From positions 800,001-864,000 of the forward strand of contig CBDBZU010000004.1 in the NCBI GenBank assembly GCA_965213625.1: a stretch of 64,000 nucleotides of DNA, read 5' to 3'. The position numbers and the translations under genes are program-made. The notes beneath the pieces are model-generated. The model did no database searches. It saw nothing but the letters and a program-made list of their open reading frames with translations, and had not been told where the DNA came from. This document shows positions 1 through 64,000 of the stretch, one piece after another. This DNA is from a bacterium. Its GTDB lineage: Bacteria > UBA8248. Position 1 is the first letter of the stretch; each line of letters starts with the position of its first letter.

Positions 1-125
1 CTCCCTTAATCTTGAAGCATCCACCCCCTCCCCGCGTTCCGGCTCTTTCTCCCGTGTGCTAGAATCGTGGCCTCAAAAAACAACTCGGCATTTACAAGCC
101 GGTTCAGACACGATGGGAGCGCGCC

Positions 126-929
126 ATGAAAACCGTATCCGTAAACGGAATCGATATCGCCTACCAGGAATCGGGGAGCGGGCCGCCGCTCCTGCTCCTG
201 CACGGCTTTTCGCTGGATCACACCATCTGGGCGCCGCAGGTGGAAGAGTTGCAAAGAAGCTACCGCGTCCTGGTTCCCGACATGCGCGGCATGGGGCGGA
301 CGCCGCACTCAGGCGGGCAAATCACGGTCTCGATGATGGCCGACGACATGGCCGCTTTCCTCGGCGCGCTCGACATCAGCGCCGCCGCCGTGGCGGGCTT
401 CTCGCTGGGAGGCTACATCCTGCTCCAGATGGTGCTCCGCCACCCGCTCAAGGTGCGCGCGTGCGGTTTCATCAGCACACGGGCGGCGGCGGATTCAGAA
501 GAGGGAAAAAAGGTGCGCTTACAGCACATGCAGACCGTCATCAACGAGGGGATGGCGGGCTTCGCCGGGCACTTCATCGAAAGCCTCTTCGCGCCCGCCT
601 ACATCGCCGCCCATCCGCTCGAAATCGAGGCTACGCAAAAGGTCGTGCTCTCCCAGATTCCCGACTACATCGCCTCGCTCATCGACGCGCTCAGGACGCG
701 TGAGGAACTGACGCCGCGCCTGGGCGAAATCGCCGTCCCCTGCCTGGTGTTCGGCGGGACGGGCGACGCGCTGGTGCCGCACGCGCAGATGACCGCTTTA
801 CACAAGGGGCTGAGCGATTCCGTCATCGAGTTGGTGGATGGCGCGGGCCACACGACGCCGTTCGAGTGCGCGGATCGGGTGAGCTCCCAGCTTGACCAGA
901 TGATGCAGCGCGCGGGCATGTGGTTGTAG
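126..929 (+). CDS. alpha/beta hydrolase (enol-lactonase-like)
   Basis: LLLHGF oxyanion motif, G-F-S-L-G-G nucleophile elbow, C-terminal GAGH; RBS GGGAG upstream. Confidence 0.85.
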   Translation: MKTVSVNGIDIAYQESGSGPPLLLLHGFSLDHTIWAPQVEELQRSYRVLVPDMRGMGRTPHSGGQITVSMMADDMAAFLGALDISAAAVAGFSLGGYILLQMVLRHPLKVRACGFISTRAAADSEEGKKVRLQHMQTVINEGMAGFAGHFIESLFAPAYIAAHPLEIEATQKVVLSQIPDYIASLIDALRTREELTPRLGEIAVPCLVFGGTGDALVPHAQMTALHKGLSDSVIELVDGAGHTTPFECADRVSSQLDQMMQRAGMWL

Positions 930-1300
930 GCTTGACGTAAGGGGTTGTTGGAAAAGCCTCTAACAACCAGGGAATGGATTACTCAATCGACATACGCTCA
1001 TGAAATGACTCCCCCTTGCAGAACACCAACTAATCTCTTGCCCTCTAGCAGCATTGCCAACCAACGAGAGAGAAAAAATCACTCCCCCCTTGAGGGGGAG
1101 TCGACGAGGTAAGGGCGCAAGCCCGCAAGCGAGTCGGTGGGGGGTCAAAACCGACCGTTGAGGAAGGTTTTGCGAACCGTTGATATCCTGCTCTGCAAGC
1201 AATCGCTCCCTTTCCGGTCGTGACCCCCCACCGATTCAGACTTCGCACAAATCGCTCGGCTTCATCGTTGGGCTTTCCCCTCGGGAAGCCCAACCCTCAA

Positions 1301-2820
1301 GGGTCTGTTGAAAAACCCGGTGTTGGAAGCGGGCGTTTTGGCGGCTCACGCGGCGGCGGGGAGGCAGCCCAATTGGCGCGTGAGGGCGCCATGTGCGCGC
1401 AGCCGGCGTCTCCGGGCGGCACAGGCCGTCCAGAGGGCGAATATACGCGCCGCAAAAGCGGCGGCCAGCCGCTTGAGGTTCACCGCTATCGCCGTCAGGT
1501 AGGACTGGATCCGCATGTTCGCAAGGCCCCGGCGCACCGCCCGCCCCAGTCCGTGCCGGCTCTTCGCCTCGCCGTGGTAGCCCTCCGAGCGCCAACGGTG
1601 GCGGCCATAGAGACGCTTCTCCTCCTCCCCCCAGCGCGCATGCCGCCGACGCGCGCGCAACAGCGCCGGATACGCGTGCGGAATCAACACCGTCCTGCTC
1701 GTGCGCGACTTCGACAGACAATCCGCACGGAGCGCGCAGCCCGCGCAATCCCGCGTCTTCGATACATAGGAGCGCCCCCGCTCCGTCGCCTGCCGGGGGC
1801 GCAGCGTCTTGCCTCCCGGACACTTCACCACCTCGTTGCGCGCGTCGTAGTGGAACAACTGCAGCGGAACACGGCTCTGGCTGGGTTCCTTCTTCGCTGG
1901 TATCAGCGCTTCCACGCCCCGCCGCTCCAATTCGCCATAAACCTTCGAGTACGCGTAGCCCGAATCCGCCGTCACCATCTCCGGCGCGCGGCCCGACAAC
2001 TCGCTTACCGCCTCTATATGGGACGCCATCATCTCACGCTCGTTCCGCGTCCCCTCCGTCACCGACACGTCGAGAACAACACCCCGCTCATCGTCCACCG
2101 CCGCGTGCTGCTTGTAGCTCGGCTCGAACCCCGCCCGCGCGCTCTTGCGCGCAAGCCGCGCGTCCGGGTCCGTCCGGCTCACCCGACCCCCGCCACCGCG
2201 GCCTCCTCCCTTCTTCTCCCCCTCATCATCGACGGGATTCTCCCGAATCACCTTCTCCGCGTGGTGCGCCGCCAGACTCTCCCAGCTCACGTCCGCGCGT
2301 ATCAACGAGGCGTCCACGTGCACCACTTCCCCCTTCGCCACATTCGCCTCCAGGCAAGCCTGCACCGTGCGACGGAATATCTCCTTGAACCGAGCCTCCC
2401 CCCACCGCTGACGAATCCGCGTCAGGCTCGAATGATGCGGCAAATCCTCGTGCAGCCCGTACCCGATGAACCACCGGATCGCCAGGTGCGCACGCGCCTC
2501 GCGAAGCAGACGCCGGTCGTGTACGTAGCCCAGCAACATACCCGCAAGCATCAAGCGGAGCGCCACCTCCGGGTCGATCCCCGGTCGACCATTGTCCGCG
2601 CAATAGCAATCCGCCACCTCCTCACGAAGCCAACTCAAATCCAGTACGCGGTCCACGCGCATCAGGACGTGATCCTCGGGGATCAGCCGATCCAGCGAAC
2701 CGGCCACGAACAAATCCATCTGCTCGCGCCTCTTGCTGCCTATCATCGAGGGAACTCCCATCTCGGGCGAGATAGTGTCATTACACCCAATCACAATGCC
2801 GGGGGTTTTTCAACAGCCCC
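1301..2820 (-). mobile_element. IS1182-family insertion sequence, copy 1
   Basis: TIRs GGGTCTGTTGAAAAACCC / GGGTTTTTCAACAGCCCC, CTCAA on both flanks (1296-1300, 2821-2825), single transposase ORF; four copies in the window. Confidence 0.9.
1346..2794 (-). CDS. IS1182-family DDE transposase
   Basis: N-terminal GRPGIDP...RWF (DUF772-like), D(AS)/ADSGY/E catalytic residues, Cys cluster CPGG...CxxCxLRxxC, NLKRL end; true start may be the second Met (MIGSK). Confidence 0.9.
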   Translation of the reverse strand: MIGCNDTISPEMGVPSMIGSKRREQMDLFVAGSLDRLIPEDHVLMRVDRVLDLSWLREEVADCYCADNGRPGIDPEVALRLMLAGMLLGYVHDRRLLREARAHLAIRWFIGYGLHEDLPHHSSLTRIRQRWGEARFKEIFRRTVQACLEANVAKGEVVHVDASLIRADVSWESLAAHHAEKVIRENPVDDEGEKKGGGRGGGGRVSRTDPDARLARKSARAGFEPSYKQHAAVDDERGVVLDVSVTEGTRNEREMMASHIEAVSELSGRAPEMVTADSGYAYSKVYGELERRGVEALIPAKKEPSQSRVPLQLFHYDARNEVVKCPGGKTLRPRQATERGRSYVSKTRDCAGCALRADCLSKSRTSRTVLIPHAYPALLRARRRHARWGEEEKRLYGRHRWRSEGYHGEAKSRHGLGRAVRRGLANMRIQSYLTAIAVNLKRLAAAFAARIFALWTACAARRRRLRAHGALTRQLGCLPAAA

Positions 2821-2951
2821 CTCAAGGGGGGAGTGTTTAGCTGGCGCTCTGCAAGGGGGGAGTGAAGCCTCCCCACTCCCGGTCGGCTACATACGCCGAA
2901 TCACGAATTCAGGGTTTTTCAACAACCCCTGTAAGGACAGGTCGCGACCAC

Positions 2952-2977
2952 GGACAGGCACGGGGGCCTGTCCCTAC
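2952..2977 (-). repeat. GTAG-type REP palindrome (GTAGGGACAGGCCCCCGTGCCTGTCC)
   Basis: Same sequence at 58413-58438 and a variant at 31141-31167; supplies the TAG stop of the IMPase gene. Confidence 0.7.
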
Positions 2978-3747
2978 TCCCAGAAAACCCTCTCCCTCAA
3001 CCAGTCGATCTGCGCTGCCGGTGCGGCGAGGATGGGTTCGGGTGCCCGGCGTCCGTCGGCCAGGGCGGCGTAGTCGATCGCAGCTCCCGAGAGGTAGGCC
3101 ACGCTTCCCCCCGCGCGCTCGTAGATGAGCGCAGCGGCGGCGAAGTCATAGGCGCGTATCGGCTCCATCAGCGTACCGAAGGCCGAGCCCGCCGCCGTCA
3201 GGCAGATGTGGCAGGCGGCGGACGCCAGCGCGAGAAAGCGTCCGGGGTATTGGTGCGAAAGACCCGCCACCTCGCCGCACGGGACGAAAAGATAATCGTG
3301 ATCGCCGGGAACCCCCTGCCCGACTTGCGCCAGCGGCGCGCCGTTCCTCATAGCAGTGCCCGTGGCCTCGGCTGTAAAAATCTGCCCCATCGCGGGCATG
3401 TGGACGACGCCCGCCACAACGCGCGAGCCCCTGAGACACGCGATGGAGACCGCCCAGAAGGGGAGTCCTTTGAGATAAGGCCCCGTGCCGTCGATGGGGT
3501 CTATCGCCCACCAGCGCGTATTGGGGCCGATATCCTCCGCGCCGCTCGCACCGCTTTCCTCCGCGAGGACGGGATCGTCGGGATACGCCGCGCGGATCTC
3601 CCCGATGATGATGCGCTCCACCTCCCGGTCGGCGCGCGAGACGATGCTGCGTCCTTTGGGTTCCGCCTCCACGTGGCCGAACAGCTCCATCGCGCGCGCG
3701 CCCGCCTTGCGCGCGGTCTCTTCGATGAACGAAACGAGGTCTGACAC
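2974..3747 (-). CDS. inositol monophosphatase family protein
   Basis: AEE and IDPIDGT motifs; GTG start after AGGAG RBS. Confidence 0.85.
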   Translation of the reverse strand: MSDLVSFIEETARKAGARAMELFGHVEAEPKGRSIVSRADREVERIIIGEIRAAYPDDPVLAEESGASGAEDIGPNTRWWAIDPIDGTGPYLKGLPFWAVSIACLRGSRVVAGVVHMPAMGQIFTAEATGTAMRNGAPLAQVGQGVPGDHDYLFVPCGEVAGLSHQYPGRFLALASAACHICLTAAGSAFGTLMEPIRAYDFAAAALIYERAGGSVAYLSGAAIDYAALADGRRAPEPILAAPAAQIDWLRERVFWE

Positions 3748-3948
3748 CGGGTTCTCCTGACTCTTATAGATTCGAATTGCGCGCATGATGGAGGAGGCTT
3801 GAACCCATGACAAGGCAGGGGCGGACGCCAAGGGATTCACTCGATCCGCAAGCCCGCTTCGAATCATCGACAAAAGGGGGATGAATTGCTAAAAGGTGGA
3901 AAATTTCGCTCGCTTCGCGGCAAGCCCACAGACACAGGAGACGCATCC

Positions 3949-4386
3949 ATGCCATTCGCCCGTACCCATCGACTCACCACCAAGGGGGCCAAGCTGATGA
4001 TGACGGCCGCCATCGCCAAGGCGGAAGAATTCGGCATCCCCGTCACCGTGGCCATCGCCGACGCGGGCGGACACCTCGTCCTACTCGAGCGCATGGACGG
4101 CGGGCGCTTCCACACCGTGCACTCATCCACCACCAAGGCGGTGTGTTCGGCCTCGAACAAGCGGCCCACCACCACGCAGGGCGCGCAGGCGCAGCATCTG
4201 GATACAGCCCATGCCCTGGGCCTGGCCCTGGCCGCAGGTCCCGAGCGGTGGACGGCGATGGAGGGCGGCTTCCCGATTCTTTATGAGGGCGAATGCCTGG
4301 GCGGCATCGGCGTGAGCGGGGGCGACTGGGAGCAGGATTTGGCCATCGCGCGGGTGGCCGTCGAGGCGGTGGGCGCTTCTTTTTAA
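3949..4386 (+). CDS. GlcG/HbpS family heme-binding protein
   Basis: VAIADAGG..LLERMDG, KA, GGFPI, GGIGVSGG...D motifs; AGGAG RBS. Confidence 0.85.
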   Translation: MPFARTHRLTTKGAKLMMTAAIAKAEEFGIPVTVAIADAGGHLVLLERMDGGRFHTVHSSTTKAVCSASNKRPTTTQGAQAQHLDTAHALGLALAAGPERWTAMEGGFPILYEGECLGGIGVSGGDWEQDLAIARVAVEAVGASF

Positions 4387-4493
4387 GTCCGGGGCGCGGA
4401 TTGAAGCGTACCCTGGCGCGACGAGCCTTCGCCATAACCCGCAAAAAACATTTTCCATCACTTGTATCGGCATCATAAGGAGTCATACAAAAA

Positions 4494-5507
4494 ATGAGCT
4501 CAAAACCCCTGAGGGTGGCCGCACTCGGCATGGGCTGGTGGTCGGATGTGCTGGCCGACGCCATCGGCAGAACCGACAAGATAGAGATCGCCGCCTGCTT
4601 CACGCGCTCGGAAGACAAGCGCGCGGCCTTCGCCGAAAAATACAATTGTGAGGCGGCCGCGAGCTACGAGGAAATTCTGGCGGATGACTCCATAGAGGCC
4701 ATCATCAACACCACGCCCAACCACGTTCACCTGGAAACCACGAAAGCGGCGGCGGAGGCGGGCAAGCACGTGTTTCTGGATAAGCCCATCGCCCACACCG
4801 TTGCCGACGGCAAGGCGCTCACCCGCGCGTGCGCGGAGGCGGGCATGGTGCTCGCCATCGGCTACCAGAGGCGGCGGGAGAACCATTTCCGCTGGATCAG
4901 GAACCAGATCGACGCGGGCGAATTCGGCAGGCTCGTCCAGGCGGAGTGCAACATCAGCAGGGACAGGGAGGGCCAGTTCGAACCCGGCCACTGGCGCTAC
5001 CAGTCAGACGCCATGCCGGGCGGCGTCATGCTCCAGATCGGCATCCACTACGCTGACGTGCTGACCTACCTCATGGGGCCGATAGTCGCCGTATCGGGCC
5101 GGACGGCGCAACTCGTCCTGCCCGGCGACAACCCCGACGTGGCGAACCTGATTCTCGAGCACGAATCGGGCGCCATTTCGAACCTGACGGCCAGCTACGC
5201 CTCGGCGTCGGAGTATTACCTCATGAACATTTACGGGAAAACGGCCACGGCCTACTACACGCTTTTTGACGGCCTGCGCGTCCTCTACCGGGGCGAGGAG
5301 GCGCCCCAGGCGGTGGCGTGCGAGAAGAACGACACCATCAGGGAAGAGCTCGATGAATTCGCGGACGCCGTTCGCGGAGGTGCTGCGCCCGAAATGGGGG
5401 GCGAGGACGCCGTGTCCTCTCTCGCCGTCATCCGCGCCGGCGTGCGCTCAGCCAAAGAGGGACGCCGGGTGGAAGTGTCCGAAATCCTCGATGACGCGAA
5501 CGAATAA
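4494..5507 (+). CDS. Gfo/Idh/MocA family oxidoreductase
   Basis: GxGxW Rossmann start, TTPNHVH, GKHVFLDKP, GIH. Confidence 0.9.
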   Translation: MSSKPLRVAALGMGWWSDVLADAIGRTDKIEIAACFTRSEDKRAAFAEKYNCEAAASYEEILADDSIEAIINTTPNHVHLETTKAAAEAGKHVFLDKPIAHTVADGKALTRACAEAGMVLAIGYQRRRENHFRWIRNQIDAGEFGRLVQAECNISRDREGQFEPGHWRYQSDAMPGGVMLQIGIHYADVLTYLMGPIVAVSGRTAQLVLPGDNPDVANLILEHESGAISNLTASYASASEYYLMNIYGKTATAYYTLFDGLRVLYRGEEAPQAVACEKNDTIREELDEFADAVRGGAAPEMGGEDAVSSLAVIRAGVRSAKEGRRVEVSEILDDANE

Positions 5508-5532
5508 ATCATAAAATCTTAAAGGAGAAACC

Positions 5533-6330
5533 ATGCCACGCATTCAAGCCGGTGATATACAGCTCAACTACGCGGAACGAGGAGAGGGGGAGGCGTTCCT
5601 GTTCATTCCCGGCCTCATGGGCCTTCTGGACGCCTGGGATTTCCAGATGCCCCATTTCTCGGAACGCTACCGCTGCATCACCTTCGACCACAGGGGCACG
5701 GGCGAGAGCGACAAGCCCAAGGACGCTTATTCCACGGACTTCATCGCGCAGGACGCGGTCGCCCTGCTCGATACGCTGGGAATCGAAAAAGCCCACGTGG
5801 CGGGCACATCAACCGGAGGCTGCATACTGCAGAACCTCGCGCTCGATTATCCCGACCGGATCAACTGCTGCGTATTCACCAACACATGGACGACGGCTGA
5901 CCCTTACATGACGCGCTTACAGACCTCGCGCAAGCAGATCGCCGAGGCCTACGGGCTGGAGGAATACATCAAGTTCAGCTCCTTGTGGACGTGCGGGTGG
6001 ACGCAGTTCCGGAACATGTACGAGAACCTGCTGGAACTCGAAGCCCGCCAGAAGGACACCATCGCGCCAGTCGATGTCATCACCGCGCGCCTCGACATGA
6101 CGCTCAGTCACGACAGGACGTCCGAGATTCAGAACATCGACAAGCCCGCGCTCATCATCGCCGCGAAAGACGACGCCCTCACCCCGCCGTACTTCGCCCA
6201 GGACCTGCAAAAGGCGATAGCGGGCTCGAAGCTCGTGATACTGGAAGAGGGAGGCCACTACAGCTACCGCCGCTCCCACACCGAATGGAACGCGGCCGTG
6301 GATGCGTTCCTGGCCGAAGCGGGCGGCTAG
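5533..6330 (+). CDS. alpha/beta hydrolase (RutD-like fold)
   Basis: DHRGTGES, GTSTGG nucleophile, GGH; AAGGAG RBS. Confidence 0.8.
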   Translation: MPRIQAGDIQLNYAERGEGEAFLFIPGLMGLLDAWDFQMPHFSERYRCITFDHRGTGESDKPKDAYSTDFIAQDAVALLDTLGIEKAHVAGTSTGGCILQNLALDYPDRINCCVFTNTWTTADPYMTRLQTSRKQIAEAYGLEEYIKFSSLWTCGWTQFRNMYENLLELEARQKDTIAPVDVITARLDMTLSHDRTSEIQNIDKPALIIAAKDDALTPPYFAQDLQKAIAGSKLVILEEGGHYSYRRSHTEWNAAVDAFLAEAGG

Positions 6331-6679
6331 AGGGTTGGTGAAAAACCTCTCCTCGCTCGGAATTCACCCCCATAGGCGTGGCTGCGGACTTCGCCCTTGA
6401 GATGAGAGCGAAAGAATTACTCCCCCCTTGAGGGGGAGTCGAAGAAGCCGAGCCTCCGGCGAAGGCTGATTCGGTGGGGGGAATGATTTTCGAATGCAGG
6501 TTTGTACTAAAGTAAAAGCTCCCCCCACCGACTCGCTTGCGGGCTTACGCCCTTACCTCGTCGACTCCCCCTCAAGGGGGGAGTGGTTGGTTTGCACTCT
6601 GCAAGAGTGAATGTTTTTCCTCACGTCCAGGTCGGCTCCATTCGCCGACTCACGAAACCGGGCTTTTTCAATAACCCCC
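6331..6679. mobile_element. MITE-like element (family A) carrying an empty REP doublet
   Basis: Ends AGGGTTGGTGAAAAAC / CTTTTTCAATAACCCC; flanks CTAG (6327-6330) and TTAG (6680-6683) contain the stop codons of the two convergent genes. Confidence 0.6.
6419..6584. repeat. uninterrupted REP doublet (empty IS target)
   Basis: Two inverted hairpins ACTCCCCC(C)-TTGA-GGGGGAGT and ACTCCCCC-TCAA-GGGGG(G)AGT with inner CGGTGGGGGG/CCCCCCACCG repeats. Confidence 0.85.
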
Positions 6680-9600
6680 TTAGGCTTCCTCTTCTTCTTG
6701 TTCAATGAGGTTGACGGCTTTCCGGGGTCTCACGCGATCAGACGGCGCGCCGCTGGCGCCGCTTGGTGCGGCGGCCGGTGCGGCGGCGAAGCTGGCCGGA
6801 CGTATAAGCGCCAGGAAATCCACCCACAACGAAAAGACGACCGGTATCAGCAGAAGCGTGAAGAGCGTGGACATGGCCAGACCGCCCAGGACGGCCGAGC
6901 CCAGCCCCCGGTAAAGCTCGCTGCCCGAGCCTGAGGAAACCACCAGAGGCAGCATGCCGAGTACGGTCGTCGTGGTCGTCATGAAGATGGGGCGCATCCT
7001 GTCGCGCGCGCTCTCGAGAATCGCTTCGCGCATGGGCAGACCCGCGCGGAAATGGTTCAGCGCCTGGTGGACGAGCAGGATCGCATTGTTCACCACGATG
7101 CCCGTCAGGATGATGAAGCCCAGCATGGTGAGCGTGTCCATCTTCACCGACGGTTCTATCGAGTTCATGAGGCTTACCATCAGCACGCCGCCCGTTGCGG
7201 CGAAGGGCACGCTGAACATGATGATGAACGGGTAGCTCCACGCTTCGAACAGGGCCGCCATCAACAAATAGGTGATCAGGAGCGCCAGCAGCAGCGACCA
7301 CTTGAGCGACGCCCAGGTCCGCTCCAGATCCTTCGCCCGCCCGCTCACACCCAGCGAATAGCCGAGCGGAAGCGTCTGGCGCATCGGTTCGATGACTTCT
7401 TTCTTCATCTTGTCGATCGCCACCTGAAGCGGCAGCTCGCTCCCGATGTTGACCGTGAGCGTCACGGAGCGGTCGCGGTCGATGTGCTCGACCTTCGTCG
7501 GCCCGAGCGCCGCCTGCACCCGGGCGATGTCTCCGAGCGAAACGACCTGCCCCTCGGGCGTGTGCAGCTTGAGTTCCTCGATCCGCTGCGTTTGGGTGAA
7601 ATCCGAAAGCGGTCCGCGCAGGATGATGTCGAGTTCCTCTCCGCGATCCCGGAAAATGCCCGCCTTGGTTCCGTTCACGAGCGTCTCCACGACGCTTCCG
7701 AGTTCCGCGACCGACACGCCGAAATCCGACGCCCTCTGACGATCCACATGCACCTGAAGCTCGGGATTTCCTAAATCAAAACTCGAATTGACAAATCGCA
7801 CGCCCCCGAGTCCGCGCGCCCTGGCGCCCACGTCGGATGCGACGCGCTGAATCTCGCTCAAACCGTCTCCCGTGATGTCGACCTTCAAGTTGATTCCGCC
7901 GATGAAGCCCGATCCGCGCCGCCGGAACAGGGGCGCCTGTGTGACGAACGTGCGCACCCCGGGCGTTCCCTGGAGGTCTTTGAACAATTTTTTGACGAGG
8001 CTCCGCATGGAGACGAGGTCGGAGTATTCCTTCTTGGCGATGATACCGACGATGGGGTTTTGCGTACGCACCACGGCGAAAAACCGGTCGATTTCCTTGG
8101 AGCGCTCAAGCTTCGCCTCCAGAACCTGCACGACCTTGTCCACCTCTTCGAGGTTCAGGCCCGCGGGCGTTCGCACGATCACGAACAGGAGATTGCGGTT
8201 GCCTTTCGGCAGATAGTCGATGGGCGGGAAGGACAGAGCCGCCACGGCGATGGCGCCCGCCGTGATCAGCGCTGCCACGAAGATGCGCCTCATCACCCCG
8301 CGCAGCAGCCAGCCCAGGGTGGCCACGTAGATTCGCCGGCAAAGCCTGCCCAGCGCATACACCCCCAGCATGCTGAAAAATCGATCCACCGGAGATCTTT
8401 TTCCAGCACCGCTCAGGATGCGCGAACTCAGCATGGGCACGACGGAGATCGACACGATGAGGGATAGCGCCACCGCCACGCTGATGGCGATGGCAATGTC
8501 GCGGAAGAGCTGTCCGGATTCGTCCTGCACGAACACCACGGGGACGAAGACGGCCAGCGTGGTGAGCGTGGAGGCCAGCACCGCTCCCCATACCTCTTGC
8601 GCGCCATCCACGGCGGCGTTCCACTTGCTCTTCCCCATCTCGCGGTGCCGGAAGATGTTCTCCAGCACCACGACGGAGTTGTCCACCACCATACCGACGG
8701 CGAACGCCATACCCGCGAGCGAGATGATGTTGATGGAGCGGCTCAGCACGAAGATGAAGATGAACGTGGAGACCACGGTAACCGGTATGGCGACGCCGAT
8801 GATCATGACGCTCGAAAGGCTGCCCAGGAACAGGAGCAGCACGCCTATCGCCAACGCGCCGCCAATGAATATGTTGTTGATCACGAGGGAACGGGACTGG
8901 TCGATGTAGACGGTCTCGTCATAGACCTGCTTGAGCCTGATGCCGCGCCCCGCATAGATTTCGTTGATCTCGGCGAGCGCCTTTTTGACCCCCGCCATCA
9001 CCTCGATGGTGTTGGCGCCGGTTTTTCGCAATGCTCCGAAAGCCAGGGTAGGCTTCCGCCGGACGCGAATCCGCCGCTGGAGGTCGCCGTAGCCGAAGGA
9101 AACCTTCGCGACGTCGCGCAGGTAGACGGCGCCGCTTCCGTTTTGCGCGATAATGGTGTTGCGCAGCTGATCGAGGCGCGTGAAATTCCCCACTGTGCGG
9201 ACCGAATAGCTGCGCTTGCCCTCGTCAATCTTCCCCGCCTTGGTGTTCTTGTTCTCTCGCTGTAATGCCGCCCTCAAGGCGGGTACCGTGATCCCGCGCG
9301 CGCTCATGGCCGCGTAATCGAGCGTGACGCGGACTTCCCTGTCTTGTCCGCCGAACATCCACACCTGGCCCACCCCCTCCACACGCTCGAGCTTGGGGCG
9401 GATGACGTTTTCCGCCTCGATGCGAACCTCGTTGATGGGGAGATCGGTCTCGACGACCATCCAGGCGATGGGGTTTTCCGCATCGGAGTTTAAAGCGTTG
9501 ACGGTGGAACGGTCCGAATCTTCGGGCAGGTTGCGCACGAGACCCAGCTTTTCCGAGACGTCGAGCCTGGCCACGTCCTTGTTCACGTCCCAGTCGAATT

Positions 9601-9880
9601 CGAGGAAGACACGCGACTTGCCTTCCTCGCTGCGCGAAGTCATCCGGTTGAGGCCCTCCACCGAGGTGAGCTTCTCCTCGATGGGTTTCGACACCTCTTC
9701 CTCCACCTCCAGCGGCGCAGCGCCCCTGTATTCGGTCTCCACCGTGATGACGGGCCTGTCGATCGTGGGCGTCATCTGCACCGGAATCCAGTAGAGGCTG
9801 ATCGCGCCGAAGAGCACCGCCAGTATGACGCCGACGGTGGTCGTGACCGGATATTTTACGCTCGCGCGGGGCAGATTCAT
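6680..9880 (-). CDS. RND efflux permease (AcrB/AcrD/AcrF family)
   Basis: 1066 aa; GMVVDNSVVVLENI, GIVVNNAILLV, RMRPIFMT motifs. Confidence 0.95.
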   Translation of the reverse strand: MNLPRASVKYPVTTTVGVILAVLFGAISLYWIPVQMTPTIDRPVITVETEYRGAAPLEVEEEVSKPIEEKLTSVEGLNRMTSRSEEGKSRVFLEFDWDVNKDVARLDVSEKLGLVRNLPEDSDRSTVNALNSDAENPIAWMVVETDLPINEVRIEAENVIRPKLERVEGVGQVWMFGGQDREVRVTLDYAAMSARGITVPALRAALQRENKNTKAGKIDEGKRSYSVRTVGNFTRLDQLRNTIIAQNGSGAVYLRDVAKVSFGYGDLQRRIRVRRKPTLAFGALRKTGANTIEVMAGVKKALAEINEIYAGRGIRLKQVYDETVYIDQSRSLVINNIFIGGALAIGVLLLFLGSLSSVMIIGVAIPVTVVSTFIFIFVLSRSINIISLAGMAFAVGMVVDNSVVVLENIFRHREMGKSKWNAAVDGAQEVWGAVLASTLTTLAVFVPVVFVQDESGQLFRDIAIAISVAVALSLIVSISVVPMLSSRILSGAGKRSPVDRFFSMLGVYALGRLCRRIYVATLGWLLRGVMRRIFVAALITAGAIAVAALSFPPIDYLPKGNRNLLFVIVRTPAGLNLEEVDKVVQVLEAKLERSKEIDRFFAVVRTQNPIVGIIAKKEYSDLVSMRSLVKKLFKDLQGTPGVRTFVTQAPLFRRRGSGFIGGINLKVDITGDGLSEIQRVASDVGARARGLGGVRFVNSSFDLGNPELQVHVDRQRASDFGVSVAELGSVVETLVNGTKAGIFRDRGEELDIILRGPLSDFTQTQRIEELKLHTPEGQVVSLGDIARVQAALGPTKVEHIDRDRSVTLTVNIGSELPLQVAIDKMKKEVIEPMRQTLPLGYSLGVSGRAKDLERTWASLKWSLLLALLITYLLMAALFEAWSYPFIIMFSVPFAATGGVLMVSLMNSIEPSVKMDTLTMLGFIILTGIVVNNAILLVHQALNHFRAGLPMREAILESARDRMRPIFMTTTTTVLGMLPLVVSSGSGSELYRGLGSAVLGGLAMSTLFTLLLIPVVFSLWVDFLALIRPASFAAAPAAAPSGASGAPSDRVRPRKAVNLIEQEEEEA

Positions 9881-10001
9881 CCCCTCTCCTTCATCGGCGG
9901 CCTTTCTTTCACTCGCTCATGCGTGAAGCAGCGTTTCACATCCCTCGCCGCCCCATTCAAGTTTTCACAAACACAAAAAATCGGCTTCAGCCGAACGCGC
10001 C

Positions 10002-11348
10002 TTATCCCCCGGCGCCGCGCCGGGAATCGGCGGCGGGCTTCCCGCCTCTTTGGGGACGGCCTCCGGGTCCACGCCCGCCGGGTTTCATCCCGGGCCGGCC
10101 GCCCCTGCCCTGCAAGCGAACGGGCATGCCGGCTCTCAATCTCTCGTTTCCTTTCACCACGACCTGCATGCCGGCCCTGAGCGCGCCGCCCGTGGCCTCC
10201 ACGAAAGAATCCACGCTTCTGCCCTGCGTGAAGGAAACCTCGCGAACGCGCCCTTTCTCGAACACGAAGACCGAGGCGCCCCGCGCCCTGAGAATCAGCG
10301 CGTCCTTGGGCACCAGAACCATGCTGGCCGCTTTTCCGTATTCGAGGTTCAGGCGGGCGAACATGCCGGCCTTGAGGTCGTAGGACTCGGTATTTTTTAT
10401 CTCCACTTCCACCGGGAAGGTGCGGCTCTTTGTGTCCGCCTTGGGTATGACGCCACGCACCCGGCCCGTGAACACCCGGCCTCCCAGAGCGTCGACGACG
10501 ACGCGCGCCTCATCGCCCACGCGCACCAGGGAGATGCGCCGCTCCGCAATCGGGGCCTGCACCAGCACCCTGTCGAGTTCGATGACCTCGGCCACGCGGC
10601 CCCCCTTCGTGAGCCACTGGCCGACCTCCACCCACTCCTGGGTGATGAAACCCGTGAGCGGGGAACGAATTTTCGTCTTGGCCAGATCGTCTCGCACCCG
10701 GGCGACGCGCGCCCGCACCCGGTCCATTTCCGCCTTGGCGCGGGCCTTCTCTTCCTTCCGGGGGCCGAGCCTGGCAATCTCCAGGTTGCGCGAAGCCTCC
10801 TCGAACATCTGCCAACTGGCCTCGTAGGCGGCTTCTGCGCGATCGAGACTGGCCTTGTCCAGAATTTTCTTCTCATACAGATCCCGCGCGCGGTTCAGCT
10901 CGAGCTCGTTGTTCCTCATCTGCGCTTCGCGCTCGCGCACTTTGGCCTGATGCGCCGCGATCTCCTCGGGACGCATTCCGCGTTCCAGTCGCAGCAGGTC
11001 CTGGCGCGCCTTCTCGAGCTCCGCCCGCAGGATGCGCAGGTCGATCTGCAGCCCCGAACGCCCCACCGTGGCGATCACCGTCTTGTTCGCTCGGACGAAA
11101 TCGCCCACCTTGAGCGGGGCCGTCTGCACCCGGCCCTCGAGTTCGCTGCTCACGACCGACCGGCGGTAGGGCGCCACGCTACCCACGGCGGTGAGGCGGT
11201 TTCTCACCTGACGCTCAACAACCTTCGCCACAGACACCAGCGGCGGAGGCCGCTTACGCGGACGGCCAGCCTCGGAAGTGGCGACATCCAAGCCGAAAGA
11301 CACAAATATGATGAGGAAAGGAATGGTTCGGGCGACGAGAGAGTTCAC
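10002..11348 (-). CDS. RND periplasmic adaptor (membrane fusion protein)
   Basis: Signal region, long coiled coil, IRSPLTG, SRTFPV, GMFAR; adjacent to the RND permease. Confidence 0.9.
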   Translation of the reverse strand: MNSLVARTIPFLIIFVSFGLDVATSEAGRPRKRPPPLVSVAKVVERQVRNRLTAVGSVAPYRRSVVSSELEGRVQTAPLKVGDFVRANKTVIATVGRSGLQIDLRILRAELEKARQDLLRLERGMRPEEIAAHQAKVREREAQMRNNELELNRARDLYEKKILDKASLDRAEAAYEASWQMFEEASRNLEIARLGPRKEEKARAKAEMDRVRARVARVRDDLAKTKIRSPLTGFITQEWVEVGQWLTKGGRVAEVIELDRVLVQAPIAERRISLVRVGDEARVVVDALGGRVFTGRVRGVIPKADTKSRTFPVEVEIKNTESYDLKAGMFARLNLEYGKAASMVLVPKDALILRARGASVFVFEKGRVREVSFTQGRSVDSFVEATGGALRAGMQVVVKGNERLRAGMPVRLQGRGGRPGMKPGGRGPGGRPQRGGKPAADSRRGAGG

Positions 11349-11580
11349 GAATCTCCTCTTTTCTCAGAAAGTCGCGCAATGCGCGCCTGCTTTCAGCGGC
11401 AATAATTTGAAGTATCATCCCAAAACCCTTGAAAAACCGCAACTAAAGAGTTGAGTCACCGAAATCGCACAATGCGTGAGCGCACGCTCGAACTTTCTAC
11501 TTGTCCTTTGGGAATCCAGGGTTCATAATGACGCCCTGGAAACAGATACCACGCCCGCCGCTCAGAAACGGCTTACTCCA

Positions 11581-13197
11581 ATGCGCATCGTTCTCGCCGG
11601 TCACAACGTCGACGTCGACGTGCTCCGCCAGATGAAAAAAGAGATCATCGAGCCCGCCGCCCGCGGCTGGGAGGAGAACCGACTCGACGCCATGAGCGAG
11701 GCCGAACTGCGCACGCAGGCGGCGGAACTCCAGCGCAGGGCCGCCGATTTTCTCGAACGCGACAACCTGACGCCCGAGCCCATCAGCGCGTCCTACGCGC
11801 GCATCAGTCGGGACCCGAGGCCCATCGACGAGCTTCGCGCCATCGCGCGAGAAGAGGTGGAAAAGGCGCGAAAGAGCAACCAGACCATCATCTTCGGCTA
11901 CGGGCACAGTTCCGTGGCCGAGCACGCGAGCTTCAACATCGACGTCATCGGCGTGAGCCGCTACGCGGTGGAGGAAATTCAGAAGTTCAGGCTCCTGGCC
12001 TACACCGAGAAGAGCCAGCGCTACATCCTGCTCGAAGACGATTTCGTAATCCCTGAGGAAATCGAAAAAGCAAGCCTTAAAAACCTCTTCGTGCGGACGA
12101 TAAAGGCCCAGAACGCCTGCTATCACGCGCTGTATGAGAAGCTCAGGCCCTGGGTGTTCGACCAGAACCCTGAGCTCGCCGCCAAGAAGCGAAACCACAA
12201 GACGCTCGAGGGCTGGGCCAAGGAGGACGCGCGCTACATCGTCTCCTTCGCCACGGAATCGCAGATCGGCATGACGCTCAGCGCGAGGAGCCTCGAGCAC
12301 GTCATCTGCCGCTGCGCCTCGCACCCCCTCGCGGAAATCAGGGAATACGCGCGCCGTCTGTATGAATGCGTTGGCGGCGTCGCGCCCTCGCTCGTAAAAT
12401 ACACCGACCCCACCGAATACAACATGAACACCCGGGCGGCGCTTCGAGAGAATGCCTTGGGTTTCATCGAGCGAATGAATGAGGAGTCCACGCCGGCTCC
12501 GCCCATCGCCGAGGAGAAAGACGTCTCCCTCATCGACGTCACCCCGGATGCAGACGCCCTCGTCGCCGCAGCCCTACTCCATTCATCCTCAGGAAAAACG
12601 ATGGCGCATTGTAATGCGGCGGCCAGGGAGATGAGCGAAGATGAGCGCGCGCGTTTCATCGCCTCCACCTTCAAGCTCATGCGCGGTCACGACGCCGTGC
12701 TTCGCGAATTCGAGAACGTGCGCTGCGTGTTCGAGGTGACGCTATCCGCAGCCTGCTTCGGGCAGTTAAAACGCCACCGCATGTCCACTTTGAACACCCA
12801 GCCCTACGACATCACATTGGGCGTGACCATGCCCTCTGCTATCGCCGAGGCGGGCGCAGCGCCTGAGTTCCAGGCCGCCGTGGATGAGACCAACGCCGCG
12901 TACGAGAAAATCGCCGAGCATACCCCCCTGGCCGCGCCCTACGTGCTCACGAACGCGCACAAACGGCGCGTGCTGTTCTCATCGAACGCGCGCGAGCTTT
13001 ACCACGTATCGAGGCTTAGAGAGGACCCCCACGCACAGTGGGACATTCGCGAAAAGTCCACGCAGATGATCAGACTCGCGAAAAAGGTCATGCCCGCCAC
13101 CATGCAACTCGCGGTCGGGAAGCACCTGTTCGAGGAAACCCACGCGGCGCTCTTTCCGCAAGAAGTCGAGGAAGCAAAAAAAGAGACCGTCAAGTAG
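11581..13197 (+). CDS. thyX: FAD-dependent thymidylate synthase with two ThyX domains
   Basis: GHSSVAEH, EKSQRY, EDARY in the N-terminal domain; QLKRHR, NARELYH, HAQWDIR in the C-terminal domain. Confidence 0.85.
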   Translation: MRIVLAGHNVDVDVLRQMKKEIIEPAARGWEENRLDAMSEAELRTQAAELQRRAADFLERDNLTPEPISASYARISRDPRPIDELRAIAREEVEKARKSNQTIIFGYGHSSVAEHASFNIDVIGVSRYAVEEIQKFRLLAYTEKSQRYILLEDDFVIPEEIEKASLKNLFVRTIKAQNACYHALYEKLRPWVFDQNPELAAKKRNHKTLEGWAKEDARYIVSFATESQIGMTLSARSLEHVICRCASHPLAEIREYARRLYECVGGVAPSLVKYTDPTEYNMNTRAALRENALGFIERMNEESTPAPPIAEEKDVSLIDVTPDADALVAAALLHSSSGKTMAHCNAAAREMSEDERARFIASTFKLMRGHDAVLREFENVRCVFEVTLSAACFGQLKRHRMSTLNTQPYDITLGVTMPSAIAEAGAAPEFQAAVDETNAAYEKIAEHTPLAAPYVLTNAHKRRVLFSSNARELYHVSRLREDPHAQWDIREKSTQMIRLAKKVMPATMQLAVGKHLFEETHAALFPQEVEEAKKETVK

Positions 13198-15592
13198 CGG
13201 CTTCCGCACCCGCCTTTTGCCGGAACAGGACCGCGCCCCCGGCAGCCAGTCCCAGAACGTGCAGCCATGCAGGCCCCAGGAACAGGAGCAGCGATGCGCC
13301 AATCATCACGGTTCGCATCGTGGCGTTCATCGGTGCGCGGCCGAACCCCATCGTCGCCATCGATAGTAGCGCTATCCCTGCGCAACTCACGGCGAGTCGG
13401 TAGGCCACCGTCCAGAAAGTCCCCTCGAGCAACAGGAGTTCGGGGTAGTACACGAACAGATAAGGCACGATGAAGGCGGTAACCGCCAGCCTGCAGGCGG
13501 TGAAGCCCGTCTGCATCGGGTTCGCGCCCGATATGCCCGACGCGCCATATGCGGCCAGCGCCACGGGCGGCGTGATGGAGCTGATGACCCCGAAATAGAA
13601 GATAAAGAAGTGCGCGGCCACCAGCGGCGCGCCCAGGCTCGTGACAGAGGGCGCCACCACGATGACCAGAAGCAGATAGGCGGCGATGGTCGGAAGCCCC
13701 ATGCCCATCACGAGCGAGGCGATCATCACCAGGAAAAACGCGAGGAACAGGGAGGTCGCCGCCATCTCCGTCACCAGGATCGATATGCGCACGCCGACCG
13801 CTGCGAGCACCAGGAGGCCGACGATGAGGCCGATAGCCGAAGTCGCCGCGACCAGCCCAAGCGAGTTCTTGGCGCCTGCCTCCAGGCTTCTCAGGACGGC
13901 GGAGCCCAAGTCGCGTGCGCTCGTCTTCGCCTCGGGCGTCTCCCCGGCCCGGAATACGGGAAGCACGATCAGATAAATCACTATAAAAAACAACGCTATG
14001 GGCAGCAAAAGCCCGACGTATGGAATCTGCCCGACCCACGCGAGTTCAGATGGTATCTTCCAGCGCGCCAGACCAAGCGCGATGGGGAATATAATCGGCA
14101 GCCCCCGCCACCCCGGAACCGCCGCGAAGCAGACCCCGACCATCACCAACGCCAGCCTGTGGAGCGGAACTTCACCTACGAGAGGCAGAGCTATGTTCTG
14201 CGAGACGGCCAACGGCGCATTCACCGGCCCGAAAGCGAAGAAGATGGCCCCCAGAATCAATGCGCCCGCCAGATACACGCACGGGTTCCCCCAGCGCGCC
14301 CGGATGAGCCTGAGCGAGCGCACCAGGTCCACCATCACCAGGAGCGATACCACCGCCTTGTATCCCGCCAGGCCCGGCGTCTCACCGCTCACGATGCTGC
14401 CCAGCAAGATCAGCACGGGTATCAGGAGGTAGCCCCCTTGTTGCACCTGCTCCCTGGCGTCGGGTATTTCCGAAGCATCCATTCTCTCCAGACCGAGCCT
14501 GCGCGCCTCGAAATAAATCGACGTGGATAGGCTGAAGTAATATAAAAAAGCGGGAATCAGCCCGTATAGCATCAAATAGACGTAGGGCACCTCGATGATC
14601 TCGGACATGATGAAGACGCTGGCGCCCATGATGGGCGGCACGATTTGCCCGCCGCACGAGGCCACCGCTTCCACCGCGCCCGCAAACAGCCGTGTGAATC
14701 CGGTGCGGATCATCAGCGGTATCGTGAACGTGCCCGTGCTCACCACGTTGGCCATGGTTGAGCCAGAGACCATCCCGAACATCGAACTGGCCACGACCGC
14801 CGCCTGGGCGGGACCGCCCCGGAAGCGCCCCGTGAGCGCGAACGCGAGGTTGATGAGTATCTGCCCGGTCCCGGTCGCCTCCAGAAGAGCGGAGAACAGG
14901 ATAAAGATAAAGATGAACTCGCTCATGATGGCCGAGATGGTGCCGAACGTGCCCTCCGAGGTGAGCCACAGGTAGGCGGCCAGCCGGCTGTGCTCCTCCC
15001 CCTTGAACGTATAGATGGCGGGGTCCAGGAAACCGCGTCCCGGCAGCAAGAAGAACAAGACGGCAAGCGCGGCGAAGCCCACCGCGATTTTGAGGTTCGC
15101 ATATCGCTTGATGGCGATGAACACGATAACGCAGGAGAAAAAGATGAGCGTCACGTCGCCCAGATAGGCGTAGACCACGATGCTAAGCGTCACCAGGAAC
15201 AGGGGAACGCCGGCCGCACGGCGCACCATCTCGAGCAGCATGACAGGGCCCAGCCCTGCGACGATGAGGTCGAGCCCGGTCTCGGCCCCGCTTCTGTCCG
15301 CCAGGGCTTCCTCTTCGACGACGAGATAGATGCAGGCGTAAAGCGCCAGGCCGATGAAAAGCGCGTCCCACCCGACGGCGAACGCGCGGGCGGGGGGAGT
15401 CATATCCTCGCGCTCGCGCCAATCCAGCATCGGCTTCGTAAGGAAGACCAGTACGCTCGCAAAGGTGAGCATGGTCGCGCGCTGCGCGAAAGGGGAGAGA
15501 ATCCCGAAGCCGACGGTGTAGAGTTCGAACAGGGAAAAACCCAGCGCGAGCGCCGTGACGATTATGGGGTTGAGCCTGCGGTAGGCGTCCAA
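13190..15592 (-). CDS. TRAP transporter fused 4TM/12TM permease
   Basis: GGPAQAAV, GGQIVPPIMGA, GMGLPT, TPPVALAAY; next to a TAXI gene. Confidence 0.9.
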   Translation of the reverse strand: MDAYRRLNPIIVTALALGFSLFELYTVGFGILSPFAQRATMLTFASVLVFLTKPMLDWREREDMTPPARAFAVGWDALFIGLALYACIYLVVEEEALADRSGAETGLDLIVAGLGPVMLLEMVRRAAGVPLFLVTLSIVVYAYLGDVTLIFFSCVIVFIAIKRYANLKIAVGFAALAVLFFLLPGRGFLDPAIYTFKGEEHSRLAAYLWLTSEGTFGTISAIMSEFIFIFILFSALLEATGTGQILINLAFALTGRFRGGPAQAAVVASSMFGMVSGSTMANVVSTGTFTIPLMIRTGFTRLFAGAVEAVASCGGQIVPPIMGASVFIMSEIIEVPYVYLMLYGLIPAFLYYFSLSTSIYFEARRLGLERMDASEIPDAREQVQQGGYLLIPVLILLGSIVSGETPGLAGYKAVVSLLVMVDLVRSLRLIRARWGNPCVYLAGALILGAIFFAFGPVNAPLAVSQNIALPLVGEVPLHRLALVMVGVCFAAVPGWRGLPIIFPIALGLARWKIPSELAWVGQIPYVGLLLPIALFFIVIYLIVLPVFRAGETPEAKTSARDLGSAVLRSLEAGAKNSLGLVAATSAIGLIVGLLVLAAVGVRISILVTEMAATSLFLAFFLVMIASLVMGMGLPTIAAYLLLVIVVAPSVTSLGAPLVAAHFFIFYFGVISSITPPVALAAYGASGISGANPMQTGFTACRLAVTAFIVPYLFVYYPELLLLEGTFWTVAYRLAVSCAGIALLSMATMGFGRAPMNATMRTVMIGASLLLFLGPAWLHVLGLAAGGAVLFRQKAGAEAAT

Positions 15593-15693
15593 TGCGGTTC
15601 ACACCTTAGGATACGAGGCGAAGAATCCTCCCCCCTGTGGATTATCCACCTCCACAGGGGGGATTTCCTGATTATCAGAACACGCAGAACGCC

Positions 15694-16662
15694 CTAGCAG
15701 CCCTTGGCGCCCACTTCCTTGTAGTAGCGCTTGGCGCCGTCATGCACCGGAAAGGATAGCCCCTGGCAGGCGCCTGCGAGCGTGACGTTCTTCGCAGCTT
15801 TGGCCGTGCCGTAGAATTCCTTCAGGTTGCCGAACAGGGTTTTCGTCACCTTATACACGGTGTCTGCGCTCACGTGAGTGCTGGTGGAGAACCCGAAGTT
15901 GATGAAGATGGTGCGGATAGGCTTTTTGTTCACCTGGTTTTTGCCGTAGGTGCCCGGCGCGATGGTGGTCGCCGTTAGGCCGGGACCGTAGGTGGCCACC
16001 ACGTGCTTCACGGCCGCCTCGTCCATGTCCACCAGACGGATTTTCTTGAGCGCCGCCAACTCCTGCACGAGGCCCATCGGCGCCATGCCCATCGTGAGGT
16101 GGGCAGCGACGTTGCCGTTTCTCAACTGGCCGAATCCGCCCCGGAAACCGGGCGTGCTTTCATTATACTGGCCCTTTTTGAGACCGTGCGCGGGTAAGAA
16201 ATAGCGCGCATACGTCTGGGTGGTGCTGGCGGCCGAGCCCACCGATACCTTCTTTCCCTTCACGTCCTTCAGGTTCATGACGCCCGAATCCGCCAGGGCC
16301 AGCCACTGGAACTGCCCGAAGGGATACGCCAGAACGGCGCGCAGGTTTTTCTTGGGGCCTTCTTTCTTGAAGCGCCTCTCTCCCTTGTAGGCCCATGCGC
16401 CCACCGGACCGCCGAGTCCCCAGGCGAACTGCGCCTGGCCCTTGGCGATGATGCGCGCCTGCGCAACCATGCCTTTTGCCGATTGCGGCGTGGCGCTGAT
16501 GCCCGCCTTGGATTTAAGGATTTTGCTCAGCCCCACGGCGAACTGATAGGGCTGGCCCTTGAGGCCGCCGCCCAGAATGGTGACCGACTGCGCAGACGCG
16601 ACAGCGGCGAAGATGAATACGGCCGAAACCGCGACGACGATGCTCAAAAATGTGCGTTTCAT
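15694..16662 (-). CDS. TAXI family TRAP solute-binding protein
   Basis: Signal peptide, DVKGKKVSVG, VYKVTK, PVHDGAKRYYKEVG. Confidence 0.9.
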   Translation of the reverse strand: MKRTFLSIVVAVSAVFIFAAVASAQSVTILGGGLKGQPYQFAVGLSKILKSKAGISATPQSAKGMVAQARIIAKGQAQFAWGLGGPVGAWAYKGERRFKKEGPKKNLRAVLAYPFGQFQWLALADSGVMNLKDVKGKKVSVGSAASTTQTYARYFLPAHGLKKGQYNESTPGFRGGFGQLRNGNVAAHLTMGMAPMGLVQELAALKKIRLVDMDEAAVKHVVATYGPGLTATTIAPGTYGKNQVNKKPIRTIFINFGFSTSTHVSADTVYKVTKTLFGNLKEFYGTAKAAKNVTLAGACQGLSFPVHDGAKRYYKEVGAKGC

Positions 16663-17012
16663 CGAATTGCCTCCTTGGTAATAATGCCGGAAAAACCCCG
16701 CTCGAAAGCGAGGCGCGCGAAATGAAATAAATCTCTCAGGATCAAATACACATGGTGCGATGAGATGATCCTAACACAAGAGCCTTCAGCGCTTAAAATT
16801 AAAATTCTCTAACCCATTCTGGCGCGATGAACCGTGACGAATATCTCGAACAAAGGGCGGCGGGTGTGAGGTTGTCCGTCTTGTTTCTCCCGTGTGAAAA
16901 TTTCCCTCCCCACTCAAAATTGACGCAGACCTGCAAAGGGCTTAGGCTGGTAGCGTTCCTTCGGTATTCAACGCAAATGCCGCCGGGAAAGGCTATTTCT
17001 CGAGAGGTCGCC

Positions 17013-17528
17013 ATGGTGACTTTCTTCCAGACGCTCATTCGCCCCGATCGGGAGGAAAGCGCCCAGCGCGCCGAAGTCGCCAAAGCGGCGAATCTGCTGC
17101 AAGTGGGGGAGTTTCAGTTTTTACAACTCGCCTACAGTGAATGGTACAGCGAGGAGATGTCCGAAGAACTCATCAATCAACTCTTCATGGCCTATATGCT
17201 TTATGATCAAGTGCCCTTCTGGGCGCGCCGACATGCGCACAAAATACTGGCCCTGGACAAGCAAGGCGAATTGAACGAGAACGACCCCGCTTACCATAGG
17301 TATGATAAGGATTACGGCAAAAAGATCCCCGCAGATATCAAGCGCTTCATCGTGACCGCCACCCTCATGGTATCGATCATGACCGGCATCGTCTGGCTCA
17401 GCCATCTCGTCGCCGGGGAGAGCACTTCTTTCCTGCCGCCATATTTCGAGAAAAAAGAGATGAAGGCGATGGTGAAGGAGCCTAAGATAGAGGATACGTC
17501 CCTGGCGCCGGGCCGTTATAACAGATAG
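17013..17528 (+). CDS. hypothetical membrane-anchored protein
   Basis: GAGG RBS before ATG 17013; one hydrophobic segment near the C-terminus. Confidence 0.6.
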   Translation: MVTFFQTLIRPDREESAQRAEVAKAANLLQVGEFQFLQLAYSEWYSEEMSEELINQLFMAYMLYDQVPFWARRHAHKILALDKQGELNENDPAYHRYDKDYGKKIPADIKRFIVTATLMVSIMTGIVWLSHLVAGESTSFLPPYFEKKEMKAMVKEPKIEDTSLAPGRYNR

Positions 17529-17557
17529 CGTGGATTAACTTCCCATCCGAGGTCGTC

Positions 17558-17758
17558 ATGTTCGAATTCGCAGGCGAGAACCAACAAGCCGTGAACTTCA
17601 TCTTCCTGTTCGTCACGGGCTTCATCGCCATCAAGGCCATCCGCACGAAAAATCCCGATGGCGGAGCCGATTTCGTGCATCTGCTATTCGGCTGCATCGC
17701 CGCGGTGTTCTTCTTTCTGGTCCTTTTCCAGGACGTGCTCGGCATCGTGAGGTTCTAG
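17558..17758 (+). CDS. small two-TM hypothetical protein
   Basis: GAGG RBS, two hydrophobic helices, 66 aa. Confidence 0.55.
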   Translation: MFEFAGENQQAVNFIFLFVTGFIAIKAIRTKNPDGGADFVHLLFGCIAAVFFFLVLFQDVLGIVRF

Positions 17759-17800
17759 AACGTCACGCCTGTTGATACGCCGGGCCTCTTTGCTTGATCT

Positions 17801-18415
17801 TCAGGGTTTGTGCATGCGCTGTTCCGCGTCGATCTCGGGCACGCGCAACAGGCGTCTTTCCGGCGGGAGCGCGAGTTGTTCCTTTAAGTATATCGCGCGC
17901 TTGCGTACTGAGGACGGGTTCGGCGTACCGTAGATCACTTTATCGATGATTCCCGGTCCGTCCACCGCACCCCGGTCGGTCCTGAGCGCCTCGATGTAAT
18001 CTGCGAGCGCCTCCTTGTAACGGCCCTTGATGTCGTGGACGATGCCCCGGTTGGCGTAGGCCGCCGCCATGAGGCCGGCGCCCGTCGCGTCGTCTGGTTC
18101 GATATTTTTCTCGAGGTAATCGATGAGGTAGGTGAGTTCGGCCGAGGCCTTGTCGTACTCCTTCGTCCGGATGAACACCAACGCGCGGCCCATCAGCGCG
18201 CCGCGGTGGTTTGGCCACTCGCGAAGCGCCCGGTTGAAGCTCGTCAGCGCCTCCTCGTAGTTCCCCTCGCTCAGGCGGATATCGCCCTCGCGCGTGGCGT
18301 AATCCCCCGGCTTCTCGTCGGTATACATCTCCCACAGCGCCCATGCGGAAAACATGACGAAAATGAGAATCGCCATGTTCTTGATGAAGCGCTTCAGTAC
18401 GCGCGGGTTCATCAT
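17801..18415 (-). CDS. membrane-anchored TPR protein
   Basis: N-terminal TM then TPR-like repeats (YEEALTSFNRAL, AAYANRG...YKEALADY); ATGA overlap with the upstream gene. Confidence 0.8.
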   Translation of the reverse strand: MMNPRVLKRFIKNMAILIFVMFSAWALWEMYTDEKPGDYATREGDIRLSEGNYEEALTSFNRALREWPNHRGALMGRALVFIRTKEYDKASAELTYLIDYLEKNIEPDDATGAGLMAAAYANRGIVHDIKGRYKEALADYIEALRTDRGAVDGPGIIDKVIYGTPNPSSVRKRAIYLKEQLALPPERRLLRVPEIDAEQRMHKP

Positions 18416-18651
18416 GGCCCCCGAAAAAGATGCGCCACATAGAAGTAGGAAAACACAAAGCACAGCAGCAGCGCCGTCATGCCCGCGCGCTTTTTGAGGT
18501 CGAGGCGTTCTTCGTCCGAGGTTTCCGTCCCGTCTTTCTCCGCCCGCCTGACATAGAGCGTCCAGATGAGTTGACGCACGGGCAGAAACAGCGCAGCGGC
18601 CAGCGCGAGCACCCAGAGCAGCGAGTATTTTGCGGTGAACAATTCAGCCAT
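18412..18651 (-). CDS. small two-TM membrane protein
   Basis: 79 aa with two hydrophobic helices; translationally coupled to the TPR gene. Confidence 0.65.
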   Translation of the reverse strand: MAELFTAKYSLLWVLALAAALFLPVRQLIWTLYVRRAEKDGTETSDEERLDLKKRAGMTALLLCFVFSYFYVAHLFRGP

Positions 18652-18747
18652 GGGGTTATTTAGCCATCAGGGCGGCGAAGAAACAACACGGGGGAGGGAC
18701 TAAGCGCCCCTCCCCCGCATGGCGATACTGTTACATCACGGTCTCGT

Positions 18748-20721
18748 CTAGGACGATCCCGCCTGCTCTGCGACCACGTCGCCGATGTCCTCCACAAGCG
18801 CCTCGATTTCCGTATCCGGCACCGTGGACATCTCCATCTTGTAGGCGAGCATCCACATCATGCCCACGCCAAGGGCCCAGAAGAGGATCTGCCAGGCCCA
18901 AATAGAGGGCATGCCGAACGTCCATGCTGCCCGCCCCGCGTTCGGAGCGCCGAAGATCCAGTTGCCGATGACGGCGCCCGGTCCGATACCGAAGAACATC
19001 CAGGCCAGTGTAACGCCCCACGCCATGGGCACGAGACTCTGTTTCTCCGGCGAGAGCGAAGCGTGTTCGGCCAGGAAGTCGTGATACTTCTGCCTGTGCG
19101 CCGACGACGCCGCGTCCTGCGTTTGCGCGGAGACGATCCAGCACACCGCCACGTTGAAGATGATGCCCCAGCCGGCGGAGTGAATCGTCCACGGCCAGCG
19201 TCCCCAGATGTCGATGCCGATTCCCTTGAGAATCGTGAGGCCGAAGTTCTCTGTGAAGATGACGGCCAGCAGACCCGCCGCCAGTCCCCAGGTGGCACCT
19301 TGCCTCGTAATCTTCGGGTACCAGCAAACCGCCACCAGCGGCGGCCACATCTGGAAGCCGAAGGCGACGGCGAGTCCTCCAAGCAACACCAGGGCGTCCC
19401 GCGAGAACGTCGCCACGAGAAGGGCCGAGACCACGATTATCAAAACGCCTATCCGGCCCGCCACTTTCTGGGTTTCATGCGAGGCGCCGGGGTTCAGGTA
19501 CCTCTTGTAGAGATCGCGGGTGAGCATGCCGCCCGCCGTGGACATATACGCCGCACCCGTGGACTGCATGGCCGCCAGCGCACAGACCGCGAGAAGTCCG
19601 ACCAGCCATGGCGCCGCGTCCGCAATGTAGTTGAAGTAGTACGGCACCAGCGAGTCGGGCTTTTTCGCAATGGACGCGGCCAGCACGTCCGATAGCGCAA
19701 GTCCCGCTTTGGTCACCGCCGGGTTCGCGCCGAGAAGGTGCGCGCCCATACCCTGGAACGCGGTGAAGAAGAACAGGATGAACCCGATGCCCGCAGAAGA
19801 CGCCCAGACCTGCTGGGGCGCGAAGGGGCGCGGGTTGTTGTTCGAGAACGCCCACATGGAGAACGCCGGGGAAGACTGAATCCCCATCAGCGCGAACATG
19901 TAGGTCAGGCACATGATGCCCGTCCACAGACCGCCCACGGGCGTCTGCTTGCCCAGGCCGGCCGTGAACTGGATGACGCCCGGAATGGCGAAGTAGGCGT
20001 TGTAGTCGCCGCCGCCGTATCCTTTCGTCGTCCCCCACTTGCCCACCGGGGAGGCCGCCAGCTTGGCGAGGCCTTCGTTCAGCGCACCCCATCCGCCTGC
20101 GATGCTGAGCGCTATGAAGCCCGTGATGATGATGCCCAGCGCGAGGAGAATGCACTGGAGCGTATCCACGTAGGCAACGGCGCGCAGACCCCCGGCTGCC
20201 ACGTAGATGAGCACGACTGCCGAGAGCAGCCACATGCCCACGTTAACGCTGAAAGCGCCATCGGTCAGCACGTTGAACAAGAAGCCCGAGGCCCCGAGTT
20301 GCACGCCGAGGTAGGGAATCGAGAACAGCAGCGCCACGATGACCGTGAGGATGCGGATTGCGTCTCCCTGGAAGTAGTCGGCGAACATTTCCCCGGGCGT
20401 GACATATCCGTAGCGTTTGCCCAGCATCCACTGGCGCTTCAGGAATATCACCCCGGTAAAGGGAATGGTGATTGTGTAGAAGGATGCGTAGGCGTACTGG
20501 AACCCGTCTCGATAGACCAGTCCCGGGTGTCCCATGAACGTCCACCCCGAAAACGACGTCGCCGTCGCCGCCAGGACGAACACCCACATTGATAGCTGGC
20601 GACCCGCAATGAAGTAGTCACCAGCCGTCCTCGCCATCCTCGCGCACTTGATGCCCCAGAAAATACAGTAGGCCCAATAGAGCACGACGAAGGCGAATAG
20701 CCAGAAAATCTTCGCATTCAT
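18748..20721 (-). CDS. sodium:solute symporter family protein
   Basis: DYFIAGR, ATSFSGWTFMGHPG, GGLRAVAYVD, AAMQST; many TM helices. Confidence 0.9.
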   Translation of the reverse strand: MNAKIFWLFAFVVLYWAYCIFWGIKCARMARTAGDYFIAGRQLSMWVFVLAATATSFSGWTFMGHPGLVYRDGFQYAYASFYTITIPFTGVIFLKRQWMLGKRYGYVTPGEMFADYFQGDAIRILTVIVALLFSIPYLGVQLGASGFLFNVLTDGAFSVNVGMWLLSAVVLIYVAAGGLRAVAYVDTLQCILLALGIIITGFIALSIAGGWGALNEGLAKLAASPVGKWGTTKGYGGGDYNAYFAIPGVIQFTAGLGKQTPVGGLWTGIMCLTYMFALMGIQSSPAFSMWAFSNNNPRPFAPQQVWASSAGIGFILFFFTAFQGMGAHLLGANPAVTKAGLALSDVLAASIAKKPDSLVPYYFNYIADAAPWLVGLLAVCALAAMQSTGAAYMSTAGGMLTRDLYKRYLNPGASHETQKVAGRIGVLIIVVSALLVATFSRDALVLLGGLAVAFGFQMWPPLVAVCWYPKITRQGATWGLAAGLLAVIFTENFGLTILKGIGIDIWGRWPWTIHSAGWGIIFNVAVCWIVSAQTQDAASSAHRQKYHDFLAEHASLSPEKQSLVPMAWGVTLAWMFFGIGPGAVIGNWIFGAPNAGRAAWTFGMPSIWAWQILFWALGVGMMWMLAYKMEMSTVPDTEIEALVEDIGDVVAEQAGSS

Positions 20722-21245
20722 ACAAGCGCCTCCCCATTAATAGGAACCAACCCAATTATGCCGTACATCTTGAACGCGAGACCCGAGCCGCATCCCGCGC
20801 CGCAAACATTGAGCATCCTCTAATAAAAGATTCCTCCCTCATGATGAAAACAACGAACATCCACAGGGCGAAATTTTTATTGGCGCATATATAAATACGT
20901 TCTCAAATATGTCTCATATTGTAACCTTTTCGTATCAAAATGCAAAACATAAAAAAACGGGGCATTTTCCCGGAATCCTCCATATAGCGTTATATTCAGC
21001 AAAAACAACCCTCTCGCGAGGGAGTGGCCGGTGAAAGATTTTCCGAGGAGCAACTACTTTCTCACAGGTGGATATTATGAAAATCCTAAAATATCCAGGC
21101 GGTGAGGCGAGGCCCGAAACCAGCGAAGAGCACACGCCCGAACAATGAAGAATATGGGGGATTTTGCAGACGCATCCCGCAAGAGGCAAGAAGGGATTTT
21201 TCAGGGGGGAGAGAATTCCACTGGGAGCAACGGGATACACCCAAC

Positions 21246-21277
21246 AAAAAAGCCGGGGCCGCGTGGCCCCGGCTTCT
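21246..21277 (-). terminator. rho-independent terminator after tRNA-Arg
   Basis: AGCCGGGGCC-GCGT-GGCCCCGGCT hairpin followed by a T-run on the minus strand. Confidence 0.8.
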
Positions 21278-21286
21278 CTTGTCAGA

Positions 21287-21363
<77 letters not shown>

Positions 21364-21656
21364 ACTCTTTCTTTATAGCCCGCAAGACGCACATCTTGCA
21401 AACAAAACGGGGAAACTATCTCTACATGGAAGCAGGGTCAAGAGGGCGGGGGATGCGCGGAGCGCTTCTGTTCTCCGGGACGAGAACACCCCGCCCTCAA
21501 GACTAATTATTTTCCCGCGCGCGCTTGAAAACGCACCCGCCTATCCATTAGACTCACCATGCGGTTATAGGGAATCCATACATTTTTCGCGGTTTTGGGG
21601 GGAGTGTTCGTGCGCTTCGCCCTACACGCGGCCTGGTCCGGAGGATACGCTTCATC

Positions 21657-22325
21657 ATGATGAGTTGGCTCCCCGAGAACATTTCTCTCGAAGGAGAGGA
21701 AATCGATTTTCTCTTCTATATCTCCTACTACCTTACGGTGGTCGTCTTCGTCATGGTCGCCGCCGCGATGATCTATTTCCTCATCAAATACCGCGCCAAA
21801 CCCGGCGTGAAGGCGAAATACACGCACGGCAACAACACGCTGGAGATTCTCTGGACGGTGATCCCCACCCTCATCCTGCTCGTCTTCGTCCTGATGACGC
21901 AGACCTCCTGGGCAAAGCTCAAGCTGGCGATCCCCCAGAACCCGCACGTGCGCGTCGAGGTTACCGGCAAGCAGTTCAACTGGATTGTCCGCTACCCCGG
22001 AGACGACAAGAAATTCGGCACCAAAGACGATCTGGTGCTCGACAACCAGTTGAACGTGCCCGTCAACAAGCAGTTGCTCATCTCGCTCAAGGGGGCGGAC
22101 GTCATCCACAGCTTCTTCATACCTCATACCCGCATGAAGCAGGACGTGGTTCCGGGCCGGACGATTCCGCTGTGGTTCACGCCGACCAAGGTGGGAAAAT
22201 TCGAGATTCCATGCGCGGAACTGTGCGGCTTCGGGCACTCCGGCATGAACGGGGAGTTCATCGTCCACTCCGAGGCCGACTACGCCAAGTGGCGCAAGAA
22301 GGCGTGGGCCGAGAAGGACAAATAA
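21657..22325 (+). CDS. coxB: cytochrome c oxidase subunit II
   Basis: LEILWTVIP, DVIHSF, CuA motif CAELCGFGHSGM; no fused cytochrome c. Confidence 0.95.
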   Translation: MMSWLPENISLEGEEIDFLFYISYYLTVVVFVMVAAAMIYFLIKYRAKPGVKAKYTHGNNTLEILWTVIPTLILLVFVLMTQTSWAKLKLAIPQNPHVRVEVTGKQFNWIVRYPGDDKKFGTKDDLVLDNQLNVPVNKQLLISLKGADVIHSFFIPHTRMKQDVVPGRTIPLWFTPTKVGKFEIPCAELCGFGHSGMNGEFIVHSEADYAKWRKKAWAEKDK

Positions 22326-22425
22326 ACGGCTGTATTCATGAGGGCTCGCGCCCTCTTTCATATCTTGAACGGGTCGTCGGGAGTTTTCCTCCGATAAACC
22401 AAACTTACGAGGGATGCAGGAAACC

Positions 22426-24387
22426 ATGAGCGAAACCACGGCAGACGCACACGGCGCTCACGACCACCACGAAGGTGGGTTCTGGAGCACATACGTCTTC
22501 TCGCTGGACCACAAGATGATCGCCAGGCAGTTCCTCTGGCTCGGCCTCATCATGATGGTCGTGGGCGGAATTCTCGCCCTGATCTTCCGCTGGCAACTCG
22601 CCTGGCCGGAAACCCAGGTTTGGGGCTTCGAGTGGATATCGGACGAGAGCGAAGGCATGCCCGAGGGCTACGTCACGCCGAACTTCTACAACATGGCGGT
22701 CACCATGCACGCGACCATCATGGTGTTCCTCGTCGTAATGCCGATTCTGGTGGGCTGTTTCGGGAACTTCCTCATCCCGCTGATGATCGGGGCGCGCGAC
22801 ATGGCATTCCCGGTCTTGAACATGCTTTCGTTCTGGATCGCCGTTCTGGGCGCCGTCATCATGTGTTCGGGATTCCTGGTCGAGGGAGGACACGCCGCCG
22901 CCGGCTGGACCGGTTACGCGCCGTTATCCACCATACCGGAATACACAGGCGTCTTTATGGGACAGACATTATGGGCATTAAGTCTGTTCGTGCTGAGTTT
23001 CTCCTCGCTCATGGGCTCGATCAACTACATCACCACGCTCATCAACATGCGCACCGAGGGCATGACCTGGTTCCGGGTGCCCCTCGTCGTGTGGTCTTTG
23101 TTCGTCACCGCAATCCTGGGCCTGCTGGCCCTGCCCATTCTGGGTTCCGCGGGCGCGATGATGATTTTCGACCGTGTGTTCGAGACCAATTTCTTCAACC
23201 CGGCGAAGGGGGGCGAACCCCTCCTTTGGCAGCACCTGTTCTGGTACTTCGGTCACCCGGAAGTCTACATTCTCATCCTTCCGGGCATGGGCATCGCTTC
23301 GGAGTTGTTGCCTGTTTATTGCAGAAAACCGATCTTCGGCTACCGGGCCATGGTGTACGCCATGCTCGCCATCGCATTCCTGTCGTGGATCGTCTGGGGC
23401 CATCATATGTTCCAGTCCGGCATGAACCCCGCACTCGGTTCGGCCTTCATGATGACGACGCTCGTCATCGCGATACCATCGGCGATCAAGACCTTCAACT
23501 GGCTGGGAACCCTGTGGGGCGGTTCTATCCGCTTCACCGTGCCGATGCTCCATTCCCTGGCCTTCGTCATCCTGTTCGTCATCGGCGGGCTGAGCGGCAT
23601 TTTCATGGCCTCGAACGTGGTGGACATCTACATCCACGACACCTACTTCATCGTGGCGCATTTCCACTACGTCATCTTCGGCGGCAGCGTATTCGCGCTC
23701 TTCGGCGGCATACAGCACTGGTTCCCGAAAATGTTCGGTCGCGCGATGGACGAGGCGCTGGGCAAGGTGCACTTCTGGCTCACGTTCATCTTCTTCAACC
23801 TGGTGTTCTTCCCGATGCACATCCTGGGCGTGGGCGGCCACATGCGGCGCATCTACAACCCCATGCAGTATGAGTTCTTGCAAGGGATGCAGCCGATTAA
23901 CGTGATTATCACCCTCTCGGCGCTTGCGCTGGGACTCTCGCAGATTCCCTTCGTGTTCAACTTCTTCGCCACCGTCTTCCGCTGGAACGCGAAGTGGTTC
24001 CGCGTACTCACCCAGGCGGTTTCGGCTCTCATCGTCGGTTTCATCGGCTACAAGAGCGTTGCGGTGATGTTCGAGGGCCTGATGGAGCCCGAACTCTCGA
24101 TGGGCGGGCGCATCGTGGGCACTATCGTCGCCATCGCGCTTGCGGCCTGGATCTACCGCTATCTCGAGAAGAACATGGCTCCGCTGGGCGCCGACGCGCC
24201 CCAGAACCCCTGGGACGCCAACACGCTCGAGTGGGTGGCACCCACGCCGGCGCCGCACGGGAACTTCGGTCCCACGCTGCCGGTTGTCCGCCGCGGGCCT
24301 TATGAATACAGCGTTCCCGGCGAGAGCGCCGACTGGGCGCCGCAGACCGAAGCCATCGACCCGGCGCTCGTCGAAGCCGGACACTAG
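22426..24387 (+). CDS. coxA: cytochrome c oxidase subunit I (type A1)
   Basis: DHK, TMHA, FGHPEVY, WGHHMF, AHFHY motifs. Confidence 0.97.
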   Translation: MSETTADAHGAHDHHEGGFWSTYVFSLDHKMIARQFLWLGLIMMVVGGILALIFRWQLAWPETQVWGFEWISDESEGMPEGYVTPNFYNMAVTMHATIMVFLVVMPILVGCFGNFLIPLMIGARDMAFPVLNMLSFWIAVLGAVIMCSGFLVEGGHAAAGWTGYAPLSTIPEYTGVFMGQTLWALSLFVLSFSSLMGSINYITTLINMRTEGMTWFRVPLVVWSLFVTAILGLLALPILGSAGAMMIFDRVFETNFFNPAKGGEPLLWQHLFWYFGHPEVYILILPGMGIASELLPVYCRKPIFGYRAMVYAMLAIAFLSWIVWGHHMFQSGMNPALGSAFMMTTLVIAIPSAIKTFNWLGTLWGGSIRFTVPMLHSLAFVILFVIGGLSGIFMASNVVDIYIHDTYFIVAHFHYVIFGGSVFALFGGIQHWFPKMFGRAMDEALGKVHFWLTFIFFNLVFFPMHILGVGGHMRRIYNPMQYEFLQGMQPINVIITLSALALGLSQIPFVFNFFATVFRWNAKWFRVLTQAVSALIVGFIGYKSVAVMFEGLMEPELSMGGRIVGTIVAIALAAWIYRYLEKNMAPLGADAPQNPWDANTLEWVAPTPAPHGNFGPTLPVVRRGPYEYSVPGESADWAPQTEAIDPALVEAGH

Positions 24388-24419
24388 CGCCGCCGTAAAC
24401 ACCCCGGGAGTGAACGCGC

Positions 24420-25364
24420 ATGGCAACTGACCGCCATGCTGGCCTTCCCGCCGCAAAAGGGGGAGGCTGGCCCCATCGCTTCGCCTTGCTGACCTGCGTC
24501 TTCACCGTCGTACTCATCATCGCCGGCGGTCTGGTGACGAGCACGGGTTCGGGCCTCGCCGTTCCCGACTGGCCCAACACGTTCGGCTACAACATGTTCT
24601 TGTTCCCGTGGTCGAAGATGGTGGGCGGCGTTTTCATCGAACACTCACACCGCCTGCTCGGCTCGCTGGTCGGAATTCTCACCATCCTGACGGCCGCCGC
24701 CATCTGGAAAACCGATGAGCGCAAATGGTTGCGCAGGCTGGGCGCATTCGCCGTCGGTCTGGTAATTTTACAAGGAGTGCTCGGAGGGATGCGGGTGGTT
24801 CTCATTAAACTCAACCTGGCCATCGTCCACGCCTGCGTCGCGCAAATTTTCTTCGCCCTCATGGTGAGCCTGGCGTTGTTCACTTCACGCGGCTGGCGAG
24901 AAGATGCAGACAGCGCAGACGACAAACGACTGGCGAGACTGAGCCTTATCACCGTTTTGCTGCTCTACGTCCAAATCATCTTCGGCGCGGTGCTGCGCCA
25001 CACCGGAAACAGGCTCGATGCCCACCTGCTCTTCGCGGCATTGAGCAGTATCCACGTCATCCTCCTCTCTTACAAAATTCTGAAGCTGCCGAACCCGGGC
25101 ACCCTCGCGAAAGAGGCGAACTGCCTGTGGATCTTGCTGCTCGTACAACTAACGCTGGGCTTCGGCTCCTGGGTTGGCAAATACGCAGCCATGGGCGAAG
25201 CCTTCACGCCCGGATTCATCATCGCAATAACCTCCGCCCACGTCGTGGTGGGCGCGATGCTCTTCGCGGCCTCTCTCGTCCTGGCCCTTCGCCTCAACAA
25301 AAGCGGCCTGTTCGCCTTAAAAACCGCTGAAGCGCCAGTCGCTGCGGGAGGCGCGCGCGCATGA
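24420..25364 (+). CDS. ctaA: heme A synthase (COX15/CtaA family)
   Basis: GSGLAVPDWP, EHSHR, conserved His in TM helices. Confidence 0.85.
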   Translation: MATDRHAGLPAAKGGGWPHRFALLTCVFTVVLIIAGGLVTSTGSGLAVPDWPNTFGYNMFLFPWSKMVGGVFIEHSHRLLGSLVGILTILTAAAIWKTDERKWLRRLGAFAVGLVILQGVLGGMRVVLIKLNLAIVHACVAQIFFALMVSLALFTSRGWREDADSADDKRLARLSLITVLLLYVQIIFGAVLRHTGNRLDAHLLFAALSSIHVILLSYKILKLPNPGTLAKEANCLWILLLVQLTLGFGSWVGKYAAMGEAFTPGFIIAITSAHVVVGAMLFAASLVLALRLNKSGLFALKTAEAPVAAGGARA

Positions 25365-26251
25365 CGAATTACCGCACCGAGGCGATGAATCTCGACACCG
25401 CCAAGCGAAGGGCGGTTGATTACCTGGAACTCACAAAACCGCGCATCCTGCCGATGGTACTGGTGGTCACCGCCGCGGGTTTCTATCTCGCCTCGGGCGC
25501 AGGGCTCGAAATTATCCTGCTCATCCACACGCTTATCGGCTCGGCCTTTGCGACGGGCGGCGCGCTGGCGCTGAACCAGGCGTCCGAAGAAGACCTTGAC
25601 GCCCGGATGATCCGGACGCAAAAACGCCCGCTGCCAGACGGGCGGCTTCTCAAGTTCGATGCGCTCCTGTTCGGTTCCGCCATCATGCTGCTGGGGGTGG
25701 CCTATCTGGCCATTTTCGTGAACCCCTTCACGGCGCTTCTCATTGCGGCCACCGGCGGGCTGTATCTGTTCCTGTATACGCCGCTAAAACGAACGACCTC
25801 GTTCAACAGCGTCGTGGGCGCGGTTCCGGGCGCCATGCCGCCGGTCATCGGCTGGGCGGCGGCCACGGGTGCGCTCTCGGTCGAGGCGTTCGTGGTGTTC
25901 TGCATCATGTTCCTCTGGCAGATTCCCCACGCGCTAGCGATAGCCGTCATGTACCGCGAGGATTTCGCGAGAGCGGACATCAAGCTCCTTCCCATCGAGG
26001 ACCCGGGCGGCGCGAGCACGGGCAGGCAGGTCATCGCCTATTGCATGGCGCTCATTCCCGCAGGAATGGCCCCGGCTCTCATCGGCATGGCGGGCCCCGC
26101 TTATTTCGCGGTCTCCACAATACTGGGAATCATTTACCTGGGTTATGGCATTCACATGGCCAGAGAAAAAGGGACCGCCTCCGCAAGGCGCCTGTTCTAC
26201 TACTCGCTGATTTATCTGCCTGCCCTCCTGCTGGCCATGATATTCGGATGA
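25361..26251 (+). CDS. cyoE: protoheme IX farnesyltransferase
   Basis: LTKPR, DARMIRTQKRPLP, YTPLKR, WQIPH. Confidence 0.95.
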   Translation: MTNYRTEAMNLDTAKRRAVDYLELTKPRILPMVLVVTAAGFYLASGAGLEIILLIHTLIGSAFATGGALALNQASEEDLDARMIRTQKRPLPDGRLLKFDALLFGSAIMLLGVAYLAIFVNPFTALLIAATGGLYLFLYTPLKRTTSFNSVVGAVPGAMPPVIGWAAATGALSVEAFVVFCIMFLWQIPHALAIAVMYREDFARADIKLLPIEDPGGASTGRQVIAYCMALIPAGMAPALIGMAGPAYFAVSTILGIIYLGYGIHMAREKGTASARRLFYYSLIYLPALLLAMIFG

Positions 26252-26370
26252 GCGAAGCGATGGACAAGACGCAAACAAGGAACAAGAACCGGCGCACCGG
26301 GGTTTTGCTTTTTCTGTTCATCGTGTGCCTGGCCGCCTTTGCATGGACCGTGGCCATCATCAAGAACTAG
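26248..26370 (+). CDS. 40-aa single-TM oxidase accessory peptide (CoxF-like)
   Basis: ATGA overlap with cyoE stop; basic patch RNKNRR followed by one TM helix. Confidence 0.55.
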   Translation: MSEAMDKTQTRNKNRRTGVLLFLFIVCLAAFAWTVAIIKN

Positions 26371-26385
26371 ACGGGAGGAATCTCG

Positions 26386-27087
26386 TTGAACCCGGTACTC
26401 GAAGCGACTCCGAAAGATAAACAGGAGCGATGGGAAGGCACGCCCCCTCAGCCTCCGCCGGAACCACCCGACGACAACGGGGGCAACGGAAACGGAGGAG
26501 GAGACGACGCCTGGGATGCGGCTCCCGCCGGGAAACCCCTGCTCGGAAACACCCAGCTCGCCATGCTGGTCTTGATCGCGGCCGAAATCATGTTCTTCTC
26601 GGGCCTCGTGGGGGCCTTTCTGGTCTTTCGCTTCAGCGGAAAACCCTGGCCGCCGCCCTTTCAGCCGCGCCTGCCGGTGGAAGTCACAGCCGTCAATACG
26701 GCCCTCCTCCTGTTGAGCAGCTACACGATGGTCCGCGCGCAGCTTACGCTCAAAAGAGGCAACGCGAAGGCCCTGCCAAAGCTACTCACCGTCACGGGCG
26801 TTCTGGGCGTTGTATTCCTCGCCATCCAGGGTTACGAATGGGTGCGTCTGGTCAACTTCGGCCTCACCGCGTCGGCGAACGTCTACGGATCGCTGTTTTA
26901 CACCATCATCGGAACGCACGGTTTTCACGTGCTGAGCGCGGTCGTCTGGCTGGTCGCGGTTCTCGTCCGCGCGCATCTGGGAAAATACTCAACCCGCAAT
27001 CCCAACGGGGTTGTCGCATGCGCGATGTACTGGCATCTCGTGGTGGGGCTATGGCCGATTCTGTTCTATCTGGTCTACTTGCTGTAG
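26386..27087 (+). CDS. coxC: cytochrome c oxidase subunit III-like (first copy)
   Basis: E-x-M-F-F, NT..LL.SS, HGFHV, YWHLV. Confidence 0.9.
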   Translation: MNPVLEATPKDKQERWEGTPPQPPPEPPDDNGGNGNGGGDDAWDAAPAGKPLLGNTQLAMLVLIAAEIMFFSGLVGAFLVFRFSGKPWPPPFQPRLPVEVTAVNTALLLLSSYTMVRAQLTLKRGNAKALPKLLTVTGVLGVVFLAIQGYEWVRLVNFGLTASANVYGSLFYTIIGTHGFHVLSAVVWLVAVLVRAHLGKYSTRNPNGVVACAMYWHLVVGLWPILFYLVYLL

Positions 27088-27110
27088 CGGTGCAGGAACC
27101 GCCCAAAACG

Positions 27111-27140
27111 TTGACACATTCTCTAAGCGGGTGGCATACT
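27111..27140 (+). promoter_or_regulatory. putative sigma70 promoter internal to the cox cluster
   Basis: TTGACA-N18-CATACT with a TG extended -10, upstream of an AAGGAG RBS. Confidence 0.5.
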
Positions 27141-27158
27141 CGCCTCAAGGAGAATCAG

Positions 27159-27422
27159 GTGAAACCGGTCGTTTACATTCTTATCGCCACAGTCTTGGGC
27201 ATCGTCCTCTCAAGTCAGGATTACGCCTTCGCCTGCGCGGTGTGCGGGGTGGACTCGGAGCCGGGATTCCTCTGGAGCATGGGCTTTCTGATCAGCATGC
27301 CGTTCGTTATCGCCTCGGTTACGGGCGGCTATTTCGTATACAATTCTCGGCGTGCGAAAAAATCGCCGGCGAGCAAAGACATTTTTACTGAATGTATAAG
27401 AAGGAGAAGGCGAAGTGACTGA
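27159..27422 (+). CDS. small CxxC membrane protein in the cox cluster
   Basis: GTG start after AAGGAG; signal-like N-terminus, AFA|CAVC, one TM helix; not reported separately by the ORF track. Confidence 0.6.
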   Translation: MKPVVYILIATVLGIVLSSQDYAFACAVCGVDSEPGFLWSMGFLISMPFVIASVTGGYFVYNSRRAKKSPASKDIFTECIRRRRRSD

Positions 27423-28038
27423 TGCCGCCGCCGTGGATCACGCCCACGGAGTGGAACCAGCGGAAACGCCGCTTACCCCCGAAAGCTGGGGCAAGCTGGG
27501 CATGTGGGTATTTCTGGCAGGCGACGCCATGTCGTTCGGGACCTTGCTGGCGGGCTACGCCATCTTGCGGGGCAACAGCGCCAACTGGCCGGTGCCCGTG
27601 GACGTGCTGGGCATTTCGCTCACCGCGTTCATGACGTTCCTGCTCATATGCAGCAGCGTCACCATGGTGAAGGGCCTGGACGCCATCAAAAGAGGCGATC
27701 AGGAGGGCCTGGTGAAGTACATGTGGCTGACCGTAGGCGGCGGCCTCATATTCCTCGCTCTGCAAGCCTATGAGTGGACCCACCTGATTCAAGTGGGTCT
27801 CCATCTTTCCGCGAACAAATGGGGCGACAGCCTCTTCGGCACCACTTTCTACATCATCACGGGCTTCCACGGGATGCATGTGACCGGCGGCGTCATCTAT
27901 CTGGCCGTTATCGCGATGCGCGGCCAAAAAGGCGTTTATTCGTCGACGAACTGGAACGAGGTGGAAATCGCGGGCCTCTACTGGCACTTCGTGGACCTCG
28001 TCTGGATTCTCGTGTTCACGTTCATTTATCTACTGTAA
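27415..28038 (+). CDS. coxC: cytochrome c oxidase subunit III-like (second copy)
   Basis: GKLGMWVFL, TGFHGMHV, GLYWHFVDLVWI. Confidence 0.9.
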   Translation: MTDAAAVDHAHGVEPAETPLTPESWGKLGMWVFLAGDAMSFGTLLAGYAILRGNSANWPVPVDVLGISLTAFMTFLLICSSVTMVKGLDAIKRGDQEGLVKYMWLTVGGGLIFLALQAYEWTHLIQVGLHLSANKWGDSLFGTTFYIITGFHGMHVTGGVIYLAVIAMRGQKGVYSSTNWNEVEIAGLYWHFVDLVWILVFTFIYLL

Positions 28039-28095
28039 TCATCCCGGGCATGCGCCTGAGCGCGCCCGGTTCGTTCGAGGGAGAGCACATACATC

Positions 28096-28392
28096 ATGGC
28101 TAGCGCAAGCCACTCGGAACACGACGATCATCACGTGAACTACATGGCCATCTTCTGGTGGCTCCTGGCGCTCACGATACTCGAGGTCCTGGCCGGCATC
28201 CCGCAGGCGAGCCCCGCCTATCCGCAGCTATTGAAGGGGGCGCTCCTCGTCGGCATGGCCGTGGCCAAGGCGGTCCTCGTGGCGCTTTATTTCATGCACC
28301 TGAAGTTCGAGAAAGTGGCGCTGGGCTTCATCGCCATGATACCGCTCGTGCTGTGCGTGTTCGTGGTGTTGATGGTGCTGCCGGATTTTTAG
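28096..28392 (+). CDS. cytochrome c oxidase subunit IV family (COX4_pro)
   Basis: KAVLVALYFMHLKFE. Confidence 0.85.
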   Translation: MASASHSEHDDHHVNYMAIFWWLLALTILEVLAGIPQASPAYPQLLKGALLVGMAVAKAVLVALYFMHLKFEKVALGFIAMIPLVLCVFVVLMVLPDF

Positions 28393-28438
28393 GCCGCCCC
28401 TACCCTACGCCAGACGTTACATAAAAAATACATAATTC

Positions 28439-28864
28439 ATGTCGCTTCGACATCTACCCACCCTGAACGCCTTGTTGAACCTCACGTGCGCATTCCTGCT
28501 CATGGCGGGGATGAGGCGCATCTACGTCAAAGATGTGGAAATCCACAAGCGCCTCATGGTGAGTGCGTTCGCGGTCTCCACCCTGTTCCTCATCTCCTAT
28601 CTCGTCTACCACTTCAACGTGGGCTCGGTCGGCTTCACCGGCACGGGCTGGATTCGTCCGGTGTATTTCATCATCCTCATCACCCATTCCGTGCTGGCGG
28701 TCCTGGTGCCGCCCATGGCGATCATCACCCTCTATAGGGCGTGGCGGGGGGATTTCGAGCGGCACCGCCGCATCGCCCGCTGGACCTATCCCATCTGGCT
28801 CTATGTTTCGTTCACGGGCGTCGCTGTCTACTTGATTCTCTACGTCTTCTACCCGAGGGCATGA
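28439..28864 (+). CDS. DUF420 / CtaM-like membrane protein
   Basis: LPTLNA, FLISYLVYH, HRRIAR..PIWLYVS.TG. Confidence 0.85.
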   Translation: MSLRHLPTLNALLNLTCAFLLMAGMRRIYVKDVEIHKRLMVSAFAVSTLFLISYLVYHFNVGSVGFTGTGWIRPVYFIILITHSVLAVLVPPMAIITLYRAWRGDFERHRRIARWTYPIWLYVSFTGVAVYLILYVFYPRA

Positions 28865-29229
28865 GAGAATTCCTTCGCGCCCTGAAACGCGGGTGCTCCC
28901 TGATATGTCCGAGATGCCCCGAACCCCTCTTCACGGGGCCATTCCGCATGCACGAAAGATGCCCGGGCTGCGGCTATCTCATCGAACGCGAGCAGGGCTA
29001 TTTCATCGGCGCCATCTACATCAACTACGCCATCACGGTCATCATCTGCCTGGGCGGCTATCTGCTCACCGAAATCTTCATCGCGCCGGGCCTCATGGCG
29101 CATCTCATCACCTGGGGTGGGCTTTGCATCCTGATTCCGCTATTCTCGTTTCGCTACTCCCGCGCCATCTGGCTGAACGCGGATTACTTTTTCAACCGGA
29201 AACTCTCACCCGACGATGATGGGGAATGA
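28861..29229 (+). CDS. DUF983-like Zn-finger membrane protein
   Basis: CPRC...CPGCG, EREQGYFIGA, two TM helices; ATGA coupling at both ends. Confidence 0.75.
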   Translation: MREFLRALKRGCSLICPRCPEPLFTGPFRMHERCPGCGYLIEREQGYFIGAIYINYAITVIICLGGYLLTEIFIAPGLMAHLITWGGLCILIPLFSFRYSRAIWLNADYFFNRKLSPDDDGE

Positions 29230-30200
29230 GCGCATTGGATCCGAACCCCGCCCTCGCCGTCGAAGGCGTCACCCACCGCTACGGTAGCCGTACGGCGCTC
29301 AAGGACGTGCGCTTCGAGGTTGCAGAGGGGGAGATATTCTCGCTCCTGGGCCCGAACGGCGGCGGCAAGACCACCCTGTTCCGCATCATCACCACCCTCA
29401 TGCGCCCCACTACGGGCGATGCGAAAGTTTTCGGGCATTCCGTGCGCGACGCGCCCGATGAGGTGCGAAAAAAAATCGGCGTCGTCTTTCAGCAACCGGG
29501 GCTCGACCCCAAGCTTACCGTGCTCGAGAACATGATCCACCACGGCAGGCTCCACGGCATGCTCGGGAGCTCGCTCCGAAACGCGGCGGACGCGCTCCTC
29601 GCGCAATTCGGCCTGAGCGACAGGAAAAAGGAGTACGTCGAGACGCTCTCCGGCGGGCTTCAGCGCAGGGTGGAACTCGCCAAAGCGCTCCTGCCCCGGC
29701 CCGAGATACTGTTTCTCGACGAACCCAGCACGGGGCTCGACCCGGGGGCCAGAATCGACTTCAGAAACGAGCTCAAGCGCTTGAGAAACGAGACGAACAC
29801 CACGGTCGTGCTCACCACGCATTTCATCGAAGAGGCAGACCACGCGGATCGCGTCGGCGTCATCCACGAAGGAGACCTCGTCGCCATCGGCGCGCCCGAT
29901 GCGCTCAAGAAGGAAGTGGGCGGCGAGGTGCTGACCATCGAGGCGCATGAGCCGGAACACCTGCGCGAAAAACTTGGGAGTATGTTCTCATGTGAGGTGA
30001 AGAGCGTGGACGGCTCCCTGCGCGTCGAGATGCGCGACGCCCACGCGGCCATCCCCAAAATCGCGGAAGCTTTCCCCGGCGAGGTGCGCTCTATTACGCT
30101 GGGCAAACCCACGCTTGAGGACGTGTTCATCAACCAGACGGGAAAGCGCTTCATTGACGCGGATGAAGCTCTCCCCGCAGCGGAGGCGAGAAAGTCTTGA
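29226..30200 (+). CDS. ABC transporter ATP-binding protein (DrrA-like)
   Basis: GPNGGGKTT, LSGG, LDEP. Confidence 0.95.
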   Translation: MSALDPNPALAVEGVTHRYGSRTALKDVRFEVAEGEIFSLLGPNGGGKTTLFRIITTLMRPTTGDAKVFGHSVRDAPDEVRKKIGVVFQQPGLDPKLTVLENMIHHGRLHGMLGSSLRNAADALLAQFGLSDRKKEYVETLSGGLQRRVELAKALLPRPEILFLDEPSTGLDPGARIDFRNELKRLRNETNTTVVLTTHFIEEADHADRVGVIHEGDLVAIGAPDALKKEVGGEVLTIEAHEPEHLREKLGSMFSCEVKSVDGSLRVEMRDAHAAIPKIAEAFPGEVRSITLGKPTLEDVFINQTGKRFIDADEALPAAEARKS

Positions 30201-30976
30201 CTCCTTACCTTCTTTGCACGGGAACGATCTGGCAGCGCGAGATTGTGCGCTTCGTGCGCCAGCGCAGCCGCATCATCGGCGCGTTCGGCCAGCCCATCCT
30301 GTTCTGGCTACTGCTGGGCAGCGGCTTCGGGCGAAACTTCCGCTACGCCGCCGGCGGCGGAGAGGGTTACCTGGAATACTTCTACCCGGGCATCATCGCC
30401 ATGGTGGTGCTGTTCACGGCGATTTTCTCCACCTTCGCCGTGGTGGACGACAGAAAGGCGCGCTTCTTACAGGGCGTGCTCGCAGCCCCCGTCCCGCGCT
30501 CGGCCATCGTGCTGGGGCAAGTGATGGGAGGCGCGACGCTGGCGCTTCTGCAAGGCGTGCTCCTGCTCGTCGCCACGCCTCTGGCGGGCGTTCCGCTCAC
30601 GCTCGAAGCCGCCCTCGCCTCCATCCTGGTGATGGGCCTGATCGGCTTCGCGCTGACCGCGCTCGGCCTGCTGCTCGCCTGGCGGATCGAGTCCACCCAG
30701 GGGTTCCACTCCATCATGAACCTCTTGCTCATCCCTCTGTGGCTGCTCTCGGGCGCGGTGTTCCCGGTCGCGGGCGCGCACCCGATCATCGGACTCATCA
30801 TGCAGGTGAACCCGCTTACCTACGGCGTGGCGGCTTTGAGGAGAACGCTATACTTGAGCGCGCCGGACGCCGTGGCCACCCTGCCGGGGCTCTGGATTTC
30901 CCTGCTCGTCATGATCGCCTTCGGCGGCATCTGCTTCTCGCTCGCGGTGAGGACCGCCGAGCGAAGCGAGGGGTGA
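30197..30976 (+). CDS. ABC-2 type permease
   Basis: Six TM helices, LSGAVFP, NPLTYGV. Confidence 0.9.
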   Translation: MTPYLLCTGTIWQREIVRFVRQRSRIIGAFGQPILFWLLLGSGFGRNFRYAAGGGEGYLEYFYPGIIAMVVLFTAIFSTFAVVDDRKARFLQGVLAAPVPRSAIVLGQVMGGATLALLQGVLLLVATPLAGVPLTLEAALASILVMGLIGFALTALGLLLAWRIESTQGFHSIMNLLLIPLWLLSGAVFPVAGAHPIIGLIMQVNPLTYGVAALRRTLYLSAPDAVATLPGLWISLLVMIAFGGICFSLAVRTAERSEG

Positions 30977-31078
30977 TTTCCGGCGGAAGAGGCCGTAGGT
31001 ACTGAGGGGGGTAGCTGAAAAGTCTTCCTCGCTATGAGTTGACTACCGCCGGAATGACGAGCAAAACCGTATTCACCC

Positions 31079-31167
31079 GTAGGGGCGGGCCTCTGTGCCC
31101 GCCCGCCCGGATATGTCCATTCCCGTGGTTGTGCTTCTCAGGGACAGGCACGGAGGCCTGTCCCGAC
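31079..31167. repeat. pair of GTAG-type REP palindromes
   Basis: GTAGGGGCGGGCCTCTGTGCCCGCCC and inverted GGGACAGGCACGGAGGCCTGTCCCGAC. Confidence 0.65.
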
Positions 31168-31375
31168 CAACTGCCTTGAAAATACCCTTGTTGACATGAA
31201 ATCACTCCCCCCTTGAGGGGGAGTCACAGAGACCGAGTCCTTTGGACGAAGGCCGATGTGGTGGGGGGTGAATCGTGTTTTATCCTGCAATTTCAATCAT
31301 ACCCCCCATCGATTCGCTTGCGGGTATGCACCCTTAGCTCACCGTCGGTCTTCCCCGAGGGAGACCGACCCTCAA

Positions 31376-32895
31376 GGGTCTGTTGAAAAACCCGGTGTTG
31401 GAAGCGGGCGTTTTGGCGGCTCACGCGGCGGTGGAGAGGCAGCCCAATCGGCGCGTGAGGGCGCCATGTGCGCTTAGACGGCGTCTCCGGGCGGCACAGG
31501 CCGTCCAGAGGGCGAATATACGCGCCGCAAAAGCGGCGGCCAGCCGCTTGAGGTTCACCGCTATCGCCGTCAGGTAGGACTGGATCCTCATGTTCGCAAG
31601 GCCCCGGCGCACCGCCCGCCCCAGTCCGTGCCGGCTCTTCGCCTCGCCGTGGTAGCCCTCCGAGCGCCAACGGTGGCGGCCATAGAGACGCTTCTCCTCC
31701 TCCCCCCAGCGCGCATGCCGCCGACGCGCGCGCAACAGCGCCGGATACGCGTGCGGAATCAACACCGTCCTGCTCGTGCGCGACTTCGACAGACAATCCG
31801 CACGGAGCGCGCAGCCCGCGCAATCCCGCGTCTTCGATACATAGGAGCGCCCCCGCTCCGTCGCCTGCCGGGGGCGCAGCGTCTTGCCTCCCGGACACTT
31901 CACCACCTCGTTGCGCGCGTCGTAGTGGAACAACTGCAGCGGAACACGGCTCTGGCTGGGTTCCTTCTTCGCTGGTATCAGCGCTTCCACGCCCCGCCGC
32001 TCCAATTCGCCATAAACCTTCGAGTACGCGTACCCCGAATCCGCCGTCACCATCTCCGGCGCGCGGCCCGACAACTCGCTTACCGCCTCTATATGGGACG
32101 CCATCATCTCACGCTCGTTCCGCGTCCCCTCCGTCACCGACACGTCGAGAACAACACCCCGCTCATCGTCCACCGCCGCGTGCTGCTTGTAGCTCGGCTC
32201 GAACCCCGCCCGCGCGCTCTTGCGCGCAAGCCGCGCGTCCGGGTCCGTCCGGCTCACCCGACCCCCGCCACCGCGGCCTCCTCCCTTCTTCTCCCCCTCA
32301 TCATCGACGGGATTCTCCCGAATCACCTTCTCCGCGTGGTGCGCCGCCAGACTCTCCCAGCTCACGTCCGCGCGTATCAACGAGGCGTCCACGTGCACCA
32401 CTTCCCCCTTCGCCACATTCGCCTCCAGGCAAGCCTGCACCGTGCGACGGAATATCTCCTTGAACCGAGCCTCCCCCCACCGCTGACGAATCCGCGTCAG
32501 GCTCGAATGATGCGGCAAATCCTCGTGCAGCCCGTACCCGATGAACCACCGGATCGCCAGGTGCGCACGCGCCTCGCGAAGCAGACGCCGGTCGTGTACG
32601 TAGCCCAGCAACATACCCGCCAGCATCAGGCGCAACGCCACCTCCGGGTCGATCCCCGGTCGACCGTTATCCGCGCAATAGCAATCCGCCACCTCCGCGC
32701 GAAGCCAACTCAAATCCAGTACGCGGTCCACGCGCATCAGGACGTGATCCTCGGGGATCAACCGTTCCAGCGAACCGGCCACGAACAAATCCATCTGCTC
32801 GCGCCCCTTGCTGCCTATCATCTCGGGAACTCCCATCTCGGGCGAGATAGTGTCATTACACCCAATCACAATGCCGGGGGTTTTTCAACAGCCCC
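31376..32895 (-). mobile_element. IS1182-family insertion sequence, copy 2
   Basis: Same TIRs, 1520 bp, CTCAA on both flanks (31371-31375, 32896-32900). Confidence 0.9.
31421..32869 (-). CDS. IS1182-family DDE transposase
   Basis: 482-aa ORF near-identical to 1346-2794. Confidence 0.9.
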   Translation of the reverse strand: MIGCNDTISPEMGVPEMIGSKGREQMDLFVAGSLERLIPEDHVLMRVDRVLDLSWLRAEVADCYCADNGRPGIDPEVALRLMLAGMLLGYVHDRRLLREARAHLAIRWFIGYGLHEDLPHHSSLTRIRQRWGEARFKEIFRRTVQACLEANVAKGEVVHVDASLIRADVSWESLAAHHAEKVIRENPVDDEGEKKGGGRGGGGRVSRTDPDARLARKSARAGFEPSYKQHAAVDDERGVVLDVSVTEGTRNEREMMASHIEAVSELSGRAPEMVTADSGYAYSKVYGELERRGVEALIPAKKEPSQSRVPLQLFHYDARNEVVKCPGGKTLRPRQATERGRSYVSKTRDCAGCALRADCLSKSRTSRTVLIPHAYPALLRARRRHARWGEEEKRLYGRHRWRSEGYHGEAKSRHGLGRAVRRGLANMRIQSYLTAIAVNLKRLAAAFAARIFALWTACAARRRRLSAHGALTRRLGCLSTAA

Positions 32896-33013
32896 CTCAA
32901 GGGGGGAATGGACTTCAAATGCGCGCGCGAAACTCAAAGTCGCTTCCAGGGACTTTTCCACAGCCCAGAAGGCGCCGCATCACCAGTCTTGCGAGATCAC
33001 GCCCGGCCTAAAT

Positions 33014-33337
33014 TCAGCGCAGGCCTTTCACGTACCTCGCGACGTTATTGAGCGCCTCACCCTGGATATGGGGCAGGGCGGGCATTTTATTTTTGCCCCG
33101 CCTGATGACCTCTTTGATATAGGAGAGGGGAAGCGAGCGGCCGCGCAGGGGGTTTCCGAGTCCGCCTTTTCCTTCGCCCTGCGCGCCGTGACAGACAGCG
33201 CAGGCCTGCGTGTAGACCGCAGCGCCATCGCCCGTGGTGAGGAGCGTTTTTTCTTGCCTGGGGTTCTGGAAGATGAGCAGAAAGACGACGAACGCGCCGC
33301 CCAGGACGAGGAACGAGACGACGACCCACTTGCCCAA
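33014..33337 (-). CDS. membrane-anchored monoheme cytochrome c
   Basis: N-terminal TM, CAVCH heme motif, distal MPA. Confidence 0.85.
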   Translation of the reverse strand: MGKWVVVSFLVLGGAFVVFLLIFQNPRQEKTLLTTGDGAAVYTQACAVCHGAQGEGKGGLGNPLRGRSLPLSYIKEVIRRGKNKMPALPHIQGEALNNVARYVKGLR

Positions 33338-33359
33338 GTCTGGAGGCGTCCCGAGCGCT

Positions 33360-34673
33360 TTATTCGTTTAGGGGGATCGGTCTATGGAGATAGGCCCGCG
33401 CATCGGCCCCCTCGTAATCCGAGACGAGGTGGCCGTTTCCCTCGAGTTGGTATTTATAGGTCACCAGGCCTTCGAGACCCACGGGGCCGCGCGCGTGAAT
33501 CTTGTCGGTGGCGATTCCCACCTCGGCGCCGAAACCGTAGCGGAAACCATCCGCCAGGCGCGTGGACGCGTTCCACATGACGCTGGCGGCGTCCACTCGG
33601 GAAAGAAACGTCCGCGCCGCCGACTCATCCGCCGTGACGATGGCGTCGGTGTGGCGCGAGCCGTAGCGGTTGATGTGATCGACGGCCTCTCCGAGTGATT
33701 CCACCACCCGCACGGAGAGGATCAAGTCCAGATACTCCGTCTCCCAGTCTTCCTCGGTTGCCGCACCCGCGCTCTCGAGAATGGCCCGCGTGGCGTCGCA
33801 GCCCCGGATGGCGACTCCCTTCTCCGCAAGCGCCTCGGCGGCCAGGGGGAGGAATACGCCCGCTTTTTTCTCGTGCACCAGGAGCGTCTCGATGGCGTTG
33901 CAGACGGCGGGGTACTGCGTCTTGGCGTCGAACGTAAGGCGCACGGCCATTTCGGTGTCCGCCGCCTCGTCGACGTAGAGGTGACAGATACCGTCCGCAT
34001 GGCCGAGCACCGGGATGTTCGAATGCTCCTTGATGTAGCGGACGAACTCGTTGCTTCCGCGCGGAATGAGCAGGTCGACCGCATCGTCGCGCGAGAGGAG
34101 CGCCTGTACGTCCTCGCGGGCCTCGACGAGTTGAAGCGCGTCGGCGGGCGCATCGCCGGAAGAAGCCGCCGCGTCTCTTAAAAGCCCGGACATCAGGCGG
34201 TTCGTGTGCGCAGCCTCACGGCCACCCTTCAATATGGCGGCGTTGCCGGATTTGAGACAAAGCGAGGCGATCTGCACGAGCGCGTCGGGCCTCGATTCAA
34301 ACACGGCGGCAATGACGCCCAAAGGACAGGTGACCCGCCTTAACGTCAGCTCCTCATCGAGCAGCGTCGCCATGCGCGCCACGCCCAGCGGATCAGGAAG
34401 CGCGGCCACGGCTCGCACGCCGTCCGCCATCTGCGCAATCTTGCGCTCGCTCAGTTCCAGGCGTCTCAGCAAAGGCTCGGACATCTCCCCGCTCGCAACG
34501 AGCGGTTCCGCAGCTTTCACGTCTTCGGCGTTCGCCTCGAGAATCCGCGCTACATTCTCGTCAATCGCGTCCGCCATCGCTGCCAAGGCGCGATTCCGGA
34601 CCTCATTCGAGAGTGGCGCCAGTGCGAGCGCAGCGCTCCTCGCCGCAAGGCATATGGCGTCGATATCGCTCAA
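33360..34673 (-). CDS. proA: gamma-glutamyl phosphate reductase
   Basis: PLGVI..FESRP, KGGREA, VCNAIET, NASTR, KIHARGPVGL. Confidence 0.95.
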   Translation of the reverse strand: MSDIDAICLAARSAALALAPLSNEVRNRALAAMADAIDENVARILEANAEDVKAAEPLVASGEMSEPLLRRLELSERKIAQMADGVRAVAALPDPLGVARMATLLDEELTLRRVTCPLGVIAAVFESRPDALVQIASLCLKSGNAAILKGGREAAHTNRLMSGLLRDAAASSGDAPADALQLVEAREDVQALLSRDDAVDLLIPRGSNEFVRYIKEHSNIPVLGHADGICHLYVDEAADTEMAVRLTFDAKTQYPAVCNAIETLLVHEKKAGVFLPLAAEALAEKGVAIRGCDATRAILESAGAATEEDWETEYLDLILSVRVVESLGEAVDHINRYGSRHTDAIVTADESAARTFLSRVDAASVMWNASTRLADGFRYGFGAEVGIATDKIHARGPVGLEGLVTYKYQLEGNGHLVSDYEGADARAYLHRPIPLNE

Positions 34674-34746
34674 GTCGAATCTCCCTCATCAGTTCTCGAA
34701 AACCAGCGGTGGATTATAGGCCGAGGCGGAAACACCGGCAAACGAT

Positions 34747-35643
34747 TCAGACTTTTCTCTTCTTCCATTCTTCAAAACGCCGCTCGACGTAGTCGATGAT
34801 GACGAGCGCCACCTCGGGTCCGCCTGCGCGCTCCACGCCCTCGAAGCCGGGTGCGGCGTTCACCTCCAGAACCAAGGGGCCTCTTTTTGTCTCGAGCAAA
34901 TCCACGCCTGCGATTTCGAGACCGCACAGCCTCACGGCGCTTTTGGCGAGTTCAGAGGCCCGCCGGGTGGGGGAGGCTTTTTTTACCGTACCGCCCCGAT
35001 GCAGGTTCGTGCGAAACTCACCCCGCGAGGCGCGCCTCCGCACGGCGGCAACCACTTCGCCGCCCACGACGATGATCCGCAAATCCCCCTTCCTGGCATC
35101 TTCGACGTATTCCTGAACGATGGCGTCGCGCTGCAAGTTCCACATCACCTCGGAGATGGCCTGCGCTTCTTCGACGTCGTGGGCGCGCATGACGCCCTTC
35201 CCCTGCGTGCCGCGCGGCAGCTTCATGACAACGGGCGCGCCGCCCACGCTCTCGAGAGCAGCGCGAAGATACGCCGGGTCGGGCGCGAACGCCGTCCTGG
35301 GCACAGGCAGTCCTTCTTGCGCGAGAAGCTGTAAGGTGCGGAGTTTGTCACGGGCCACTTCGATTGCGGCTGAGCCGTTGATAACCAATGCGCCGGAGGC
35401 TTCCAGGTGGCGGATTAAGGCGAGTGAATGCTCGGATATGTTCGCCCCCAGACGCGGCAGAAAAACGTCTGCCCCCGAAAATGGCTTGCCCCTGAAATTG
35501 AGTGTTATCTCCCCCTCGTCCAGTTTCAGCAGAAACCGGTACGGATCGAGCACGCGCACGCTGTGCTTCCTGCGCCTCGCGTTCTCTGAAATTCTACGCA
35601 CGCCGTGTAAGGTCGCATCGCGACACAGGATTCCGATTTTCAC
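34747..35643 (-). CDS. RimK-family ATP-grasp ligase
   Basis: ARDKL, GTQGKGV, QEY, FRTNLHRGG, EVNAAPG. Confidence 0.9.
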   Translation of the reverse strand: MKIGILCRDATLHGVRRISENARRRKHSVRVLDPYRFLLKLDEGEITLNFRGKPFSGADVFLPRLGANISEHSLALIRHLEASGALVINGSAAIEVARDKLRTLQLLAQEGLPVPRTAFAPDPAYLRAALESVGGAPVVMKLPRGTQGKGVMRAHDVEEAQAISEVMWNLQRDAIVQEYVEDARKGDLRIIVVGGEVVAAVRRRASRGEFRTNLHRGGTVKKASPTRRASELAKSAVRLCGLEIAGVDLLETKRGPLVLEVNAAPGFEGVERAGGPEVALVIIDYVERRFEEWKKRKV

Positions 35644-35825
35644 CTTTCACTCCTGACGCAAATAACGGATGAGGCGAGATTCTACCATCCGGGCGATTGC
35701 ATCGGAACGACTTTTGAGAGGTAAAGTGAGGATTCCCCTCCCGGTGGCCCCTTGCTGGATAGCGTGGGCCACCGAGGGGGAGGTATGTAGGGCGCGGCCC
35801 AATGGTTGGGCCACGGCAGGAATTT

Positions 35826-36296
35826 CTATGCGGCTCTTTGGAGAGCCTCTTGCTGTTTCGCCAGTCCCTGAACCAACAGGACGTGGGCTTTCACTTTCTT
35901 CGCGAGACGCGGGGCGATGTGCGACAGCCCGATGCGCCGCCTCAGCCATCCGCCATCTCCGGCGCCGAGCAGGATGAGGTCGGCGTCCAGTTCTTCCGCC
36001 GCCTGAACGATTTCATTCAGCGGAGCGCCGTTGGTCACGGAAACCTCGACGCGCAGACCCCGGTCTCTCAGCATCCGACGCAAGGGCTCGAGATACGCAT
36101 CGCCGAACCTGGCGCGCGCATCCTGAATCTGATCGGCGTACACCGTGTAGCCTTCCAGTTGCCTCGACTGCATGACGCCGCTTTCCACCAGTTGCAGATG
36201 AACGATTTGCGGGTTCATCGAGAGGTGAACCACCTCATGCACGGCGGCTTCCGCCTCTTCCGAACCGTCCAAGGGAATCAATATTCGCTCGTACAT
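35826..36296 (-). CDS. universal stress protein (USP)
   Basis: MYERILIPLDGS, G.P..EI..AA....ADLILLG, VLLV; GGAGAG RBS. Confidence 0.9.
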   Translation of the reverse strand: MYERILIPLDGSEEAEAAVHEVVHLSMNPQIVHLQLVESGVMQSRQLEGYTVYADQIQDARARFGDAYLEPLRRMLRDRGLRVEVSVTNGAPLNEIVQAAEELDADLILLGAGDGGWLRRRIGLSHIAPRLAKKVKAHVLLVQGLAKQQEALQRAA

Positions 36297-36333
36297 TGTT
36301 TCTCTCCGTTTCCTGAATTCCTGAGCCACGTCT

Positions 36334-36534
36334 CTAGGCGGCTTTCCGCAATTCCGATTCCGGGTTGATGGCGTCCAACAGTTTCGTTTCGACCAGGGCT
36401 ATCCTGGCGTCATTCGTCTGCGCTGCTTTCGCCTGAGGCTGATGGATGATGCTGGAGGTCATAAACCACCAAATCGCGGCGAATACGAACAAAACCGGAA
36501 ACCCCGCCACTGCGTACATCTTGATAAATTCCAT
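36334..36534 (-). CDS. 66-aa single-TM microprotein (paralog 1)
   Basis: AAAGGAGG RBS 6 nt before ATG; MEF...PV...AIWWF...ND...LRKAA shared with paralog 2. Confidence 0.7.
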   Translation of the reverse strand: MEFIKMYAVAGFPVLFVFAAIWWFMTSSIIHQPQAKAAQTNDARIALVETKLLDAINPESELRKAA

Positions 36535-36591
36535 CTCGAGCCTCCTTTCCCTCATACTGCGGTACTCAGGAAACTACTTTCTCTATATATA

Positions 36592-36607
36592 AGCAATAAT
36601 CGTGCCA
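36592..36607 (-). promoter_or_regulatory. sigma54 (-24/-12) promoter
   Basis: TGGCACGATTATTGCT matches the TGGCACG-N4-TTGCW consensus. Confidence 0.8.
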
Positions 36608-36950
36608 AATATGGATATTTTCAGAAACCAGCTAACTTACAAGGCTTTACAACGGAATATGGTTTGCGGGATGAATTAAATTATGGCCCAATAAATACGA
36701 TATGTCGTAATTTTACTGATTGTCGCTGACTTTTTGTCCGAAACGAGATGGCGAATCAAGCCTGGAGACTTTCCCGAAACAGAGAAGGTCCACCAAAGCT
36801 GACATGACAGGGCAAGAGGAGAACTGCGAGGGATCGTTCGTTCGGGCGGCAAGCCCAAAGCGGCTATTGCTTCTTGTGCGCCATCCAAGTCGGCTCCCCT
36901 AACGCCCGCAGGTTCTATCCAATCGTTACCTGAACGGGCAACCCATGTTT

Positions 36951-37151
36951 CTAGGCGGCTTTGCGCAAATTCGACTGCCGCACATCGGCGTTCGACCGCT
37001 TCGGTCCGGCTTGGTGCTTCTCGATATCATTGACGCGGGAGGCGCTCCTGATGGAACTCGCCAGAACGTAGATAGTCAAGAACCACCAAATCGCGACGAA
37101 TGCGATGAATACGGGAAGGGCCGGCATGAAATATGTGATAAGAAATTCCAT
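36951..37151 (-). CDS. 66-aa single-TM microprotein (paralog 2)
   Basis: AAAGGAGG RBS; same length and conserved motifs as paralog 1. Confidence 0.7.
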   Translation of the reverse strand: MEFLITYFMPALPVFIAFVAIWWFLTIYVLASSIRSASRVNDIEKHQAGPKRSNADVRQSNLRKAA

Positions 37152-37208
37152 CTCTTCCCTCCTTTCCTTCATGCTGCGAAACCCAAGCGGCTCTTCCACT
37201 CTTTATGA

Positions 37209-37224
37209 AGCAAAATACGCGCCA
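37209..37224 (-). promoter_or_regulatory. sigma54 (-24/-12) promoter
   Basis: TGGCGCGTATTTTGCT at the same distance from the ATG as in paralog 1. Confidence 0.75.
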
Positions 37225-37445
37225 AATGTGGAAAATCCACGAACCGACATGCTCTCAATAAGTTATGTAATTACCTACCTGAAAAGAACCTGGGGAATAA
37301 ACTTAGAAAAAACCATATATCGTGATTCGGCCGCTAATCACTGACTTTTTGGCGTGTTCATACACTGAACGACGAAGCTACGGAGAGAGAATTTTTTTGG
37401 AACTGAACCGTCAACCCCGGCAAATCCTCAAAACCATTCTTTACC

Positions 37446-37591
37446 GGGGGTGTTGAGAAAGCCCCCCTGAGGAGGGGCTGTTGCAAATGCCTCGCTTCGC
37501 TTGAGATTGACCTTCGCTTTTGCTCGTCATTCCGGCTTTCGCCGGAATGACGGTGGTTTTTCTGCATCGAGGGGCTTTTTCAAACAACCCC
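37446..37591. mobile_element. degenerate MITE-like element(s) with a central GTCATTCC palindrome
   Basis: TIR-like GGGGGTGTTGAGAAAG (37446), GGGGCTGTTGCAAATG (37474) and inverted CTTTTTCAAACAACCCC; palindrome at 37525-37552. Confidence 0.5.
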
Positions 37592-37614
37592 ATTCAGCGC
37601 CCGAACGCCTCGTC

Positions 37615-38271
37615 TCAACCCTTCAGACGGTTGAAGAAATAGCCCGCGCAAAGGCCCAGAACGACCCAGAAGGCGGCCGAAGCCACGAGCGCGGTGAGGA
37701 TGAACCTCTCGAGAAGCGCCCGGGGAACCATTCCGCCCCCCGATTCGGGGTGGGGAGCGCCGAGGAGGTGCGGCAAGACGATGAGGACGACGCCCAGCGC
37801 CTTGAAGGCTGCTCCCGGCTTGAAGGCCAACAGGGCGAGGCCCGCCGCCGTGGCCGCCACGGTGAGAATCCACCAAAACTGCCTGTGCGGCAGAGGGGCC
37901 GCGTCGACACCGGGGAGTTCGGGCGGCAAACCCACTACGGGTGCTAGAGAGAAGACGATGAATCCGCCCACGCCCCAGAGGAATCCCCGCCGCCAGTCCA
38001 CGTTTCCGTGAAGGGCGAAACAACCAACGAGCAAAAGCGCAAAGCCAATCGCCGATATGACGTTCGATACCAGGGTGAGCGCCAGACGCGAGAAGTCCCC
38101 TCCCTCATCCGCGTGGTCTTCGTGGGTTTGAGGGAGGGGGATGGGCTCTCGCTTCTCGTACTTTTCGGCTTCAACTATCAGGGGGATGACTTGAGTCGAC
38201 TGGACGGCGGTGGCGAAAAGCCCCGCTATCACGCCCGAGACGACGGCTGCGAAAAAGATTCTCTGGAACAT
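37615..38271 (-). CDS. cbtA: CbtA-family putative cobalt transporter
   Basis: PLI..AE.YE, LAP..GLPPELPG, RQ.WW, PHL.GAP. Confidence 0.85.
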   Translation of the reverse strand: MFQRIFFAAVVSGVIAGLFATAVQSTQVIPLIVEAEKYEKREPIPLPQTHEDHADEGGDFSRLALTLVSNVISAIGFALLLVGCFALHGNVDWRRGFLWGVGGFIVFSLAPVVGLPPELPGVDAAPLPHRQFWWILTVAATAAGLALLAFKPGAAFKALGVVLIVLPHLLGAPHPESGGGMVPRALLERFILTALVASAAFWVVLGLCAGYFFNRLKG

Positions 38272-38300
38272 GCCCGACCGCCCCCCGGCGCACCGCCTTT

Positions 38301-38684
38301 TTACTTCATCTCCATCATCTCGACGACGACGCCGTCGGGGCCTTCCACGTAGGCGAAATAGAGCTCATCCGCCTCTCCTTCGGCGACCACGTTCCCGCCG
38401 TTCGCGCGCACCTCGGCGACCGCATCGGCGAGCTTGCCTTCCACGCAATAGGCATAGTGATCGATGCTGTAGCGCGGCCAGCCGCCCGGCCCGGCTGCTA
38501 ATTCTTCGCCGTCGCGTTTGCCGCGAATGATGATGCTCGCGCCGTGCACGTCGAGATAGACCTGCGGCGCGCCGCCCCTGTCGATGCGGTTAGTCTCGGT
38601 CGCTCCGAAAACGTTCACGTAGAAGGCTACCGCCTCGTCCACGTCCGTGTGTACGCAATGAATGTGATCAAACGTCAGTTTCAT
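38301..38684 (-). CDS. VOC/glyoxalase family protein
   Basis: FDHIH, FY..VFG, IDH, GPDGVVVE. Confidence 0.85.
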   Translation of the reverse strand: MKLTFDHIHCVHTDVDEAVAFYVNVFGATETNRIDRGGAPQVYLDVHGASIIIRGKRDGEELAAGPGGWPRYSIDHYAYCVEGKLADAVAEVRANGGNVVAEGEADELYFAYVEGPDGVVVEMMEMK

Positions 38685-38739
38685 CTTGTTTCATCTCCTG
38701 TCGGTTATGGATCGAAAAAGCCTGTGCGTTTCTTTTACC

Positions 38740-39180
38740 TCAAACCGCCGGGTCCACCCAGTTGAGTTCGAGCAGATTACCGTCGGGGTCCTTGAAAAAA
38801 ATCGTCTTCCGCTCGGGAACGCGGGACAGGATATCCGAGAGCAACTCCACGCCCGCGTCGCGCAGATGCGCCACGGCCGCCTCCATGTCCTTCACCCAGA
38901 AGGTGAGATAGCGAAACCCGGCCGCCGAATCAGCGAGCGCATCGCCCGGGCCGTCGGGACTTTCTGTAAATTCGAGCAGCTTGATCAGCACCTCGCCCGA
39001 TTTCAGCGCGTGGAGCTTCACGCCGTCCCCGGCGAAGCCCGCCGCGCGGACGAAATCGCCCGGCACGTCGACCACCGCCGCTTCCTCGAGCCCCAGCACT
39101 TCGGTGTAGAACTTTTTCATCGCGGCGATGTTTCTCGTGGTAAGCCCCACGTCCACGCCGCCGCGCGTCGTCTCGAACAT
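38740..39180 (-). CDS. VOC/glyoxalase family protein
   Basis: FYTEVLGL, FFKDPDGNLLEL; AAGGAGG RBS. Confidence 0.85.
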   Translation of the reverse strand: MFETTRGGVDVGLTTRNIAAMKKFYTEVLGLEEAAVVDVPGDFVRAAGFAGDGVKLHALKSGEVLIKLLEFTESPDGPGDALADSAAGFRYLTFWVKDMEAAVAHLRDAGVELLSDILSRVPERKTIFFKDPDGNLLELNWVDPAV

Positions 39181-39386
39181 TATTCCCTCCTTAAGGGCGC
39201 AAAGAGAATAAGGAGCCGACCCCCTCATCCCGATTGCGCGAAGCGAGCAATGAAGATACATTATTTCCCCATAAAGAGAAAATCTACCGGAAGGCGGGCG
39301 CCGCTCGAACGTGAACAATCCATGAGGGGCTGCTCGCAGCGCCGGGCGATTTTATCGCGTAGGGCGCGTAAAGAACGGGACCAGAT

Positions 39387-39863
39387 ATGCGCAAGGCCGA
39401 TCTGATAACGGGCGTCGCTTTTCTCGTGTTCACCGTCGTCGCTTTTGCGTATCTCATCCCTTACCAGATCGTCTCCTCCATTCCCATCGACGAGTCCACG
39501 CCCGCCGTGCTGCGGCCCGAGTTCTTCCCGCAGTTCACCATGGTGCTGTTCGCCATCACCTGCGTGCTGATGATGGGCGCCGCGCTCAAGAACTTATCGG
39601 GCGAGCGGTTGTGGGACGACGCGAAAGGCTCGCTCACCCGGGTCTGCGCCGTCCTCGCCCTGACATTCCTCTTCGTGCAGGCGCTCAAGCTGCTGGGCTT
39701 CGCCTACACGTCGCCGTTTTTCATGGCCGCCATCATCTACATGCTCGGCATCAGGGACTGGCGCCTGCTCGTATCGACCGCCATCCTGTTCCCGCTGTTC
39801 CTGACGTATTTCTTCTGGTACAGCTTCCAGGTCGTCCTGCCCGAGGGGAGCCTGTTCCCGTGA
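39387..39863 (+). CDS. tctB: tripartite tricarboxylate transporter TctB
   Basis: Four TM helices, P..FP, LGF, C-terminal F.V.LP.G. Confidence 0.85.
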   Translation: MRKADLITGVAFLVFTVVAFAYLIPYQIVSSIPIDESTPAVLRPEFFPQFTMVLFAITCVLMMGAALKNLSGERLWDDAKGSLTRVCAVLALTFLFVQALKLLGFAYTSPFFMAAIIYMLGIRDWRLLVSTAILFPLFLTYFFWYSFQVVLPEGSLFP

Positions 39864-41356
39864 TCGAACAAATCCTCGAAGGCATATCGATCGCGTTCAC
39901 CTTCCAGGCGATTGGCATGGTGGCGATAGGCGTTTTCGCAGGGATAACCGTGGGCGCGATTCCCGGCTTGACCGGCGTGATGGCGACGGCGATCCTCGTG
40001 CCGTTTTCGTTCTTCATGGCGCCCACGCTGGGCATCCCATTCCTGTTGGGCGTGCACAAGGGCGCGCTCTTCGGCGGCTCGATTCCGGCGATCCTCGTCA
40101 ACACGCCCGGAACGCCGCCCGCGGCGGCCACCTGCCTCGACGGATACCCACTCGCCCAGAAGGGCGAGGCGAAAAGCGCGATCCAGATGGCGCTCTACTC
40201 CTCCACCCTGGGTGATACGTTCAGCGACATCGCGCTCATCGTCGCGGCCATCCCGCTCGCGGCGATGGCGCTCAAGTTCGGGCCGGCGGATTTCTTCGGC
40301 CTGCTCGTCATGGGACTCACCGTCATATCGAGCGTCACCGGCGCATCGGTCTCGAAGGGCATCCTCTCCGCCCTCATCGGGCTGATGTTCGGCCTGGTGG
40401 GGCTGGACGCCATCTCGGGGGCGGAGCGATTCACCTTCAGCCTGCCCACGCTCGAGGGCGGCATCGGCCTCGTGCCCCTGCTCATCGGCCTGTTCGCGGT
40501 GAGCGAGGTGCTCATCCAGGTGGAGAAGAAGGTATCCCAACTCGCCGAAAAGCCGCCGACCTCCCACTTAAGGGGCGGGCGCTCGCTCAAGATGGAGGAG
40601 TTCACCGCTTCGGGCCGGACGATCTTCCGCTCCTCCATCATCGGCACCATAGTCGGCGCGATTCCGGGGACGGGCTCTTCCATCGCCACCTTCATCGGCT
40701 ACGGCGCGGCGAAGCGGGCTTCTAAAAAACCCGAGGAATTCGGCCACGGCAGCTACGAGGGCGTGGCGGCGGCGGAGGCGGCCAACAGCGCCGTGGCGGG
40801 AGCGGACCTCATCCCCACCCTCACGCTGGGCATACCCGGCGGGGGGACGGCGGCCATCCTGATGGGGGCGTTCATCGCCCAGGGCTTAAGGCCAGGACCG
40901 TCCCTGTTCGAGGAAAACGCCACGACGATGTACGCCATCTTCGCCCTGTTGCTGATTGGAAACCCCATCATGCTCGTCCAGGGCTGGCTGCTCACGGGCA
41001 TTTTCGCCTGGGTGGTCACCATCCGGCAGTCGCTTCTGCTGCCGTGCATCATCATGTTCTGCGTGGTGGGAGGCTACATCTTCCAGAACAACCTGGGCGA
41101 CGTGGAACTCTCGCTCATCGCGGGCGTGTTCGGCTACCTTCTCCGGAAGATGAACTACCCGCTCGCGCCGCTTGTCATCGCCTACATCATCACGCCGATG
41201 GCGGAACGCTCCTTCAAGCAGGCTCTGCTGCTCTCGCAAGGCGATTACTCGGTGTTCTTCACGCGCCCGATATCGCTGTTCTTCATTCTCTTGGCCGCAC
41301 TGATTCTTTTCATGAGCATCTGGAAGCGGCCCTGGGCGACGCCCGGGGGCGAATAG
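39860..41356 (+). CDS. tctA: tripartite tricarboxylate transporter TctA
   Basis: GAIPGL, ILVNTPGTP, DGYPLA, EAAN, LTLGIPG; GTGA overlap with tctB. Confidence 0.92.
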   Translation: MIEQILEGISIAFTFQAIGMVAIGVFAGITVGAIPGLTGVMATAILVPFSFFMAPTLGIPFLLGVHKGALFGGSIPAILVNTPGTPPAAATCLDGYPLAQKGEAKSAIQMALYSSTLGDTFSDIALIVAAIPLAAMALKFGPADFFGLLVMGLTVISSVTGASVSKGILSALIGLMFGLVGLDAISGAERFTFSLPTLEGGIGLVPLLIGLFAVSEVLIQVEKKVSQLAEKPPTSHLRGGRSLKMEEFTASGRTIFRSSIIGTIVGAIPGTGSSIATFIGYGAAKRASKKPEEFGHGSYEGVAAAEAANSAVAGADLIPTLTLGIPGGGTAAILMGAFIAQGLRPGPSLFEENATTMYAIFALLLIGNPIMLVQGWLLTGIFAWVVTIRQSLLLPCIIMFCVVGGYIFQNNLGDVELSLIAGVFGYLLRKMNYPLAPLVIAYIITPMAERSFKQALLLSQGDYSVFFTRPISLFFILLAALILFMSIWKRPWATPGGE

Positions 41357-41382
41357 ATGCCTACCCAAAAAGGAGACCGGAC

Positions 41383-42372
41383 ATGAAAATCACGAAAATG
41401 CTACCGGCAGGACTCGCGCTTGCGCTCGCACTCGTTTTCCTCGCGAGCGTGTCGCCTGCCGACGCCGCCAGAAAGTTTCCGTGGAAGCCCATCCGCGTCA
41501 TCGTGGCCCTGGGCGCGGGCGGGTCGCACGACATGAACTCCCGCGCCGTGGCGAGCGTCGCCAACGACTACTTCGGCCAGCCGATGATCGTGCAGCTCAT
41601 GCCGGGCGGCGGCGGAAAAATCGGGATGACGGCGCTCAAGCGGGCGAAGCCCGACGGCCACACCATCATGCTGGCTTCCGCATCCCACCTCACCATCGGC
41701 CCGCACGTGCGCAACATGGGCTACCACCCGCTCAAGGACTTCGTGCCCATTTTCATGATCAACAAGGCGGACTACATGATGGTCTCTCCGGCCTCGAAGC
41801 CCTGGAAGAATTTTAAGGAATTCGCCGCGGCGGCCAAGAAGAACCCCGGAAAGGTGAGTTACGGCTCCTCGGGCGTTTACGGGACGGGGCATCTGATGAT
41901 CCTCAAGATTATGGCCGACACGGGCATCAAGCTGAACCACATTCCCTTCAAGGGCGGCGGCCCCGCCTTCCGCGCCATGCTCGGCGGCCACGTGGACAGC
42001 GCGGGCGCGCTTCCCGCCACTGGCGGCACGCTGGGACGCTACAAGCGCGGGCAGTTGAACATCCTGGGCGTCTGCTCGGAGAAGCGGGTGCCGCTGTTCC
42101 CCAAGGTTCCGACCATGAAGGAAAACGGGGTGGACTTCATACTGGCTTCGAAGCGCTTCTACATTGGGCCCAAGGGTCTCCCGCAGGATCGCGTCGACTT
42201 CCTCGTGGAGGGCTTCAAGAAGCTGCTGAAGAACAAGTCCTACCGCAGGCTCATCAGCAAAATGGGCGAAGTGCCCACGCCGCTCTACGGCGAGGCGCTC
42301 AAAAAAGACCTCGCGGATGAATATAATCGTTTCGGGAAGATTTTCGCCAGCATCGGCGTGAAGAAGAAATAG
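41383..42372 (+). CDS. tctC: tripartite tricarboxylate transporter substrate-binding protein (Bug/TctC)
   Basis: FPWKPI.VIV..GAGG..D, PDGHT, IPFKGGG, VPTMKE. Confidence 0.92.
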   Translation: MKITKMLPAGLALALALVFLASVSPADAARKFPWKPIRVIVALGAGGSHDMNSRAVASVANDYFGQPMIVQLMPGGGGKIGMTALKRAKPDGHTIMLASASHLTIGPHVRNMGYHPLKDFVPIFMINKADYMMVSPASKPWKNFKEFAAAAKKNPGKVSYGSSGVYGTGHLMILKIMADTGIKLNHIPFKGGGPAFRAMLGGHVDSAGALPATGGTLGRYKRGQLNILGVCSEKRVPLFPKVPTMKENGVDFILASKRFYIGPKGLPQDRVDFLVEGFKKLLKNKSYRRLISKMGEVPTPLYGEALKKDLADEYNRFGKIFASIGVKKK

Positions 42373-42389
42373 GCCTCATCAAGAAAAAC

Positions 42390-42417
42390 CGCCGGGGCCT
42401 CGCGCGAGGCCCCGGCG
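42390..42417. terminator. perfect GC hairpin downstream of tctC
   Basis: CGCCGGGGCCTCG-CG-CGAGGCCCCGGCG; A-run on the left side only. Confidence 0.6.
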
Positions 42418-42492
42418 AACCTTCCCCCATCGGTCAGGTTCGACCTCCCTCATCCGGGCTGTTGAAAAACCCTCATCAGTCGGGTTTGGTCT

Positions 42493-42520
42493 GTAGGGGT
42501 CGCATATATGCGGCCCCTAC
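42493..42520. repeat. GTAG-type palindrome GTAGGGGTCGCATATATGCGGCCCCTAC
   Basis: Related doublet at 48791-48860 and a half copy at 56291-56305. Confidence 0.7.
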
Positions 42521-42824
42521 ACCAGGTTTACAACCAGAACGACGTGCGAGGTGAGGGCATGAAAGAGACGAAAAGGCAAAGTCAAAATGGATTACGTCGA
42601 ACCCTCATTCATCAATCGCGTTTGACCCGACCGAGGAGAGAGCAAGATTCACTCCCCCCTTGAGGGGGTCGGGCTTCCCGAGGGGAAAGCCCGACAGAAG
42701 CCGAGCGTTTTTTGCGAAGGCTGATGCGGTGGGGGGTGAATCGCGTTTTATCGCTACTCCGACTCATACCCCCCCACCGGCGCGACTTCGGGCTTCGCCC
42801 TCGTCTTGCCGACTCCCCCTCAAA

Positions 42825-44344
42825 GGGGCTGTTGAAAAAGCCCCGGCATTGTGATTGGGTGTAATGACACTATCTCGCCCGAGATGGGAGTTCCCTCGAT
42901 GATAGGCAGCAAGAGGCGCGAGCAGATGGATTTGTTCGTGGCCGGTTCGCTGGAACGGCTGATCCCCGAGGATCACGTCCTGATGCGCGTGGACCACGTA
43001 CTGGATTTGAGCTGGCTACGGGAGGAGGTGGCGGATTGCTATTGCGCGGATAACGGTCGTCCGGGGATCGACCCGGAGGTGGCGCTCCGCTTGATGCTGG
43101 CGGGTATGTTGCTGGGCTACGTTCACGACCGTCGCCTGCTTCGCGAGGCGCGTGCGCACCTGGCGATCCGGTGGTTCATCGGGTACGGGCTGCACGAGGA
43201 GTTGCCGCATCATTCGAGCCTGACGCGGATACGTCAGCGCTGGGGGGAGGCACGGTTCAAGGAGATATTCCGTCGCACGGTGCAGGCTTGCCTGGAGGCG
43301 AATGTGGCGAAGGGGGAAGTGGTGCACGTGGACGCCTCGTTGATACGCGCGGACGTGAGCTGGGAGAGCCTGGCGGCGCACCACGCGGAGAAGGTGATTC
43401 AGGAGAATCCCGTCGATGATGAGGTCGGGAAGAAGGGAGGAGGCCGCGGTGGCGGGGGTCCGGTGAGCCGGACGGACCCGGACGCGCGGCTTGCGCGCAA
43501 GAGCGCGCGGGCGGGGTTCGAGCCGAGCTACAAGCAGCACGCGGCGGTGGACGATGAGCGGGGTGTTGTTCTCGACGTGTCGGTGACGGAGGGGACGCGG
43601 AACGAGCGTGAGATGATGGCGTCCCATATAGAGGCGGTAAGCGAGTTGTCGGGCCGCACGCCGGAGATGGTGACGGCGGATTCGGGGTACGCGTACTCGA
43701 AGGTTTACGGCGAATTGGAGCGGCGGGGCGTGGAAGCGCTGATACCAGCGAAGAAGGAACCCAGCCAGAGCCGTGTTCCGCTGCAGTTGTTCCACTACGA
43801 CGCGCGCAACGAGGTGGTGAAGTGTCCGGGAGGCAAGACGCTGCGCCCCCGGCAGGCGACGGAGCGGGGGCGCTCCTATGTATCGAAGACGCGGGATTGC
43901 GCGGGCTGCGCGCTCAGGCCCGATTGTCTGTCGAAGTCGCGCACGAGCAGGACGGTGTTGATTCCGCACGCGTATCCGGCGCTGTTGCGCGCGCGTCGGC
44001 GGCATGCGCGCTGGGGGGAGGAGGAGAAGCGTCTCTATGGCCGCCACCGTTGGCGCTCGGAGGGCTACCACGGCGAGGCGAAGAGCCGGCACGGACTGGG
44101 GCGGGCGGTGCGCCGGGGCCTTGCGAACATGCGGATCCAGTCCTACCTGACGGCGATAGCGGTGAACCTCAAGCGGCTGGCCGCCGCTTTTGCGGCGCGT
44201 ATATTCGCCTTGTGGACGGCCTGTGCCGCCCGGAGACGCCGGCTGCGCGCACATGGCGCCCTCACGCGCCGATTGGGCTGCCTCCCCGCCGCCGCGTGAG
44301 CCGCCAAAACGCCCGCTTCCAACACCGGGTTTTTCAACAGACCC
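42825..44344 (+). mobile_element. IS1182-family insertion sequence, copy 3
   Basis: GGGGCTGTTGAAAAAGCCC...GGGTTTTTCAACAGACCC; flanks CTCAA+A and CTCAA. Confidence 0.9.
42851..44299 (+). CDS. IS1182-family DDE transposase
   Basis: 482-aa ORF, near-identical to the other copies. Confidence 0.9.
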   Translation: MIGCNDTISPEMGVPSMIGSKRREQMDLFVAGSLERLIPEDHVLMRVDHVLDLSWLREEVADCYCADNGRPGIDPEVALRLMLAGMLLGYVHDRRLLREARAHLAIRWFIGYGLHEELPHHSSLTRIRQRWGEARFKEIFRRTVQACLEANVAKGEVVHVDASLIRADVSWESLAAHHAEKVIQENPVDDEVGKKGGGRGGGGPVSRTDPDARLARKSARAGFEPSYKQHAAVDDERGVVLDVSVTEGTRNEREMMASHIEAVSELSGRTPEMVTADSGYAYSKVYGELERRGVEALIPAKKEPSQSRVPLQLFHYDARNEVVKCPGGKTLRPRQATERGRSYVSKTRDCAGCALRPDCLSKSRTSRTVLIPHAYPALLRARRRHARWGEEEKRLYGRHRWRSEGYHGEAKSRHGLGRAVRRGLANMRIQSYLTAIAVNLKRLAAAFAARIFALWTACAARRRRLRAHGALTRRLGCLPAAA

Positions 44345-44462
44345 CTCAAGGGGGGAGTGATTTTCCTCTTTCGTTGATTGTGCCTTACCCTCAAGGGGCT
44401 GTTAAAAAACCCGGTTCTGGCAGCGAGCGCGTACCCCTCGTCATTTATGGCTACCGAAACGA

Positions 44463-44603
44463 CCTCACGCTGAGTAGCCGCCGTAGGCGGCGTATCGAAG
44501 GGCGAGGGGAGTCGAACGTCTCGCGCCGGGGCAAGAGGCAATTCCTCCTTCATTAGTCGGAATTGACCTTCGATACGTGGCTTCGCCGCTACTCAGGATG
44601 AGG
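44463..44603. repeat. inverted doublet repeat CCTCA..CTGAGTAG...CGTATCGAAGG / CCTTCGATACG...CTACTCAG..TGAGG
   Basis: Second copy at 58145-58279. Confidence 0.7.
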
Positions 44604-44670
44604 GTTCGGAGCGCTTACTCGCGATGAGGGAAGTTCCAAGCTGCACAGGGCGAGGAAGGCGGTTGCGCCC

Positions 44671-45405
44671 TCAAGGCGAATCGACCGGTGGCCAGATGCG
44701 CTTCCCGGTGCTCGGCGAGCCGGGCGCGTGAACGAGGCTGCCCACCATCTCGCGCGACCAGTCCTCGCTCTCGAGTTCTTTCTGGAAATAATGCTCGACG
44801 GAAGTGTTCAGGTCGAACTCATAGAGCACGGCGTGCTTGGCCCACCCGCAGACAGAAACGAGCTTGCGCATTCCCACGCATCCATCGAGCGTCCGCATGC
44901 GCGGAAAGCGAAGCTGCACGTACCACGCACCCATGCCCTCTTCGTTCTCGAGCGCGTTGCTGTTGAAGCTGCCCATCTGGACCCTGGGCCCCGGCGTGAT
45001 GCCCGGTGCGCGCTGCGCGATCTCGGGACCGTCGATGCGGCCCGTCTCCACGAAGACGCATTCACGCACGCCTTCGCGCATCCCCAGCATCTCTCGCTCA
45101 TCCGGCCCCCATTTTTCGGCCAACTGAGCCGGAGAAGGATTCAGGAAGGTATGGACGCTCTCCGCGCCGAAAAGCATGAGATATCCGTTGCCGGTCGGCA
45201 CGGAAGGGTCGTCCGTATGCGTGAGGCGCCTGTTCACGTTTTCTCTGCGCTCCTCGCTCTTGTCGTTGTCCACGTGCGCCGCCCAGAGGTAGCCTGAGCG
45301 CTCCAGCATCTCGGGGAGATGCACCTCGTGCAGCCATTCGATGTATTCGTTCGCCCCATCGGCGGGCAGGTCGTACCATGTCGCCCAAATCGCCCTGTCC
45401 ATCAA
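44671..45405 (-). CDS. hypothetical protein, probable two-repeat dimeric alpha/beta barrel (EthD/DUF4286-like)
   Basis: Repeated pattern W...H/R.P.M....G in both halves; AAGGAG RBS. Confidence 0.6.
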   Translation of the reverse strand: MMDRAIWATWYDLPADGANEYIEWLHEVHLPEMLERSGYLWAAHVDNDKSEERRENVNRRLTHTDDPSVPTGNGYLMLFGAESVHTFLNPSPAQLAEKWGPDEREMLGMREGVRECVFVETGRIDGPEIAQRAPGITPGPRVQMGSFNSNALENEEGMGAWYVQLRFPRMRTLDGCVGMRKLVSVCGWAKHAVLYEFDLNTSVEHYFQKELESEDWSREMVGSLVHAPGSPSTGKRIWPPVDSP

Positions 45406-45439
45406 ATTTCTCCTTGCGCCTCATGTCCCAAATAATGAA

Positions 45440-47002
<1,563 letters not shown>

Positions 47003-47096
47003 CTTTACTCCTCCCGGTCTCCAAAATGATGAAGAGGAAGGGTATCATATAAACGAGGATTTGGTGTTGATAAACTCATCGATAAAAGATCATGAT

Positions 47097-48260
47097 ATGA
47101 AACCGCTATCGCTCTACGTCCATATTCCCTTCTGCATCGCCAAGTGCGGGTATTGCGATTTCAACTCCTACGCCCTGGACACTTTGCTGGAAAAAGGCCA
47201 TGCCGCCGAGGGCTGGGCGCGCCGCTACGCGGATGCACTGATGGAGGAAACCAGAAGCCGCCTTGATGAATTCTCTTTGAAAGGCCGGGAGGTCGACACG
47301 ATATTCTTCGGCGGAGGCACGCCCTCGCTCTTTCCGGCGGAAGAGACGAGGCGAGTCCTGGACTTCATCGCCGCATCGTTCGACCTTGCGACGGATTGTG
47401 AGATCACGCTCGAGGCAAACCCGGGGGCGGCGGAGGCCGAGCGCTTCGCCGCGCTGCGCGAGGCGGGCATCAACCGCATCAGCATCGGCGTCCAGACGTT
47501 CGACGATGAAGCGCTGGGGAGGCTCGACCGGGTCCACACGGGCAATGACGCGCAAACCGCCTTTCGCTCCGCGCGCGAGGCGGGCTTCACCAACGTCTCG
47601 CTCGACCTGATGTTCGGCATCCCGTATCAGACGATAGATATGGCCGTGCGCGACATCGAGTGCGCTCTCGAGCTGGGGCCCGAGCACCTCTCCGCCTATG
47701 AGCTGACCATCGAGCCGGGCACGGCGTTTCATGCGCGACAGGCGCGGGGGGAACTAGGCGGCCTCCCCGATGAGGAGACGGCGCTTCGCATGTGGGAACT
47801 CAGGGATTCCGCTCTCAATTACGCAGGCTATGAGCGTTATGAGATCAGCAACTTCGCAAGGCCCGGCTTCGCGTGCAGGCACAACCTGAACTACTGGCGG
47901 CGGGGGGATTATCTCGGTTTGGGCGCGGGCGCGCATTCCCTCATTGAGGGGGAGCGCTTGTGGAACCACGCCAGGCCGGACGTATATACGAAGAACGCAA
48001 GCGACCCCGCAGTCGGCAAAGAGCGCGTGGATGAGCCCGAAAAAGCGCTCGGCGAGGCGTTGATGCTCGGCCTGCGGGTGAAGGAGGGCGTCTCGCTTGC
48101 GCGAATCGCACGAGAATGCGGCGCGGACCCAGAAGATTCGTTCGGGGCGTTGTTTGAAGAACTGGAGACTTCCGGTCTGGTGGCGAGAGAGAACGGCCAG
48201 CTTCGGCTTTCGGATAAGGGAACCCTTCTCGCCAATCAGGTGCTGGCGAAATTCTTATAA
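47097..48260 (+). CDS. hemW: radical SAM heme chaperone HemW
   Basis: LYVHIPFCxxKCxYCDF, GGGTPS, YEISNFA, HNLNYW. Confidence 0.93.
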   Translation: MKPLSLYVHIPFCIAKCGYCDFNSYALDTLLEKGHAAEGWARRYADALMEETRSRLDEFSLKGREVDTIFFGGGTPSLFPAEETRRVLDFIAASFDLATDCEITLEANPGAAEAERFAALREAGINRISIGVQTFDDEALGRLDRVHTGNDAQTAFRSAREAGFTNVSLDLMFGIPYQTIDMAVRDIECALELGPEHLSAYELTIEPGTAFHARQARGELGGLPDEETALRMWELRDSALNYAGYERYEISNFARPGFACRHNLNYWRRGDYLGLGAGAHSLIEGERLWNHARPDVYTKNASDPAVGKERVDEPEKALGEALMLGLRVKEGVSLARIARECGADPEDSFGALFEELETSGLVARENGQLRLSDKGTLLANQVLAKFL

Positions 48261-48272
48261 AGGAGAACACGC

Positions 48273-48692
48273 ATGCCTCCCGTAGCGGTCATCGAAAAAA
48301 TACGCGCACAGGCCCAAGAGGTGTTCAGCTTCATCGGTCATGTGGAAACGCACCCGCAAATCGCGGATTTCAGCCAGAGCGTCAAAATTATCTCAGAGCA
48401 AAAAAGCGGGGTGGGTATGCGATTTCACCAGGTCTACACGAGCGGGGTGGAGCACGTCTCTGAGATCGTCACCTGGGAGCCGGGCCGGAAAATCGTCTGG
48501 CACAACTTCGAGGGCGACTCGACAACGCCCGTCATGATCATCAGCTACTACTTCGAGGAAGAAGGCCCCTTCACGCACATTCTCCACACAGTCGAGTGCG
48601 ACGAGTACGAGAACCAGGCCAAGCACCGCGACGGCACGCTCAGGAACATCCGTGAACTGGCGAATTTGAAGCGGATTCTGGAGGGGGAGTAG
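48273..48692 (+). CDS. SRPBCC/START-domain protein
   Basis: I.A...VFSFI, GVG.RF, WEPGRKI.W, C-terminal LANLKRILE helix. Confidence 0.7.
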   Translation: MPPVAVIEKIRAQAQEVFSFIGHVETHPQIADFSQSVKIISEQKSGVGMRFHQVYTSGVEHVSEIVTWEPGRKIVWHNFEGDSTTPVMIISYYFEEEGPFTHILHTVECDEYENQAKHRDGTLRNIRELANLKRILEGE

Positions 48693-48790
48693 GGGGGAGA
48701 CTGAATGCGTGGGATTTTTTAGCTCGTCATCGGCTTCCTCGAAGGAGAGGCCCGACCTTCAAGATATGTAAACACCTGCCTACCTGTCTT

Positions 48791-48860
48791 GCAGGGGTCG
48801 CATACATGCGACCCGCAATATGTCGGCGAAAAAGCAGGGACGCATATATGCGTCCCCTAC
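48791..48860. repeat. GTAG-type REP doublet
   Basis: GCAGGGGTCGCATACATGCGACCC ... GGGACGCATATATGCGTCCCCTAC. Confidence 0.7.
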
Positions 48861-48920
48861 ACTCTCTGGTCTCTACCGTGATGAGGGTGTCAATCGCTCC
48901 TTCATCAATCGCGATTGACA

Positions 48921-50696
48921 TCACAAAACCTCCTCCCACTCCGCGCTGAGCCGCTTCCCGACATCCGGGTCGACGAGGACCGTCTCGTGCTCCCCTATCA
49001 GCACCTGGCCGGGGCGCCGCCCCTTGGGCTTCCTCAAGCGCGAGAAGGGGAGGTAGGCGACGGTGAGCCTGGAATCCGTCCGGCCACGGCTGAAATAGGC
49101 AGCGAACGCCGCCGCCTGGGCGAGCGTTTCCGGGTCCGGCTCCACGGGCGGCCCATCGCCCATGCGGCGCAAGAGCACGTGGCTGCCCGGAACCCCGCGC
49201 GCGTGAAACCAGGTATCGCTCGCCCGGCCCACGCTCTTAAGTATCTCGTCGTTGCCCATCGCGTTCTTGCCGACGATTACCTCCCAACCCGCAGGAGAGA
49301 CGAACCGCCGGTGGGGCCTGGCGCGCGCCGCCGACCTGCCCTTCGGGCGCGGGTCTTTCTTCCGCCTCCCACCTCCGCGCCCCGCGTGGGCCGACCGCGC
49401 TAACGCTTCTTCCACGCTTGCAACATCCTCGACCGCATCCGCCGTTTCCAGATCGAACGCCAGCGCGCCGATGAACTTCTCTTCTTCCTCCATCTCCTGG
49501 AGACGCACCAGCCCGGTCGAGGCGCGGCGTTTGAGCTTCTTGTAGCGGCGGAAATACCTCTGCGCGTTCTCCGAGGGCGTGAACCTGGGGTCGAGCGCGA
49601 TTTCGATGTGCCCATCTTCCGCAGGAACGGAAACGACGCTCGCCTTCTCCTCCACCGCGTCCAGATGCGCGAGCAGAAGCTCGCCTTTTCTCAATACCGC
49701 ATCCGCCTCTTCGGCGGAGGCCAGATCCCTGCGCACTCCCTCAATGGAGGCGCGCACCCTATCCCCCGCGCGGCGGAGCATTCTGGCAACCACTTTTTTC
49801 CGCTCATCAAGCCGGAATTCTTTCGTGGACCGCCCATAAAACGCATCCGCCGCCTCGTTCATGGAGTCGAACGGGCGGTACTTGGCCGCATCGCCGCTCG
49901 CGATTTTCGCCGCGCTCAATCCCACGGGCTCACCGCTTTCTCCCAGAACCCAAGCGGGGGAGAATTCCTTTTTCCGGTAGCTCTCGACCGCCCCCATCAA
50001 CGCATCCGCAGCACCCGCCCAGCCACCTTCGGCATTTGAGGCGCTCGTTATCTCACGAGCGAGAGCTGGACTCACGCCCGCGACCGAGCGAACCAGCCAT
50101 TTTGAGAACTCCTTCTGATCGGCGGAGTCTATATCCTCCTCGCGAATCATCTCCAAGAGCGCTTCTTTCGTGAGCGCGCCCGGATTCTGCTTTTTCTGCT
50201 CGGGCGGCAGCTGATACCTCCCCCCCCTCTCGAGCGGTCGCGGGGTGTGGGGGCCGGGGGGCACGAATCTCTTGGCCTCCAGAATCTCGCCCGTCGCGCC
50301 TTGCAAGAGCACGAGGTTGCTCCAGCGGCCCATCACCTCCGCCATGAGCGCGAAGGAATCGCTATGTCCCGAGCCGCCGCCCCGCTCGAAGGAGAACTGG
50401 AGCACGCGCTCCCACTCTCCCGCCGCCACGCGGGTGAGGCGATGGCCGCTCAAGTGTTTTCTGAGCGCGCGGCAAAAGGTGGGCGCCTCGGGCAGGCTCG
50501 GAGGCGGGTCCGCCGTCAGGTGAACGCGCGGGTGCGCTGGATCCGTGCTTATCAGGAGGGCGCGTTTTTCTCTTCTCGCGCCCGAGATATAGAGGACGAT
50601 CGTGTGCGCGTCGGTCTGGGAGATTCTCTCCAGGCGCGCGCCCAGAAGGCTCCCGGTCAACTCCGCCGCAATCGCCTGAAGCACGAAAGTATCCAT
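48921..50696 (-). CDS. rqcH: Rqc2/RqcH (NFACT, FbpA-like) ribosome quality-control protein
   Basis: F..ALRKHL, EVMGR.SN, NAQRYF..YKK, VGKN...ND, WFH...PGSHV. Confidence 0.9.
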   Translation of the reverse strand: MDTFVLQAIAAELTGSLLGARLERISQTDAHTIVLYISGARREKRALLISTDPAHPRVHLTADPPPSLPEAPTFCRALRKHLSGHRLTRVAAGEWERVLQFSFERGGGSGHSDSFALMAEVMGRWSNLVLLQGATGEILEAKRFVPPGPHTPRPLERGGRYQLPPEQKKQNPGALTKEALLEMIREEDIDSADQKEFSKWLVRSVAGVSPALAREITSASNAEGGWAGAADALMGAVESYRKKEFSPAWVLGESGEPVGLSAAKIASGDAAKYRPFDSMNEAADAFYGRSTKEFRLDERKKVVARMLRRAGDRVRASIEGVRRDLASAEEADAVLRKGELLLAHLDAVEEKASVVSVPAEDGHIEIALDPRFTPSENAQRYFRRYKKLKRRASTGLVRLQEMEEEEKFIGALAFDLETADAVEDVASVEEALARSAHAGRGGGRRKKDPRPKGRSAARARPHRRFVSPAGWEVIVGKNAMGNDEILKSVGRASDTWFHARGVPGSHVLLRRMGDGPPVEPDPETLAQAAAFAAYFSRGRTDSRLTVAYLPFSRLRKPKGRRPGQVLIGEHETVLVDPDVGKRLSAEWEEVL

Positions 50697-50737
50697 AATT
50701 CACCCCAAACCGAGAACATCTTTTCGAAGCGCGCAAA

Positions 50738-50766
50738 TTGACACGCCCCGAGCGGAAAATTATTGT
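50738..50766 (+). promoter_or_regulatory. putative sigma70 promoter of the yicC operon
   Basis: TTGACA-N17-TATTGT. Confidence 0.6.
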
Positions 50767-50796
50767 AGACTCTTTCCGGTGGGCTGTTAACAACGC

Positions 50797-51684
50797 ATGA
50801 CGGAGCGGAGCATGATAGACAGCATGACGGGTTACGGCGCGGGGGAGAGGCCGCTGGGCGAGGCCGCCATCAGCGTGGAGGCGCGCTCGGTGAACCACCG
50901 CTACCTGGAGGTCTCCTGCCGGGGGCCGCGCTGGTCGCTCGCCCTGGAGAATGAGGTGCGCGAGGCGGTGAAAAAGCGCTTCTCCCGGGGGCGATTCGAC
51001 ATCTATATCCGCTCGGGCGAGGAGGGGAACCACACATCCCCCATCGACGCCGAAGCCGCGAAATCCCTGCTCGCCACCCTGAAATCACTGAAAAGCGAAC
51101 TGGGAATCGCGGGCGAGATTGACCTTTCGATACTCACCGGCTTCAGAGATCTGCTCAAGAGCGCCGAGCCCGAACCCGAGAAGGACGAGATTCGGGCCGT
51201 GCTGATGGCATCGCTCGGCGACGCGCTGGGCGCCCTGGGCCTCATGCGCGAGAAAGAGGGCGGCGCGCTATCGAAAGACATCTGCGAGCATCTCGACACC
51301 GTGAAAAAGGGTTGCGGCGAGATACGCGAACGCCTGCCCGAGGCGCGCAAGCTGCTCACCGAACGGATGCGTGAGCGGATTCTCGAAATCGCAGACGGCG
51401 TCGAGATGGACGAAGGGCGCCTGGAGCAGGAGATGATTTATGCCGCCGAGCGAGGCGACATCAGCGAGGAACTCAGCCGTCTCGACAGCCACGTCGTCCA
51501 GTTTCGCGAGATGCTGGAGGGCGAAGGCCCCATCGGCCGGAAACTCGATTTCCTCACCCAGGAGATGAACCGCGAGGCCAACACGATCTCGTCCAAATCC
51601 ATCGACCTCATCCTCACCCAGAGCGCGGTCGAAGTAAAAAGCGCCATCGAGAAAATCCGCGAACAAGTACAGAACGTGGAATGA
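50797..51684 (+). CDS. yicC: YicC/YloC family endoribonuclease
   Basis: SMTGYG, SVNHRY, GRKLDFL.QEMNRE.NT..SK, REQVQNVE. Confidence 0.95.
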   Translation: MTERSMIDSMTGYGAGERPLGEAAISVEARSVNHRYLEVSCRGPRWSLALENEVREAVKKRFSRGRFDIYIRSGEEGNHTSPIDAEAAKSLLATLKSLKSELGIAGEIDLSILTGFRDLLKSAEPEPEKDEIRAVLMASLGDALGALGLMREKEGGALSKDICEHLDTVKKGCGEIRERLPEARKLLTERMRERILEIADGVEMDEGRLEQEMIYAAERGDISEELSRLDSHVVQFREMLEGEGPIGRKLDFLTQEMNREANTISSKSIDLILTQSAVEVKSAIEKIREQVQNVE

Positions 51685-52262
51685 TGCAAAGCCGGGGCCA
51701 CCTCTTCGTTCTCTCAGCGCCCTCGGGAGCGGGCAAATCCACACTCATCGACCGCTCGTGCCGGGAACTCCCCAACATCTGGCACTCGATAAGCGCGACG
51801 ACGCGGCCGAGACGCGAGTACGAGGAGGACGGGGTTCATTATTTTTTCATGGAACGCCCGCGGTTCGACGAGATGATCGCCAGAAACGAGTTTCTCGAAT
51901 GGGCGCATGTTTTCGAGGAATGCTACGGAACGCCCGCCGAGGCGGTGGACGCGCGTCTGGCCGGGGGAGACGACGTGATCATGGACCTGGACGTCCAGGG
52001 CGCCCTGCAGGTCAAGCGGAGACGAGCCGAGGCGAGCCTCGTATTCGTCATGCCGCCCTCGCTGGACGAGCTGTCCACGCGTCTCGAACAACGGGCGACT
52101 GAAACCGGCGAGGACGCCGAACTCCGGCTCTCGAGAGCCGAAGAGGAAATGGCGCAAAGCCACCAGTTCGACCACGTCATCATCAACGACGACCTGGAGG
52201 TCGCTTTTCAGGAACTAAAAAAAATTATTCTGAACCATCGCGGGGAGGTCGATTCCCCGTGA
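51681..52262 (+). CDS. gmk: guanylate kinase
   Basis: SAPSGAGKST, SATTRPRR.YE.DGVHY. Confidence 0.95.
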   Translation: MMQSRGHLFVLSAPSGAGKSTLIDRSCRELPNIWHSISATTRPRREYEEDGVHYFFMERPRFDEMIARNEFLEWAHVFEECYGTPAEAVDARLAGGDDVIMDLDVQGALQVKRRRAEASLVFVMPPSLDELSTRLEQRATETGEDAELRLSRAEEEMAQSHQFDHVIINDDLEVAFQELKKIILNHRGEVDSP

Positions 52263-53497
52263 GCGAACAGGCGCAGGCCCCCCTTGCCGGGAAGAAAACC
52301 GTCCTCGGCGTGTCGGGCGGTATCGCTGCGTATAAATCGATCGATCTGGCGCGGCTGCTCACCCTCGACGGGGCCGAAGTTCAGACGGTCCTGACGCAAA
52401 GCGCCGCCTCGTTCGTTCAGCCGCTGCCCTTCGAGGTGCTCACGGGGGTGACGCCCATCCAGCGGATGTTCCCCATTGAGGGGGGCGGGTCCACGGGCGA
52501 TATGCCGCACATCTCCCTGACGGAAGGCGCAGACCTCATCATCATCGCTCCTGCCACGGCGAACATCATCGGAAAGTTCGCGCAAGGGATAGGGGATGAT
52601 TTTCTCTCCACGCTGCTGCTCTCCGCCAGGCCGCCCGTGCTCATCGCCCCCGCCATGAACCCGCGCATGTTGGCGTCCCCCGCCGTACAGAAAAACGTAT
52701 CCACCCTGCGCGAGAGGGGCCACGTCGTCATGAAGCCGGGCGTGGGGCGCATGGCCCGCGCGGAGGAGGGCGTTGGCCGGGGACGCATGCCCGAGCCGGG
52801 GGAGATTCTTCTCGCAGCGCGCCGGATTCTTCTGCCTGCTCCCGACCTCGCCGGCATGAAGCTGGTGGTCACGGCGGGACCCACGCGGGAGAGATGGGAC
52901 GCCGTGCGTTTTCTCTCGAACCGATCGAGCGGAAAGATGGGCTTCGCCCTGGCGGGTGAAGCCGCCCGCCGCGGCGCGGACGCCGTTCTCGTGAGCGGCC
53001 CCGCGGCTCTCCCCGACCCGCCGGGCACGCGCGTCGTGCGCGTGGAATCGGCCGCCGAGATGTATGAGGCGGTGAAGAACGAATGGGTGGACGCTAATGC
53101 CCTCGTAATGGCCGCCGCCGTAGCGGACTATCGCCCGGCCGACCCCTCGGCCCGAAAACACAAGAAAGGGGACGGGCCTCTCGCGGTCGAACTCGAACGG
53201 ACGACGGACATACTCGCCGAACTCTCAGGCGATAAGGGAGAGAGAATCCTGGTCGGCTTCGCCGCTGAAACCGAAGAGGTATTAGAGCGCGCGAAGGGCA
53301 AGCTCAAGCGTAAGGGGCTCGACTTCATTGTTGCGAACAGGGTCTCGGGGGATGAGGACGCGATGGGCGCGGACGCCTCTCGCGCCTGGATAATCGACGA
53401 AAACGAAACCGAAACGCTCCCCGTGCTCGAAAAAGGGGTTCTGGCGGGCCGCATCCTCGACCGCCTCGCCAAAATGTGGCAAAACATAAGCACCTGA
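52259..53497 (+). CDS. coaBC: phosphopantothenoylcysteine decarboxylase/ligase
   Basis: GGIAAYK, APATAN, PAMN, TAGPTRE, SNRSSGKMG, GFAAET. Confidence 0.95.
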   Translation: MSEQAQAPLAGKKTVLGVSGGIAAYKSIDLARLLTLDGAEVQTVLTQSAASFVQPLPFEVLTGVTPIQRMFPIEGGGSTGDMPHISLTEGADLIIIAPATANIIGKFAQGIGDDFLSTLLLSARPPVLIAPAMNPRMLASPAVQKNVSTLRERGHVVMKPGVGRMARAEEGVGRGRMPEPGEILLAARRILLPAPDLAGMKLVVTAGPTRERWDAVRFLSNRSSGKMGFALAGEAARRGADAVLVSGPAALPDPPGTRVVRVESAAEMYEAVKNEWVDANALVMAAAVADYRPADPSARKHKKGDGPLAVELERTTDILAELSGDKGERILVGFAAETEEVLERAKGKLKRKGLDFIVANRVSGDEDAMGADASRAWIIDENETETLPVLEKGVLAGRILDRLAKMWQNIST

Positions 53498-53531
53498 ATC
53501 CTTATTCCTAAGCGCCCGCCGGTCCAAGACG

Positions 53532-54401
53532 ATGAACCGCGCAGAACTGGCCAGAGAAATACTCGGACACCTGAGAAGCCAACGCGCCGCAGGGGTCGGT
53601 TACGTTTGCCTGGGGAGGCCCCGGGAAGCGATACCCGAGGCGGCGCACCCCGTGACGACTCCGGTCTCACAAGCGCCTGCCCCCGAATCCGCGCCCAAAC
53701 CAGAGCAACATGCGCTGATTCCCCAGGCTGCGCCTGCGCCCGAACCCACCCTGGCCCCCATGGCGAAGCGCAGAGACCCTGGCCCCGAGCCGCCGCCCTT
53801 GCCATTCGACCCCGAGGCCGAGATTACGCTCGAGGGTCTCGAAGCCGCCGTGGACGGCTGTCTGCGGTGCAAGCTGGGGGCGGGCCGGACGAACCTCGTG
53901 TTCGGCGTGGGGAACCCGGCGGCGAACCTCGTCATCGTCGGCGAAGCGCCGGGGGCGAACGAGGACGCGGAAGGGATTCCCTTCGTGGGCCGGGCGGGCC
54001 AGATGCTGACCAAGATGATCGAAAACGTCATCGAAGTCCCGCGCCAGGAGGTCTACATCTGCAACATCCTGAAGTGCCGCCCGCCGGGCAACCGCAACCC
54101 CGAGCCGGACGAAATCGATTGCTGCGAGCCTTACCTTCACAAACAACTCGGCATCATCCAGCCAAGACTCATTCTGGCTTTGGGGAAATTCGCCGCGCAG
54201 TGGCTGCTCCAGACGAAGACGCCCATCGGCAGGCTGCGGGGGAAGTTCGGGCGCTACCAGGGAATACCCTGCCTCTCGACGTATCACCCCGCGTATCTAT
54301 TGAGAAACCCGCGCGACAAGAAGCTGGTGCTCGACGACCTGCTCAAGGTGAAGGCCGTCTATCACGGAGAGACGGAGGCCGAGATAGAGCTGTTTCGCTA
54401 G
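53532..54401 (+). CDS. family-4 uracil-DNA glycosylase
   Basis: C..C.L, GEAPG, KCRPPGNR, TYHPAYLLR. Confidence 0.93.
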   Translation: MNRAELAREILGHLRSQRAAGVGYVCLGRPREAIPEAAHPVTTPVSQAPAPESAPKPEQHALIPQAAPAPEPTLAPMAKRRDPGPEPPPLPFDPEAEITLEGLEAAVDGCLRCKLGAGRTNLVFGVGNPAANLVIVGEAPGANEDAEGIPFVGRAGQMLTKMIENVIEVPRQEVYICNILKCRPPGNRNPEPDEIDCCEPYLHKQLGIIQPRLILALGKFAAQWLLQTKTPIGRLRGKFGRYQGIPCLSTYHPAYLLRNPRDKKLVLDDLLKVKAVYHGETEAEIELFR

Positions 54402-54556
54402 TCGGGAGTTGTTGAAATGCTCCTATTTAGGGGGTAAAGGCGATACCCCTCGACGTGGGGGTGGAAGATAAGCCCCCCCTGACAGAGTCTGTTGAAAAAG
54501 TCCCATGGTGTGATTTTGGTTGCGGACACGATTTTCTAGTTCATTCCCCCCTTGAG

Positions 54557-56076
54557 GGGTCTGTTGAAAAACCCGGTGTTGGAAGCGGGCGTTTTGGCGG
54601 CTCACGCGGCGGCGGGGAGGCAGCCCAATCGGCGCGTGAGGGCGCCATGTGCGCGCAGCCGGCGTCTCCGGGCGGCACAGGCCGTCCACAAGGCGAATAT
54701 ACGCGCCGCAAAAGCGGCGGCCAGCCGCTTGAGGTTCACCGCTATCGCCGTCAGGTAGGACTGGATCCGCATGTTCGCAAGGCCCCGGCGCACCGCCCGC
54801 CCCAGTCCGTGCCGGCTCTTCGCCTCGCCGTGGTAGCCCTCCGAGCGCCAACGGTGGCGGCCATAGAGACGCTTCTCCTCCTCCCCCCAGCGCGCATGCC
54901 ACCGACGCGCGCGCAACAGCGCCGGATACGCGTGCGGAATCAACACCGTCCTGCTCGTGCGCGACTTCGACAGACAATCGGGCCTGAGCGCGCAGCCCGC
55001 GCAATCCCGCGTCTTCGATACATAGGAGCGCCCCCGCTCCGTCGCCTGCCGGGGGCGCAGCGTCTTGCCTCCCGGACACTTCACCACCTCGTTGCGCGCG
55101 TCGTAGTGGAACAACTGCAGCGGAACACGGCTCTGGCTGGGTTCCTTCTTCGCTGGTATCAGCGCTTCCACGCCCCGCCGCTCCAATTCGCCATAAACCT
55201 TCGAGTACGCGTACCCCGAATCCGCCGTCACCATCTCCGGCGTGCGGCCCGACAACTCGCTTACCGCCTCTATATGGGACGCCATCATCTCACGCTCGTT
55301 CCGCGTCCCCTCCGTCACCGACACGTCGAGAACAACACCCCGCTCATCGTCCACCGCCGCGTGCTGCTTGTAGCTCGGCTCGAACCCCGCCCGCGCGCTC
55401 TTGCGCGCAAGCCGCGCGTCCGGGTCCGTCCGGCTCACCGGACCCCCGCCACCGCGGCCTCCTCCCTTCTTCCCGACCTCATCATCGACGGGATTCTCCT
55501 GAATCACCTTCTCCGCGTGGTGCGCCGCCAGGCTCTCCCAGCTCACGTCCGCGCGTATCAACGAGGCGTCCACGTGCACCACTTCCCCCTTCGCCACATT
55601 CGCCTCCAGGCAAGCCTGCACCGTGCGACGGAATATCTCCTTGAACCGTGCCTCCCCCCAGCGCTGACGTATCCGCGTCAGGCTCGAATGATGCGGCAAC
55701 TCCTCGTGCAGCCCGTACCCGATGAACCACCGGATCGCCAGGTGCGCACGCGCCTCGCGAAGCAGGCGACGGTCGTGAACGTAGCCCAGCAACATACCCG
55801 CCAGCATCAAGCGGAGCGCCACCTCCGGGTCGATCCCCGGACGACCGTTATCCGCGCAATAGCAATCCGCCACCTCCTCCCGTAGCCAGCTCAAATCCAG
55901 TACGTGGTCCACGCGCATCAGGACGTGATCCTCGGGGATCAGCCGTTCCAGCGAACCGGCCACGAACAAATCCATCTGCTCGCGCCTCTTGCTGCCTATC
56001 ATCGAGGGAACTCCCATCTCGGGCGAGATAGTGTCATTACACCCAATCACAATGCCGGGGCTTTTTCAACAGCCCC
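54557..56076 (-). mobile_element. IS1182-family insertion sequence, copy 4
   Basis: Same TIRs; flanks TTGAG and T+TTGAG. Confidence 0.9.
54602..56050 (-). CDS. IS1182-family DDE transposase
   Basis: 482 aa; differs from copy 3 by an R to W change (RRWH). Confidence 0.9.
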   Translation of the reverse strand: MIGCNDTISPEMGVPSMIGSKRREQMDLFVAGSLERLIPEDHVLMRVDHVLDLSWLREEVADCYCADNGRPGIDPEVALRLMLAGMLLGYVHDRRLLREARAHLAIRWFIGYGLHEELPHHSSLTRIRQRWGEARFKEIFRRTVQACLEANVAKGEVVHVDASLIRADVSWESLAAHHAEKVIQENPVDDEVGKKGGGRGGGGPVSRTDPDARLARKSARAGFEPSYKQHAAVDDERGVVLDVSVTEGTRNEREMMASHIEAVSELSGRTPEMVTADSGYAYSKVYGELERRGVEALIPAKKEPSQSRVPLQLFHYDARNEVVKCPGGKTLRPRQATERGRSYVSKTRDCAGCALRPDCLSKSRTSRTVLIPHAYPALLRARRWHARWGEEEKRLYGRHRWRSEGYHGEAKSRHGLGRAVRRGLANMRIQSYLTAIAVNLKRLAAAFAARIFALWTACAARRRRLRAHGALTRRLGCLPAAA

Positions 56077-56342
56077 TTTGAGGGGGAGTCGGCAAGACGA
56101 GGGCGAAGCCCGAAGTCGCGCCGGTGGGGGGGTATGAGTCGGAGTAGCGATAAAACGCGATTCACCCCCCACCGAGTCAGCCTTCACCTGTCGGTTCGGC
56201 TTCCTCGACTCCCCCTCAAGGGGGGAGTGATTTCTTTTCAACGAGGGTATTTTCAAGGCAGCTAATCTGTAGGATTTTTTCAACAACCCCGCATGCGACC
56301 CCTACAACAAGAACGGCTCTCTACGAGACGGTACGTTTTGTT

Positions 56343-56479
56343 CGTCATTCCGGCGAAAGCCGGAATCCATTTACAGGTGCGGGAGAATAAACGACGGCGT
56401 TTCAATCCCCACCGATGCGCGGGAACCCTGATATAAAGCAAAAGGCGTAAAATGGATTCCGGCTTTCGCCGGAATGACG
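56343..56479. repeat. GTCATTCCGGC-type REP doublet
   Basis: CGTCATTCCGGCGAAAGCCGGAATCC ... GGATTCCGGCTTTCGCCGGAATGACG; single-palindrome forms at 37525-37552 and 58346-58373. Confidence 0.75.
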
Positions 56480-56533
56480 GTGGAACATTCTCAGCGGAGG
56501 GTAACAACCCTTTCAGGCGAGGATTGCGGAGAT

Positions 56534-57945
<1,412 letters not shown>

Positions 57946-58144
57946 TTTTTCATACAGCCAGACTTTTCAGGAAAATCCACTGCAACTGATCGGAAAACTT
58001 GTTCTAAATCACAATCCCTCCCTCATTGGGATTGTTGAAAAAGCCCATATGCGGTCCCTGCACCGAACCATGTCCTCTCTCATTAGTCATGTCCTCGCAT
58101 GGGAAAACGTGGTTTTCTCAAACACGCGCCGTGCAACCCCAAAC

Positions 58145-58279
58145 CCTCATCCTGAGTAGACGCGCAAGCGCCGTATCGAAGGATGGGAGACGCAATCGCT
58201 CGTTCATCAGTCGCGTTTGACCCCGGCAGGCGAGAACTTCGCCCTTCGATACGCGGCTTCGCCGCTACTCAGGGTGAGG
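58145..58279. repeat. inverted doublet repeat, same family as 44463-44603
   Basis: CCTCATCCTGAGTAG...CGTATCGAAGG / CCTTCGATACG...CTACTCAGGGTGAGG; TIR-like GGGATTGTTGAAAAAGCCC at 58028. Confidence 0.7.
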
Positions 58280-58620
58280 CGGAGTGGCGGGTAGCTCAGG
58301 AGGTCGGACGGACTGCGCGGGAAAAAGAGGGAAAGCGGTTTTGTTCGTCATTCCGGCGAAAGTCGGAATGACGGGGAGTAATATCGATTGAAGGGGAGGG
58401 AATTCCTCGTTAGGACAGGCACGGGGGCCTGTCCCTACGTTTAACAAACCCGAAGGATGTGATTCACTCCCCCTCAAGGAGGAGCTGTTACGTTACGCGT
58501 CTCAAGGGGAATATTGCTTACTGAGGATTGGAGAAAAGTAGACTCTATTCGTAGCGCGCGACCCGCCTAATCTGTGTTCCCGCCGCTTTCGCATGTCGAC
58601 TTATACGCGCCATTCCCTCC

Positions 58621-60102
58621 TCACTTATCCTTGCGCCTCGCCCTTCTGCCGGGCATGGCGGGGTCGGAGGGGCGGCGGTCGTCCATGGACTTCTCGTCCG
58701 GCACGTTCAGGCGTTCGCCGAGGCGCTCGTTCAGTTTCTCCTCGCGCATGGCCAGCCTCTTCTGGACCTCCGCCTCGAATCCCCGGGAGGTGGGATGGTA
58801 AAACCGCGTTCCCTGCAATCCCTCGGGCATGCCCTCCATCTCCACGACCGCGTCGTCAAACTCGTGTGCGTGCTTGTAGCCCTCGCCGTAGCCGAGATCT
58901 CGCATGAGGCCTGTGGGCGCGTTCCTCAGGTGATGGGGGACGGGCGCGGCGTCCTGCTCGCGCACGGCGCGCTCGGCGGCCCCGAAGCCCCGGTAGACTG
59001 CGTCGCTCTTTGGGGCCTGGGCGAGATAGATCACCGCCTGGGCGATGGCGAGCTTCCCCTCGGGCAGCCCGATGAAATGAAACGCGCCCTGGGCGGCAGT
59101 CGCCACGGCGAGCGCATTCGGGTCCGCCATGCCGACGTCTTCGGAGGCGAAGCGCACGAGACGCCGCAAGATGAACATGGGGTCTTCGCCCCCCTCGAGC
59201 ATGCGTGCGAGCCAGTAGAGGGCGGCGTCGGGATCGGAAGCCCGCAAAGTCTTGTGAAGAGCCGAGATGAGGTTGTAGTGCTCCTCGCCCGCCTTATCGT
59301 AGAGAAGCGTCTTGCGCTGGGCGGCCTCGCCCACGAGCCGGGCGTCGACCCGGCGGTTCTCACCGGCCAAAGCGGCGGCGGCTTCCAGGATGTTCAAGGC
59401 CGAGCGCGCGTCCCCGCTGCTCAAGACCGCGACGCGTCGAAGCGCGTCATCATCGGCGTCCAGTTTCAAGGCTCCCAAGCCCCGCTCGGCATCCTCCAGG
59501 GCGCGGCGGAGAAGCGCTACGACGTGCTCTTCCTTCAATCCTTCGAGCACGAACACGCGCGCGCGCGACAGCAGGGGCGCGATGACCTCGAAGGAGGGAT
59601 TTTCCGTGGTAGCGCCGATGAGGGTGAGCACGCCGTTTTCCACATGCGGGAGGAGGCCATCCTGCTGGGCCTTGTTGAAGCGGTGTATCTCGTCGATGAA
59701 CAGGATCGTGCGGACGCTCCTGCGCTGCATGCGCTTCGCCTCGTCCACGGCGGCGCGCAATTCCTTCACCCCGTGAAGCACCGCGCTCAGCGTGATGAAG
59801 TGCGCGTTCGTCTTGTTCGCGATGATGCGCGCGAGCGTCGTCTTCCCCGTGCCGGGCGGCCCCCAGAAAATGAGCGGGCGCAAGGAATCTTCTTCCACCG
59901 CGCGCCTCAATACGCGGCCCGGGCCGATCAGGTGATCCTGGCCCAGGACCTCATCGAGCGTGCGGGGCCGCATGCGCTCGGCCAAAGGCGCCCCCGGGTC
60001 GACCCGGGGTTCCCGCGCTCCGCCCGCGCCGCTTTCGTCGTCTCCGGTCGGGTCGAACAGGCTTCTCTCCAAGGCGCGCTCCTTTTTCAGAGATAGTCCC
60101 AT
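58621..60102 (-). CDS. rarA: replication-associated recombination protein A
   Basis: PLAERMRP, WGPPGTGKTT, DEIHRFNKAQQD, GATTENPSF, ASEDVG. Confidence 0.95.
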   Translation of the reverse strand: MGLSLKKERALERSLFDPTGDDESGAGGAREPRVDPGAPLAERMRPRTLDEVLGQDHLIGPGRVLRRAVEEDSLRPLIFWGPPGTGKTTLARIIANKTNAHFITLSAVLHGVKELRAAVDEAKRMQRRSVRTILFIDEIHRFNKAQQDGLLPHVENGVLTLIGATTENPSFEVIAPLLSRARVFVLEGLKEEHVVALLRRALEDAERGLGALKLDADDDALRRVAVLSSGDARSALNILEAAAALAGENRRVDARLVGEAAQRKTLLYDKAGEEHYNLISALHKTLRASDPDAALYWLARMLEGGEDPMFILRRLVRFASEDVGMADPNALAVATAAQGAFHFIGLPEGKLAIAQAVIYLAQAPKSDAVYRGFGAAERAVREQDAAPVPHHLRNAPTGLMRDLGYGEGYKHAHEFDDAVVEMEGMPEGLQGTRFYHPTSRGFEAEVQKRLAMREEKLNERLGERLNVPDEKSMDDRRPSDPAMPGRRARRKDK

Positions 60103-60750
60103 TGTAGCACCCGTTTTTCACTTTCCTGAAACTTATTTTCGCTCGGGACGAAAAGAAGATGCGCCTTTCACGTGTTACTTGCCGAATCTGCGACGCAGGC
60201 GCGCCACCTCATCGCTCGGGAACCCCTTTTTCCAAACCGAGGAGCGGACGCGCATTTGCCCGCATTTTCCGTGCTCCATGAATTCATTGAGTCCGGTATG
60301 ATGCGCCACCCGAGGCATAGCGCAAATCCTCACTCTCCGGTCGGTAATCAGCTACTTCATCCGTTGCTTCAATCGCTCCCGCATCGGTCTCGTTTGAGCC
60401 GCGGAACCGCTGAATCGGGACGGGCCGGAATTTCTGAAAAATTCGATAAATATAGATAAATTCACGGGGTTTATCCGTAAATTTCAGGCAATTTATTTGT
60501 TGGGAAATGACGCCGACGGGTCGCAGCGCAGGGGAATTCTGCCATGGCCCGCGCATCTCAAGATAACGGCAAATGCGCGGAGTTGCGGGGGCGCAATCCC
60601 GGGCATTCGCCTCGGCGGCGAGGCGCAACAGTGAGCATTCCGGTGAGCGCGGCTCATGGGCGGTGGGCGAGACGGGGCCGACAGCCGGCCGCGGCACGCA
60701 GGGAGGTATCCCCGTAAGACGCTGATAACATTGGTGCTTTGGCGATGAAG

Positions 60751-61137
60751 CTATTCGGGCCGCAGGAGGCTCCTGGCGCGGTCGCCGTCTGGCGTCACGG
60801 CGAGCACCTCGAGGCTCGGCCGCGCCGGGCTCCTCGTGAGAAGGAGCTCAACGGCCTCGTCGAGCGCCATGATCTCGTGCACCTCGCCGGGGCGGAACTG
60901 CACCAGATCCCCAGGCGCAGCCTCAAAAACCTCTCCTTCTACGGCGATGCGCAGCCCGCCCTTCAGGAGATAGAGGAACTGCTCGTCATGGTGATAGTGC
61001 GGGTTGGAATGGCCCCCGGCCTCCATGCGGAAATAGCCGATGGTGGTGTGGTCGCCATCGACCCAGGCGGCGTCTGCGGTGACGTAGTCGGCGGCCTTCC
61101 CCTGGTTCTGCGCGGCGAGATTTCTGTAAATCGGCAT
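60751..61137 (-). CDS. cupin domain protein
   Basis: PHYHHDEQ.LY.LKG, GD....PGEVH; AGGAG RBS. Confidence 0.85.
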   Translation of the reverse strand: MPIYRNLAAQNQGKAADYVTADAAWVDGDHTTIGYFRMEAGGHSNPHYHHDEQFLYLLKGGLRIAVEGEVFEAAPGDLVQFRPGEVHEIMALDEAVELLLTRSPARPSLEVLAVTPDGDRARSLLRPE

Positions 61138-61288
61138 GGAATAAGCTCCTGTTAATAAGGTGTTTACGATAGTTGACGCTTCGGGGGTATTCTAACGGCA
61201 TAGACTCGCATTCTGTCCAGCGCCCATGTATATTTGTGCGGCAAAACAGGCGTATCCCTCACTTCAGAAAGTAGTTCGGAGGCATTTC

Positions 61289-62323
61289 GTGAGCGCATCT
61301 CCGGTGGATGAATTCGAGTATTTCTTCGATAAAGCCTGGTCGGACGGCCTGCCGGTCATCCCCCCGACGGAAGAGCGCATGGGCCTCATGCTGGCGGGGA
61401 CGGGCCGCGACCCGGATGAAGTCATCGGCGATGTGCCCCCATTGCTGGCGCAGGCTGACGTTCGGACCATCGCAGTTCATGCCGTCATGGCCGGATGCAA
61501 ACCGGCGTATATGCCCGTCCTCATCGGAGCCGTGGAAGCCATTCTGGAGGAAAAATTCAACGTGGGCGGCGTGCAGGCGACGCTCTCCTGCGCGGCTCCC
61601 CTGCTGATCGTGAACGGCCCTTACGCCAGGGATATCGGCCTGCACGGCGGGCTGGGCTGCTTCGGCCCCGGAAACAGGGCGAACGCGACGATTGGCCGCG
61701 CCATCAGGCTACTGCTCCTCAACATAGGCGGCGGAATTCCGGGCATCACCTCGATGAGCACGTTCTCGCAACCGGGCAGGTTCACGTATTGCATCGCCGA
61801 GAATGAAGCGGAAAGCCCCTGGGAGTCTCACGCTCAGACGAATGGTTTCGATGCGCAGGACAACGTCGTCACGGCCGTGCATGTGGAAGGCCCCGTCATG
61901 TCCTGGGATGACGTGAGCGACGACCCGGAATGCATGTTGCCCTCCATCGCGGACACCATGTCGCATCTGGGTTCGTGGAACTGCTGGGCCAGCACCGATT
62001 TGGTGGTGGCGATGAGCCCGCAGCAGGCCGCGATTTGCGCAAAGAGGGGGTATTCAAAGGCGGATGTCCATGGGCGTCTTTGCGAAATCGCAGGCCGTAC
62101 GGTGGGCGAACTCAAAACGGGCGGGCATTTCCGGGAAAATCGCATCAGGGATTTTCCGATCCCCGTCGATCTGGATGATGACGATGCGTTCGTTCCGACG
62201 ATTAAAGAGGCCCGGAGACTGCTCTTGATCGTGGCGGGCGGAATTCCGGGGCCGATGACGGCCGTGATGCATGGCTGGAACGGCAGTAGCCGCTCGGTTT
62301 CCCGCGCATTTCAATCGTCATGA
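61289..62323 (+). CDS. uncharacterised 'WSDGLP' family protein, paralog 1
   Basis: WSDGLPVIPPT, HAVMAGC, IVNGP, GCFGPG.RANATIGRA; GTG start after GGAGG. Confidence 0.75.
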   Translation: MSASPVDEFEYFFDKAWSDGLPVIPPTEERMGLMLAGTGRDPDEVIGDVPPLLAQADVRTIAVHAVMAGCKPAYMPVLIGAVEAILEEKFNVGGVQATLSCAAPLLIVNGPYARDIGLHGGLGCFGPGNRANATIGRAIRLLLLNIGGGIPGITSMSTFSQPGRFTYCIAENEAESPWESHAQTNGFDAQDNVVTAVHVEGPVMSWDDVSDDPECMLPSIADTMSHLGSWNCWASTDLVVAMSPQQAAICAKRGYSKADVHGRLCEIAGRTVGELKTGGHFRENRIRDFPIPVDLDDDDAFVPTIKEARRLLLIVAGGIPGPMTAVMHGWNGSSRSVSRAFQSS

Positions 62324-62346
62324 TATCCACTTCTTTCAATGGGTGA

Positions 62347-63381
62347 ATGGCTTTGAGTGAACTTCAGGATGAATTCGAGTTTTTCCTCGAGAAACCCTGG
62401 TCGGACGGATTGCCCGTCGTCACCCCGACCGAAGAACGCATCGAGCGTATGCTCTCGGGCACGAAGAAAAGTCCGACTGAATTCATAGGCCTGGTACCTC
62501 CCGCCATGGGTGAGGCAACGGTCCATAACGTGGCGGTTCATGCGGTTATGGCCGGCTGTAAACCCGAGTACCTGCCGGTCGTTCTCGGCGCCACTTCGCT
62601 TATGCTTCGCGATGAATTCAACACGAACGGCGTGCAGGGCACGATGCACGGCGTGGCGCCCCTCATGATTGTAAACGGCCCCTATTCCGAGCAAATCGGG
62701 GTTCACGGAGGAAATGGCTGCTTTGGCCCCGGATTCAGGTCCAACGCTTCCATTGGCCGTGCCATTCGCCTGATTTTAATGAACCTCGGCGGGGGTATTC
62801 CGGGTGTTTCTTCGATGACGATTTTCGGCACGCCGCTGCGCTATACCGCGTGCGTAACGGAGAACCTTCAGTTTCATCCCTGGGAGACGCTCGCTGAATC
62901 CAGAGGATACGGATCGGATGAAAATGTAATCACCATGGCCATGGTGGAAAGCCCGCGCCTGACCTTCGATGACGTCAGCGAGGAGCCCGAGCGCCTGCTC
63001 CGGGGAATCGCCGATGCGATGACGGGCCTGGGCTCCTGGAACATGCACGCTCCCAGGACCGATATGGTTGTCGCCATGAATCCCCAGCATGCGAAAATTT
63101 GCTCCGAGGGCGGCCTCACGCGGGCGGACGTGCATCGGCGATTGTGTGAGCTGGCCGGCCACAAAGTGAAGGAGTTGAAAGGAGGCGGCAACTGGCGTCG
63201 CGAGCGCGCGCTGGATATGTATATTCATGTGGACCCCGATGATGATGAGTTTTTTGTTCCCGTCATCAAGGACCCCCGTGATCTGCATTTGATTGTCGCG
63301 GGCGGCTGGGGTTCGGGCAGCGCGGTATGCCATGGGTGGAGCGGCGGCAGCCGGGCCGTTCATGGGGCCTATGAGGTTTAG
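62347..63381 (+). CDS. uncharacterised 'WSDGLP' family protein, paralog 2
   Basis: Same motifs over the full length as paralog 1. Confidence 0.75.
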   Translation: MALSELQDEFEFFLEKPWSDGLPVVTPTEERIERMLSGTKKSPTEFIGLVPPAMGEATVHNVAVHAVMAGCKPEYLPVVLGATSLMLRDEFNTNGVQGTMHGVAPLMIVNGPYSEQIGVHGGNGCFGPGFRSNASIGRAIRLILMNLGGGIPGVSSMTIFGTPLRYTACVTENLQFHPWETLAESRGYGSDENVITMAMVESPRLTFDDVSEEPERLLRGIADAMTGLGSWNMHAPRTDMVVAMNPQHAKICSEGGLTRADVHRRLCELAGHKVKELKGGGNWRRERALDMYIHVDPDDDEFFVPVIKDPRDLHLIVAGGWGSGSAVCHGWSGGSRAVHGAYEV

Positions 63382-63422
63382 CGCCGGAATCTCCACGACA
63401 GTCAGAGTGGTAACAGATCCCT

Positions 63423-64000
63423 ATGGATGAATTTGAATTTTTCTTTCAAAAATCCTGGTCGGATGGTCTGCCGGTAATCCCCCCAACCCAGGAACGGATG
63501 GCCACCATGCTCTCGGGCACCAGACTCGGGGCTTCGGAGGTCATTGGATTGGTGCCGCCCCTCATGGGAGAGGCCAGCGTTGAAGCTGTTGCCGCGCACG
63601 CCGTGATGGCGGGCTGTGAACCATCGTATTTGCCTGTCGTTCTTGCAGGACTCAGAGCGCTCCTTGCACCGAAACTCAACTTGAACGGCGTGCAGGGCAC
63701 CATGCACAGTGCAGCCCCTTTGATCATCGTGAATGGTCCATATGCGAAAATAATCGGTCTGCACGGCGGAACGGGGTGCTTTGGTCCGGGTTTTCGGGCG
63801 AATGCGACGATTGGCCGCGCCATCCGGCTTATGCTCATGAACCTGGGCGGCGGTGTGCCGGTTTCCGCCTCGATGAGCACGTTCGGCTCTCCTGCCAGAT
63901 ATACGTTTTGCATTGCCGAAAATGAAGCGGAAAGCCCTTGGGAGCCATTGTCCGTCACGAGAGGATTTCATCAGGATGACGATGTTGTAACCGCCGTGAT
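63423..64000 (+). CDS. uncharacterised 'WSDGLP' family protein, paralog 3 (truncated by the window end)
   Basis: Translates MDEFEFFFQKSWSDGLPVIPPTQERM...HAVMAGC...GCFGPG; absent from the ORF track because no stop lies in the window. Confidence 0.75.
   Translation, partial: MDEFEFFFQKSWSDGLPVIPPTQERMATMLSGTRLGASEVIGLVPPLMGEASVEAVAAHAVMAGCEPSYLPVVLAGLRALLAPKLNLNGVQGTMHSAAPLIIVNGPYAKIIGLHGGTGCFGPGFRANATIGRAIRLMLMNLGGGVPVSASMSTFGSPARYTFCIAENEAESPWEPLSVTRGFHQDDDVVTAV

Follow-up and report, generated by a model that had tools for sequence, protein, structure and literature searches.

An IS1182-family insertion sequence nests in hairpins of MITEs that carry its terminal repeat

An insertion sequence (IS) and a population of MITEs very likely share a terminal repeat in this bacterium, and the transposase integrates into palindromes that are mostly carried by the MITEs, which gives rise to nests of elements. 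We assign this reading a probability of about 80%. The anatomy and counts of the elements, the target rule, the insertion polymorphism and the assignment of the IS to its family were established from this genome and its congeners. The window, meaning the whole stretch of 64,000 nucleotides analyzed here, contains two such MITEs, A and B, and four copies of the IS.

An IS of the IS1182 family and a gene-less MITE population have the terminal repeat GGGGYTGTTGAAAAA in common. One MITE family is a long palindrome of ~260-460 bp, its body formed by two inverted ~75-nt units, each with a GC-rich hairpin (ACTCCCCC-TCAAG-GGGGGAGT), and a second family carries paired CCCCCC-TTGTCA-GGGGGG hairpins. In the proposed mechanism, the transposase integrates at the center of a C-run/loop/G-run palindrome, with staggered cuts 5 bp apart, by which CTCAA is duplicated. 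Since MITEs carry most of these palindromes in this genome, the IS and additional MITEs would accumulate within existing intergenic MITEs. The shared ends, the shared target preference and the single transposase lineage suggest that the transposase of the window IS moves the MITEs in trans. It probably recognizes the hairpin as such, by structure or by sequence.

The IS is a discrete 1520-bp element with terminal inverted repeats and 32 full copies in the genome. The first window copy (1301..2820, minus strand; ends GGGTCTGTTGAAAAACCC / GGGGCTGTTGAAAAACCC) carries its transposase open reading frame at 1346..2794 on the minus strand. By transposase profile and domains the IS is a member of the IS1182 family. 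The transposase scored 362.5 bits against the NCBIfam profile NF033551 (cut-off 270, E = 3.7e-108), stayed under the cut-offs of the IS5 and IS4 profiles, and exceeded those of the Pfam domains PF05598 (N-terminal DUF772), PF13751 (DDE_Tnp_1_6) and PF01609 (DDE_Tnp_1). A tblastn search of the genome returned no second IS1182-type transposase lineage. Perfect 5-bp target duplications flank 22 of the 32 copies, and the flanks of the other ten do not match. Three further window copies, at 31376..32895 (minus strand, judging by its blast alignment to the first copy), 42825..44344 (plus strand) and 54557..56076 (minus strand), each lie in a doublet hairpin, the last with terminal repeats bounding both sides.

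The target of the IS is narrow. Reading the flanks placed 24 of the 32 copies in the loop of the TCAA/TTGA hairpin, ACTCCCCC-TCAAG-GGGGGAGT. Five more lie in the second C-run/G-run hairpin, with its TTGTCA loop (one of them on a single side only), and one lies in another C6-N5-G5 palindrome. C-run/loop/G-run palindromes hold 30/32 copies, and two copies sit elsewhere. A strict regular expression applied after in-silico excision regained the exact hairpin at only 16 + 4 sites, because 10 of the 32 flank pairs are mismatched. Four other palindromic repeat families of the genome (114, 59, 11, and 31 copies) had no IS insertion, and all 20 IS copies sampled from five congeners occupied the same two hairpin types. 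The MITE ends favor the same targets: 20 and 11 of the 416 non-IS ends adjoin half hairpins of the two types, compared with 0.03% and 0.006% of random positions.

The relatives of the IS indicate how far this rule extends. One congener has a related IS (~74% amino-acid identity; loci L053-L095) that targets a different hairpin; a terminal-repeat motif is missing within 350 bp of 13 of its 18 copies. Alphaproteobacterial and unclassified relatives lie in unrelated palindromes, with 0/10 near motifs of the terminal-repeat type. Since these more distant relatives use other, mostly non-MITE hairpins or unrelated palindromes, targeting of palindrome centers looks like a general trait, and nesting in the element's own MITEs like a lineage-specific outcome. 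We also considered that the target mimics abutted IS tips, each insertion remaking the target and leading to tandem pile-up. This was not supported: tail-to-head pairs of terminal repeats at most 200 bp apart numbered only six, and just one had a 5-bp spacer.

MITE A (941..2929) measures 464 bp without its IS, and inward terminal repeats of 28.4 and 30.5 bits enclose its doublet. The weight matrix matched the left terminal inverted repeat at 941..962 (plus strand) and the right one at 2908..2929 (minus strand); the ends read GGGGTTGTTGGAAAAG (941-956) and TTTTTCAACAACCCC (2915-2929). The target duplication, CGTAA on the left (936..940) and TGTAA on the right (2930-2934), matches at four of five bases, and the copy in congener G004 has CGTAA on both flanks, a perfect duplication. 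A 4-nt repeat plus one base had been proposed as the geometry common to the MITEs and the IS. This corresponds to a 5-bp duplication, here with one mismatch. The nhmmer doublet model placed the doublet at 1070..1300, comprising a left unit (hairpin 1081-1101), a spacer and a right unit extending as far as the point where the IS inserted. By flank reading and the same model, the rest of the interrupted right hairpin lies at 2821..2845. The IS (1301-2820) sits inside the right-hand hairpin, with CTCAA on either side (1296..1300 and 2821-2825). The MITE A site is empty in G006 and G010, and G003 has an orthologous MITE A with the doublet intact and the IS absent. MITE A is probably an old insertion, into which the IS inserted later.

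MITE B (6331..6678) is 348 bp long and lies between two convergent open reading frames. Its ends read AGGGTTGGTGAAAAAC (6331-6346) and TTTTTCAATAACCCC (6664-6678), with terminal inverted repeats at 6331..6352 (plus strand, 18.1 bits) and 6657..6678 (minus strand, 28.2 bits). Its flanks are CTAG (6327-6330) and TTAG (6680-6683), matching at three of five bases as a 5-bp duplication. Both hairpins of its doublet (6408..6596) are intact, at 6419-6439 and 6564-6584. As single-stranded DNA it folds at -85.7 kcal/mol (z = -7.4), and none of 100 shuffles was as stable. The site is empty (GGYTAG|TC...) in G008, G013, G002, G010, G006, and G004, and filled in G014, with TTAG on either side and a different interior. 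MITE B is probably an old MITE insertion as well.

The two elements are built alike, each with an inverted pair of ~75-nt units. Their right ends, which the sequence-only reading had called similar, are 76.9% identical over a 117-nt alignment. Only short, chance-type open frames overlap them and neither holds a transposase gene; an Rfam scan of window positions 800-7000 (E up to 1) gave nothing on the elements and a single chance-level match. The same reading had seen IS-like ends on both non-coding elements and had proposed a search for empty orthologous sites in relatives. Such sites exist for both, and both elements belong to a large MITE population with the terminal repeats of the IS.

The size of this population is evident from the genome-wide searches. 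The 15-mer GGGNYTGTTGAAAAA occurs 307 times with up to one mismatch, and not once in a block-shuffled genome. A 22-nt weight matrix with a threshold of 12 bits gave 416 matches in the IS-excised genome and 11 after shuffling. The MITE consensus end GGGGTTGTTGAAAAAG falls within the range of IS ends across the genus. In the IS-excised genome the doublet model found the hairpins arranged as 56 palindromic inverted doublets, of which, by the weight matrix, 23 are flanked at both ends by inward terminal repeats within 250 bp, 20 have one such repeat and 13 have none; strict 15-mer matching, which under-detects the ends, gave 18, 22, and 16. Random positions had a repeat on both sides in 0.3%, on one in 2.35% and on neither in 97.3% of cases. 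At least one repeat is therefore expected at ~2.7%, compared with 43 of the 56 doublets, which bears out the earlier claim that the doublets lie inside elements with IS-like ends. The claim that the IS inserts into MITE hairpins is likewise borne out, as 19/56 doublets contain an IS, inserted in the hairpin loops. The second hairpin type behaves similarly, with at least one inward terminal repeat at 30 of 37 occurrences and repeats on both sides at all four that hold an IS.

Target duplications are less regular. At least four of five bases match in 7 of 21 doublet MITEs, with a one-base shift allowed (perfect in 2/21), and in 35 of 79 simple MITEs, against a control of 14.8%. The ends of the doublet MITEs are mosaic and common to several different simple MITE families; in clustering, the doublets form one family of 20 copies whose ends match various of these families.

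These mosaic ends, the 13 doublets with no detectable terminal repeats and the 20 with only one would also suit an alternative, in which the hairpin doublets constitute a separate REPIN-like repeat, mobile or recombining, whose association with the terminal repeats arose secondarily, through insertion of doublets into MITEs or landing of MITE ends on either side. It would draw further support from four orthologous sites bounded by terminal repeats, whose interiors differ between species, and from the inverted doublet itself, which is the REPIN layout as described in the available part of PMC3116915. However, the terminal repeats at the doublets point inward rather than outward, with left-hand and right-hand ratios of 33:3 and 33:5, and the linker between terminal repeat and unit is conserved in several copies. 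Two doublets scored as bare proved, on comparison with relatives, to have degenerate terminal repeats, and no genome has the doublet motif while lacking the terminal repeat or the transposase. We therefore regard an independent origin of the doublets as improbable.

An origin of the doublets as RAYT-type REPs was rejected. The doublet units start with ACTCCCC and have neither a GTAG head nor a flanking RAYT gene, and GTAG-headed palindromes form a separate repeat family in the genome. The sole Y1-transposase-like open reading frame (177 aa; PF01797 at 22.3 bits, or 27.5 with neighboring matches, cut-off 23) is flanked by these GTAG-headed palindromes and not by doublets. The sequence-only reading had called the doublets REPs, a name that has to be dropped in the RAYT sense. 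For annotators, such nests are to be expected, and the REP-like doublets here are parts of MITEs.

The congener genomes add a view of the elements over time. Besides the sites of MITEs A and B, four more doublet-bearing sites are empty in some congeners. In G032, the doublet that corresponds to the second IS copy of the window is intact and free of the IS, with a single CTCAA at the hairpin. Of 23 genomes of the genus, 17 have the hairpin motif, the terminal-repeat motif and the transposase together and the other six have none of the three, although this co-occurrence is not independent evidence, because the six genomes without the system are also more distant by DNA identity. Among the filled and empty pairs compared, none showed a doublet MITE that arrived as a single unit and made a perfect duplication. 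Repeat clusters between genes change quickly: site 3, for instance, differs even between G000 and G032, whose adjacent genes are ~95% identical. At the site of the MITE at C4:2248845, G032 has a nested element joined directly to the outer left end, the product that terminal-repeat recombination would be expected to leave.

Fast turnover, this fusion and the non-matching flanks at 10 of 32 IS copies are also what one would look for if the IS-like ends were remains of IS or MITE insertions and deletions that happened separately in repeat-rich intergenic DNA, A and B then not being single elements. Such leftovers predict outward repeats adjoining half hairpins, whereas only 3 + 5 repeats point outward and 33 + 33 inward. 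Measured from the terminal-repeat end, the doublet recurrently begins 51-53 nt away, again with the conserved linker, and sites A and B show presence or absence of the whole element with a short direct repeat. We consider this explanation very unlikely. The sharing of a terminal repeat by IS and MITEs, with integration into MITE-borne palindromes, accounts best for the observations.

Hairpin targeting has precedents. In the available parts of PMC4923244 and PMC5678879, IS1272 and TnSha1 of staphylococci, also of the IS1182 family, integrate in either orientation into DNA hairpins or inverted repeats and hit the same hairpin repeatedly; PMC4923244 refers to Siguier et al. 2015 on IS1182 members, some of which target palindromes. 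The window IS has the same transposase family by profile and likewise integrates into hairpins. IS1272 reportedly cuts the stem bluntly and deletes part of the hairpin, with no target duplication and no primary-sequence consensus. In contrast, the window IS enters the loop center, makes a 5-bp duplication and keeps the hairpin. It also has a clear sequence preference (30/32 in C-run/loop/G-run, none in four other palindrome families), and its targets sit in cognate MITEs. In these three respects it differs from the published hairpin targeting of the family.

The REP-targeting elements IS1397, IS621 and ISPpu9 resemble the window IS in using abundant intergenic palindromic repeats. IS1397 belongs to the IS3 family. 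IS621 and ISPpu9 belong to the IS110 family, and all three insert specifically into such repeats, which are described as harmless landing sites in the available parts of PMC3184786 and PMC12288879. Unlike the window IS, they have other transposase families and chemistry, and their targets are host REPs tied to RAYT, which lack the terminal repeats of the IS; the targets here carry them. REPINs, for their part, consist of two inverted palindromic units forming a long hairpin, in tens to hundreds of copies per genome (PMC3116915, in part). The doublets share the inverted palindromic layout, but have no GTAG head or RAYT gene, and most copies are bounded by DDE-type terminal inverted repeats. The MITEs Nezha and Chunjie are short and non-coding, with IS-like terminal repeats, short direct repeats, a stable fold and filled or empty sites in related species (PMC3184786, in part). 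The MITEs here are likewise short and non-coding, with IS-type ends, a stable fold and filled or empty sites, and some have short direct repeats, but their body consists of hairpins preferred by the parent IS and sister MITEs, which leads to frequent nesting. The sequence-only reading knew of no description of this architecture. This holds for nesting in hairpins of cognate MITEs, as our literature searches found no account of MITE bodies built from the preferred integration hairpins of the parent IS, and a term search of a 2024 review of prokaryotic MITEs (PMC10969869) gave no match to "nested" or "hairpin". It does not hold for hairpin targeting by IS1182 elements, which is already published (PMC4923244, PMC5678879).

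The earlier idea, by which the element would seed its own targets, is compatible with this pattern. A stronger version, a self-reinforcing loop between IS and MITEs whose bodies are built from hairpins with loops that take transposase insertions, is conceivable, though we are doubtful of it. As the MITE bodies would be target hairpins, the spread of MITEs would multiply harmless, sequence-specific landing pads for IS and MITEs alike. If such a loop exists, recombination between the repeated ends of nested elements would swap interiors and create fast-evolving intergenic nests, the IS could be maintained in many copies while doing genes little harm, and IS variants of one genus could change their target specificity. 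If MITE-borne landing pads lower the cost of transposition, they would provide a concrete mechanism for long-term coexistence of IS and host, and would account as well for how quickly intergenic DNA changes here. The genus is a rich natural data set on the way in which IS1182-family DDE transposases locate DNA hairpins, with 32 IS copies that follow a one-position target rule, two target-bearing MITE families, 17 congeneric genomes in different states and a related IS variant with another hairpin target.

A second recently active IS subfamily (88%) is present as well. Its six copies with an in-frame TGA are 100% identical to each other. The TGA was considered as a sign of mobilization in trans and discarded, as the stop trims just the last 9 residues.

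The arrangement in which MITEs carry hairpins that receive an insertion sequence (IS) is real and general, in the studied genome and in its genus. The sequence-only reading had placed REP doublets inside MITEs into which the IS inserts. As a description this nested architecture is correct and holds genome- and genus-wide, but the name REP does not stand, as the doublets are not of the RAYT type.

Our reading of window positions 1-8000 gave the same end strings for the two elements first noticed. Element A spans 941 (GGGGTTGTTGGAAAAG) to 2929 (TTTTTCAACAACCCC), with cGTAA as its left and tGTAA as its right flank, and element B, which occupies the gap between two convergent open reading frames, spans 6331 (AGGGTTGGTGAAAAAC) to 6678 (TTTTTCAATAACCCC), flanked by CTAG and TTAG. 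Each holds two inverted units of ~75 nt, and every unit opens with a hairpin (ACTCCCCCC-TTGA-GGGGGAGT), after which come another stem-loop, of variable sequence, and a GGTGGGGGG block. The right-hand hairpin of element A is interrupted by the 1520-bp IS (1301-2820), with CTCAA at both flanks. As single-stranded DNA, element B forms a single long hairpin (-85.7 kcal/mol, z = -7.4; equalled by 0 of 100 shuffles), and Rfam gave no match on either element. In some units (window 1267-1296 and 42666-42695, position 3727683 of the contig, C4, and others) an extra palindrome of ~28 nt (GTCGGGCTTCCCGAGGGGAAAGCCCGAC) takes the place of one hairpin arm, perhaps as a variant of that arm or as a nested insert on a yet smaller scale.

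The 482-aa open frame of the IS, on the minus strand at window 1346-2794, scored 362.5 bits against the NCBIfam IS1182-family model (cut-off 270) and matches DUF772, DDE_Tnp_1_6 and DDE_Tnp_1 in Pfam. By tblastn, no other lineage of IS1182-family transposase was found in the genome (4.15 Mb, four contigs), in which blast returned 33 matches to the IS longer than 1 kb, including 32 full 1520-bp copies. Members of the main subfamily share 95.6-100% identity with the window copy. A second, at ~88% identity, comprises six full copies (C4 589109, 751998, 1127377, 1262926, 2942654 and 3560914), in which a TGA stops the transposase frame 9 residues early. These six do not differ at any of their 1520 bases, and every one of them occupies the TCAA hairpin; both features speak for a very recent burst. 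Perfect 5-bp direct repeats flank 22 of the 32 copies, and a target duplication of five bases follows from the non-hairpin cases, for example GCCTT, TGTAA and GACGA. At the other ten copies the flanks are mismatched, including three CTCAA/TTGAG hybrids and one TTGAG/CTCAA hybrid, and hybrids between the two hairpin types likewise occur among IS copies of congeners. Such mismatches suggest inversions or deletions through recombination between IS copies.

The IS has a narrow choice of target. As assigned by eye from the listed flanks, the TCAA/TTGA hairpin has 24 of the 32 copies in its loop, and five are in another hairpin type, CCCCCC-TTGTCA/TGACAA-GGGGGG (for a single copy, on one side only); one is in a further C6-N5-G5 palindrome and two are elsewhere. 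In either orientation of the IS, the duplicated five bases are CTCAA. The second IS copy of the window (31376-32895) has an empty counterpart in the congener G032, where the hairpin of the same doublet is intact and CTCAA stands once. No IS lies in any of the 114, 59, 11 and 31 copies of four further families of palindromic repeats in the genome, so the preference is for C-run/loop/G-run palindromes and not for palindromes generally. One of these IS-free families (CGTCATTCCGGCGAAAGCCGGAATGACG; 59 copies genome-wide by pattern) is present in the window at 37515-37574, 56335-56479 and 58336-58395. In five congeners, all 20 sampled IS copies (~85% DNA identity) were in the same two hairpin types.

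The terminal inverted repeat common to the IS and the MITEs is a signal of MITEs across the whole genome. The motif GGGNYTGTTGAAAAA occurs 307 times in the genome with at most one mismatch and 462 times with at most two, against 0 and 34 in the block-shuffled genome. After in silico removal of the 32 IS copies, a 22-nt weight matrix (consensus GGGGTTGTTGAAAAAGCCCTTT) gave 416 matches at 12 bits or more, against 11 after shuffling. Adjacent inward-facing ends at 60-700 bp formed 100 pairs: 21 enclose a doublet and have a median length of 330 bp, and the 79 that enclose none have a median of 225 bp. The doublet-free, simple elements fall into several families (of 12, 11, 4, 4, 3 ... members) and 28 singletons, and one cluster holds 20 of the doublet elements. 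At least four of five target-duplication bases match in 7/21 doublet MITEs and 35/79 simple ones (control 14.8%), a weak preservation that fits old elements. Moreover, 20 and 11 of the 416 non-IS ends abut half hairpins of the two types (random expectation 0.03% and 0.006%), and the outer flanks are C-rich at -12 to -6, which indicates that the MITEs have the target preference of the IS.

That the doublets lie within such ends, as proposed from the window, is borne out across the genome. An iterated nhmmer model found 56 full doublets, and ends scoring at least 10 bits within 250 bp face inward on both sides of 23, on one side of 20 and on neither side of 13 (random positions: 0.3%, 2.35% and 97.3%). 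The resulting count of at least 43 of 56 doublets with one or more inward ends is a lower bound, since two doublets scored as bare (window ~31000 and C4:3726309) have degenerate ends, missed by the matrix and seen in comparison with relatives. Inward ends outnumber outward ones by 33 to 3 on the left and 33 to 5 on the right; the spacing from end to doublet recurs, mostly at 51-53 nt, and the linker between end and unit is conserved among several copies. The IS is present in 19 of the 56 doublets. Of the second hairpin type, 30/37 copies have at least one inward end and 14/37 have both; the four that hold an IS are all bounded on both sides.

The identification of the doublets as RAYT-type REPs was rejected. 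The sole Y1-transposase match in the genome is weak (22.3 bits, or 27.5 with neighbouring matches; cut-off 23) and corresponds to a RAYT-like open frame of 177 aa on the minus strand (C4:1978566-1979099; 1453-1986 of the extracted locus L011). It is flanked by other, GTAG-headed palindromes of the types GTAGGGACAGG...CCTGTCCCTAC and GTAGGGGTCGCATATATGCGACCCCTAC, without doublets, and gene and palindromes form a REP system of their own within this genome. GTAG-type copies (GGACAGGCACGGGGGCCTGTCCCTAC; 114 genome-wide by pattern) also occur beside or inside MITE nests, at window 2952-2990, 31142-31180 and 58413-58451.

Synteny around the window is kept in congeners at ~75-95% DNA identity. Empty orthologous sites, a check proposed with the sequence-only reading, were seen for elements A and B and for four further doublet-bearing sites (window ~31000, C4:2245528, C4:2248845 and C4:3726309), the latter in some congeners. 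In G008, G013, G002, G010, G006 and G004, site B is empty and the two genes meet at GGYTAG|TC; in G014 the site is occupied, with TTAG on both sides and a different interior. At site A, G006 and G010 are empty, G003 holds the MITE with an intact doublet and without the IS, and G004 has CGTAA on both sides and another MITE nested in the left hairpin. Two observations complicate a simple picture. Among the sites compared, no filled-versus-empty pair showed a doublet MITE arriving whole with a perfect duplication. At four sites the interiors between similar ends differ among species (loci L003, L110, L111, L123 and L127 versus the window and L113), as if cassettes were swapped within fixed ends. 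At C4:2248845 in G032, the right end of the inner element abuts the right half-hairpin and the outer left end is kept, the product we would expect if the ends of a nested pair, which are direct repeats, recombined; such recombination could be a route to the mosaic ends of the doublet MITEs.

Across the genus, exact matches to the hairpin 19-mer and to the end 15-mer occur in the same 17 of 23 genomes as the transposase, and the other six have none of the three. As these six are more distant by DNA identity, the co-occurrence amounts to one or two events and not to 23 observations. Some genomes, for example G016 and G003, have more than 100 hairpins and ends and transposase fragments only; IS copies may have been lost from fragmented assemblies.

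Beyond the genus, related elements at 57-66% amino-acid identity, on MAG contigs that are Alphaproteobacterial or unclassified, have the same end (GGGGCTGTTGAAAAAG) and 5-bp duplications, and several of these distant relatives lie at the centres of unrelated palindromes. Within the genus, the IS variant of one congener (~74% amino-acid identity; loci L053-L066, L088 and L091-L095) occupies the loop of another hairpin, CAAACGC...GCGTTTG; its target specificity seems to have switched. An end motif within 350 bp is absent at 13/18 IS copies of this congener and at all ten more distant loci, while 30/37 copies in genomes with the C-run/G-run hairpins have at least one. Palindrome-centre insertion thus looks like the general trait, and nesting in its own MITEs looks like a consequence that arises where MITEs happen to carry the preferred palindrome. 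The causal part of the sequence-only reading, that the IS seeds its own targets, is a possibility that the data allow; the CAAACGC...GCGTTTG congener, as a counter-example, suggests that target seeding is an emergent outcome rather than a fixed strategy.

Hairpin-targeting IS1182 elements and their MITEs are of a kind already known, of which the present case is a variant. IS1272 and TnSha1, of the same family, integrate at hairpins with partial hairpin deletion and no duplication (PMC4923244, PMC5678879), and palindrome targeting by some family members is reported in PMC4923244, citing Siguier et al. 2015. ISPse1 of Paracoccus is tabulated under the IS1182 family with a 4-bp direct repeat (PMC3281130), and the REP-targeting elements IS1397, IS621 and ISPpu9 are reviewed in PMC3184786 and PMC12288879. 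In the mostly open-access literature searched, we found no description of MITEs bearing the preferred target of their parent IS; a term search of a 2024 MITE review (PMC10969869) returned neither "nested" nor "hairpin".

At the far end of the window, positions 61306-63944 hold three diverged tandem repeats (period ~1060 bp, 64-80% identity), apparently a row of three paralogous genes.
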